A DNA stretch of 64,000 nt from Glycera tridactyla (lineage: Eukaryota). Shown here in pieces: positions 1 through 64,000 of the stretch. Position numbers and translations under genes: made by a program. The notes below the pieces were generated by a model, which worked only from the letters and a program-made list of their open reading frames with translations, was not told where the DNA came from and searched no databases. The stretch is from the NCBI GenBank assembly GCA_965644265.1, contig OZ286470.1:10416001-10480000 (forward strand), read 5' to 3'. The number at the start of each line of letters is the position of its first letter. The stretch's first letter is position 1.

Positions 1-2262
1 AATGTCTGCGTCAGTCAACTCTGCTGCACCAAGTCCTGATGCCAAAGCGAAGTCGGCATAGCTCAGTGCTTTTAGAGCTTCGCGTAGAGTAGACTCGTCA
101 TTTGTGGCTTTGAAATCAGATTTTCCAGCGTCTCCATGGTTAGAAAAATCTTTGTCTAGCTTTGGAGGCTCTACCACATATCCTTTAGGTTTATCTCCTG
201 TTTTCCGTATTCTATACGATTTAGGGTTACACCCAAAAAACTTTGGCAAACTGAGTCTAAAATACTTTGCACTGGCTTCAGTCATGCCCCCGTCACCAAT
301 CGCGAAATCCTCCAAAGGAGTTTTGACGCTCTGCAATGTATCGCTTCTCTCTAGACCTTGGAGACATTTGTCTAGTCTTTCCTGTCCGTTCACCAAAAGA
401 GGGGCCAAAGGGAGGGCTGTTTCCATCAAATTAGTGGTTTCCTTACTGATTATGCTCTCCTCATATGACCTGTCAGCATTTTTAACCATTGCACTACACC
501 CTTCTTTGGTCTCAATGTCTGGCTGAGTAATTGCATCTGGGAGTATTTCAGCAGCAAACTTTCTGAAATCTCTCAACCTTCGTCTCACTGCTGGTGATTC
601 TGATTCGTCCTCTGATTCTTGATCAGAACTATGCTTGGCTAATTCTTGAGTCTTCTTCTCCAGTCTATCTTCTAATAAATCTAGACGTGCTTTCATGGCA
701 TGCCATTGAGCATTACTCTCCAAGTCCTCATGCCTTCTACTATCCTGGCCTAATCCTACTTGGATAGGTAACCTCACAGAAGGCATCTGTGCCCTTCTAA
801 GAGAAGAAATCTCATTATGAACAGGTGTTGATTTCTGAGGAACTGTGGAAGGACGAAGAAATTGACCCATGTTAGCTGATTGGAAGGGTGTCGCAGCTGT
901 AGATGGTGGAGTAAGTTTAACCTTCTTAGGCTGGGGAACTACCTTTGGTAAGGAATCTAATTGCCTCTTCTGTGACCGAGTTACACTCTTCTCAGGTATT
1001 GGCGTTGAATTAGCTTGAACATCAGCTATGAGGGACCTCATTCCTGATATTCTGTTATCCAGTTCCTGCCTATCTTTGACCAGTTCATCTAATTTTGAGG
1101 TAATGACTGGTACTACGGAGTCTGAACCAAATACACTCTGTCTCAATGGCTCCTGCTCTTCGTCCTCCTCCTCTTCCTCCTCTGAATCCTCATTAGGTTG
1201 TTCCTCTATAGAGGGCTCTCTATGTACTATAGCTTGAGTGGACAATAATTTGACTGATCCTGTCGTCACCTTCTTCAACTGAACCGATCCTGGTTTAGAG
1301 CTTTTCGCTTTACCAAGCGAAAGAGGTGGCGAAGAACCTGTTAACGAGAGTGTACTATGTACTACTGGTGCACTGATGATCTGTCTAGAAGGTGTCCGAA
1401 CCATCGGACGAAGATCATCTGGTTGCGTAATAGCAACTAATTGTGGGTCACCGGACGTTCCCTGGTCCACTATGGAGGAATCCCTCACTTCGGACCCTAA
1501 TTCGGGAACTGTCTCTGTCTGCATAACTGTCTCCTCAGGTACAGCCTGTACCTGACTCTCATTCATGTCCGTAGACATGAATCCGGACAGTTTCGGATCT
1601 ATGTCCAATCCTTCCGTAGGTTCGCCACCCAAAACTGACGGCCCATGAACCTCGGACACCGGACTGTGCAGACTACTCTCATTGTCTAATGTATTGTCCT
1701 TTTCTGAAGGAGCTACTACTGACAACATAGGATCGTTTCCAGTTAAACACTGCTGCTGTACTACCTCTTCACAAGAGGGAGTAAACTTCCTGGCCGAATC
1801 AGCCTTGCTATAGGTTTTTGTAGATGCATTTAGGACTGACATCTGTCTTCTCTTCCGGAGTGACTGTACAAACTGAGGTCTCAAACCTAAATCCTCCGCC
1901 AAGCTATCCTGGCTAGGTGCATGAATTGAAACTCTGTCTACACTGGCTTCCTTAGAGACTTCACCAGTCTTCTTCTCTCCAGATGTCTTAGATTCAGCTA
2001 AGGAAGGACCTTTATTTTTTGGGGTATATTTTGAAGCGTTAGAAGAGTCTGAACTCTTCTTCTTCTTCGAGGCAAAGGTCCTCCTCTTATAATGAATAGC
2101 CCATTTTTCTAAAGGCCAGAGGGCACACACATCACAAACCATCTGTCCATATTTGCGGACGTCCTCTGACTTTCCGCATTGACGACAAGAGGGACACAAT
2201 TCGTGGTCATCCCATTTAGCCATGTAGTGGCCACAAACTCCTCTTTTCTGATTGGAAGACAT
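1..2262 (-). CDS. Gag/ORF1-like protein of a DIRS-type (tyrosine-recombinase) retrotransposon, 3'-partial (runs off the window at base 1)
   Basis: I translated it by hand: ATG at 2262 and no stop in 754 codons down to base 1. It is missing from the ORF track, presumably because no stop lies in the window. The N-terminus MSSNQKRGVCGHYMAKWDDHELCPSCRQCGKSEDVRKYGQMVCDVCALW has the C-x-H-x-M-x3-D-x-H-x2-C-x2-C...C-x2-C pattern I recognise from DIRS1-like ORF1. A long S/P/E/K-rich low-complexity middle follows, then a globular-looking part (TALPLAPLL...YVVEPPKLDKDF). Confidence 0.8.
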   Translation of the reverse strand, partial: MSSNQKRGVCGHYMAKWDDHELCPSCRQCGKSEDVRKYGQMVCDVCALWPLEKWAIHYKRRTFASKKKKSSDSSNASKYTPKNKGPSLAESKTSGEKKTGEVSKEASVDRVSIHAPSQDSLAEDLGLRPQFVQSLRKRRQMSVLNASTKTYSKADSARKFTPSCEEVVQQQCLTGNDPMLSVVAPSEKDNTLDNESSLHSPVSEVHGPSVLGGEPTEGLDIDPKLSGFMSTDMNESQVQAVPEETVMQTETVPELGSEVRDSSIVDQGTSGDPQLVAITQPDDLRPMVRTPSRQIISAPVVHSTLSLTGSSPPLSLGKAKSSKPGSVQLKKVTTGSVKLLSTQAIVHREPSIEEQPNEDSEEEEEEDEEQEPLRQSVFGSDSVVPVITSKLDELVKDRQELDNRISGMRSLIADVQANSTPIPEKSVTRSQKRQLDSLPKVVPQPKKVKLTPPSTAATPFQSANMGQFLRPSTVPQKSTPVHNEISSLRRAQMPSVRLPIQVGLGQDSRRHEDLESNAQWHAMKARLDLLEDRLEKKTQELAKHSSDQESEDESESPAVRRRLRDFRKFAAEILPDAITQPDIETKEGCSAMVKNADRSYEESIISKETTNLMETALPLAPLLVNGQERLDKCLQGLERSDTLQSVKTPLEDFAIGDGGMTEASAKYFRLSLPKFFGCNPKSYRIRKTGDKPKGYVVEPPKLDKDFSNHGDAGKSDFKATNDESTLREALKALSYADFALASGLGAAELTDADI

Positions 2263-2619
2263 AATTACGGGTGACAAAGGGTATATATAAGCAAGATCAG
2301 GGGTATTGCTAAGTGACTGCACAACGATAATGACTGATATTGACTGACCGGTTGATCAATTGATTGACTGTTCAGTTGACTGGATGATTGATTGATTGAT
2401 TGATTGATTGAAACTGCAAGAGAACGGTCCTATGAAAATCACAGGCCCTATAAGGACCATTTCAGCGCCCGTCCTGGTGACCCATCACAGACCAAAGTCA
2501 TTTCCGTCACCACCCATCAACACATCAATAACACAACTGTTGAAATATTTATTCCCAAAACTGATATGAAAATCACAGACTGACATATACAGTCATTTCA
2601 GCCTCTCCTCCTTCCAACT

Positions 2620-3245
2620 ACAACTCATACAGTAGACCTGACGTTGCATAAGTCTGCAGCAGACTGACGAACCGAGAGATCTGTCATCGCAACACCGGAC
2701 GATCATTCTTCATACAGTAGACCTGACATCGCGATGATGTTCAATTCGAAACTACCGGACAATTCACTCTATATACAGTCGACCTGCCATTGATTTATAC
2801 AGTAGACGTCGGACTGCCGGACGCCCGTACGCTCCTCCGGACACCGGACAATACAGTCGACCTGTCATTGATTTATACAGTAGACGTCGGACTGCCGGAC
2901 GCCCGTACGCTCCTCCGGACACCGGACAATTCACTCTATATACAGTCGACCTGCCATTGATTTATACAGTAGACGTCGGACTGCCGGACGCCCGTACGCT
3001 CCTCCGGACACCGGACAATTCACTCTATATACAGTCGACCTGTCATTGATTAATACAGTAGACGTCTGACGACAACGCCGGACGCCTGTGCGCTCGTCCG
3101 GTCTCCGGACACTTCTACCGGCAGCGAATTCACCGAGCCGGTCTGATTAATACAGTAGACGTCTGACGACAACGCCGGACGCCTGTGCGCTCGTCCGGTC
3201 TCCGGACACTTTTACCGGCAGCGAATTCACCGAGCCGGTCTGATC
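2620..3245. repeat. Tandem repeats in the retroelement leader (89-bp and 97-bp units)
   Basis: An 89-bp unit starts at 2761, a 78-bp deleted copy at 2850, then copies at 2928 and (partial) 3017. A 97-bp unit occurs twice (3048, 3145). The core ATACAGT(A/C)GAC recurs 11 times. Confidence 0.9.
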
Positions 3246-6200
3246 TCGCGCTCCCGGCGATGCTGTTCAATTTGAAACTACCTCCTAGGCGGAACTACGT
3301 AGTGCCGCCGCGCCGAATCCACACATAACTCTATTTTATCTCATTTTAAAAACAATCATGGATATAGAGACTGATCGCCTCCACACTACACTATACAGTT
3401 TACTATCAACCGATCAACACCACTGTCAACAGTTTCCCGGCGCACACGCACCGGACACAACCGTCGGCACGCCACCGCGTACCCCCGATCAACGCGTTAC
3501 CCTATCAAAGTTCGCAAACTATCCAAAATGAATAATTAATTCATAATTTCCATGTCAACGATATCCTGATATATATCCGAGATAGCAGTATCAATATCGC
3601 GACACGCGGATAGCCGTAGGCCTCACAGAAAAAGATTTTCTTGAGAGCCCGGGTAAATTCCAACAACACAGCAATGGCGAAGTTGAAAAATACAAAGGTA
3701 AACAGGACGTACTATGCGACCTCTAGTGTCTCAGGTAGACACATCCACCTGGTGGAGGAGAGGTCTGAGGGAGGTCCCATCCTCTAAGTAAAATTCTTAT
3801 TGTTGTTATGTTCGCACGTAGGCCTATCGGCCTGGGGAATGCTAAATTTGAGGGAGAAATGGTACAGATAGATCAATGTGAATGAACATTTATATTCTAC
3901 CACTTGAAACATTATCTATGCACACAACTCACGCGATCCTGTTATTGTTCAATTCAAGGAAGAATTCGCCAACTTCATAGGAAAAGTTTGGGAATTGTTT
4001 AATTAAAAAGGATCTTTTATTGGATAAGTTTGTATATTATATTATAAGCTAAATGAACCATTTTCTATTTGATTAGTATAGCAACAGGTATGCTACATGA
4101 GTTAAGACACATGAGCTTATATTGATCAGTAATACTGAAATACGTAGTTTCGCGAAAATCACTCTTTCAAAGTTGGAGAGTATATTCATGAGACTGCTCA
4201 GATGAATGAAATCTTTACAACAGAAATATCACACCATCAGACCAGAAATATAGTTGAACTTGAGCAGATGCAATGTATCATTAGTTCCATTTATAAGCTC
4301 TCTTTTGTTTAAAAGAATATTAGATGGCAACAGGCATCTAATATATCTTTTGCAGGGTATAATGAAGCAGGTTAGTTCAATAGTATTATCAGGTTAGTGG
4401 CAGAATTCTAATTTGATGCCTACTGATATGATTCTCTCTATTGATAATTGCTATTCATGAGTATTACAGTGAATTGCTTGTTGAATGTATATGCACAAGT
4501 TTCAGATGTCATATAATTCATCATGCAAAGCGAGAACACAACAGAGGAAGACAATGACTGCTATGCCAGCTACAAGTCTGTATGACGTGAATGCCTTTGG
4601 ATAGCAGTCATTGTAACTTCTATGTATACACACTTCCAAGTTCTTGACTAATCGATCAATACCACCAATACCTCATTCCCTCCAACCATAATCATGAGAA
4701 TGTCATTGTCTTTTATGTCATCTATTCTCCTTATTTCAAATAAGATATCAACAAGTTGATAGACAAACCAACAAGTGAATATTATGTTCGATGCATCCAC
4801 ACTAATGTGATGATGACTGCAGAGGTATATATATATATGTTGAACTTCCTAGTACCATAATGATGATCCCATCCCATGACATACATCCATTCAAGAATGC
4901 ATTCAAGTCATTTCTTCCATTCCTTTGGCAACGATTACCCTTGGATAGAAGGCTGATCACGAGAAGAACCATCAGCTCGATGAATTAATTTATTTGGTAT
5001 GCCTCACATGATTATGGACAGAGGTGGTATCAATACAATACAATGTCTACTATGCTGAAATAAGGAAATATGGCATTTGCTGCATGGCCAAATCACTTCA
5101 CCAACATCTGATCTCAACGTAGCAAAGATCATTCAACTCATTTCGAAGATGGGTCCAGCCTCGAAAGATGTACCAGACATTGAAATGAGTATCTATTGAT
5201 GATGACCTTTGTTTCCCAAAAGCCGTGTACGTGTGAGAAGAGATATGGCAATATGATAGAGGTAACTTCCATAGTTTTACATCAGTATAGCGAGAAAAGC
5301 AGCATCAGTACAAATGCATACAATTATGGATTTTGAAGAAAGCAACATTTAGATATTATTGGCGTTTTCTTAAATGTATAACACAAGTATTTCAGACCTG
5401 ATGACTCACTGTTTGATGGAAAATATTGGTCACTATTGTATGGAGAATCGTGAATCTTCTATCACAGAATAGTGAAACAGTGCAGGGTTTGGAAGGAAAT
5501 GTAAATATTTGTCATTCTATAGTGAAATCATTTTGGTGAATAGTTTTGGATGGCTGGCTTAATTCTGAATGGATGATTGTGAATCTTATATTACAGAATA
5601 GCAAAACACGAGAGTGTTTGGAAGGAAATAAAATCATTGTCATTTCATATTGGTTCCAGAAGGTTGGGTCTGACTTTGACTCCGTTCCTCCATGTTTCAC
5701 TCAACTTGAAAAATGTTCCTGAGCACCAGATATTTCGATTTATCCACTTCAATCTCCATTTGGACAAAAGAATGATTTTGTAATTTTACCCGTTACTAAT
5801 AGTAGGTCATCATTTGAAATACTCTGTACATACGTATGCATGAAACATTTGAAATATGCCAATAATAATATAATAAAATGGAATATGAAGATGATAAAAA
5901 TGAGATAGAAAGTGATGCCATAATGTCATCCAGGAATCTAATGAGCAGTCGATCACAACATGATCAGGATTCTAGAATAGGCATGAATAAAAGGATTGGG
6001 GATGAAAACGAAATAAAATGTACCGAGCAGAAAAGCCAAGGCAGTTCCCTTATATTCCATGGAGAGGAAATACGGATTCTCCACCATTTTATATGCATAC
6101 AAGCATACAACTGGATAGATTCAGACATCCTCTGATATCATTAAAGTCTCATATGAGATTATCCATGGAAATTTAAATGTCCAAGACGTTAACATGGGAA

Positions 6201-6622
6201 CTGCGTTGACCTTTGATTTAGTTATATCTCCTGCAGTTTGATATAATACATCGAATGACTATCCAGCAAACTGTGGAGAAGGCATTACTCATTCAGTGGA
6301 TGCAGTGACCTATGGTCTCTACAAGTATCCACTGGTACCTTAGGAACAGGCTCAGTATATCCTTTGCACCTATCAGCAGGTGGTTCGTATGGCTGGAAGA
6401 GAGTGTGCAATGACACAGACACATCAGTATACAACGGGGAGAAAGAGGAAATCGGAACAAGAAGGACCCGATCTATGCAGAGTGGCATCTAAGAATTTTG
6501 TTTCCATATATGTAGTTGTTTCTCATGTGAATGCAGTTGATAAAATGTATAATGATTTGTATGTGTATCTATTCATAGTTTTTATGCACTTACCCAGGTA
6601 TTATTTGGGTGTGTGTATGTGT

Positions 6623-6907
6623 AATGATAATAATAATAATGATAATAATAATAATAATAATAATGATAATAATGATAATAATAATAGTTATTTATATAGC
6701 GCCAATGTCCATATCATGTTCGAAGGCTCTTCACAAGTGAAAATNNNNNNNNNNNNNNNNNNNNNNNNNNNNNNNNNNNNNNNNNNNNNNNNNNNNNNNN
6801 NNNNNNNNNNNNNNNNNNNNNNNNNNNNNNNNNNNNNNNNNNNNNNNNNNNNNNNNNNNNNNNNNNNNNNNNNNNNNNNNNNNNCATCCATGTGTTTTAT
6901 ATATATA

Positions 6908-6947
<40 letters not shown>

Positions 6948-6955
6948 TCTATATA
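6623..6955. repeat. (AAT)n and (AT)n microsatellites flanking N-gap 6745-6884
   Basis: Seen directly. Confidence 0.95.
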
Positions 6956-7932
6956 TGTCTACATGTTCATGTGTATATGTATGTCTATGCACCCTGCGCG
7001 ACAGCTGTGAATGATTATGATTTCGTATAGAAATCGAAACATGATGTGAATAAATATGAGCATGAAATGACAGTCTAACATAGCACTCACTCACTGAAAC
7101 ATCAAATGAAAGGAAATGATGAAAAGGAGTGGGAAACCAAAACGAAGACACCAAGAATATGTAAGACGAGATTAAACACAAGACATTAAAAGGCGGAGTG
7201 TGAAAAATAGTTTCCAATAAAATATACGTCACAGGTGTTTGATACCACATTGATACTACCAATTCATGCAGCAAACCACCTTCACCTGCTGTGTCATGAA
7301 AGGTACAGTTCAACAACTACCATTACAACATTCAGAATGAGAGGGACACCCTGTGGATAGGTGGAGAACAAGAGGTGTCCTACATCACGAATTGTTTTTT
7401 TATCAATCATTGTAGAATACTTCAGGTCTACCTTCCATACATCTGTAGGCAGCGGTGATGGAACATCATGGTAATAAATTCGCATATGACCCCACCATCA
7501 CATTTCACCACAAAGAACATACACAATGGCCATAGCCTGATTCATGTCCGAGTATCATATCTCCGAGACCTCTCTACAATCTGGGTGTTTTTGAAATTCG
7601 AATGGAAAAGATGGGTCCAAGAATATAGTAAGGGGTGTTAGCCCCTCCCCCCTCTTTCTGTCTCCCTCTCCTTCTCTCTCCAGGTCTGTCCCTCGATCTC
7701 TCCCCTNNNNNNNNNNNNNNNNNNNNNNNNNNNNNNNNNNNNNNNNNNNNNNNNNNNNNNNNNNNNNNNNNNNNNNNNNNNNNNNNNNNNNNNNNNNNNN
7801 NNNNNNNNNNNNNNNNNNNNNNNNNNNNNNNNNNNNNNNNNNNNNNNNGTTCGGTGTCAATCAGATCTGATACCACCATATATTACGAGATTTGAAAATC
7901 AAATAAGAGAAAGGAATGTTATTAGCACCCAC

Positions 7933-8057
7933 CTTGCCCTTTACTGACCAGGTTCCCGTCGGCATGGGTTCACCGACAAACTGCACCTCAATGGTAAATG
8001 TCTGACCTCGCTTGACCTTGGTGCAAGTCACAAAGTCAGGCAGAATACGAGGCGCCA
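7933..8057 (-). CDS. unc-22: Twitchin exon, Ig N-half (125 nt, phase 1-0); last exon found in the window
   Basis: ttgcag|TGGCG...GGCAAG|gtgggt; LAPRILPDFV...VKRGQTFTIEVQFVGEPMPTGTWSVKGK. Confidence 0.9.
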
Positions 8058-8962
8058 CTGCAAATATAGGACAGTAATGATGCAGCATCATGACAGTTCG
8101 CTAATACAATGATCTGTTTGATGGGTATATTCGTGCCAGATGCCATAGAAATTATATCATCGACCAGACTGTCCCTTAGATGCTAATTCCTGACAGTTCA
8201 CTCATCACATGGCCACAACGTGCATACACGTTGAAGGAAGATAAGATGCCATTCACATGATATCACAATATCTTGTGCATTGAGGCTGAATAGGGTTTCT
8301 TGAAGCTTGACAAACCTCTCAGAAAAGATGGTTGGTTGTTTGGTTTGTTGTCAATTTGATCTTTCATGAGCACAATCCGACATATATCATATTTGCTAAG
8401 TCATTTCTGGCAAGCCTTAAAAGCTATATGAAGTTGCCTTTCTAAAGTGTAAAGTATTGAATGAGATATTCGATGGGGGTACATCACATGACATACACTG
8501 ATCAGTGCTAACTTACTATCAGGTACATACTCCTTGAATGTGTTGATTTTCAGCATATAAGATCTCAATATCACAATGTGGGAAATATGGAGGAACTGTA
8601 CAGATTGGAGCCAAGAATATCGTTGAATATTTGAAGAATATTGAACTATTTCAAAAGATCTGAATCTTGGACATGTTTATCGAGGGCATGCTTATTGGCT
8701 AATCAAATATCAGCAGCATGAGACAGTGTCTATGTTGCATGCACATAGAAAATCTACCCTTTTATATTGTATTCTTCGGCCAATAATTTTTTCATATAGA
8801 AAAATTGGGAAATACCAACAATGAAACATATGAATAGAATTACAGAAAATATATTTCTTTTGAATTCATTTTTCATATAATATTTGTCTGGGCTAAGTTT
8901 TAAAACCATCCATGACTTCAGTCTCGAATAATCCTGCCTGGGATGAAGAGACAGTGAAGCCT

Positions 8963-8999
<37 letters not shown>

Positions 9000-11900
9000 T
9001 GGTGGGTGCCACTTACATCTTCTGCACTTGGTAAGCACCGTCTTGCTAGGATCACTGGCATCTCCGTAGCCAGCTTCGTTGACTGGAACCACTCGGAACT
9101 CGTACTCCTTGCCTTCCTCTAGCTCGGGCACCATTGCGCTGTATTCATCACCAGCAACCATCCCCACCTACACACATCAACCACAAACATCTTACACATC
9201 ATGAAACACTGGCTCATCTCTATGTACACTACTGGTATCCCTTACTGTTCCCATTAAATGTTACATTCATGGCAATGCTGAATGCATTTGCTATTCTTCA
9301 CCCTGCCATGCTATCTTAACCCCCACCTATTGTTATTATAACCATTATTATCATCATCATCATCATTAGTAAGAATATAATTCGCACCATCATCATTATT
9401 GTTACTATCTTTATTGTCATCATCAATACAATATTATCATTCATATCAATATTATTACTATTGCTATTGTTATTATCATTTTTATCATTAACTTCATTAT
9501 TATCATCACTATTATCATTCTCATTATCATCATTCTTATCATCTATAGTTGGATCAACAGATTGTTGATATCGCAGGTAGATCACTATTTTCAGTCCAAG
9601 TTGCATGCCTGTTTCATTGGCCCACTACTGCATACAACTGATATCGTAAGAAATATGACTGAACGTAGAACAAAATATGTCCAAATCATATGATACTGAA
9701 ATATGTGCTCTATAAAGCCTATATAAGAACAGCATGAGGCAAAGCCACGTTGAGGCTGAATACTTCCTGTCCAACTCGCAAGATGTTACTGTAGCAGTCG
9801 ATGGCGTCATGTCGTTGTCCACCAAGAATGGAAGGGAAATGATGGAAACCCACTTTGTCCAATGCCTAGTGGCATTGTCAATCAGACAGGTTTCCATACT
9901 AGGTCCGTATTCACAACAATGGATACATAAATGAATACATGAACAAGACTACTACGACATAATGACCAAATGAGGAACATAAATATCAGGGTGATTGTAA
10001 AGTATGTGACTTCAGAAGTGACACATTTTACATCGGGTTTCTATGAAGTTGATGAGGAATTAGAGATATAGATTACGACATCTGAATTGGAAAGAAATGT
10101 GCAATATACAACTACAGTAGTGCTTATTAGTTGTTAAGTACCATAAGAGAAGAATATATTCGAGATCTAATGATATATATATATTTGTTTTTTTTCTCTT
10201 GAGCATGAACGAATTTCAGGTTATAAATTTAGATAATAGTTGAAGCAGGAAAAACTGATGAACGTTACTTTCATAATTTTCAATGCTTCAGTTGGGCTGC
10301 TATATACATGATCCCACAGCACAAACACTGGACTTCACATTATCTAATTCAGCAGGTCTCATTTTTCGATCAATCAAGAAACACGTATGAGAATATTCCA
10401 ATGATTTTCATTTTCTAAGGATACATTCTGAGATTCTGAGGGTGTCATCCTTATCAGGTGATAATTGTGTGACCATAAGATGAGTATATAGCTTGCAAGA
10501 CAAAGCAAATACTTATGCACCAGATTCCGGTAAGACTTGGAAAGGTGGCTATGCTTACATGCTTAAAATCATTGCTGGTAATGTCTTAATTTGCAGGGAT
10601 GACTTAAGTTACACACAAAACTTGCATTTGCATGTGAGGGAAAATTAATGGTATGTAGCGATTGGTCCACACCTATGTGTCAATAAATCATCAAAATAAT
10701 TGAAATGATGAAGGTTTGCTTAACAGTGAGAGAGTACGATAGAGGACTTATCTCTAACGTGCCCAGCAAGCAGCATGTCAATCCATTTCACTTCACACTA
10801 CGGTAAGCATTCTCGAATACTGAAGCAGTTTCACAAAGGCAAATGAAGCAACTAGCATTCTGAATATTCAATTCAGTTGGAATCTTATAGGTTGATATCG
10901 CTAGGTCAAGTGAGGGGACATTTTGGAGACACACATTGAGTATACTTGGGATATCCAACAAACAGCAGTCGTCCAGTTGAAGCTGTATATTAGTAGAGCA
11001 GACAAAGAGCAGGACATAGAGGATGAATCACATTTCCTTACCTTTTGCCACTCGCCAAATCGTTGTTTCTTTTCGACGACGTATTTGGTAATAGGAGAAC
11101 CACCATCATTCGTAGGTGCTGTCCATTTGATCTCACATCTGTCCTTGTCATAATCCACGATCTCTGGGGTACCAGGCTTGCCTGGAGGATCTGTAGAAAT
11201 TAATCAATAACATGCTTCAATTAGTTCACAGAACTAAACGATTCAGCCAGATTGAAAACGAGAGGTGGGAATGGAGGCATCGGATTGAAATTTTGAGAGC
11301 ATATCTGGGAAATGGAAAAAGAACAAGACCACCATCCCAGCCACACTATCAACACCAGCACCAGTAGCATTCATATTCCCAACATCTGTCAATGGAAGTG
11401 ATGGCGTCCATGGCACTCAACATGCTCTTGGAATGACCGCCAGATATGGCTGACAAGAAACCTACTTCTCAGCAAGAATCTAAGATAGTATATGATAAGT
11501 TATATATGCTTACCCCAAGGATCTTTGGCTAGTGTCTCTTTGTCTGTGGTGAGAGGGTCACTCTCACCCAGAGCATTGACAGCCTTCACACGGAAGTTGT
11601 ACTTCTTGCCAGGGGTCAGGCCAGGCACACCACACTGGGTGTCATCCTGGACCTTACCAACTGTCTCCCAGTTGCCAGACTTGACATCCTGGACCTGTGG
11701 CACAAAAACAAATCATTTTCCTAGTATCAGGCTATGTATGTGAATGTTAGAGATTGGATGGAGGGGATGGAGAGAAGAAACATGAAAGAGTGGAGTGTAT
11801 GGGGAAGTGTAATTGTTTGTGTGTGTGTATTTTCTGTTGTGCTGTGTGTATGTATATTTATATATATATGTGTTTGTGTGTGTTCTATGTTGTGCTGCGT

Positions 11901-14900
11901 GAGTGTGTATGGGGGGGGGGCTGGGCGAGAAAGAGCAAGTGAGACATATAGACAGTTGGACAAAAAGACAAAAAGACAGACGGACAAACAGACAGACAGA
12001 CAGACAGACAAACATTGCTTACCTCGACAAGGTAATGAGTGATGGGAGAGCCTCCGTCGTCTTTCGGTGGGTTCCAAGTCAGGTGGCATCTGTCTTTAAA
12101 TATACCCACCACATCCAAAGGTGCGCATGGTTTGCTGGGACGATCTGCCAGGAACAAGAAGACAAATCAATATGATTACAATTTCATACAAAAGCTTTTC
12201 CCCAAAAAATCACATTGGCAGCTGAGCATCATGAGGGCTAGAAATATATCATCCCAAGATGACTCATATATTGTGTAATGAGTTTATAATCCCTAAATAC
12301 GATATCAAAGGTGTAGCAGTATTGCACTTCAAAGAGCTGTCATTACATCAAACAATGAATCTTATATCAAGGGTAATTGGATGTTTAATTGACCAAATAT
12401 CGACATGTATGCACAGTTAGTTTATAAATCCCAAATTCCTCTCATACATACAAGAACAGACTGATGTACACATACTAATTTCATTGATTATCTGATCATA
12501 CTTATAGGATGGACAGAGACACTAATATGCTAGTCATGGTTCACCAAAATATCAGCTACAAGAGTGGTATATTCCGTTGTCATGCAATAAGCATAGACAT
12601 GGTTCATCTTTGGATCCTATTTTTCGAAGGGTTCACAAAGTTTCATTTCAAGTGCAGGAAAAGCAGACCAGTATCGGAGACTGGGAATACATTGAATCTC
12701 TAGCCTTTTGGAAACTGTGAAATTATAGACAATTAAAAGAGCAAACAATAAGGAAGAATACTCACCGAGCACAATGAGCTTAATTGGCACAGTTTCTTTG
12801 CCAACATTGTTCTCGAGTTCGAGTTCGTAGTCACCACCATCACTACGCTGTGCACTCTTCAGTTTGATGCGTGACCACTCAGGGCTACGTGACACATCAA
12901 TGTTGTCACCCATTTTAGCTGGGTCCAGATCTTTGCCATCCTTCTTCCAGCGAGATTCTGGCATTGGCGAGCCTGTCAAAAGTCACCAGATACATTCAAA
13001 TACCGTCCCATGATTATCAGACAAATACACCGAGGACATCATATGTTGGCATACATCCTGTAAGTTCCATGTTCATGAATATATTTATCATGTGATCAGT
13101 GTGTGATTTCCCAAATTCGATGTTGATCATTCAATTCTCAATCTATGAGGTACTTCTCTACAGGAGGTCACAATGGTCTCTTCAGATCTGCATTGATAGT
13201 TTCTGAAGTGGAATTATTTTTTATTTATATCCGGAGGACGAATTTGTACTTACAGATTGGTAATATCGGGGTTGTCTCTGCTCTTTTCATTAGACAACCC
13301 TCACAAACCTCTGCTCGCGAAATATCCCATGAAGTGTGGTTAGACACATTCACACACAGATAAAGGTTGTGTACACAATGAGGTAGCACGATCACAATAA
13401 TTTTTGGAGAGATTGTGATTGCAATTCTAGTTTATATTCGATCAGAGTTGGTGAGAATGCAGACAAATTGGACAAAACACACACTGATTGTCGTCAACAC
13501 TGTTACACAGATTAGAACAGGAAGTCAATAGAAGGTAATTGAATGACACTGTTTGAACTTGACATGAGAATGTGGGTGATGAACGAACAAGGGATGGAGA
13601 GACATAGAACAAACATTTGATCTTTGTATCAGTCCGCTGGCTAGGTTCCGAAGCTCCTTGGGATATATTCCATACCTTTTCGTCGATATATCCCGAGGAA
13701 ATGGTAACCCACCTGAAATCCAGGCAACATGACCCTAATCGTGGATGGGATTAAATAATTGGAGAGCCATCCCAAAGGACCATGTCAATTTTTTTTGTTT
13801 GCTTTCAAGCATTTTCAATACTGGATATATTATACAGTGATGTCAAAGGTCTCCCAGAGACATATCCTTCATTTTCCAATTCATTGGAAAAAGTCTACAT
13901 GAACAGTCATATTTCCCGAGTAATGGGAAACAACTCCAGAAAAATCATGTGCCATAGTGAGTATTGCCTAATTCTTACACTTCATCAGAGGGATGGGTGT
14001 GTTTCTCCATTCTCATTCATATCTGAGTTGCTGATGAGTAACATATTCTATGGAATTAACTAGACTGTGACTATTATGCTTTCATCCCTCATAAAAAAAA
14101 TCAAGGAAAAATTCCCGAGCGACATAAAACTGAGATTCTATTTTATGTATGGCATGTATGGCATTCCATATTGAATAGAAAACTGCAGTGGTCCACATCT
14201 CACTGGGGTCCTCCTTCAATTATTCTGCTATCCAAGAAACCAACAGTGTCTGAGACATGCCATAATTTTCATGAAGACAGAGGTCTTTCATAGATCAGAA
14301 GGGCAGATGTTAGGCAAACCCACAAAGTGAGGCATGCACAAGATAGTGTTGCAGTTCTCCAAAAGGGTTCCCAGTCGACAGAAATATTTGGTGCATTGTG
14401 CTGATCACATATAATGAATTTCATGAAGGCCAAATGGATATGATTATGGCATCAGATTTCAACCGATCTGGGAACGTACTAAATTTACTAATTGCGAACA
14501 CTGCAATGCACATGTATTTCCAGATGATTGAGATACAGCTAGGTGAGAAAATCATTGGATGCATAAGAATTTTATTCAGACAAACGATGGTGATATATTT
14601 ATAGAGGAAGAAAGAGGAAGACAGGAGAGAGACATAAAAAGTTCCATGTCATCATCGTCAACTAGAGTTGAAGAGAAACTATTGAAATTTCAGGAGGTGC
14701 TTTGTCCCATTTATGGTTTGCTTCATCAGCTTGTATGCTATATATTGAGAAGGGACATCTGTTCTAGTGTCTATATGTCAGATATTCTTCAATATTTTCT
14801 AGCAAATTATCATTTCGATGACAATCACACAGATATCTCACAGCTCAAAGATTAGTGATTGATGTTCAAATATTCTTGATGAAGAATATAAATTCACGAG

Positions 14901-17900
14901 AATGCAGACATACCATCTCAATATGGTTATTCACATAGGCTCCAGTAAATTGGTAGGTAGATACTCTTGTAAACTTTTTCCCATAATTGGACAATGTTTC
15001 CTGATTTGCACAGACATTTGACTTGTGATCATAGTATCTTAGTCATCATCATTGACTGCTGTATTCCATAAACGAAAAATGTTGGTTGATGGAAAATTAA
15101 GCGCATTGATGATGTGACATATTTCTACGTTGTTTGCAGGTAACCCCAATCTATGACATCGAAGGGTGACATGAAATACGGAGACATATAGTAATAAGAA
15201 GGTCAGGATTACATCATATCACGAATCAAGTAGAGAATGATACCTGTCACCACTCAGCCAGCTACATCTACCTTATTACTAATACTACAAGAGAAGATGA
15301 ATGATTATCATGACATACTTCCAGGAGAACCATGAAATCATGATGATAATCAAGAAATGTAGTAACCATATCTCTCCAATATCAGACATCAACGGACTTC
15401 AGACATTTATATTACCTTGACTTAAGATGAATGTGTATGGTACTGATTTCTTATCCAAGGTGATGAAAGTATATGGCTGCCTGGGCTGATGTCTTTGGCC
15501 AAGATAGGGTTAATAGATTTATATAAAATGATGCAGTTCGAGACTTTCCTATTCTGAATATCAACCATCCACAGCAATGGACATGTAATAAAATTCCTCG
15601 CCATCCAGCACATCTTCTATCATCCTAGAAGATTGATAAGAGTTCAGCAAGTGTTTCTCATACGTTTCTGGACAATCACATTGGGAGATGATTTTGATTT
15701 TGAAGTTTCACAATTATTGCTGTAGCGGCCATTCAGAATATTTTACAAACAAAGAACTCATGATAACAACATGATATCAAACTGAAGAGATGAATATATA
15801 ACAAAGACATTTACACATGGAGATCAATTCTGTTAAAATGAACATTTCTAAAAACTGATGACAAACCATATTAGAGCCGTCTTTCAAGTGAGATCACTTC
15901 GAAAGTGGTGTACAAAGACTGTCACTAGGTATGGGGGCTCCTGCTATTAAGAAAATCCCATTCTCACAGTATGAACATGACATAATCACAAAGATATGTA
16001 TGTCATCATGTATAGGATCATATTGTCATCATGGGTCCAGTGCCAAGAGAGACATAACCAGAGAGGGATCACTAGATACATCGTTATTCAATAACGATGC
16101 ACATCAGTTTCTGAAAAGAAAACGACAGACAATTGGTAACCATAACGACGGCTGTGTGGATAATGCAAGATGTGATGGAACCTATCCTATTCAGCGTATT
16201 CGAATGAAACGTTGAATCAGGGTAAGGGCAGGGAGAATAAAGTCGATCATGATGTATGAGGGAGTATAGTGTATATTTCTAAATATTTCAACATGCAGGC
16301 TAAGACATGGGTGTTTAGCGGTATGTCGTGATACTGAATATTACTCTGGCATGCAATCAACAAGTGCTAGAAGGTGAATATTGTCTGTGTTTGTGTAATA
16401 TCTGATGGTGGTGATATGTTCTATGATGATGTGTAAACTTATGGTATGATTACATCTTGGTTAATCCCAAAAGTCTGTGTTCTGGTGTTTCATATTGAGG
16501 GAAATGACAATTCTACCAATGATTATGGTAGTGTTTCTGGAGATTGTGGTGGCATTGATGATGGTGGTGGATAAACGTGGCAAATGAAGCATAATTGAGC
16601 AGGCGTATGTTCGATGACATTGTGGTGAATTGAATGCAGTCTTACATAATTGAGATGAATGGATGTGAGAGTGCATTTTTGGGTAATGGTTGGGTAATGG
16701 TCAGAAACTAAGTAAGCAGGATACAGTATTGCCGCCGTTATGGTTACAGTGTTTCAACAATTACTGGTTGTCAGTTTACTACTGATGGTCATTAGAGTTG
16801 ACAAGAAGCAAGCCGTATCGATATTGAAGTGTGCAAACTGACCGATACAGGGATGATGATGATGATAATGATCTGCATCATATGCATTCATCCCCAAGTT
16901 TGATTGCATACCTGCACATTCACACAATAAATGACCTCAGAGCACTGTCATTCTCCGTCCATCATTCATCCTCTTGAGCGGTCCAGAGGAATGAGCTACA
17001 CATTAATTCCCTTTACATTTCATTGCAGATCTTCCCTGATATTCAAAACAAGAGCTGCAATCATGTGTGATGATATATATCATACCATATATATGCTTCT
17101 CTCACATTAAATGCATCTGCTTGTCTCCATAATCATCGAAAAGAAAAGGAATTGATCCATAACCATTATTTTCTCTAGGATGAAGCATTGACTTAGATCT
17201 GAGTAGCCTTTATATGTGCAAATGTGGTACAGGCAACCAAGAAAGAGAAGGTTTAAATGCAGATGACAGTACTGTGGGTTACCCTTAGGTTGGTCATCAG
17301 GGGAGCGGTGTGGGCAATACCGCGCTTTGGCTGGGCCTGTTAATGGTAGGAAAACATACCCGTTCTAGTTAATCATGTAACAAAGTAAAGATGAAAAGAC
17401 CTGTGGTATTCCCCCCTCCAATCCTATATCATATATTCAGCTTTTTATTAATTTGATGGGAACAATCACAATTACCAACAAACTGATTCGCTGATGTCTC
17501 ATTTTCATTCTGGTAAGACCTCGACTATTCCGAACTGTCATAAAGGCAAGATTCAGAGAGGTGGTGGTATGCTGCTCTTGTGCATGGTAGATCACCTTCA
17601 CCCCAATAAAATGGCACTGTTGAGTCCAAGTGAAAAAACTTATGATGGTATCAACATGAGCTCTTCTGCATTGTTTATTATGACAAATGCATCATGAAAA
17701 CAGTCTCATAATTGAAGATTGAGGTTAGAGAGAATATTATGGAGATGCCCGATAGAGATGAAGTTATACAATGGATCAAATGACTCCTAATACTGAATCA
17801 CCAAATGCATTAGTTCACACATACCATATACTGTACAAGCACGAGTGGTGACCATGCTTCTTACAACTACGAAACTGACATGCTTCTATTGACATTTGTG

Positions 17901-20900
17901 TGGAGCCTGCACCACCATTGTGCTTTCACACGACATCTCATGTTATATTGTGGTCGCATGATGAGGATATAATCTCTTATAAACCCTGCAAATCGCCTGA
18001 GTGTGTTGCCATCACAGCCATGATGCAGAGGATTGTTTCACACATTTCAAGAAGGTGCTGAATCCGCTTCTATAAGCGTTACATAAACTTTTTTTTCAAA
18101 AAATGCTAAGATATTCCCCAACCCCATTCTAATTCTGTAGATGCCCCACACTGTATTTTGACATGTATCATCGAAGCAGACCAAGAAATTTCTTCTATTG
18201 TAAGATCTAATTTACCATGGTATATCTGTCACAGAGTGACCAAACAACAAATCCACCAGGATTGCTGGTACATCATCAACATGTTTTTGCTATCAAGCCG
18301 GATTTTCCCAGCAGTCGAACGCAGAATTTGTATGATTTATGAAAAAAAACTTTGGGTATGGATGAAGGTTAAGACATTAAACAGGGATAGGTGGGTGAAT
18401 AAAACCTGCTGTAGATGATGTAAATGATTTCGAGGGTTTGGGTAATGTAAAAAGTATGGCTTTACAAGTGATTGAACATATTGCGATAACACTTCTAAAA
18501 TGATACAAGGGAATTCAGAATATCATTTGCATAAAGGGGAACAAGTTGTATCATTTTAGCATGGTATATATCATACATTGCATACAACAATGCATATACA
18601 GTTTTATGATCATGGTGTAGCCATAAAGATGGCGAATGAAAGTTCTTGATGAATTATAAAGATTGACATGCATGTACATTGTGCAGTATGACATGAAGCA
18701 TCTCGCAACAATTTCCTGAACTACAAATAATTCAGAGCCAATCGTGAAGAGGTTGAAGAGTTCCACTGTATGACAACACTGTACATGCAAACTTCAACAA
18801 TTTCACTCGGCCTTCTGAAGAATTGTGATGAAAATGTACACAGGTGACAGTGATACAATTTGAATCGGAGATAATCCTTTAGTGTTTGAATGCTCATAAT
18901 TTATTTCCGCCCCTTCTGACTCTTAGTAATGATAACTGATATCACTGAAGAACAAAAGAGTCAATATTTTATATCAATGATTCATGAATATCTTTGTGAT
19001 TGGTAGCCATGTGAGTTCTGGGCGATACTTTGAAGTTCACTTATTTTTGATTGATGCATAATTCTATAGGTCTATTATGTTTATTTGACAGTCATTCAGA
19101 TATGCCTCACTGCATCCATTTATTGCATGTATACAACTGTCGTATGAATACATCAGTGAAAAAAGTATACGATTTTATGTTCTTGACTTCTCAAGAAGAG
19201 GAATCAATGTCACCTCCACGACCTTTGACGTTCGGGACCACCAGAGGTGCCTGTTGATATACATCACCAGGGGAAATGTAATAATATTTCCGGTGTATTT
19301 ACTGTCGACCAACAATGGAAGGCACTTATCCTGATATGAACTCTATCTTGTCAAATCATATACAATCATACTGCACATAGTACATGATGTCATACTCGAA
19401 TACCTTTCTTCGCCCCCTCCACTGCAATTTGATGTGTACATGTGTTAATATAAGTCTGTCTTCAGGCATATTGGGATATGAAATATATATATTATGAAGC
19501 AATGATCCAGTTGTGAAGCTCACAGCATATTCTCGATATTTGAAAATGCTATTCAATTCGAAGGAATCTGCAAGTTCTTGAAAAAATCTTACCTTGACCA
19601 AGGTATGGACCCAGATACAATACTTAATGCACAGGGCCCGAATGTATGCCCGTGTGTATGTATTTTCCTAGAAGTCGGATTATGCATAAGCCCATTGTTT
19701 GCTTCGTACATACAACCTGACAATGCCATAGGTATGTGCAGGGCAGTGACTAACATCGATTCCAACAATATATGGTTTCACAGAATTAACTGCTCACGAT
19801 ATGATGTGATTTTATGATCTTACAGAATGCAACTTAAGGACGATTCCATGGTGAAAATGAATAGCCAGTAAATTATAGGACTTAGCAACATATATCATGC
19901 TAAATTAAAGTTTGGCATACTTTTGATAGAAGTGAATAATCTCATCAGGTCTTTGCTATATTTGGAAGAATAGCCACATTGCACTAATTGTTATTTTGGC
20001 TAATCTAAAGGAACAGAGCCATCCGCCCTTTTTGATCCACCCTCTTCAAATTTGTATAAACCCTAGTGCATTTACCTGTGTAAGGAACTTCGATGTCGAC
20101 TGGCTTGCCGGCTCTCACAGTGATCTCACGTGGGACCTTGTCGAAGTCGACTTTAGGAGGTCTCTCAGCTGTGAATATAAGAAAAAGGTATCAGATGAAT
20201 TCTTGATTGTATATATTATGCTACAAACTTGACAATCTGGTGATGATGCATAATAGATTGAAATGGTTATTTATTGATGGAAGTGATACTCATCTTTAAT
20301 TACATTGAGTCAATCAACATTATATAGATGAGTCTGAGGGGTAAAAACTATTGCTCCCTATCATCTGAATAAATTCTTTATTTGTCGATTGACTTCTGCT
20401 TGAGATCATATCATTGAGTTTACATTTTTCAAGTAAGTTCTTGTCCATTTGAGTATTTAATATGATATTATCAATGCTTCTATGAATAAAGTTTTTTTAA
20501 AGAAACAATACATAATTTTGAGCCTAATACATTGAAGTCTGGAAGTAATTGTTACAAAATCACTGCATCCTCATTGGAACCATAGATGATATTCCAAGAT
20601 ATGCATAAATGCTCAGAGACAATGTGAGCAGTAACTCACCTTCATCGACCTTCAGTGTGCACTTGGTTTCACGATCACCAATTTTGCAAGTGTATTCTCC
20701 TTCATCAGCAAGTTTCAAATTTCCAACTGTCAATGACAATAAGCCATCGTCACCTTCCTCCGCTTTGAATCTGCATAGAAAAATGATCAGTCAATCTTTA
20801 ATATTTTCTTCTCATTCAGTTTTTACATGGAATCATAGCATTATCTCTTATGTGGAGATTCCACATCAATGGTACTAACTTCCAACTTACACCTTTTGAA

Positions 20901-23900
20901 TGTGATATAGCATAGTATCGGTGCTTTGTAATCATTCACTTACAATAACAATGTGGAATGATGAATAGATGATTATATATCCGCATGAAATATTTCACAT
21001 GGATGGAATATATATTAGTGAAAAAGTTATACCAGTCATGATTTTGCATCTCACAAGCTCAGTTTGCTAACAATTGGTTGAGAGACTCACCTTCCTTCCA
21101 GGGTAATCTCTTTGCCATCTTTGAACCATTTCACTGGCTTCTTCTGCGGATTCTTGACTTTGCATGATAATTTTGCTACCTCCCGCTCGATGTGTTTCAG
21201 GTCCTTCAACTGTTCCTTGATGATAATATCCGCTGGAAGAGTAAAATGCATTTTATTAGAATAGTTAGAACTTCTGAATTTATATGATATACTTACCTTT
21301 GAATGTATTGTGGAAGGTTTCAGTAAATGACATGGCTGCAGTGGCATTGCTCATTCATACATCTCCTAGTCATGCATGTTTTTCATTCTCATCCTTCCGG
21401 GCTAAAAGCAATATGTGCTCCCTGAACAGTCACTATTATATAAGTTCTCATTCTAAGGCTTTCACTGCACTTTGACAGGAGCGCACTCAGACTGTTGAGC
21501 GATATCACTCATAATGTGTTTTGCCAGAATACTATTTCTTTTCGGATTGGAAACAACAGTCTTTCATATTTTTGCTCTTATTAGCGAACCATTGGCGAAT
21601 GTCGACTATGGCCAACTAGACCTGTGATTTCTTATCTTCGCTCCTATGTAATGGGATGATATTGGCCATAACTGTACACAACATTCTTTGGTGAATTAAT
21701 AATAGTTTGAGATTGTAATTTTGACCATTGATTATGGTGTCAGTAGAGGGTAAAGTTATAAAGAAGTAATTGTGTAATACCTATTGTACGCTTGTATATA
21801 TATGGATGAATATTATATGGCATATTATTCGTATGATATATGGATGAATGTACCTATAAATGAATGCATAAATGTATGCATGAATCATTATTATATGAAT
21901 ACTCACGTGCAACATACAGCTTAGCTGTAGTGGATTTATCTTGCACTCGACATGAATAGAGACCCTCATCCTTGTTGGTAACACCAACAATTTCAAGTCT
22001 TCGTTTGAAACCTTCTGCGACCACCATGTATTTGACATCATAGATGTCAACTGGCTATAACAAGAAGAAGCACACTGTGTCATATTTCATATCAATCAGT
22101 GTTAAAGCAGAAACTTGCCTTCGATATGCCACACCCATCATGCAAATGCACAGTAAATCATATTGAATTAGACAAAGTATATAATAATGTGGAGTCTGTA
22201 TATTGAAACAAAAATTACTCTGGGATAAGTGACATACACGCATACCTGCATTACAGTTCAGATGAATCAGTATTCGGCATCTTATGCTGGGATACTTAAC
22301 GAAAAATAGTTTATGAACTTCCAACATGATACTTGCAGGGAATACCCAATCAAAATAGTCTGTTTGAGACGGCGATTTGAGTGAGGGGAAGTCATCCTTT
22401 CATCCAAGACACACATCGGCCTCATTTATAACAAAGTTCTTCTCTTTCGTTTCGTTGCTGATTTACTTTGTAAAAATCTCGAATTGAAAATATGATCGAA
22501 TCCAGGGTGGATTATGATGCTAGTCTGTGATTCCTTGGTAGTGACAATGTATCGCACCCATCTGATGTCAATCGTGTCTGTGTCTTTCAGGGAGACAAGT
22601 TCCCGATATTTTGGATTAAAAACTGAATTCAAGGACAAATCTGGATGCATTCAAAATATATGCTTTTTTTACCTTCTAACAAGCTTAGTAAGAAATTGGG
22701 GCCAGATGCGTCGTGATAACATAGCAAAAGGCCAAACCTAACATTTCTAGAGCATTCTACTGTTTACTTTTTGAACTGGATGACTTTTCTGATATTGATG
22801 ATTGTCGATATGCTATAAAGTGGAGAGTGGAGATATTCTGCATACTCAGAACTGCTCGAGACAGACAGTAAGTTGTGTCCGGCAGTCTCACACCTCAATG
22901 GCTATAGGTAGTATATGATCAGTGGCTACTATATCTCATTGAATAACTCTTTGATTCAATGAATATATGGGTAGCATTATTGGGAGAGAATACGTAGGTT
23001 ATGAGAGACTATGATAGCTGTTAGCATATTGATGGGAGAAGTTTCTACATTTCCTGTTTCGGAATAAGGATACAGATATTTGGGTGCAAGTCAAGTTATA
23101 GATGACCACTATGATATAGAATTTGGCAATTAGTAAACTGGCTATGTTGTTTACTAATTGTTGATGAGTGATTGAATCTACACAAAAATCGATGACGAAG
23201 TTAGTTTGCAGAGACAGGAAAGTGGTTGTCCAAGGAAAATTCGCCTATAGTCGTGCCTATTCATGAATCATAGAATGGAAAGTACCAAATCAAAACCCCT
23301 AGTGAAATATCACCCGAATAGAACATTGTCAATGTTCGTGTGATCAATCATCTTTTATATGTACCAGCAGGCATATATAGATACATCTTCAAATTCAAAT
23401 TCAAAAAATTCATATGATGTCTTCAAACAAATGCAGGAAGTCAGGCATTCACTGGCATAAAGGCAGTGTCACTTTCAAAATGCAAAAAAGCCCTTTTTGA
23501 TATCTCAACCATGCATCACAATTATGAAGCGTGGAAGATGTCTGCATTCAAGGCATTACCTTGGAGGAAAAGCAAAAATAGCGAATAATATGGTATCCAC
23601 AACCAAACAAGACAAAGATAGTTCACCAAATGTGAGACGATCGCAAACAGATACACAATGAAGTGTAGTTTGCACCATAAGGAACTTCAACAAATATAAT
23701 GACCTGATCTTGGTACCGAATTTGTTTCAGCAAACAGTAGAAGCTGTCAAGCATATAAAGCACTGTTCTGATGTGAAATCACTTTACCCCCATGTATTAT
23801 GCAGACACTTCACTTTATTGACATTTTCCCGATACCACCACACATTGTTTTATGAATATTGACATGCTACCCATCGATCACGACACAAATGACCAGGTCA

Positions 23901-26444
23901 TGTCGTGACAAAACACATCTGATATGAATATATTTCATGATTCGGTCGAACAATGTATTCAAGCACTAGTTGTCTACATGCTAACTACATACATCTAAAT
24001 CAATGGCATATATACTTTGACAGTCATGCATGCAGTCAGGATCATTCTCATTGCCATGTTCATCGAATTCATCATTAAGCATCAACTGTTTGGGAGTATG
24101 TTAGGTAAAACTAGGTAAAATATGATGCCATATCCTTCCAGGACCATAACTGAATGAGGCGAGATCAGATAGTACCTTATGTACCCAGCGTATTGATATG
24201 TCGTTCAGTTGGAAAGGAGCCAATCTGCTTGAAAATTCATTACATTGATTCTTGTGGAATGCACCAGAATTGTTGATTCTTCAAATCACAGATATTATTC
24301 AGCGAGAACCCTTTCCTGTTTTTTTCCCTCAAATTATATGCAAGAAATTAGCTAGAAATTGGATAGTAGCCACGCCATTCCACTAGTTGTTTCTCAGATT
24401 TTATGCAACGAAATAAGGGAAGGAGTAGATACCCCATCCCTCACTTTCCATTCCACACTATATTTGTTACATGGAATTATAATTCCAATGCAATATTTGA
24501 ATTGCCCAGATGGTTATAAAATACTTGAATGTAAACGACGAAGATTGTCTAATATCCAAGATCTGATCATGAAGACTCCACATATAATTTGGAGTCTAAG
24601 CATGCCTCTTGATAAATGTTTATTATTTTGCAAGAAAGACGATGAGATGAAACTGAACATGCAATATGTACAAAACATGGCAGATGGATGCCATGACAAT
24701 ACGAACGTATATGCCATTACACCACATGGCTAAGACATTCGTCAACTACAGATGCATCAGGCACAATACAGAATATTGACCCACTTACGACAAAATGGCC
24801 ATTCTGTACAATAATAAAACGCACATGACATGATAAAGTCTAACATCACATGGTAAAGCATTTGGAATTCATGATAATTGATGCAGGACTAGCTGGATAT
24901 GGTATAATGTGTATTTCAATATCGATATGATGATGGGGAGATGGAAGGAAGCTACACAATGAACACAGAAGCAAAGCATAAAAGATATGGTGACAATTAC
25001 AAGTCAAGCTCTTTCCATACTGATTGATGCTCTTGAAAACTTCTTAGTTGGTACATATTACATAGATATATAACATCCACTATGACTGCTCTTGAAAGTA
25101 GACTTGCAATTCTCAACATTAGGAATGAGGTCATAATGATATCAATGGGAAATTCAGGATAGGATTTTGCCATCGATGTGGATACGAATTGTTTCAATAT
25201 GAATTGCTCCAGTTAAACACTTAGCTTGAACGATGGAGACAATTACCAACCTGGAATTCATCACAATGACATGTAAACACCCACTCCCTCTCTCACACAC
25301 ATGTGCACACACATACATACACTTACACACAGACACACACAGACCTACACACATACTCAAACTCACAATTCTGTGGTGCATATCATTCCAACATTTTCTC
25401 ACTGAGTAATTGCAATGGCACCAAAGGTGTCACCAGTTGAATGATAGGTGATATATTTGTGAAATAAATGTCTGTCAGTGACATATATATACCGGATTTC
25501 CTCAATTTACATTTCACATGGAGCTCAACTACTCTGAGGTTCGAGGTGCTTCTTGTGAAGTAAATGATTCTGATATTTGGTTATAATGTGAAGAAGTATG
25601 TGGTGTATGTGATGTTACACATACATTATGACAGTGGTGTATGTGATGTTACACATACATTATGACAGTGGTGTATGTGATGTTACACATACATTATGAC
25701 AGTGGTGTATGTGATGTTACACATACATTATGACAGTGGTGTATGTGATGTTACACATACATTATGACAGTGGTGTATGTGATGTCACACATACATTATG
25801 ACAGTGGTGTATGTGATGTTACACATACATCTTTACAGTCGTGTATGTGATGTTACACATACATTATTACAGTGGTGTATGTGATGTAACACATACATTA
25901 TGACAGTGGTGTATGTGATGTTACACATACATTATGACAGTAATATTCTCAAAGCTTTCTAAAATGACTCAACTACATAGCATATGTCCGTGCAGGAAAA
26001 AAAAACGATTTCTAGTAATATACAGAACTAATAAAATATTACTTGAACAATGAAAACCATCTATTGATCTAGAAAAATTGCACTTTCACCACACTTGCTA
26101 TCTACTAAGTCAAAACAAAACGTAAGACATATCCTGGGATAAAAAGTGACCCCCTTCCCTTCATTTCTTGATCATTGCGGTCACATTTTATCAACATTTG
26201 GCTCTATCTTTTATAATCTCAGTAAATAGTTGGTATTGGGCAATTACTGAGATGGGGCTTTCAGGCAGCTTCTCAGTCCTGGCCTCGCACTAAATATTCA
26301 TTGTATCCCACCCTACAATAAATCTGCTCAAATTACAGTGAAATGTAAGGAAATTGTCCATATCCCAATGTCTTGCCTCCCACCCTCTCACTACTATTTG
26401 GCAGAAACCATACCCACCGTCTGTTCTCTATCATATCATGAACA

Positions 26445-26482
<38 letters not shown>

Positions 26483-27800
26483 CATCTTTGCAGATTTTTG
26501 CTTGTTTCTACTCAGGTATCTGTAAATCCCATGGAACTTCACTATCGGAGGGGGACTAGAGTAAAGGGATCTTGGATGAATCCACCTATGTGCGTTGCAT
26601 GAGTGTTTCGATATAGCTTGTTGGCTGATTCATTCCGAGGTGATCCGGGAAAACTCGGGTCAATTTCACTGGGGAATACATGACGGTCCTATGATTTAAA
26701 CTCTGATTCCGAACATGAATTTAAAGCTAATTCAAATGAACCAGTGCTTGTGTCGAAATCCAATTCGATCAACATTCAAGATGACGGTTGGATGATTGGC
26801 TGGTCGATTGGTGTTTATTTCAGCAGCACCATAGATGCACATGCAATGGACATGGATGGGACCATTCACGAGGCCTCTAGTGTCCTTAAAAAAGGGTGGA
26901 TATTCATAAATCTCTCAGACATCCGAGATGTAATTCAGGACTTCAAAACTCTATGTGACAGGTTTCTCAGCACGGGCAAAGGGTTCCATAATGGATGGGT
27001 ATGAAATAATATGAACTTATTTTGGAGGAGGACAAAACTGAGGTAAGCTCGCAAAGATGGATTTGTGTAAAAGAGGCAGTAATAGTGGCTCATTCTGGTT
27101 GCTTGGATACATACCTTCTCCTCCTTGAACCATTTGACCGTAGCGTTGACATCGTTGACCTCGGCGTAGAAGGTGGCTTTGCCCTTCTCGATAGCGTCTG
27201 TGTCACGGATGCCCTTCGTGAAGTCGTACTCGGGCTCTGAAAACAAATGCAACAATCAGTGATTGTAATCTTAGTCATATTTGAAAATAGTATGAAGGGA
27301 AATAATGACAAATAACTAGTAAATCGATCTCAGACAGATCTACCCACTTTGAATATGACAATGGTGATTATTGCCTGTCCCAGATGATATCTGCATGTAT
27401 ATTCTGAATTTGAGGATATTAGTTTCTGAATAAATATGATCATATGTCATTGTGTAGTACAGGCAAGGGTAAACTTCAACATGAGTATCATACATGTTTA
27501 TCTTATACGAACCATGGACCGTCATACTGCCATTACCGGGCTGGCTTCAGATATTCACACGAGGACCGGTATATGTAGTGAAACCTGCCCTGCCTTTATC
27601 ATACTTGTACTGTGCAAATAGTTGCCCTAGGCAATCAAATCCTATCAACTTCACCGGAAAATTCTCCAAAATAATTTACCTTCACTAAACCTGAACTCCT
27701 TCTACGCACGCACATCTAATGCTCGGGGTGAGTTTGACCATATGTATATTTATTTATTTATTCATTTAATTATTTATCTATTTATTCATTTATTTATCAT

Positions 27801-27838
<38 letters not shown>

Positions 27839-30407
27839 ATGTGTGTTGGAGTGTGTATGTGCGTGTGCTTGTGCTTGTGTGTGCGTATGCGTGTGTGTGC
27901 GTGCGTGTGTCTGTGCGTGCGTGTACGTATGTGTGTTCTCGTAATGGTCGCTTGTACGGCTGTGCGTAGGTAGTACCATGTATTCTTATGATGAGTGGGA
28001 GACGGTATCCCTTGGTAACCCAGGCTGTCTCAGCTTGACGAACAGCTAAGAGCACGGGGTCATTAATTAATTCACTTGAAAGCTGCGCTGGCATTATTCA
28101 CCAAGTCAATCCGAGATTTCGGCCTAAATTGATTTTCACAAACATAGAGATGGAATCGCGGCGTTAGCAAATGGATCACCACTACAGATGTTGCAATTAA
28201 CTCCCATATTATGAAATTCCATGAAAAACATTCCGATGGCCTATTAGATAGTCAAATAAGGCCAAGTTTCTGAAGAGAGTTACGCAGTTCCAAGTGTAAT
28301 GAGGAGTAAAGCCAGCCTAATTCTAAGTTAACTGCTATGATTCATTTTCAATAGGGATATAATGCTAACCATGGATACTCCGGTTGCAGTCCGATTTGAA
28401 GATATCGTGACGATGGCCACCAGGTATCTAATGACGTGCCTCACGGGTGAATTCACGGAAGGATGGTCTTCTTTTTGTTTGAGAGTCGCGCGGAGTGAGG
28501 TGGATTAAGAAAATGAACAGGTGAGAGGGGGTTGCCAAGTTGTAAACCAATCACTTAAGTTTGGCTCGCGTGGCCAGGGCTGCTGCCACAGATAGACAAA
28601 CACAGCATGGTAACTGTGGATTCCCACACGGCTTCCTCTCCTACGAGACGTTTGTTCATCTTACATTTGCCAGACAGATCAGTGTTTTCCAGGATATTTT
28701 GGGCCAATTATTATCTCTCCCAGGATTCCCCAAAACCTGGATCATCTTTAAGCCAAATCTGATGAGTGATGCTTCTTTTTGGATGGGATTATAGACTGGA
28801 AACATGGATATCTGGATGCTCGATTTTGGGATGGAGAAATTGATTTTCGATTCTTTTGTGACGTTTTCGCTTCGATTGAGACGTGACCATTGCAAGGCGA
28901 CATGAATGAAATCGACATCATTGTTCTTCGAGAATTTTCATAAAGGGTAAGGAGAAAAGGATATATTTTTCAAAATGCAGATATTCACGATCATTTCATA
29001 TAATGACTCTGTCATGACTTGGGCACGTATTCGAAAATTTTCCTACGTAGGTTGTGGAGCCGCAAGATGATGCCAAAACGCAAAATAATGCCTGCGTCAT
29101 TTTGAGGTACTGCATCATTTTGCGGCTCTAAAAGGTACCGTAATTGATGATTATTCCCTCTGTGTTATATTAGAGCCAAACTGACCTGCTGCGAATAGTT
29201 GAGGCCGAATCACGAGAGAGAGAGAGGGAGAGAGAGAGAGAGGGGGGGGGGGGAGAGAGCGAAAGAGAAAGAGAAAGAGAGAGGGAGAGAGAAAGTCTCC
29301 AACTATATTCGTACAATTTCAAGCTTTTTTTCCGTAGATATTACTCGACTTCTTAGGTATCACCTCTTGATTACTTTCCCGATAGGGTTATGATTTCATT
29401 ATCATTCAGCAAAAATATATCGATAACTATAACGAGGTCAAACAAGTTGTACACGATAAGGTACTTTTGACGATGGCGTCACGATCCATAACGGGCTAAT
29501 CACAACTGCCAACCAATTCTTTGTGCCTTTGGCATCTGGCTCAAATGGATCCAGGAATTCGAAGTGAATGTCACTCGAATATTCACCAATCAAATGATGC
29601 TGGGAGTGGATTAAACCAGATGAAGTCTGATGCGTAACATTCGATGAGATGGAGAGATGGAGGAATCAGATGAGCCGACATGCGATAATCTCTTCGTTAA
29701 TAATCACAGAGATTACGATCCGCAAGCAACCAAATCCTCCCAGCACTTTTCACTAAACTCTACCAGTGAAGAACCTATTAAAGTCTTGCGAGCGTTTTAA
29801 AAAGACTCCTACACACTCAACAAAAACTCCTAGTTGCTTTGCAACAGAGCTCATATTTTCTTCTTCCCGGAAGGGTATAAATTATGAACCGGACCCAGGC
29901 ATCATTGGAGATGCAAATTTTCATCAATTCTCACTAGGAAAAATGCTCTTAAAAGAGAATACATGGAGATTTTGTAGCGGTGAAATCTCTGGTGATTTTA
30001 GAATAGTATTTGCGCGAATTCTTTCGATGTTTACATATTTTCATCGTAATAATTCAACTCGAACTCATTGCAATACATCCCAACTACCGGAGATCCCTTG
30101 GCTTTCTCTCTTCATTCAGTACCTGTACATTTTCAGGAGCGCACATTCAATATAGTCAATTAAAACTACTATTGGTTCCTATTACTGATCTTTATACAAT
30201 CTTATACATGTCTGTGCATTTGCAGGGGGTATAAGTGCCCACTACTATGTATTTATGCGTGATTATCTGTGTGAGTAATTTTAGTTGAAATCTTGGGTAG
30301 GGTGGAGCAAGGGTGGATACCCAATTATATGAGATGTTCATATCTGATACAAACTGACTGGGCCACTATTCATGCCATAAATGAGCAGTGTGTGAATGTG
30401 TGGTTTC

Positions 30408-30442
<35 letters not shown>

Positions 30443-33400
30443 CGTGCGTGCACGCGTACGTGTGTATGTGCGTGCGTGCGTGCGTAGCCAGTTTAAATCA
30501 AATCTCTAGCAGTGTGTTTTGTTCGTAAAGATGCGAGCATCCATAATGAATGAACCAGTTCGTACTGTACCATTGCCAAGACTGGAATATTCCCCAACAA
30601 TTAGAATCGATATTTCAATCAACCACTTCTATTTTTCTCTCGCTTTAACTGTGCTCCTCATTTCTGGCTGCCTGCCAACTAGTTACCTGACTCAATCTCT
30701 ATCATATAACTAGACAAAGCCAACATCACTATGACGTCAACGTAGCGCAACTAGCACATGTTGACGTCATAATTACACCATGAGTTTGGTGTCAAACGGG
30801 GTGAACCTCCATAATTAAATGACTAATATACTAGTTCATTCAATATTGGCTCACAGAACTAACATTCAGAAGACGTGCTCACAATGCTGTGAGCGGAATG
30901 GTGTATCCCTTAATGTATTGATGAACAAACTCTCACAACAATTATAAAACAAACACTTGAAATACACCTCTATCACATGCTGTGGTCAGATTAAGGCAGA
31001 TATTCCACTGATTTCAGCTAAAATTTCTATGGGGAATAAAGTTATTTGTGAGGGTGTTATATGGGGCTTACCTTCGACTGTGAGATGTGTGGATGTGCTG
31101 TCACCCTCCACTTCACAAGTATAGTCGGCATCATCATCAGGGGCGGCATTCTTAATCTTCAGGATGCATCTGTTCTCACGCCGAGAGATCTCGAATTTAC
31201 CTGGTGTGTACTGCAAGCAAGAATCAACTATAGTCAGTCCAGGTCCTGATGAAAACGAATATAATAGATGTATAGTGATAAATATAAAGACATATTGTTA
31301 GTGCAAGCCCAGAACTGGTTTGGAACGATGGAGCGAGTGACTGGAGTCAGCCGCTGAGTGGTTGAGTGAGAGTGTGAGTGCCTGAGTGAGTGAGAAAATA
31401 AGTGAGACNNNNNNNNNNNNNNNNNNNNNNNNNNNNNNNNNNNNNNNNNNNNNNNNNNNNNNNNNNNNNNNNNNNNNNNNNNNNNNNNNNNNNNNNNNNN
31501 NNNNNNNNNNNNNNNNNNNNNNNNNNNNNNNNNNNNNNNNNNNNNNNNNNNNNNNNNNNNNNNNNNNNNNNNNNNNNNNNNNNNNNNNNNNNNNNNNNNN
31601 NNNNNNNNNNNNNNNNNNNNNNNNNNNNNNNNNNNNNNNNNNNNNNNNNNNNNNNNNNNNNNNNNNNNNNNNNNNNNNNGCCATCCGACCACGAATATGT
31701 GGGATTATTTGAAGCCCCCGCCCCTGTATCCCAAACAGGGGATGAAATAGTATGGGTTTCATATCCAATCATGCTGGCATCCTTATGCGTCCAAGATTTA
31801 CTCATTGAGCTTTTTACTTAATTTTGGATCAGGAGCATAGTTCAAGGACACCCTGACATTCTACATAAAAGCATAAATACGATCCACTTCAGATGTCAAA
31901 TTGAATGTCATTATGATTTATATTTCAGAGGAATGCAGTTGATTTTGAGACGGGTATCTACATGATCCTATGAGTCACCATGGAATACATCCGCCGTTTA
32001 CGTCATCATTCTGCGCCGAGCACGTGTTCTGATACGTCACAAACCCCCGCGCCATCTGGTGGTCAAGGTCGAGGTCGCTCATCCAAGCTCGACCTATCAC
32101 AATGGAAGAAAGAACACGTGCTTCTCTGGATGTATCCAATGGCAGACCGCGTACTATTGATCAGCGGCACCCGGAATCACCTCATGGATATCATTGATTA
32201 TATCATAATGGATCATTACAAAATAGAGAAATATCAATTATCATTTTTAGCACCTGGATCCTTCTCCCCTCTCGCTGTGAGTGATCTCGGATCGGATTCC
32301 TGGTATGGCGTATTTGTTTGTTTACCCACACAGAGTCTTACTCTCAATATAAAAGCTGGAGACATGGGGAGTTTCCCAGTCGCTGTGAGTTTAATGAGCA
32401 CTGTGCGAGAACTCAAACATCGAATCCGAGTCAAGAAGGGATTTCCAGTTCTACAACAAGAGTTGTTTTCTAGAACCCAAATCATGACGAATGAGACGTT
32501 AATCATAGATCTGGAACTCAATCAACAATCTGAGATTGTTTTACAGATACAACCAGCTCCACCCTTCTTGATTTATGTGAAGACATTCTGGGGATGCGGT
32601 TATTCTTTATTAGTGAATGCTTGCATGACAACGGAGCAGCTACGACTGGCAGTGATGAGGAAGACCATGAGTGATGGAGATACCCTTCTTCAGCATCTCT
32701 GTAAGGAGGTGGCTTACCATAATCTCATCTCAGTCCTGACTAATGGTGTCATAATGGAGGATTCCGATTGTATCAATTTGTATAGCGTTTCTAAGGGCAA
32801 CCAGTTGGAGTTGGTATCAACAGCAGAACAACGGGGCGAATGTGATCACACCATTACCCTGAGACAAGAGGGACACTGTTCCAAAGTAGAACAATGTCAT
32901 CGGTATTCTATCAACCCAATATCCATCAAAGTTGCTAAGTATGATACCTGGTTTATTGTAGCTCTCAAACTACACTGTCTGACCGGGATACCGGTTGATA
33001 AAATTCATTTATATCTCCAACATGATCCTATTGATATGGCCCGTAGTGTTGGTACACTAATAAAGACTAAACTAGCACTTGTGACCTTTACAATGGAAGA
33101 GGAAGGAAGTCTAGATGGGAGGATAACTGCCAATGTGGCGCTTTTGTATGGTCTTACTGAGAAGGTGGTCTGTAATATAAACGATACTGCGCAGCATGTC
33201 ATGCATAAACTACGCAAAAATACCGGAATCGATACGAAACATCATCATCTGTTACATCGTAATGTTAGATTGTTACCGACATCACGCTTGAAAGAAAATA
33301 ATATTCATTCGAGTACCCGTCTTCATTTGATGCTGGTGGATTTTCCAATTCATGTCAGCCATGGTAAAAAGTGCGTAGTAATACAGACAAACATGAGTGA

Positions 33401-36400
33401 AAAGGTTACTGATCTCAGAGACCGAATTAGAGTTGCAATTCCGTGCCTGCCCAAAAGATGTCGCTTTATACTGGGCGGAGAAAATGTGAATCTCGACGGT
33501 TGCCATCTAGTGGCGGAAACGCGAATCTTCATTGACTGTCAACTTCACGCATTGTCAACAACACTTGCATGCCCTGTTTTGCATCTCGTCGTTGGCAAGG
33601 AAACTATGCCAATTCCCACTAAATTACACATGGACCCCCTACATCTGAGCCAACTGGAGAAATTTGTCGGTAAGAAGAACATAGCTCATATGATGCTGCA
33701 TTGTCTTCACTGGTTTCTACGTTGGAGATATCCCGGTACGTACAAGAGGAAAGGACGTCCTATTCCCCTGAAGGACGATAAGGCCCTTCAGCAGGCGGAG
33801 AAGACCTCACCGGTGACCTATCTGGCACCGTTTGAAGGCACTTCGAGGGCCTCCACGGAGAGACCGCCGGTTGCATCGTTGAGCAGACAGAGTAGCTTGC
33901 CAGCGATTCTTTCTGCTAAAACTGATCGATTGCATACGGAATTGAGCGATCTCAGATCGGACGAGTCACAAAAGGAAGGCAAACCTTCCGTCCGATTTGC
34001 GCTACCAAGTGCCATGAAGCAGTAATACAGATGTGGTGAGTGAGTGTGTGGGTGAGTGAGTGAGTGAGTGAGTGAGTGAATGAGGAAATGGGTGAGTGAT
34101 TGATCGATTTCTATTGAAAAGCATGTACAGTCTAACCTGCTCTAAAGACCACCTCTCAAGAAAGACCAGATGCAATCGTGGTAATAACATCAAATGTAAA
34201 TGACTTCTCTACAAAGACCACCCCCTCTATAAAGGCCACTTTATAATGTGACCGAATGCGGTCTTTATAGACAGGTTTGACTGTATCAGCCCAATTGATT
34301 ACATATGCCACGTGTTCCCGCTCGACAAATGCTGAATATTCTCCCCCCGCAGGCAACACTTCTGAATTTCCAGACCAGATGATTGGAGAACAAAGAGATT
34401 GTCAAGTATAAATAACAGACAGTTCAGACACACCTCTCCAAATTCCACATATACCTGATGATCATAACGATGACACAAGCGAATCAGAGACAGCCACAGC
34501 AGTTCCCTAACTCAGGTAAGTCGTTGTACAGCTATGAGAAGAGTTTCTCCACGGATGGGTGAGCGTGATTGGCTGGGGTCACCATTTACTACCTGGACTT
34601 TTATCATGCCATCAATATTTAGGATTTGCAGGTTCACATGGGTGTGACTTCAGTGTCGAGGTTGCTGAGCGAACGAACTAATCCATCAATTTGGTTTCCA
34701 TGATAATAGCGATCAAATCCATTCCATCATCAGGTCAGAAATTATCAATATCAGATAATAAAAGATGAACTCACCTCAATGGGTTCTCCATTCTTGAACC
34801 ACTTGACCTGAGGGTCAGGGTCATTGATCATACACTCCAGTTGTACATCCTTGTGTTGCTTCACCTTCACCGACTTGAGCAACTTCTGTGTGAAGAAGAA
34901 CTGTACTTTCTTCTCTGTTAGCATTAGGGGAAAAAAGAATAGATGAGTAAAAATCAGTTGTCTCTCGTCTGTGATATCAAGTATGAAAACGATTGAAATG
35001 ATAGGATGTTGTTGTGCTTGCTTCATTATTTTACCAAGAGATTATCCACCTACTCGTAGATAGCCTATGCTAATTTGGAATCTTTTCAAGCTGGGTGCTA
35101 GAGNNNNNNNNNNNNNNNNNNNNNNNNNNNNNNNNNNNNNNNNNNNNNNNNNNNNNNNNNNNNNNNNNNNNNNNNNNNNNNNNNNNNNNNNNNNNNNNNN
35201 NNNNNNNNNNNNNNNNNNNNNNNNNNNNNNNNNNNNNNNNNNNNNNNNNNNNTAGGTGGTTGGGTGAATAGAGTTTGAGTGGATGAAGGGATAGAGGGAA
35301 AGATGGAGAAGTGGATGGACGGATAGATAGAGACAGACAGAGAGAGAGACGCACACAGATGCAGAGATCCAGAAAGAGAGAAGGAGAAGAGAACAATAAT
35401 GAGGTAATTGAGAGAATGGATGCAGCTAATTCAAATAATGGCTAGTCTGTGCTGAATCATTGATGTCAGGTTACCATGACGAGTGCTGATGCCAGAGTGA
35501 AGTAGCTACCTCCTCCTCCATAGCATGATGTGGTGAATGACATCTCTCTACCTGGTCTCTGGTGATGCTTCACATCCCACACTTCACATGCAACACTCAG
35601 CAACACACATCACATATAGCAATTAAGTTTGCCACTATGGACAATGTGCTCAGTATATCCCCCTGAGGTTATTGAAAGACGAACCATGTCTTCTCATTCA
35701 GTAACCTCAGGGGGGTATACGAGCTTCCTATGGCAGAGTGATATCAAGAGTCCGAACCATTTTGTGCACTTCGTATACCGCCTGGGGGACAAGGGCTAAG
35801 GCTTCAGGGTAGGTTCCTCACCCTCTGTCCTCAGGCGATATTAAGAAGTGCATAGTACGGGCTCTCGATGTCACCGTGCCATAGAAAGTCCGTACGCACA
35901 ACCATGTATATGCTAAGATCGAAAATTGACGTTTACCACTCTGAGATCTGTGACTGATCTAGTCAGCCAAAGAAAGCAGTCCAATGAGGACTATCTGCGT
36001 CAGAATTCCGGTTAATTTACACACTGCTCAATTTTTGTCATTTATCCTTGGATTAGCAGATAAGCATGGTTGTGCGTTTTTCACATTTGTTCGCTGGCAA
36101 GCTGGTATATCAAATCTTGCATGCACATATATGTTGCAATACATTGAAACATGCAATAATGTTATATGCATCGAAGACGTAAAGTTCTGACATGATACAT
36201 TTCAATCATCTCATGGTTTATATAAAATCCAATTAAGTGTGCACGCATTGCAATGAATACAGGAAATATCTCAAAGACATGTGAAGATGCATGGAATATA
36301 AGATACTGCCTACAATACTATTGATACTGAATGACACAGCGGTATCTCATATGTATCATCGAAATAGCGTATGGATATATATTGAGAATTCCTCATAGAT

Positions 36401-39400
36401 GACAATTTATGACAAACTCTATCACCGATGCCGTCTTCAAATTACCTCACACACAGATCCTTGTAACTAACGGTGTTGATAAGTCAGATATCCGCGTCAA
36501 GTCTCATAGGCAGTTTATATTCCAAGCATCTCCGATACAATTAATGCATGGATTCATCGTTGGTCAGTAAAACAGATCAAATTTACACAATTACCTGTTA
36601 GTTATTCCCCTCTAACAAAATGCGCTCAGTGATGATGTACACAGATTCACACTTTTCTTCAGGACAACTGCATACTGTTAACATTTGGTGAGACATTGGT
36701 CCCTGTACACACCAAAGGAATATGAAAGTACCACTTACTTCACTGTGCGCTATGAGAATCCCGGTTTGGAGGAATGTTGGATAGGAAAACGAAAAAGATC
36801 CTAAAACGATCCCCCACTGAAATACTATGTTTGAGTTGAAGAGCATGGCTTCGTATCGAAAACGTAATTGTAGAGGCTCATTTTTATTCAATGAATGGTA
36901 GGTAACCTTCACCAGTTTCCCTGGTTTAAAAGCTTGACAAACTGCAAGACTCGGGCCTTGTAAACGCGCCGATAGTACACAGGCTAGTCTTACGTTCAAT
37001 GATCACACTACCATTGTTTGGTAGAGAAGAGAGCCGAGTGACTGTCAGCACCTGGGATGAGTGGAGCACTGACGTATGGAGGACCTACTCTATTTACCCT
37101 GCTCAGAATTGCCATTTTCAGAAATGGTGTATATATGATCAAATCCCAAGTAAGCACCAAACCCACTGCTTCCTCGAAATGTTGTGAGCCCTTTTCAGAA
37201 TCGCACAAAATTCGTATCATTCAAACTTTGAAAAGTACCCGGGAACCTTTAGTAAAAAGTACCCGTGGACACATACAGGAAATGGATGAAGTGTAGTCAC
37301 GTGATCCTGACTTTTATCATATTGATGGTCAATATGGGACGGACCTACGATTTATATTAGTGACCATGATGATAAGGCGGAAGTTTCAATACTAATCCCT
37401 TCATATTATCCATGACTAACATCTGTGCCTGTCACATGGAAGATGTTCATTCATCGTGGTAATTCATTAGTACCTCTGTTCTCCACTCAACCCACATGTG
37501 AAATTTTGCCAGTTTCGACAAATTTAAATTTGTAGTTGATTCTATTTTCAAGAAGGTATTCCTCAAGGCTCCGTGGCAGCTGAGGTGAATTTAGGGTTTG
37601 GAAATTTTTACTTGTAATCATGAAAAATATCATACAGAGACCCAAATACGTGTAACTTACCTTTGTTTTCACTTACCGCCTCATAATATGCGCCGATAGA
37701 CCATTCAGTTTTTAAGAAATATTGAGGGTGGGTTGGATTGGTTTGATGGAGACCCGAGGGCGTTTAACAATCTAGCTATGTTATCCTACTCTATCAAAGT
37801 CGGATGCTGACCCTTGCTGGCATCACTTCCACAAACCGTGTACACAAGGTGATGACGATCCAGTGAGGGAGCGTCTAGTATATTGATCTACTCTAGCTAG
37901 CAGTAGCTACCTGCCTATATAATGGGACTTTTCCGCAGTCTATATCACTGATGGTATCTTTGATTTTGATATGCTATCACTGCACTCGGAATAGGTTACT
38001 CTCTGATTGATATCAGCGACGCAGCGGGTGAGCCGTTCAAATAATATTTTTGTCATCATGGAATGCAGGGGTTAGATTGATGGAATTACAGCGTCGTCTT
38101 CAGATAAAGGGCAAGTTTTCGAGTGTGTGGATTCTACATTAGACTAGTTCAATTTTAGACCCGTGAGAATCCATTCCATCTAATTCACTACTAGGTATGA
38201 TAATGTTATGGCATATCCTCCCCGTGGTTATGTTACCTGGTTAATACATAGCTCTGCCACAGTCTAAATCTCTCCATATTATGGTATGTTTGGGCAAAGT
38301 TCTCATGTCAACGGAATATACAGGTTATGTTTCTGAGACTGATCAAGGTATAACTACTTTGCGAATTTCTTTGCCGAATATAGATGAAGTTCAATTGAAT
38401 CGGATTGAATTGGAAGTGGTATGAATGTTTCTCATACTCCACGATCCCATTGAGTGAGACATAAGTTTCATTTATCACATAAGGACTGTTCAAACTTTCA
38501 TCAAATGTTGTATTATCTGCTCATGTACTTAACGGTCATCATTGTGCATGCTTTGAAATTGATTCTGAGGTAAATGCCACTGATCTAAGGTAATTCTTCA
38601 AAATGCAATCAATCCTAGGTGGGGTTGTCTAAATGCAGCCAAGTTTGGGTTGCACAGAATACAACTAAACCGAGGTAGTTGTCGATCTAAATGTACCTGA
38701 CCTCAGGTTGATGTCATTCTGAATGCACCCAACCTGTGATAGATTTTGTTCTGACTGAAGCCAGACTGAGGTATTCGCCATTCTAAATGCACTCAATCGG
38801 AGGCAGTTCCCGTTCTGAATGAAACCAACCTCAGGCAGTTCCAGTTCTAAATGCACTCAACCTGAGGCGGTCGTCATTCTAAATGAACCCAACTTGAGGT
38901 AGTTGTCATTCTAAATGAACTCAACTTGAGGTAGATGTCGTTATGAATGCACCCAACCTGAGGCAGTCGTCATTCTAAATGCACCAAACCTGAGTCAGTC
39001 GTCATCCTGAATGCACCAAACCTGAGTCAGTCGTCATCCTAAATGCACACAACCTACATCAGCTGTCATCCTAAATGCACACAACCTGCGTCAGCTGTCA
39101 TCCTGAATGCACACAACCTGCGTCAGCTGTCATCCTAAATGCATACAACCTGAGTCAGTCATCATCCTAAATGCACACAACCTGAGACAGTCGTCATCCT
39201 AAATGCACCAAACCTGAGTCAGTCGTCATCCTAAATGCACACAACCTGAGTCAGTCGTCATCCCAAATGCACACAACCTAAGACAGTCGTCATTCTAAAT
39301 GCACACAACCTGAGACAGTCGTCATTCTAAATGCACACAACCTGAGACAGTCGTCATTCTAAATGCACACAACCTGCGTCAGCTGTCTTCCTAAATGCAC

Positions 39401-42400
39401 ACAACCTGAGACAGCTGTCATCCTAAATGCACACAACCTGAGGTAATTTTCGTTCTGAATGAAACTTGACCGGAGAAGTTCTGAATCATTCTGAATGAAC
39501 CAAACTGAGGTAGTTGTCATCCTAAATTCACCCAACCTGCGGCATTTGTCTTTACAAATGCACCCAGATCGAGGTATTTTTTTATATTCTGAATGAAACG
39601 AACCAGAGAAAGTTGTCATTCTAATTCTTTGTTCCAAATGCAACCGAACTGGTTGTTGTTCTAAATGCACCCAACCTGAGGTAGATGTCATTCCGAATGC
39701 ACCAAACCAGAGCTATTCTGCATTTCAAATGCACCCAACTTGAGATATTTTTTATTCTAAATGAAGTCAACCGAAGGAAGTTGTCGTTTGGAATGCACCT
39801 GAGCTAATCTATTTGTCGATCTGATTGCAATCACCCTGAGCTAATTGTCGTTCTTTATGCCACCAATCTGACGACCTACAAGAAACATCCTGAACAAGTT
39901 GTTGTCATTAATTCCACCAACCTCAGAGGGCTGACCTATTAAGTGAAGTCAAACTGAGTGAGGTAAAGTGAACTCGTCCTCTGAATTCATTTCAATTTTT
40001 GGTATACGCTGTGAACTTATCCAGGTAGTTCCCCGTTTATCATCGTGTGAAGCTGGGTAAATGCCATGGCAAACCTTCCATGCTATTCTAATAATACTAT
40101 GTAGAGCAAGTACGGAGCTCAACACCCAGTAGGAAATCAGAAATTGGGACATTTAATGCATAGAGGCACGCTTGAATTCGTAGCTGCACTTTAATCTGAG
40201 GGCACGATTTTGACAGATGTGGTAACCATGGCGACGGGTGTAATGATAATCTTGATACGAGGACATTTTAAACCATTTCAAATATTCTGCTTATTCGGGT
40301 TGGTTGTTCGACGTCTCCAATTGCGCCTTTGAAATATGCCTATCCGATTGACAAGGACATGATCATTCAAGATTCCTCATTCGGGCTTTTCGACGAAACA
40401 CAATATGGATTGCGTGCAATTACTGCCCCGATAATACACTATATAAAATGGGTTGGTGCGTGCATATCAAAGTCTATCTCATAATATGGCATCACATGGA
40501 GCAACATCTATATTTTTGAGATGTCGCACATTTCGAAGTTGGAGAAAGAATTGTATCTCTTCAGCACGTGGTGTGATTAGGAGCAAATCGCAGACCAACA
40601 GCTTGGCAGCGTCATTCAATTCATCGATTTCACGGGAGACGACCAGCGTTTGCGTGAGCTGATGTCAGTGTTCGGAGGAGTTTTATTGGGTGACATAGAA
40701 CCATTGTCGGCAAGGAATTAGGATGCGTCATCAATGAATGATGATGATCATCATCATTATCTTCGCCACAGACTCTCCTCTCTAGAAGTCTGATCATTCA
40801 TATCCAAAAGAAATAAATCTGGAAATTTTGATGATATTCCTACCATTATTACTATTATCTTTCCGATGTATCGATCATTGTTCTTGGTGTTATCATTATC
40901 CTTCTTACGATTATCGATATCAGATTAGCATACTCATCACTGTCATTATTACCTTCCATCATTACTACTATACTTGTTTCTATTACAATTATCGTCATTG
41001 TCATTATTACTAGTATTATTATTTGTCATTTGTTATCAATTCTAATAATTCCATGATTGTGATCATGTTATCATGACATCCCTCATCAACGTACTTAACT
41101 GGTATCGTCAACGTCTTCGTCGTCGTCATCGTCGTCGTCGTCACAGCTGTTGTCGCGGGCATGCATATCTATATTCTTTGTTTTATTCGGGAGCAATATT
41201 CGGAAGATCATCCTGAACTAGGTTTGAAATGTCTTCCGATATCAGAGAAACAGTCTCACTACAATTCAATCATAACCGCTCATATCACTGTTTGGTTATG
41301 TCGGACTCCACTAGTGATTCTCAGTATGTGGTCGAAATAGAATCTACCAGTTATATGCCATAGGTTGAGTCGGGGAAAGTGGTGGCGAACACCGGTGTGC
41401 TCTATCTTTAGTTTCTCTATGGTTTCATGGATATGATAGGGGATTACTTGTTTTATTCACTTACCTTTTCAATATGCATTATGCGAAATGCATCCTAATT
41501 TTCCAACTTGAGTCATCATGTATGACCTTATGACCTTATACCTTACCTGTACATGATTGCATTGCCTATATGGCTGACACGTTCGCGGGGTTTGATAAAC
41601 CCAAAGGGTGATATAACATGCGCTGAAATCCCTTCGCGTTTATCTCCACAAACCCGGCAGGCATTCACACTGTCGGGAAAGCTGGGGTATTCCATGCAGT
41701 GGGACTGGTACAAAGATCTAAACTCGTGAGACCTTCAGACCAATAACACCATGTGGAATGTCCCATCTTGCCATTATAATCAGGTATAGTCATCAAGCAC
41801 ATTATCTCATATTCATATACATCAAAACAATACACATAATGAACTTATACTGCTGGCAGTAGGGTAATAGAAGGTCGGGAGAAGGTAATATCCTAGTACA
41901 TCATTATGTTAACATAGTAGTATAAGAGCTTACCCCATTTTTGGTAAGGGCAAGGGAGGGAATCCTGTTCGAAAACCATCATAATATAGCAGAAATCCCC
42001 ACATCTCATGACACTGGGTAAATTCAAAGTCGTCATATATATGCATGATCAATTCATCCACATATTCCCGCCAAAGCATGGATTTTCTAAGATCCATATG
42101 AATTGGGAACTATTGTACATGCTACCTTTTCAATGATTACGTACATTATCCTTATGCAATGGATAATGGGGGTATACATGATACTTCTTGATTTGAGATG
42201 CACATTATCAACTCTCAGGGGAAATGTTGAAAACGTGTGTCAACAAAACTGATTGTGATTGAATCTACATCTGCGGTCCACAGAGATCTCTATTGTCATA
42301 AGGTTTTCCAGACATAAGGAACTTCCCTTATCCATCAAGGGATCCAACTTGAATTCCAATTTGCCTCATCCAGTGGATAGTGGTTGAGTGGTAAAATGGA

Positions 42401-45400
42401 AAATGTGTACATCTGAAACAACATAAGGACATCCATATGAGGACAGATTCGGTCCTCAGAATAGGTGTAATATGGAAGGTGAGATTTGTATAGTTGTGAT
42501 TATGCCAGGGTGAATATTAACTAGTGATGGCTTTTGTGAAGGCAATTTATGGAGAAGGTATCTCAAATACCAGCTTGTTGTTATGTATGTATCGTGCCTA
42601 TAAGCACACCAATACAAACATATACAGGAACACCACATCCTTTTACATCGCTTCACATTTTGAGAGATAAACTCTGGTGTGGAGGTCTTGAGTATAGATA
42701 GCATATTTGATCAATTGCAGAGGCACAGCTCTGAAGAGAAATCTGATCTGGATCGCTTCAGCTATAAATTTCAAGAGAATTTCAAGAAAATTTCAAGGGG
42801 GACTATCAATCACAACTCTTGTGATCAATGAGGCTCACCCGAAATCACAGAAGATACTGGAGGAGCGTATGGTCATGGGATTTTCATGGACTTCTTCCCA
42901 AAGATAATACTGTAGATGACTCTTCTACCATTAGATGATCGATGATGTGGATCACTTTTGACATTGATATGATATATTTTGGTGTCTTGGGATGATCCTA
43001 TGTGATTATTTTGACCAATAATATCATGTTTTGATCTGCAGTAGTGAGATACTCCCATGTACATTTCATCCGATGAGAATAGTGGGAATATCGTAATTCA
43101 ATCATGAACACCTGGGAAATGGGGAAAATGTGACCAACTGGATGGCCTACAATATCCATATGCTGATTCGCTTCAAATAACATGGCCTTTTTACATATAG
43201 ATGAACCAGTGGGAAACAAATATCATTCACATCTCAGAAATATATGTAAGCATTCAATAGCGTCATAAGTAGTATAATTCATCACAAGCTTTCACAGACA
43301 CATCTCTCAGTTCACACACTTAGCAAAAACGTGCGTCTGACTCCCATGCATTGATACAGTTCAGATACAAAAGAAAAATAAAATACATCAACCTCAAGCT
43401 CTCCAGAGAGGTAACAAATTAGTACATTTGGTAGAGTAAAACATTGAACGATGAATCCATACATCGGCACATATCAGTGTCATTTTCTTGTATTCATACT
43501 TGATGTGTTACTATCACTTTTATTTTCAATTACAGTACAATGAGATTGCAAAATCCTCTGTCGACATGGTATCCAGTAAACAGTAAGCATCTAATTCTCA
43601 CAAATATCTTCAATGGTAGTACCTGAAATGGTTATGTAATTCTTTCAGGAAAAATATGAAACTTCATATAAATCACCCAAATCATCAAATACAGTGAAAC
43701 CTCTATTAAACAACCACTGTATTCAACATCACTTGTCTTAAGCAGCCGGTTTCCGATTTCCCACTAGAGTATTTTTCACTGTAATTCACCTGTATTAAGC
43801 AACTACTTGAATTAAGCAACCACTTTTGGCTTCCCGAGGGTGGTTGGTGAATACAGGTTTGACTGTACAGAGTTGTGTGAATATTCACGTGATGAATTGT
43901 GAGAATTCTTCCCAGATACTGGTTCCTGATTACCAATACAACAGTACAAAGGCAACAATACGTCTTCGGTGCACAGACATGCTCAGCATGTGGGGCCCCT
44001 TTCACCATATTGCAGGTACTATACACATCACAGCACATGTCGGCAGATCCTATGATTTATTCACAGAATTTGCAAACATGGACAACAGATGTGTACACCT
44101 TTTGATTTTCAGTGATTACGGCCCCAGAAATACAGAAATCATGCATGAATCACATCATTTTGGAATTGGAAAGATGATAATTACTACGGCGGGCATACTT
44201 TCCCTGACAAATCTAGCTCTTCAATTGATACTGGATATTTCATATTATATTATCGTGCCTGCAATAAGTGTTACAGGATGATGAGCATTTGCACAGGTAT
44301 ATTCTGTGGTCTTGTACCATTTAGATCTCGATATTTGGTGGTACTATCGTAATTCATATAATTGTGCAAATATCTATATGATCATGCGCCATCATGTCCT
44401 CCCTACAGACTAATAAAAAGTATTTATCTGTTGTGTCATTCAGCCATGTAATATGGATTTTGCTCACATCTGAAAATCACAGGAATGCAATTTATGATAG
44501 CGATGATGATATCATGCAAATATGCATAGTCATCATGGCTGCAGCTATTTCATGCAAATTCGAAATATGGCTGTGGGCATTCACATAGGCTGAATAATCA
44601 TTACTATCAATCAAACACAGTGTGTATTTCCTTGTCCTATAGCACAAATCTGTGAAACCACATAAGTTACACACTATAAGAATGAAATCTTTATATCCTA
44701 ATAAGATGTAAGATATAATATAAGATATAATGTATTTTTTCTCACTATTCATTTTATTAGTACGATGCATCCATGTATCAACTATGGGTGGAGTGTGCAT
44801 GTGTATGATTGATCGGCTTGGACCTCAGCAATGGTCAGACATGAAATTCTCAAACTTGTCCATGAAAAACGCTGGCACATCGCTGGTCTGTATATGTAAT
44901 CGAGCCATTGAGTCACAGTGCTCACCTCAAAAGCCGCAATCTGCTCCGAAGGTCACACCCCAGGATGGTGGTAAGAAAGGACTGATTGTAACACTAAATA
45001 TAGGCGCACTCTGTAGCCAGGGCCTGGACATTTTCTTTGGCCAACCAGGTAGCTTTGCATGCATATACATTTGTTACCACACCAAGATAGCGTAAAGGCA
45101 CACTCCTTCCTGCAAGTGCAAGCTCATACTAAGCCAATGCGCCAGTTGACAGATTGGGTGCAGGGATACATCAGCGAATAGACATGCACATATGCATCAC
45201 ACATAGTTTCACACACTGTACCGGCACTTCAGCCACCAGAGACCAGGTATTGTGATTCCCTAGACAGATGTAGTCTAACATGCGTCAGACCGATGCTAAA
45301 TCCTTTGGCATACATCTAATGACTATCTAGNNNNNNNNNNNNNNNNNNNNNNNNNNNNNNNNNNNNNNNNNNNNNNNNNNNNNNNNNNNNNNNNNNNNNN

Positions 45401-48400
45401 NNNNNNNNNNNNNNNNNNNNNNNNNNNNNNNNNNNNNNNNNNNNNNNNNNNNNNNNNNNNNNNNNNNNNNNNNNNNNNNNNNNNNNNNNNNNNNNNNNNN
45501 NNNNNNNNNNNNNNNNNNNNNNNNNNNNNNNNNNNNNNNNNNNNNNNNNNNNNNNNNNNNNNNNNNNNNNNNNNNNNNNNNNNNNNNNNNNNNNNNNNNN
45601 NNNNNNNNNNNNNNNNNNNNNNNNNNNNNNNNNNNNNNNNNNNNNTGGTATTCAAAGAGAGCATTCGCATAACAGTGTGAGAGGGACAGAGATAGAAAGA
45701 GAAGTAGAAAACTTGAGAAAGAAAAGGGATGAAAATGGTGAGAAGTAATCCGACGTAGAATTGATCAAGAGGAGCAGAAATGAAACCAAATTCACTGAGA
45801 AAGAAAGAAAATGGAGCTACTGCCTTTTCAAAGAAGAATTGACGACCCATGCTTTCTCTAGATAGACTTCTAACGGTCTCAACAGACATCAAGGTACCTA
45901 TGATCTATGTAGTATCAGGCAAATCATGCAGAACCCATCACAGTCAATACTCGAACTGCCCTCCTATACGCAAGAGATGGTGTACGTAAAACATGTGTCA
46001 AAGACATATCTTCTGGTTGAGAGTAATTGTAAATGTACATTGGTTGACAGAACCCTCTGATAGTTTAAGAGTCTCAGGCAATTGAGGGACATTCCTCATC
46101 TAAGACATCCACATACACACATGCACACACGCAAAGACCCCCACACACTAACATAACACACATACATACACACCTACATAATTCATTCATTTAGACACTC
46201 TCGGACAAACATTTGCGCACGCAGACATGCACAGACGATAACATTCAACCAGTGAAATTACCCCCCTTACCGTTAGTGTCTTTCACGAGAAATCTTTTTT
46301 TAAATTGATTGCCTTAAATATACTCTCTGTGGAAAAGTTCAGATAAAGGGCGATGAGAAACTGGAATTTTCCAGCTCACAAAACATCCAAATTTCGACAT
46401 TATGGAAATACTCGAGCCTAACAAATTTATTGAGGAGTTAGGCTCACAAGTTATTATATAAGAGATGTCAAGCTGATCATTTTATCATGTTACCCATTTC
46501 AACTCACTCATCGGATCATTCATCTACATTGCAAATCTCCATCATTACTAGCCATTGTTTTTTTTTCTGTATTTGATCATCATTCTGAAGATGTACACGT
46601 TTATCATGCATGTAGATGTTATACAGATGTTGGAGCAGATAACACCAACAGTGTACTCCAAGAGTGAACCACCAGTGTGTTGTGGTGAACTGCACTTTTG
46701 TTCCAAGTGTGCTTACTTCCAGTGTGTTATTCTGCCACACTATCATGAAGACTCAAGGAAATTCATTCCGAAAATATCAAGGAATTTTAGAAGCTCATGA
46801 GTCTTCGTTCTTTCAGCCTGTGATACAACCCATGTGGTCACATACTCTTTTGCATGTAGTACAATATTCATCGGATAACTCCCATGGATGACGTCGATTC
46901 AATCATGCTCATTTCACTGTGAGTATATCCGTCATGAATGTTGCTGATTAAAGGCGAGATACTCCCACAGCATGAAGACGAAAGTGTGCAAGTCACTCTC
47001 AAAGTGCATCTTAAGTAACATATATATCTTATTTATACCAATCACAGCACTCGTTGAATAAGCACAATTGACTCACAAATACACTCTCACACATCTTATC
47101 ACACCACACTTGACTAAAACGTTGGTAGAGGGGAAATCCAGCTTATAGGACCCATATTGACGTGAGGAATGATTCGTTCATCATGATGTGCATACAATAC
47201 TTATACTTAAGACAAACTTGGTGGCAGTCAAAGCCCAGTCAAGTGCAAAGCTGTCCTAGGTCAGGTCAAGAAGTGAATAGTATTGGCATTGCCCATAAGA
47301 AGAGGATAGATTATGACTCTAATGTTTCAAGAGTAGAATCATTTCACTTTGGGCTAGTTTTATTGTAATTATATGAAGCCAATCATCTTCGGTGAAGTGT
47401 ATCACATCTTTTAGAATAGTCTGGAATTGATGTATATCTATAGCACTTCACATCATAGAATAATGTCAAACATAATGTAGGTCAGTGAACATATGAATTA
47501 TTTTCTGTGAACCCATCTTCATTTGATTTCCATTCAGTTTTAGTTAACAAGCAGTGGATGTGATTAAAGTGCATATTCATGGGGCATTTCCATTGCTGAA
47601 ATCCCTGCCTATTTCTCTATCAAATTAACCATGATATGCCCACCATACCTAATGGTCAACCATAAAATCTCACCTAGGTTTCGGTGATAGATCTTTTTTA
47701 TCATGTCTGTACGTGTCCGATTGTAATTCTGTCAATTTGTTATGTACACTCTTGCATGCAAGTGGTGTTCGAGTTTTGACTATGGCAGGTGGCGGATGTC
47801 ATGACCTGATGACGTCATACACGCTACGTACCTATGACTGTCAGCCAGCAAGAGGTCTGCTTATCATCACAGGTACATGTATATTTGCCGCCATCCTCCT
47901 TCTTGATCTTGTTGATGACAATGGTGAAATTTCCATCGTTGTTAACGAACTTGTACTTCTGGCCCTGGAATACCTCCATCTTGTTCTTGGACCAGCTGAG
48001 TCTGCAGTTTGACTTCGAGAAGGCACAGGACAGTTGGTAGCTGGCATCACCCTCATTACACTCTTTGTCTTCCAGTTCACGAATCCAATGATCCTGCGGC
48101 TGTAGGTAACATAGAAGACATTCTGAGTTATTATAGAGCCCTAACATTTAATTACATTCTACTGTCTTTGTGTACATAAATGAAAAGAACAATGATCAAC
48201 CAATATAAACGTTCTAGTTTGCATATATCTTTGTTCATGACTCTGAACTTATTTTCTGACATTACAGGATCATGGTCTCGGAGAAAATCAAACTTTTCAT
48301 TACCATCAATATAACCTGTTCTACCAAGAAGGGGATAATGCTTTGGGTTCACCCAATTTAGTCTCAAATTGGGTGAAAATATATCTTAGAGACTATGCTG

Positions 48401-51400
48401 TATAATTTTCTATCGGCTCATCACAATCTGCTTGTTCTTGTTGATAGATCGCAATCAACAATCTGATGTTTCCCTCTGCTCGGGTTTTAGATCTTTCTCG
48501 TTGAAATTCAATGTCGAATATATAATCATCTGCCAAATATTATATTTGGATATTGCAACCAAGGATCTGTATAGGGAATAGGACATTTTTACTAGAGGGT
48601 CTAGTGATGTGATCACATAGCATTCATATTTCCACAAAGAGATGAATGGTCAAAATATCGTTGGTGTCCAGTTGTGGTCCTGTCAAAAAGGAGCGGCTTC
48701 GTGATAAATGCCACACTGTTTGTCTTCAGATTTTCCAATTTTGTGAATTTCAAGAACGATTTGGATTTTCAACAGGGCTTTCATGTCCTGTTGTGAGTTG
48801 GGATGTTAGCAACACTCATGGATGCAGATGAGGTCTTCATTGGTATTGCTGGAGAGACACAATACATGGATATATTCTCTCAGCAAATATCTGAGAAATG
48901 TGCCTGCTCTCAATGGCTGGCATGGCTGAACAAAATCCCACCTCCACCTAAAATTCATAAGTTGCCTCACCGTGTGATGTTCATTGCTTTTTTCAAATGG
49001 TTTGTGTTCCAGTCTTTGTGCATGTCCAAATATTTAAACGAACTGCGCTGCTCATAACCCTTTGTGGAAAGATGGTGTGCATTACTTAATTTGGAGGTTG
49101 TGCAGTTTAGGGTATTCGGGTCCAATGGTCATAAGGACCATCATGCACAGCTTTTGACAAGGAGCAATCATATCAAGTGGCAGAGCTTCAGAACCTCGGC
49201 AGGTCGTATCATTTTGAAAATGATACGACTTTTCTTTCCAGAATGCCAATCAATCCTGATGCTCTGCATGATAGACAGGAATGAGTATCTCCCAATAAAT
49301 GGATTCACGATGCATCCTGCATGCTGATAATGTATATTGCACATATGACCACACTGGTCTCAACACTCTATCTATCAAGGAGAAGGTCCATCACAGAAGG
49401 TACCTGACTCGGACTCCGAAAGGTCTTTGAATATGGAAATATGAATTCCTGACCATAAAACATTGGAACATGACAATAATATTCTTTTCAATTTATCATT
49501 GCCTAATTTCTATTGCAAATAGTGAAGAAATAATGTTCCAATGCTTTGCTAATACATCTGGAGCAATGACGAGCCAGGTATCTTATGGTATCATTGCCAC
49601 CTCACGCAATCGTTTGGGCGCCGTGAGTTGTCACAGGACACTATGACATCAATTGACACAACTGCACACATTGCATGGTGCACGAAAATGGATGAATTCC
49701 ATTTGTCTCCTTTCCATGACCAAGAGATAAACAATCACGAATGGCTGATGTTGAGAGTCCATCCACGCTATGAGCTGATCCTGAATATTGAGCTTATCTG
49801 AGCTCACAGATATTTCGATATGTTTGCTATAGACAATCAGATCATTGCTGTTTCCTCTCTTACGTGGAATGATGTGACCAGAAAAGTCGAATCTACAGAA
49901 GTATTTATCCATTGGTATCAAAAAGAGACTCAAGACATCATACAATATCAGACATTGTTTGGATACGACACAATGAGTGACAGTATTGGGAGATTTATGG
50001 CAGGACAGTAGGAACAACATGGCTTCTGGTGTGTAGAGATACTTCCGGAAAGCACGTTAAATGACACCTATAGTTCTTGTCACAGACACATAAGTCGACT
50101 GTATGTCTTCCTGCTGTCCATTGGATAAATGCTTTGACCATTGCTGTCACATATTTATCAACACATTAATACACTGCCACATTAAATATGACACCCATCA
50201 TGTCTAATCACGAAGATGATACCAGATTTTTTTTTCAGAGCAGTTCAATATACCATAGAGTTGAGAATAAGCTCAACTGTCTGTGAATATAGAAATATCA
50301 AATTAGACATGAGGTGATGAAGCTGACCAACAACACCAGTAATGGTGACAAGATGTACATATACATGTTATGGACAATTACACCACATTTGGACATATAG
50401 ATAAGAAACTAGGATGACACACTTGGGACCAGACATGGTCATCGAAGTTTTATGGTTGTTTCTGACCAGTGAATGTCGATTTCTCAAAAATCAGGAAAGT
50501 AAGTCTGATTATGTTTGCATCATTGTTTATCCATGGTGGATTTCAAAGAGGGCATTGGGATTCCCAAGAACCTCTATGAGATGTCCTTTGCACTGATCAG
50601 AACCATATTCGACGAAACACTGCTCCTAATTCAGAAGACACACTGAAATAGCTGTCAGTTTCAGCAGCACCAAGATCTAAGTTAGACATGCAGAATAGAA
50701 GATGACACAGATGATAACCTACAAGTGAAAAGCATGGCATTAGTAAACAATGAATTGATGAGAGCAGAACAATCATCATGGACGAAATAGAATGATTTCT
50801 GTCATCAGTTCTTATCACCGGAATTGCTGGATGATGAAGAAAAGCAGCAGCAGCGCGGTAACAGAGATCAGACATGTATGAAGAAGCAGAAAGCGATGAA
50901 ATAGAGGTGAGTAGACACGGATGAACATAGGTGCTGAAATGGAGATGACGAACACACATCAATGGAAATCAGTATCTAAATTGTGTCACAATTGTTGCAT
51001 GATGACTACACATATATCGAGAAGGTAGGATATTCATGTATGTGTCTTTCAGTCTGATCTGTCGATCTAGGGAATTGTTTGGATAGTTGAAAACCAGCGA
51101 ATACACAGAGGATGAAACATCAAATCAACTCAATACACAAAAAGCCTGGTTTTGTACATGTGAAACATATTCGCATATATGATATGCAATTATGCTTCCA
51201 GTGCAATGAGTCACATTATGCAAACTATATATGTTGTTATTCTTTTTATACTCTATGGGGAAAAACGGCATGCTTATATCGTATAATGTAGCATCGAAAC
51301 ACAAATGTGGACATGCAGTTTGCACATATCGTACACAAACTCAATATCTTCACTTGACACTCAAATGTTTTATAATTCCATGGGACCAAATCTATCTAAT

Positions 51401-54400
51401 CACAAATCCAGCAATGGAAAAACAACTTTGGAAGTTCACACAACTTATGCAGTGCACAGGGTGGTGTATATATGTAGATATTGGACCTACAAGGTCACAA
51501 TGGATAACATCTATGAAAATATTTGGGAGAAAGGACCATTTTATACAGTAGTACTTACCAAATGAAAAATAGTGGAGGCTGACGCTAATAATCCAGTATA
51601 AGGTGATAATGATTAACTATCTTGGCCATCAATGCACCAGAAATCGAGTAAGCTGTCAACTTTGTATAGATTGGTTCCTTTTTGGGGAGGGCAATCCACG
51701 ACTGGATCAGTGCACTATGCTTAGACACATTCAGTCTCTGTGCAAATTATAATTGAATAATATGTATCTGAAGGCAACCAATTACTTTGGTTGTATATAA
51801 TCAAAAATGAATCTACATGAACTACGTATGACATTGTTGAATAAATGTAAAATATTATGTGATGCATCGCTATCAGTATAAGTGATGACGAAACCAACGT
51901 AGATTGCCTGTTAAATCATTCAAAATTAGGAACCATTTTCCAGCATTATCCTCTGATGCCTGAGGAAATTGCTTGAAATATTGAGCTGATCCATAGTTGA
52001 CAGATATTCGAGATTGGCCATTCATGGAAGACAGTTGGTAGGCTTGCATGAACACAAACAGATAAAAATCATGAGAGCAAGGTGTTATGTATACATTAGA
52101 GGGTGATAGGCGACAATGAGCTACCATGAGAATTTTCAACCGCACAAAGGTAAATCCTAGCACAACAATCTACACTTAATACTCTCTATATCATTCATTC
52201 ATTTATGTATGGTTGAAGGACAAGAGCCAACACTCTTCCTGATATTCTTATTATATTGAGATGTATATGCATGCCACTCGTGGCATTCTCTCTTAAATGA
52301 TAATGACATATAAAATGCATTATGAATAGGAAAAGGCATGCCACCTACGACCATTCAATCTAGCAGTAGCATTCGGAAATAATTTACGTTATCGAACTGT
52401 CATTTTGGTATTTCATCTTCTGATATATTTGATTCACTTCCAAAAGATCTTTTTTACAAAAGATATACACATAAGGTAATATTTCTGATCAAATTTGATT
52501 AGGCAATTCTCAGCAATGTAGCAGGAGCACAATTTTGTGGCAAACAATCAAAGATCTTATGAAGTTGAGATGTTCAATGACGCAGTAACTCTGATTGTGT
52601 CATCTTGATTTTGGCTCGCATAATCACATGCATGATTGGAAAGAACACCGGGATTATTTGCACATTTCTGTGCAAATAATGACTGAAAATATAGAATATT
52701 TGTCCAAGAAAATTGATAGAAACACTTGAACAGGACTGGAGAATTATCATTATGTATCATGCATGACTACTTCAGCTGACACTACTTTTGTGAAATGTTG
52801 ACTACTACAACTCAATTACCATTCGGACTTATTAATGAGTGAAATATATAAAAGCCAGGTTGACTTTGTGCTAAATGAACATCCACAGTATTCATTGCAA
52901 ATAATCACAATAATTGCCAGCAAGGATAGAAACCAAGCCAGAAGAGTCATGGTTGGTTTACCTCCTGTGACAATAATGGGTAAGGTCAACACTCCCTGAA
53001 ATGTGAAAAGAGACGTCAGTACGCGGTGAATTCAAAGTAAAATTGAATGCCAATCGTTAACCATTTTGAAATGGAATTCGAAGCAGAAACAGGGATTTGA
53101 GGCAGGAAGAAGCAGAATAAGACTCAAAGAATGGTCGAACAAGATGAACCAAAGACCAATCATCTAGTTGCATTGAATAGCCACGATTTATTGATGCCTG
53201 GTGGGATTCCAATGTCAGCATGCTATTTTTCAGTCACAGTATTTCGTGAAAATTCAATGTCAGTCATCAGTCAAATTCTAAATCATTTCCAACAGAATTT
53301 TTACAATAAAAGGTGTGCAGTATCTTATCCAATGTCAGCCGATATTATATACTTATATATCCTTATATGAATATATATGATGTAATTGATCATGCAATCT
53401 CTCAGACTTCAGATGCGAATAACACGTATCTGGTGGTTCACATGAATTTTGCATTGAAGGTACATGGAATATAACTATGTAGTATTTTTTGATAAAATTA
53501 TACCATTTCGATAATGTCACAAATGGCTGTCTTCTACGGACGGATATTTGCTACATAGGCCAAGTTTGTGTGTTTTCTCAACATTGATGAACCATTGAAC
53601 GAGTTACAAGATTGATCCATTAATGCTTTTGTTGTAATATATCAATTCATGATATGGCAGTCGGATTATGGTTGACAAGAAGCTTCAGAAAGCACGAAAA
53701 AGGCAGGAGGGAGTGATGAGAGACCTCTGATTCGAAATGAGAAGGCAAGGGTGATCTAAGGCACATCCAGTTTTGATTGAGTAGGGCTCAACCTTTTTAA
53801 CTCAAGATGGAATCAATGACATATATTGATCTATATCATATGGGTACATCGCATCAAAACGCCCAACAGCTAGTAGAGCTACAATATGAGGCATGAATGA
53901 ATGCAGTGCAAAAGAAGATGGAAGATTAGTGATCCAGCTTAAGCAGTGATTCCATTTGCATATCGGCATCATGGAATCACCTTCAGGGGGACCTCATCAT
54001 TATTGAGTCCCCTGCTTACTCTCACAGAAGCATGTTCTAATACCTTTGCCTTAGGCTTAGGTCGTTTCTTTAATGCTGGAAAGTCTGGAATTATATCAGC
54101 AAGAGATTTCCTGCGACCCTGAAAGGAACTACGTCTGGATATCCGCATCATCTCAAGTTCAGCTACATCAATACGCTTTAATTGCTGACGTACTACATCC
54201 CTCTCTTCCGCGATTTCTCCTTGAATATTGTCATCATCGCAGTTGACCTATTGGTGTGTAATATGATATCAGTAGACGAGACACAATGATGCTGCTACAA
54301 GGTATAGAACTAATTCTCACTAAAGCATTGTGAGATCTTCTGGGTGGTTTGCAAGGCATCAAGATTTGCAGCCCACACAATCAGCAATGTGAACATGATT

Positions 54401-57400
54401 TAACTGTGGCCCAAATATAAGATGATCGTAGAAATTCTTTGGTAGGGTTTACAGGAGTATTATGCTGTGCTCTCAGATGCGAACAAATCTTTCTTCTCGT
54501 TTATGGTCGGAAATGGATTATTGCAAAATAGGCATGATCTTTCGAACATCTATGACATAGATCATCTCTGAGTATTTGTATATGACACATGTCATCTAGA
54601 CATTCTTCATGTGATACTAATTTGCTCATCTAAAAGTCAGACTACTTGACATACCTTTGAAGCAATGCATCATCAAGTTGACATATCAAATAGGAAAGAA
54701 AATATTTGATTGAACCATAAGTTGGGTGAATATGTAGGACAGGACGCCACATATATGGGCAACATGACATGACATATATTTGGCCATCTGCTGAAAGAAA
54801 AAGTGTTATAGGTATATACATATTTGGTGAACGCCTTTGACTGCAATTAAATCACATGTAACAACAGATGAACTGTGATCATAGGGTTGAAGCTGATCGA
54901 AATGGAGAACAAAACATTTCATTGAGAAATTGAAAATAATCATAGGATATAGACAGACTATGTGGTTGTGGAAGAAGCTTTGCTGATCGATAGTAGGGTT
55001 CTCGTTGGTGCTTCGTGGACTGCCTTTTGTTTTATCAGCATCCATGATACATCTGGCACCGCCCCTTGGCAAGTACAGTTGGTTGATTCCATGATATTCA
55101 ATTCGCAAAATCATGGTTTGATTGGAATGATCCAGTCTAACTTTCTGGACAAGGAATGTTCAGGAAAGTGATGGTTCAATCATATTAGCAACTGAAACAT
55201 CGCAGTACCCAAACTTGAATGAATGGGAGGACCAAGCCAAAGACCAGACCCAGAAGTATGATATGGATAGAGTACTAGTATAGTGGGTGAATATGTCGGT
55301 GAAAGCAAAGAAATAGCAAAGAATGGATATAAGAATGCAAAGATATATTGATTGATGGATCACTAGAGGAAGATACAGATAGGGAAATGAATAACAAGAT
55401 GATTAAATCAACAACTGAGGGAAGAAATGATTGGATACGTGAATGGAACAGTGAGGATGGTGGTGATGAAGGCGGAATTGGTATTGATATATTGTTATGG
55501 TGGTGGTGCTGGTGATGGCTGTGGTTGTTGTAGTGGAGGCAGACAAGTAGGGTCATCATTTTGAAGGTGATGTCAATGATGAAGAAGACCATGAGGACTT
55601 TGCCGATCTGAAGATGAAATACAATGTTGATTATGATGGCAATGATTATTCTACAACAAATTGAACCTTTTGGATATAATGGACATAATGAATACTATAC
55701 CTTTTTCATATCCACTCCGACACCAGATGATCGTCGTAGTCCACCCTTGGTCAGCTCGATCTGCGACATACGCCGGCGACGATCTCCCGAAGGGGCATCC
55801 TTGTCAACTAGAATACAACATTGAACATGACAGACTTAATATAGTCATTTTGTTTCGTTGGGCAGGTTACAATGTGGAGCTGGAACAAACAACATAAACT
55901 GTAAAGCTCTACACACTGTCACAAAATACCTTACCTTATGCCTCATTTACAACCACTTCAAGGCCATTTATTGTAGCATATCGATTGAGTTATTCCATTG
56001 GTCAGTCTGTGGAGTATATCTCTGAATAGTCTTCATGGCAATATGGGTCACATGTGATGGATGTGTCTTGAGTAGATGGTTCTGATAATCGTTATGATAG
56101 TCTACATGGAGGAGTAGATAGGTCGAAGACTGATTCATATGAAGTGAGTTTTGCAACAATTTTTAGAATGGTATTAAGGAGAATTTAATGATGGATTTAA
56201 TCATTCAGCGCAATATTTGAAAGGTTTGTGTGATGATACTTTATTGATAAAATTGCTCTAGTTATGTCCTCCAGGATCCTCATTCTTGTGATTTCATGCA
56301 CAGTGGATCAAATTCCGAAGATTCTTCAGAAAGGTATTTCTAATTACTGAATATGGAGGAATATATATAACAAGCAAGTGAATCGGGGAATGCTGGATCC
56401 ATATCCCTGGACATGAGACTGGAAAACAGGACCAAAAGTCATAACTATTTCATGCTATTGATATCTACTGAATTTGGTCCCTTAACAAAGGTGCAGAACC
56501 GAGGTATATCAACGTCAAAGTATTTGATATATCGAGAACGTGTCACCTATAGAACCGGGAAGGTCTACTGACAATGACGCACACATGTAATACATGATCT
56601 ATTTGGTACCATACTAGGAAGCATCATGCTCTGTTACCTACTATCATGCTTTCGGGAACCATATTAAATTTGAGGTTTTGTAACTTCATGCCAATTGCAG
56701 CATCGAATTTCGATCAAACGTATATAAGATGAATATTTTTTTCAAGACAAGTCTCATAAACTGAATAGAAAGGTGTTTCATTTGATATCACCATTAGATA
56801 TTTCCAGCAATGCCAGCAATGCCACGAAAGTTACATTCATCACCTGCTCATATGTTTCCTGATTAAAAACATGACACAATATTTGAAAGAGTTCAAACAA
56901 GTATAACAATTACAGAGGCGACACAAATGCTCTATATCTTCCTAATGGATGCAATCAGTGAGAGAAACTTCATAATATTTACAAGATGTGATGATGACGC
57001 ATAGAGTGTCATCCAACGTAAACTCATCTCTCATAGGGGTGCTGAACCAATATTCTCATCACTGATCACATATGCTGAGTTTACATGCTACATATCTTGA
57101 ATCTAGTTACATAGAAAGCATAATTTTAGCAGCTATCGTGTATCGCATGAACATAAATACTGATATACTCCTGCAATAAAGACTGAAAAAAGCAAGAAAT
57201 AAAATTCAACCTGTTTTGAACTGACATATTTCATCTCTTGAAGTGCAACGAATAAAGAGTCATGTATGGAAACTGGTGGGCGAGGCACATTTTCCTGAAG
57301 AGAATATCTTGATCTGTTTCAATGAATACAAATGACTGAGTTAGGTTTGATTGCACACTCAATGAAGGGCGAGATTTAAGCCATATATGTGTGTATATAT

Positions 57401-58814
57401 ATAAACTGCTGACATAATCCGAATAAATTGGGATTCACAAAGTATCTTTTTGTGGGTTTATATGAATATGGTAATGTGCGATGACCACCAATCTCTTTCA
57501 AGCAAAGACTTCAAGCATGATATTCATGAAGTAGCAATGGCCATATTCGGAAGCGACACTAATGATGCAAACTTTATATCCCATGCCTGACTCAGAGACC
57601 TATTTTGACTGAATATACACTGGGGGTCACTGCTAGGGTCTGCCTGCAGCTTGTGTGTTAACTGGATTTCTTTTGAATAATTGCTGGATTCCTGAAATTT
57701 CATGACTACAAATGCGCAGATAGTCAACCAGCAAATGTTTCTGCACCAATTCTAAACACAAAACTAATGGGGATTTGAAAGCAAAGGGAGTCATTGCTCC
57801 GATATCAGAGGATTTCACCAGTAAATTTGCCAATTTAATGTCAATAAATATATTGAGACTGTTAAGTTCTATGTAATGAAGGTATAACTTACCAATACTT
57901 CTCAAATTAATGGTTTTGGAAAATTGAAATAATTTGCTGGATTGAACCTTGATCTCATGACTGAAGCATCCCTAATTTCTATTCATGGACTGATCATTTA
58001 GGGGGAAATATGGACTATATTGTTCGAGTCAACAGAGCTCTGAACTATATCATAAGACATGCACTCAGTGGATACGCCAGAATTCTACTGCATTTTGCAG
58101 GGAATGGAGCTTTTGCACATGTTTCATTCAGGAAATTGTCTAGTTTCTGTGGGTGCTATACTCATGGGCACGGAAGATCATTGATCTACATGCGTGTGGC
58201 AAAGATCATGGGATGCAATGGTGGTGAATTTGTAAAGGATGGAAGAAAACGAATCCACTGGGTGCAACTCTGCAAATTTTTGGCAGAGGAATGCAGAACA
58301 AAGGACAATCTACCTCCAGCTATTGAACATACTGAGTGGTGAGATGCATTGACCAGGGTACACAGACCTGTGATGGCTACAAGTAAATCATCCTGGTTGG
58401 GACATCATATGCAATACACTGACCATCATGCCTACTGACCTCTGGCCGACCTTTAAACAACTTACCATCCGGTCCTGGCAGACAATACAACATTTAAGAA
58501 TACCAGCAATATTATGACAGATTGCTTCCAAAAGACTGTGGTGTAGTGCAATGACTGAAATGACTGGTGGCACCTGGTGATAGTCTGGTTGCTGTTGTTG
58601 TACTGGTTGCAGTCTATATTGGTGGTTGTGGTGGTAATAAAGATGATGATGACGACGATGAGGACAAAGCAACGACGACGACGCCGATGATGAGGATGAA
58701 AACGGCGGTGGGGCCACGACGATGACAATGATAAGGATGATGTTAATGTTGTTGTTGTTGTTGTTGTTGTCGTTGTTGTCGCTGTTGTCGTTGTTGATGA
58801 TGATGATGATGAAC

Positions 58815-58890
<76 letters not shown>

Positions 58891-61800
58891 GTGATGATCA
58901 TGTACTGTGATTGATTGTGGTGATGATGATGGATGATACTGTCATTGTGTTGGTGGTGGTCGTGGTGTTGTTGGTGATGGTGATTAGACAAAAAGCATTA
59001 TGATTCGACGTCACATCTCTGTTTTTATATAAGCAACATATTTTTGAGACAATCACAAAAGACGCCAATGTATACTTCATTCTCCTCGATGATGTTCACA
59101 CATTTTCATTATCTAGCAGAGCACTGTATTTGCAAGATGGTTCGAGTCATCAACTTTCAATCTCCTATTTCACAGAATTGTAATGATAATACTAAACTTT
59201 AGTGATTCACAAATTTCGACCAGCGCAGAGGTACGAACATGGACAGTTCACTATGATGTTTGGCAGGACATAGTGGAAGCAATCTCTGTCGAGTACCTAT
59301 GTTTTGGTGAAACTGGCAAATATATCAGTAGGAATGGTTCATGGTTCATTCTCTGCCTGGCAGAAATGGATTCATCTCAGATGAAATGATATCACTATAA
59401 AATACAACATGCATTTCATTTCCATATGGTAGTTCACTCAATCCATATTTGCAATTTGCAGATCTCTTTACATAATGAATATAATGTAACGCAGCAGAAT
59501 GAGGTATCACTATATACTAACACTATTTGAGAAAGTTAGCACCGTTTATGACTTAAGTTTCCTCCATGATCCCCATTTAGAATTTAAGAGACAAGTACAT
59601 ATTTCGAATTTTTATCAAAGTGAATGAAACACTCCACAGCAGAAATGTGAAGGATCGATTAACTATGTTTCAAAATTGCCAGAGAATATAACTGAATGAA
59701 AAGCAGTGTACAAAAGGGGGTGGTGTCAGGGAATAAACTTAAGTCAAAACATATGGCACCTCAATCAGGTATTGTTAGAAGTATGTCCATCTTGGACTAC
59801 AGTACATTGATTCTTGGAGACAGAAACTAGACTATGACATAGTCATCCACTAATAACATGTCTGACACTTATCAACAATTTCCAAGAGAAATTGGGGAAA
59901 GTGACTGAATATCATTGAGAAACTCTGGTAGCAAGTCTGCTATGCAAATGATCGAAGAGATAAAATGAATCACATTCAAAGAGATAGTGGGATCAAGAAT
60001 GGATGCCATCCGATTTGGTGTAATGGAGACATGATTGCGAGGGTTTCATCCCCCAAAACGTTTCAATAGTTATGAATGAGAGATCAAAGGAGTCAGCAAT
60101 TGATGTATGCTTGATATCGATTATTCACAATATTCATCAAGTGAAATGGGATAGTATCAGTACAAATAATGAAACACTTGACCAAATATATCATGCTGCT
60201 TTATGACTAAAGTAAGCTGTGGATAAATTGACTTGCGTATGATAATGTGAATGAGAATCATCATATTATCACGTTTCTTAGAGTGAACAAGGTGTATGGG
60301 AATGATGGCATCAGAATTGCTTGTAATATCTTGAAACAGGTCCATGACACTTACTATATGCAGGGTTATGATACAAATGCTAGGTCATGACAATAAAGAC
60401 AAATGGCATTCACCAAATAACAGAATGCTCTCTTGTTATGGGTGGTGAGATACATGATGGTTATCAACAGATACGGCTCGACAGGTATCCGAATTTCTGC
60501 TCTGCCAGTGAGAGCACAAAATAGGTATAAAATGAACATGAGCAAGTAATACAATGATGAAGAAAGGAGAAATGCAGATGGGATGAACAGAAAAATGATC
60601 AAGATGAAAGAAATCTTTCTCTCTTTTTGAAATGATGAAAAAGAAGAAAGTACAGGTAGTACAAGGCTGAAAGATATACCACAGTGGGAACAGCCTTAAT
60701 GGAACAAGAACACCAGGGAATCACAAGAATAATTTCAGTGGAGATGTACTTTTCCTGCAAATGTACATATACAGCAACTTTCGAATGAATTTGCCATTTG
60801 TGCTTTTGCAGAAAACTCTTCATATCCACTTCAACTGTCTTGTAATATACAGAGGAATTTCAAATCTAGATGGATGTACCAGGGATAAATATTCAATATA
60901 TCCAACACAGAGGCTCCACTGTGAGGATATACTGTATTGCAAATTGTGGGCCACTCACGATGTTTAAGATCCTTGTCAGAACTCTCGGCTGTCTTTTTCT
61001 TCTTTTTATCTCTGAAAGAATCATATGATACTAAGAGATTTAATATTTGTCTACCCAATACTACTTACGGGGTTTGAGATTCCAATCAGGGTCTTCATCC
61101 ACACCTTTACGCTTCTTCTTATCCCTATAATGTGTCAAACAAAGATGTGTCTCCATTATTTCCAAACCCTTCACAACCCATGTAATGATGTGAATTACTT
61201 GGATTGTAGAGCATTATAAGTTTGGCATGAGATACGATGAAATGAAGTACTGCATTCACATTCCATGAAAAAACATAGGAATCCACTACATTTGCAGAAT
61301 ACCTGAATCCTATAATTTTCAATCGACGGTAGCAATACCTAAATAAGTGATGGATGATAAGCATGTGATAACGGAATGCTGTGTCGGTTCTGTCAGTATA
61401 TATTTCGCTGAATGAAATGTGAATTTGATACTATACTGTTTGAAATATTACCACACCATTGATACCCGTCACGTTTTTCGAATCATCAATAAATTATGCC
61501 TTCATTAAAAGTGGATTTCCATTTGCTTACCTTGAATGTGAAACATCCTCCAAGGATTCCTCAATCGAATACTATCTCTGATAATCTTCAGGATGCATAA
61601 TGAAGAATTGCAATATATACAGCAAAGGATCACACATGATGCTTAATTTGGATCTGAATCCTCCATAATCATTGATTGCAGAAGAGAAAACTGTAAACCA
61701 AGAAATCCTGGCTCCCAAACATACCACTGTTCCATGGGAGAATGCATCTCATGGTTTCACACAATAACTTAATCACAAACATCATTAACATTATTTTCAT

Positions 61801-62600
61801 CATGTGATATGCATCTCAACGTCAGAGAGAAATGAGTTCCCCAGGTCTGTCTTTCTTAGTTCGTACACTGAACATTCTCAATATCAATGATTAACTTACT
61901 TGTGTTTGAGAAGATTTCTGAAGTCCATACCCGAGGACTTAGGATCTAGAATGATAATGAAAAAAGAATCGTTGAAATAGTAATGCAACTGATCATTTAG
62001 CCCAAATGACATACGCTTAAAGTTCATAGTAATGCACCTATCTGATACAATCGGAATGGCAATCTCACTTTGTGTGAGCAGCACTTGATAGGGCTTGGTA
62101 ATCTAGTGACAAATGATACCTGCAGTTAAAGCAAGCAGAAATCTTGAGATTCGCACTCGTGCCATGCATCACTGAACATTGAATACTTGAAGAGACTGCT
62201 CCTCGATTTACATCTCAAATGAAGTGGGTGACGCTGATGATTCAGTGATTGACCAGAGCTAATTATTGTACCAATAATTAACAAATTGTGTTAGAGCTGA
62301 TAAAACTAAATTTGAAAATAAGTATAACTAAAATTGATACTGCATTGGATTCTTACTCACCTTTTACAAAGACAGAGAATCCGGCAAAGTCAAGGAGTTT
62401 TTCATCCTTGTCATACAACTTGATGACATATTTAGCCTCATCATTGTCTTTGCACTTCTTGATTTGCATGGTTGCCCGCTTCGTCTTCTTGTCGTAGTTG
62501 AAGGTCATGCGTGGGTCAGTACCAAGCTCGCGGTCGCCTTTGTAAAATTTGACCTTGGCTGGTGCCGACTTGAGCTCAACCTCCAAGTCCATTGTGGCAC
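7933..62600 (-). CDS. unc-22: Twitchin (UNC-22/projectin family giant sarcomeric protein), internal multi-exon segment; both ends lie outside the window
   Basis: 20 phase-compatible exons give Ig - PKA-site linker - Ig x5 - Fn3 x2 - Ig (partial). RRKSLADIIPDFP resembles the Mytilus twitchin D1 site as I recall it (RRPSLVDVIPDWP). Five Ig then Fn3-Fn3-Ig after D1 fits the recalled Mytilus order (Ig8-11, then Ig-Fn-Fn repeats). The kinase domain is not in the window. Confidence 0.88.
8967..8999. repeat. (TCAA)n microsatellite
   Basis: Seen directly. Confidence 0.95.
9017..9167 (-). CDS. unc-22: Twitchin exon, second Fn3 C-half (151 nt, phase 0-1)
   Basis: gtgtag|GTGGGG...AGAT|gtaagt; VGMVAGDEYSAMVPELEEGKEYEFRVVPVNEAGYGDASDPS...KCRR. 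This frame is not in the ORF track. Confidence 0.92.
11042..11190 (-). CDS. unc-22: Twitchin exon, second Fn3 N-half (149 nt, phase 1-0)
   Basis: ctacag|ATCCT...CAAAAG|gtaagg; DPPGKPGTPEIVDYDKD...WTAPTNDGGSPITKYVVEKK...WQK. Confidence 0.93.
11514..11694 (-). CDS. unc-22: Twitchin exon, Fn3 C-half (181 nt, phase 0-1)
   Basis: ccacag|GTCCAG...TGGG|gtaagc; VQDVKSGNWE...GLTPGKKYNFRVKAVNALGESDP...AKDPW. Confidence 0.93.
12023..12144 (-). CDS. unc-22: Twitchin exon, Fn3 N-half (122 nt, phase 1-0)
   Basis: ggcag|ATCGT...GTCGAG|gtaagc; DRPSKPCAPL...LTWNPPKDDGGSPITHYLVE. Confidence 0.93.
12766..12972 (-). CDS. unc-22: Twitchin exon, Ig C-part (207 nt, phase 1-1)
   Basis: tgacag|GCTCG...CTCG|gtgagt; SPMPESRWKKDG...DGGDYELELENNVGKETVPIKLIVL. 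Confidence 0.92.
20076..20168 (-). CDS. unc-22: Twitchin exon, Ig N-part (93 nt, phase 1-1)
   Basis: tcacag|CTGAG...ACAG|gtaaat; AERPPKVDFDKVPREITVRAGKPVDIEVPYTG. Confidence 0.9.
20640..20770 (-). CDS. unc-22: Twitchin exon, Ig C-half (131 nt, phase 2-1)
   Basis: atgcag|ATTCAAA...GAAG|gtgagt; FKAEEGDDGLLSLTVGNLKLADEGEYTCKIGDRETKCTLKVDE. Confidence 0.92.
21091..21232 (-). CDS. unc-22: Twitchin exon, Ig N-half (142 nt, phase 1-2)
   Basis: ttccag|CGGAT...GGAAG|gtgagt; PDIIIKEQLKD...LSCKV...VKWFKDGKEITLEGR. Confidence 0.92.
21907..22054 (-). CDS. unc-22: Twitchin exon, Ig C-half (148 nt, phase 0-1)
   Basis: gttatag|CCAGTT...GCAC|gtgagt; PVDIYDVKYMVVAEGFKRRLEIVGVTNKDEGLYSCRVQDKSTTAKLYVA. This frame is not in the ORF track. 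Confidence 0.92.
25600..25941. repeat. 34-bp minisatellite, about 10 near-identical copies
   Basis: Unit GTGGTGTATGTGATGTTACACATACATTATGACA, period 34, no unique spacers. Confidence 0.95.
27115..27236 (-). CDS. unc-22: Twitchin exon, Ig N-half (122 nt, phase 1-0)
   Basis: tttcag|AGCCC...GAGAAG|gtatgt; EPEYDFTKGIRD...VKWFKEEK. Confidence 0.92.
27720..27935. repeat. Compound (TTTA)n/(AT)n/(GT,GTGC)n low-complexity tract
   Basis: Seen directly. Confidence 0.9.
29215..29292. repeat. (GA)n purine tract
   Basis: Seen directly. Confidence 0.9.
30410..30485. repeat. (GT)n/(GTGC)n microsatellite
   Basis: Seen directly. Confidence 0.9.
30730..30771. promoter_or_regulatory. Pair of perfect CRE palindromes (TGACGTCA) in a 12-bp inverted repeat
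   Basis: TGACGTCA at 30732-30739 and 30762-30769; TATGACGTCAAC (30730-41) is the reverse complement of GTTGACGTCATA (30760-71). Function is not shown. Confidence 0.4.
31072..31210 (-). CDS. unc-22: Twitchin exon, Ig C-half (139 nt, phase 0-1)
   Basis: ttgcag|TACACA...GAAG|gtaagc; YTPGKFEISRRENRCILKIKNAAPDDDADYTCEVEGDSTSTHLTVE. Confidence 0.92.
31980..34025 (+). CDS. Nested antisense single-exon ORF, 681 aa, with about five divergent ubiquitin-like (beta-grasp) domains
   Basis: Uninterrupted 2046-nt ORF with strong Kozak context (caccATGG) and an in-frame upstream TGA. Ubl-like segments lie at aa ~120-191 (STVRELKHRIRVKKGFPVLQQEL), ~196-279 (FLIYVKTFWG), ~291-368 (TGIPVDKIHL), ~382-452 (NIHSSTRLHLML) and ~455-521. 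The first and fourth are clearest. There is no C-terminal GG. Confidence 0.85.
   Translation: MEYIRRLRHHSAPSTCSDTSQTPAPSGGQGRGRSSKLDLSQWKKEHVLLWMYPMADRVLLISGTRNHLMDIIDYIIMDHYKIEKYQLSFLAPGSFSPLAVSDLGSDSWYGVFVCLPTQSLTLNIKAGDMGSFPVAVSLMSTVRELKHRIRVKKGFPVLQQELFSRTQIMTNETLIIDLELNQQSEIVLQIQPAPPFLIYVKTFWGCGYSLLVNACMTTEQLRLAVMRKTMSDGDTLLQHLCKEVAYHNLISVLTNGVIMEDSDCINLYSVSKGNQLELVSTAEQRGECDHTITLRQEGHCSKVEQCHRYSINPISIKVAKYDTWFIVALKLHCLTGIPVDKIHLYLQHDPIDMARSVGTLIKTKLALVTFTMEEEGSLDGRITANVALLYGLTEKVVCNINDTAQHVMHKLRKNTGIDTKHHHLLHRNVRLLPTSRLKENNIHSSTRLHLMLVDFPIHVSHGKKCVVIQTNMSEKVTDLRDRIRVAIPCLPKRCRFILGGENVNLDGCHLVAETRIFIDCQLHALSTTLACPVLHLVVGKETMPIPTKLHMDPLHLSQLEKFVGKKNIAHMMLHCLHWFLRWRYPGTYKRKGRPIPLKDDKALQQAEKTSPVTYLAPFEGTSRASTERPPVASLSRQSSLPAILSAKTDRLHTELSDLRSDESQKEGKPSVRFALPSAMKQ
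34128..34283. mobile_element. 156-bp MITE with TA target-site duplication (Tc1/mariner-pogo-type TIRs)
   Basis: TA|CAGTCTAACCTGCTCTAAAGACC ... GGTCTTTATAGACAGGTTTGACTG|TA. Confidence 0.8.
34775..34914 (-). CDS. unc-22: Twitchin exon, Ig N-half (140 nt, phase 1-0)
   Basis: taacag|AGAAG...ATTGAG|gtgagt; EKKVQFFFTQKLL...LECMINDPDPQVKWFKNGEPIE. Confidence 0.92.
35654..35887. repeat. Foldback element: two adjacent imperfect hairpins
   Basis: Hairpin 1: TATATCCCCCTGAGGTTATTGA / TCAGTAACCTCAGGGGGGTATA (35654-35719). Hairpin 2 has arms of about 70 bp at 35725-35795 and 35821-35887. Confidence 0.7.
38625..39880. repeat. 32-33-bp minisatellite, roughly 35-40 copies, homogeneous core and decayed flanks
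   Basis: Core unit about CCTAAATGCACACAACCTGAG(A/T)CAGTCGTCAT, period 32 at 39134/39166. Confidence 0.92.
43692..43865. mobile_element. 174-bp MITE with TA target-site duplication and related TIR
   Basis: TA|CAGTGAAACCTCTATT ... AATACAGGTTTGACTG|TA. Confidence 0.8.
45331..45645. other. Assembly gap (largest of five: 6745-6884, 7707-7848, 31409-31679, 35104-35252, 45331-45645)
   Basis: Runs of N, mostly next to simple repeats. Confidence 0.98.
47832..48099 (-). CDS. unc-22: Twitchin exon, complete Ig domain (268 nt, phase 0-1)
   Basis: ctacag|CCGCAG...ATAG|gtacgt; PQDHWIRELEDKEC...LSWSKN...DGGKYTCTC...WLTVI. Confidence 0.92.
54044..54247 (-). CDS. unc-22: Twitchin D1-site exon (204 nt, phase 0-0)
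   Basis: accaatag|GTCAAC...GCAAAG|gtatta; encodes VNCDDD...MRISRRSSFQGRRKSLADIIPDFPALKKRPKPKAK. Confidence 0.88.
55701..55807 (-). CDS. unc-22: Twitchin linker exon (107 nt, phase 1-0), DKDAPSGDRRRRMSQIELTKGGLRRSSGVGVDMKK
   Basis: tgttgtattctag|TTGAC...AAAAAG|gtatag; open frame with two R-R-x-S sites; phase links to the next exon. Confidence 0.8.
58466..58474 (-). CDS. unc-22: Twitchin 9-nt microexon (phase 1-1), giving ...LKH-RPD-V...
   Basis: ttgtattgtctgccag|GACCGGATG|gtaagt; near-consensus sites, frame-preserving and stop-free. Confidence 0.6.
58640..58985. repeat. (GTT)n/(GAT)n trinucleotide microsatellite block
   Basis: (GTT)n at about 58748-58795 and (GAT)n at about 58796-58889; source of the poly-D/I/H pseudo-ORFs. 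Confidence 0.95.
60959..61011 (-). CDS. unc-22: Twitchin small exon (53 nt, phase 2-1), KDKKKKKTAESSDKDLKH
   Basis: attctttcag|AGATAAA...AAACATC|gtgagt; restores the frame together with the 46-nt exon. Confidence 0.8.
61900..61945 (-). CDS. unc-22: Twitchin small exon (46 nt, phase 1-2), DPKSSGMDFRNLLKH
   Basis: Strong acceptor ttttcattatcattctag| and donor |gtaagt. Phases join the Ig exon to the 53-nt exon. Confidence 0.85.
62361..62600 (-). CDS. unc-22: Twitchin exon, Ig domain preceding the D1 linker (240 nt, phase 1-1)
   Basis: ttcacag|GTGCCACAATG...GTAAAAG|gtgagt; encodes ATMDLEVELKSAPAKVKFYKGDRELG...DEAKYVIKL...FSVFVK. Confidence 0.9.
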
Positions 62601-64000
62601 CTGTGAACAGGGTAAATTATGTGAACAAAAATGTCAACATGTGAACAATAGTTGATGGTATCGAGCATAAGAAGATCCAGCATAGTATCAAGCTCAACAC
62701 AATTTCAAATCATTGAGTGAAAGCAGAATTGGTTGTTATCCATTGTCGCTCAGATATATGAAAGATAAGATATCTATACTACAATCATTACGATATCATT
62801 TGTGCCGAAAATATTTTACGAGTTGAATCAACACTGACCCATAGACACATATTTACTGTGATGTAATAGACCAGGCTACTTCACCAGGGAAGACTACTTC
62901 CAAATATACTAATGAATATCATGACTGTTATAGTCTTCACATTGTGATAATAGATGGAACAGCACAGCATGAATACAAGTCAAACTATATCGCACATATA
63001 GGATGCAAACGAGGGACGAATAGCGGCTTGTGTTTGTGATGTACATACACGGGTAGCCCTGTATTGTACATCACAGAGGGGTAAGTTAGGTCAATGTTCC
63101 AGTAAAATACAGTCCTCCTATGTCAGTCAGGTTCTTTCTTCAAAGAAAGACTTCACTCACCATATTGCTAGACAATAAATATATAAGTAGGGTTTATGAG
63201 GAAGTAAAGTTAAACCAAATAACCCCAGAGTCATATATGAGTTAGAAAAACAACCACGAAGATAATAGGGGTCATTTAACAAGTACTACAGCATATGGCG
63301 AAACAATGCTCTAAATCCATGAAGTCGTGACAAATAGCATGATTCCCCAGTAATGAAATCACAGAGACATTCATTAAAAAAGAGCATTGTTTTGTTATGT
63401 ACTGTAGTAACGAGATCGAAACCCATGTACACATCAATGTCAAAAAATCACCATGATGACCATCATACCTTTCAAACCATCGGTGCCACAAATGTAGGCT
63501 AGGTATTAAAAGTGCATGAGCCATTATTCGTGATTTTATCTTCATATTATTCATAAGAGGGGGGCAGTATAATCATGTGGGTTATGTTCTAGACAGTGAA
63601 TTTGCAAGATACAAATTTCACAGAACCAGTGTAAGAGAGATGAGTAGTGGGAGATGGGCGAGAACGATCGTAAGATATGGTCAAAAACAAAATCAGTGAT
63701 CATGAAATTGTAAACACATCTCATGATGCACCCAGAAGCTGTCGGATATTTCGGAAAAAAGAACTTCATGTTATTGGACATACTGGTATATGCCATATAC
63801 ACCATTATTAGTGTCCAATATGGATGGTCTTCGGTATATGGTAGAAACATATGGGATACGCTGTGGTTAAACCATCTCGTCTTTAGAATCATATGAATTG
63901 ACCAGTGCTACTTTGATACCTGTTGCTGATTAGGAATATTCTAGTCCTACCAATTGGATTAGGTTTATGCAGATATGACAGTCCATCAACCCAGAATACC

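Follow-up and report, generated by a model that had tools for sequence, protein, structure and literature searches.

The 64,000-nucleotide stretch of Glycera tridactyla DNA analysed here (contig OZ286470.1; the window) contains a gene that lies inside an intron of twitchin, on the opposite strand, and encodes a stand-alone protein predicted to consist of six fused ubiquitin-like (Ubl) folds. The gene, called hexa-Ubl, is evidently genuine, protein-coding, and under strong purifying selection. It is probable that the protein is a non-covalent, rigid multi-Ubl interaction scaffold and that its nesting has been kept mainly by the host gene. This reading is based on the architecture of the protein and on the analogy with the five-Ubl tail of USP7.

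The hexa-Ubl coding sequence (positions 31,980–34,025, plus strand; identified from the open reading frame list, phmmer, and the family profile) is intact, with an ATG start, 681 codons, and a TAA stop. No other open frame of the window comes near it in length; the runner-up free of undetermined bases (N) encodes 189 residues. An in-frame TGA at 31,971 is positioned 9 nt upstream of the ATG. The gene of the window is apparently intronless; the abalone and pearl-oyster orthologues have an additional short 5′ coding exon. Protein and profile searches of the 2.04 Gb Glycera genome identified one collinear copy. The open frame is flanked by simple repeats, and a run of N (31,409–31,679) is located within the host intron on the ATG side. 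In the window, neither of the canonical polyadenylation signals AATAAA and ATTAAA occurs from the hexa-Ubl stop codon up to the twitchin exon.

Exons encoding I-set and fn3 domains lie on the minus strand, as identified by profile matches. The exon at 34,775–34,914 (minus strand), which lies 749 nt past the hexa-Ubl stop codon, encodes the first half of a split I-set immunoglobulin (Ig) domain (profile positions 3–47, E 1e-7; AG and GT boundaries). The second half of the same domain (profile positions 45–83) is encoded by the exon at 31,072–31,210 (minus strand); this exon lies 769 nt ahead of the ATG, and 271 of these nucleotides are N. The two exons delimit a phase 0 host intron of 3,564 nt with GT/AG ends (31,211–34,774, minus strand), and the hexa-Ubl coding sequence occupies 57% of it. 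Approximately 85 kb in the 3′ direction, the strand that carries the Ig exons also has a Pkinase exon (G000:C31:10363207-10363410, minus strand). Its best matches are the twitchin kinases of Aplysia (1KOB, E 3e-31) and C. elegans (E 2e-24), with titin at E 6e-15. Because the exon resembles twitchin kinases more closely than titin, the host gene is, by sequence, identified as twitchin. The exon halves and the kinase exon agree with the original prediction of an intact 681-codon frame lying antisense in a twitchin intron that splits one Ig domain. In Haliotis and Lineus, the products of the host gene are 4,800–5,000 residues long.

A structure of the hexa-Ubl protein was predicted by AlphaFold with the family alignment of 24 sequences (pLDDT 77, pTM 0.75). 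The model has an ordered core of about 550 residues with disordered tails at both ends. The core is formed by six consecutive beta-beta-alpha-beta-beta (beta-grasp) units, mostly with pLDDT values of 80–97, followed by a hairpin and helical cap. The original prediction of about five Ubl units, with residues 44–115 as a possible sixth, is borne out: the units U1 to U5 are backed by profile comparison (U3 at 73%), whereas residues 44–117, forming U0, are a putative sixth Ubl on predicted fold alone.

All segments of the protein are encoded on the plus strand. The N-terminal head (residues 1–41; 32,102 being the last position of the segment that starts at 31,980) has pLDDT below 50 and is neither conserved nor alignable across the family. 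The beta-grasp-like unit U0 (residues 44–117; 32,109–32,330) has a strand-strand-helix-strand-strand topology with pLDDT 79–93, a near-invariant W50, and an invariant P116; in profile comparison, it does not resemble the other units. U1 (residues 118–192; 32,331–32,555) is a canonical ubiquitin-family domain by both its PF00240 and structure matches. U2 (residues 195–282; 32,562–32,825) is a Ubl with a helical insert, the motif V.TFWG..Y, and the invariant W204; its assignment follows from an hhalign probability to U1 of 95.7%, the model, and conservation. The same three sources support U3 (residues 288–371; 32,841–33,092; hhalign to U1 72.9%), a divergent Ubl with the motif D.W..VAL.LHG containing D322 and W324, and U5 (residues 454–528; 33,339–33,563; hhalign to U1 96.1%), in which G500 is near-invariant. 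U4 (residues 379–453; 33,114–33,338) has an hhalign probability to U1 of 97.4%, sub-threshold Pfam matches, and a structure match; it is joined to U5 without a linker through a conserved L.L..FP.. junction. The C-terminal cap (residues 529–590; 33,564–33,749) is a beta-hairpin with helices (pLDDT 73–88), is conserved, carries the motif FL.W with the invariant W582, and has no similarity to the Ubl units in profile comparison. The Ser/Thr-rich C-terminal tail (residues 591–681; 33,750–34,022) is disordered, with pLDDT below 50, and differs in every family member.

The whole protein matches the Pfam ubiquitin profile PF00240 with 59.4 bits (E 3e-16, cut-off 25.4). U1 is the only unit that individually exceeds the gathering score (35.6 bits, residues 123–190). 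U4 alone (residues 401–452) matches PF00240 with 20.2 bits and Rad60-SLD, both below threshold, and no direct Pfam match was obtained for U0, U2, U3, or U5. Self-BLASTP detects no internal repeat, and the units are related at the profile level only. By VIA, U1 matches the Dsk2 UBL and ubiquitin with a Z-score of 15 and rmsd of 0.9–1.9 Å, and U4 resembles the TINCR Ubl (Z 13.8) and Rad60 SLD2 (Z 12.9). In sequence, U1 aligns to residues 16–68 of ubiquitin and keeps the equivalents of K27, G35, P37, Q40, Q41, and L43; the equivalents of K48 and K63 are Thr166 and Gln182. The counterpart of the I44 patch can be aligned only loosely, and a gap of one residue falls at I44.

Foldseek searches with the model identified linear tetra-ubiquitin (E 5e-23) and the USP7 HUBL (E 3e-15 over about 541 columns). 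The array might also be read as a ubiquitin-receptor decoy or degradation tag that mimics a linear chain and occupies readers of chains and UBLs, such as proteasome receptors and UBAN-like domains. Linear tetra- and tri-ubiquitin are its best structure and sequence matches, and tri-ubiquitin aligns over residues 120–281, spanning U1 and U2. However, U1 alone among the units approaches ubiquitin in sequence, and the family profile matches the chains through the U1 segment only; the family-specific motifs of the other units are unlike ubiquitin surfaces, and the predicted compact assembly (a pTM of 0.75) is unlike a flexible chain. We consider a decoy very improbable.

The protein ends in SAMKQ, and its units end in LQIQP, LELVS, TFTME, LMLVD, and QLHAL, none of which contains GG, in line with the earlier reading of the C-terminus and unit ends. 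The only GG pairs are at residues 27–28, in the disordered head, and 498–499, inside U5. A C-terminal GG is present in none of the 23 relatives, and the unit junctions carry short conserved non-GG motifs (LQP...V.TFWG and L.L..FP). The lack of a terminal GG, the conserved non-GG junctions, and the loss of the K48 and K63 equivalents together indicate that no unit should be releasable or conjugatable. A precursor processed at non-GG sites, or a modifier conjugated through an unusual C-terminus, would have general precedent in the tandem-domain Ubl modifiers ISG15 and FAT10, and nothing else speaks for it. Since GG is missing from unit ends and C-termini in all 24 proteins, no conservation is seen in the long, disordered C-terminal tails, and the junctions are conserved and structured, this reading of the array is hardly credible.

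Approximately 24 collinear relatives were identified by phmmer (17–31% identity, E 6.5e-75 for the nearest to 1e-19), each aligning in one stretch over residues ~43–587 of the hexa-Ubl protein. A leave-one-out family profile scores the protein at 416 bits, versus at most 1 bit for shuffled sequences. The named family members, all annotated as uncharacterized, are those of Haliotis, Babylonia, Pinctada, Lineus, and Dimorphilus. The five deposited orthologues (Haliotis rubra XP_046560050.1, Babylonia areolata XP_076450548.1, Pinctada imbricata KAK3102860.1, Lineus longissimus XP_064634019.1, and Dimorphilus gyrociliatus CAD5125274.1) are collinear with the window protein over the whole six-unit core and share its invariant residues at 17–20% identity, whereas the tails differ, and the length is doubled in the Lineus protein. 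In the tree, the named deposited orthologues other than that of Dimorphilus are in the other main clade than the window protein. The family appears to be a single-copy orthologue family found throughout Lophotrochozoa and, as far as seen, restricted to it. The proposal that the protein belongs to no named family is upheld by the uncharacterized status of all database relatives, although these relatives do form an orthologue family; no paper was found that describes the family or a stand-alone protein of six fused non-conjugatable Ubl folds. Only ubiquitin-type Pfam domains are present in the hexa-Ubl protein and 18 relatives, with no UCH/USP domain. The hexa-Ubl protein has no UBA match at E ≤ 10 and no signal peptide.

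Both the family invariants (P116, K146, N171, W204, and W582) and the family motifs (TFWG, D.W..VAL.LHG, and FL.W) are kept in the window protein. Between the Haliotis rubra and H. asinina orthologues, the dN/dS ratio is 0.067 (dS 0.31, 738 codons, no indel), far from the value of 1; the intron flanking the abalone gene is 83–86% identical between the two species, with many gaps. These values bear on whether the open frame could be derived from a transposon or virus, be a decaying retrocopy, or have arisen by chance, as its intronic position, apparent lack of introns, and simple-repeat flanks might suggest, together with a retroelement open frame (RVT_1) in the same twitchin intron of the L005 locus. 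Selection at this strength, the retention of every invariant family residue, the single copy, the orthologous position across phyla, and the lack of any transposon-type domain leave such an origin with a negligible probability. A match to a transposon or viral open frame was likewise not found on the basis of Pfam domains and copy number, and this candidate was rejected.

Orthologous Ig-half exons flank the hexa-Ubl gene, on the strand opposite to it, in the window, at loci L002, L003, L004, L005, and L008, in two Haliotis genomes, in Pinctada, and in Lineus. Across annelids, snails, bivalves, and a ribbon worm, the gene occupies the same twitchin intron; this position is seen at nine of the ten other genomic loci examined. 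The exon with the first half of the Ig domain (34,775–34,914 in the window) has an orthologue adjoining the gene in all nine, and that with the second half (31,072–31,210) has orthologues at L005, L008, L009, L010, and L013. The deposited orthologues share the position, except that of Dimorphilus, in whose miniaturised genome an intact family member is flanked by an annexin gene and an EGF/Sushi gene and is more than 10 kb from any twitchin exon. Because the intron and orientation are the same at all inspected loci apart from this one, the nesting evidently predates the split of annelids, molluscs, and nemerteans. The intact gene outside twitchin in Dimorphilus implies that the nest is dispensable for the function of the protein. 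In Pinctada, the annotators' twitchin is split into two gene models, caused by the guest gene.

The nested pair might itself be a functional module. The protein could work on the product of its host, on twitchin or on how the thick filament is assembled, turned over, or regulated in catch, or antisense transcription could tune twitchin by affecting its transcription or its splicing at the split Ig domain, and selection on this coupling would hold the gene in the intron. The shared intron and opposite strand in three phyla speak for a module, as does the spacing of the genes: at L008 the twitchin exon begins about 50 nt past the hexa-Ubl stop codon, so that any normal 3′ untranslated region must overlap it antisense, and the window has no canonical polyadenylation signal ahead of the exon. 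However, Dimorphilus keeps an intact gene outside twitchin, and guests of essential hosts are expected to stay in place without coupling. A module of this kind is possible but unlikely. It is decidedly improbable that the pair is an ancient sense-antisense module, more than 500 million years old, with the guest functionally tied to twitchin, the Ubl scaffold governing twitchin or thick-filament assembly or turnover, or convergent transcription, with a 3′ end that adjoins and in some species has to overlap a twitchin coding exon, setting twitchin output or exon use; if true, few regulatory pairs of nested genes known to be conserved in animals would be as old. Coupling would fit the conserved nesting, yet a host that shields the arrangement against rearrangement accounts for it just as well.

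In the preferred scaffold reading, the hexa-Ubl protein would act non-covalently as a rigid multi-Ubl platform, as the five-Ubl tail of USP7 does. The rigidity is inferred from the model, which has a high pTM when calculated from the 24-sequence alignment. U1, which superposes on the Dsk2 and Rad23 UBLs and on ubiquitin, may dock on ubiquitin or UBL receptors, such as proteasome subunits or UBA and UIM proteins. The diverged but family-conserved units, with the invariant W204, W324, and W582, may lock the assembly together and offer surfaces to other partners, and the variable Ser-rich tails may be regulatory. The nesting would persist mainly since a breakpoint removing the guest would also break twitchin; coupling is possible in this arrangement but not required.

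Ubl domains are well known, and a stand-alone protein of six fused, non-conjugatable Ubls is new to the literature found. Its conservation under strong purifying selection in at least three animal phyla makes it a natural multi-Ubl platform without an enzyme, which bears on how cells read Ubl arrays. Nested genes tend to be young and to have a rapid turnover; the hexa-Ubl gene, in contrast, has evidently kept its twitchin intron and orientation since before the three phyla split. The pair is a clean test case for telling function from mere resistance of the host to rearrangement as the basis of very old nesting. In practice, the guest gene can mislead twitchin annotation, as in Pinctada.

The hexa-Ubl protein can be compared with four kinds of known Ubl systems. 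The polyubiquitin precursors UBB and UBC contain near-identical 76-residue repeats ending in RGG, from which monomers are freed by deubiquitinases. Linear, Met1-linked polyubiquitin also has head-to-tail ubiquitin folds and is the top sequence and structure match; U1 is 20–26% identical to ubiquitin and UBLs. A polyubiquitin precursor was nevertheless rejected, with no near-identical repeats in self-BLASTP and no RGG or GG at unit ends; the junctions and extra elements of the hexa-Ubl protein are conserved as fixed parts of a single protein. ISG15 and FAT10 (UBD) each carry two Ubl domains and are conjugated through a C-terminal (LR)GG. They are likewise tandem divergent Ubls, and ISG15 is matched in the PDB by sequence (E 2e-4) and fold (E 3e-11), but a modifier of this type was rejected given six units, a disordered tail of about 90 residues, and an end without GG. 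The original prediction that the protein is neither polyubiquitin nor an ISG15/FAT10 homologue is in agreement with its divergent units and conserved, non-cleavable junctions. The shuttle factors Rad23, Dsk2/ubiquilin, and Ddi1 combine an N-terminal UBL with at least one UBA domain. Superposition of U1 gives an rmsd of 0.9 Å with the Dsk2 UBL (Z 15.1, 26% identity) and Z 14 with the Rad23 UBL, and Rad23 UBLs match by sequence as well; however, the UBL is internal and UBA and STI1 domains are absent, which led to the rejection of a shuttle factor. The HUBL of USP7 (HAUSP) has five Ubl domains and binds proteins non-covalently, and similar arrays occur in USP40 and USP47. A USP7-type enzyme was rejected, as neither the query nor 18 relatives has a UCH/USP catalytic domain: the HUBL is the tail of a deubiquitinase, whereas the hexa-Ubl protein has no catalytic or other domain. 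Sequence identity between the two is about 10%, and the geometry between units differs (rmsd ~35 Å), so the likeness is in fold only. Both arrays nevertheless place at least five divergent, non-cleavable, and non-conjugatable Ubl folds in one polypeptide, with five Ubls in the HUBL and six units followed by a helical cap in the hexa-Ubl protein.

The nested ubiquitin-like (Ubl) gene is an intact open reading frame on the plus strand of the window (31980-34025), which runs from ATG to TAA over 681 codons and encodes a protein with the C-terminus ...SAMKQ. No other long open frame occurs in the 64 kb; the runner-up without N is 189 aa long. An in-frame TGA is positioned 9 nt upstream of the ATG. 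Because an acceptor-like tttcag lies at approximately 31922-31927, ahead of the ATG, the gene possibly has a 5' untranslated exon. The flanking minus-strand exons have canonical splice sites and match positions 3-47 (first half, 34775-34914) and 45-83 (second half, 31072-31210) of the I-set profile. Therefore, the intron between them (31211-34774, minus strand; 3,564 nt, phase 0) divides one Ig domain. The nested coding sequence occupies 57% of this intron. The two half exons were searched exon by exon, by reference, and were not joined, and the N runs of the window (31409-31679 and 35104-35252) were left as N. A (GTGA)n microsatellite at 34035-34100 begins 10 nt past the Ubl stop codon. Two more open frames with TTG starts are located in twitchin introns (43826-44281, plus strand, 151 aa; 45323-45892, minus strand, 189 aa); neither has a Pfam match, and they are probably chance frames.

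The remaining minus-strand exons of the window encode I-set and fn3 domains. A Pfam scan of the genome located a Pkinase exon on the host strand, approximately 85 kb 3' of the nest. Compared with solved structures, this exon matches the twitchin kinases of Aplysia (1KOB, E 3e-31) and C. elegans (E 2e-24), and more weakly MLCK4 (6e-18) and titin (6e-15). The kinase matches identify the host gene as twitchin. A motif scan for the kinase catalytic loop in the window plus 100 kb gave no match, because the kinase exon begins just past the loop.

The protein encoded by the nested gene contains the ubiquitin family according to Pfam (E 3e-16). A word-index protein search with the window frame as the query found no match. 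In an exhaustive phmmer search over 1.84 billion representatives, about 24 relatives of 557-1,454 aa were identified (E 6.5e-75 to ~1e-13, 17-31% identity to the window protein), each aligned collinearly, in one stretch, with query residues ~43-587. They stand clearly above the polyubiquitin-like background, which consists of many short stretches. The named members, all predicted and uncharacterised, are from Haliotis rubra, H. rufescens, H. cracherodii, H. asinina, Babylonia areolata, Pinctada imbricata, the nemertean Lineus longissimus, and the annelid Dimorphilus gyrociliatus. Residues P116, K146, N171, W204, and W582 are invariant in the family alignment, which also contains the motifs V.TFWG..Y, D.W..VAL.LHG, L.L..FP, and FL.W. 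Against a profile from which it was left out, the window protein scores 416 bits, and shuffled sequences score at most 1 bit. By these alignments, the window protein belongs to a real protein family. Searches of the ESM Atlas by features and by shape returned generic ubiquitin clusters only, with scores under the level of a lead. No paper was found on the member accessions, on a twitchin-nested gene, or on a stand-alone six-Ubl protein.

Relatives of the window protein all have less than 32% identity to it. Between the orthologues of H. rubra and H. asinina, the Ubl gene has dN of 0.0205, dS of 0.306, and omega of 0.067 over 738 codons without indels, and the surrounding intron has 83-86% identity with 18-40 gaps. 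Both protein and profile searches found one collinear copy of the gene in the 2.04-Gb genome from which the window originates, and the family members checked contain no Pfam domains outside Ubl-clan families. The omega value and the single copy indicate that the Ubl gene is under selection and not mobile. The remaining matches in the same genome comprise polyubiquitin genes and matches to single units at scattered sites. Several other long frames of this genome (~700-1,180 aa) match individual Ubl units of the profile weakly and without collinearity (contig C28: 76266994-76286048 and 3980422-3980667; C7: 60891932-60892849 and 651830-652078; C11: 81645017-81645235; C4: 9415690-9415938). Three of them, of 744-786 aa, are neighbours on C28, and the frames may constitute a separate set of multi-Ubl genes.

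Two Logan contigs (L006 and L007) are collinear with the genomic locus L004 of a relative and share an end base 89 nt past the Ubl stop codon. Since they end without a poly(A) signal or tail, they were not counted as proof of transcription. The within-species differences among the three sequences (1-4 synonymous and 1-2 non-synonymous) are too few for use. Directly upstream of the Ubl gene in L004 (GCA_022702835.1) is a ~22-bp minisatellite at 1200-1500, with units like TTATCATGGTGAAACTAACATG, and both Logan contigs break within it.

AlphaFold prediction from the single sequence was unusable (pLDDT 32). The prediction with a 24-sequence alignment has pLDDT of 77 and pTM of 0.75, and is ordered in residues 42-589. 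In the model, six beta-beta-alpha-beta-beta units precede a cap, and the N- and C-terminal tails are disordered. The units are U0 (aa 44-117), U1 (118-192), U2 (195-282), which carries a helical insert, U3 (288-371), U4 (379-453), and U5 (454-528); the cap (529-590) is formed of a hairpin and helices. In Foldseek, the model is most similar to linear tetra-ubiquitin (E 5e-23) and to the USP7 HUBL with its five Ubl units (E 3e-15 over ~541 columns), followed by ISG15 and OASL. VIA-align superimposes U1 on the Dsk2 UBL and ubiquitin with Z of 15 and rmsd of 0.9-1.9 Å, and U4 reaches Z of 13-14. Profiles of the single units, which were taken from the alignment and do not depend on the model, show homology to U1 with probabilities of 95.7% (U2), 97.4% (U4), 96.1% (U5), and 72.9% (U3). 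Thus, the five or so units first proposed correspond to U1-U5, linked by profiles, and the tentative sixth to U0, for which the fold is the sole support. BLASTP detected no internal repeat in the window protein; therefore, the units are ancient and divergent.

None of the unit ends in the window protein and none of the 24 C-termini has GG, and the unit junctions are short, structured, and conserved. The protein is therefore neither a polyubiquitin precursor nor a conjugatable modifier, as had been proposed. When aligned on ubiquitin residues 16-68, U1 retains K27, K33, G35, P37, Q40, Q41, and L43, and has Thr at the position of K48 and Gln at that of K63. Ubiquitins in the PDB are matched by the family profile through the U1 segment only. 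The word-index search with the family alignment matched only two proteins, of 1,888-1,894 aa; these, together with P0013 and P0025, were rejected as family members because they contain generic poly-Ubl repeats, of which every unit matches the U1 segment only in hmmsearch. P0013, P0025, P0155, and P0156 are giant proteins of 1,237-1,894 aa with 12-14 tandem divergent Ubl units. Each of these units matches the profile in its U1 segment only, and the proteins are poly-Ubl proteins of a different kind.

The loci of the relatives were each searched with both Ig half exons of the window. One or both half exons lie beside the Ubl gene in gastropods, a bivalve, a nemertean, and the loci L002-L005 and L008. 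The first half, encoded on the opposite strand, lies 3' of the stop codon of the Ubl gene, and the second half is 5' of the Ubl start. The first half is ~0.4 kb away in L002 (59% identity), ~4.1 kb in L003 (54%), and 1.2 kb in Lineus (43%, E 5e-12), and in these three loci the second half was not found within 10 kb. It is ~0.57 kb away in L004 (57%), where the contig is too short to reach the second half. The first and second halves are positioned at 6.7 kb (59%) and 0.8 kb (66%) in L005, and at ~50 nt (57%) and 1.6 kb (64%) in L008. Both are also present in H. rubra and H. asinina (39-52% and 55-56%) and in Pinctada (45% and 63%). The Ubl gene is within a host gene model of 4,889-4,994 aa in both abalones, and the Lineus host model has 4,803 aa. 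In Pinctada imbricata (GCA_033119305.1 VSWD01000005.1:8462694-8484794), twitchin is annotated as two models of 3,403 and 1,349 aa that flank the guest; the break is exactly the Ubl-bearing intron, and the split looks like an annotation artefact due to the nested gene.

The mollusc models have an extra short 5' coding exon, encoding aa 1-23 in Haliotis (L009:10001-10489 and L010:10001-10466) and about aa 1-8 in Pinctada (L013:10001-10214), followed by an intron of ~0.2-0.4 kb. The window frame and the Lineus and Dimorphilus genes are each read as a single exon. In L005, this twitchin intron has gained an RVT_1 reverse-transcriptase frame (16977-18272), which separates the Ubl gene from the first-half exon and stretches their spacing to 6.7 kb, compared to 0.05-4 kb in other species. 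Adjoining the second-half exon of this locus is a 76-bp tandem array (1438-9129; ~101 copies, 93% matches). Every repeat includes a copy of the last ~19 codons of the exon (Y.C.VEGD.T..DLKVDG); therefore, the satellite was derived from the exon end, within the next twitchin intron.

The family tree has two clades with 99% support: one contains the named molluscs, Lineus, and P0009, and the other the window protein, P0001-P0008, and the annelid Dimorphilus. Because the intron is the same in the two clades and the genome contains one copy, the split is taxonomic, not paralogous. The source of the window is probably an annelid, with which the tree agrees. Genome scans for the molluscan haemocyanin domain and the annelid erythrocruorin linker domain gave no match, and their controls were equally blank. 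If the source is an annelid, the nest occurs in three phyla, namely Annelida, Nemertea, and, with gastropods and a bivalve, Mollusca, and it predates the divergence of all three, which is Cambrian or earlier. The only exception among the loci examined is the miniaturised annelid genome of Dimorphilus gyrociliatus (CAJFCJ010000025.1:785553-807556), in which the family member is outside twitchin, flanked by an annexin gene and a large EGF/Sushi gene; this implies either relocation of the gene or loss of the nest.

It is possible that the guest is functionally coupled to twitchin. In L008, any normal 3' UTR of the Ubl gene has to run into a coding exon of twitchin. In the window, the plus strand between the Ubl stop codon and the twitchin exon at 34775 contains neither of the canonical poly(A) signals AATAAA and ATTAAA. 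Functional coupling is not required for the conserved nesting, because a breakpoint freeing the guest would break twitchin, and because the Dimorphilus protein survives relocation.

The nested gene encodes a six-Ubl protein that is conserved, non-cleavable, and devoid of an enzyme domain. Its invariant tryptophans, together with the junctions that have no linker, would keep the array rigid, U1 would be the unit facing ubiquitin and UBL receptors, and the variable Ser-rich tails would be regulatory regions. By analogy, the protein probably serves as a platform for non-covalent interactions, for which the HUBL of USP7 provides the comparison model.
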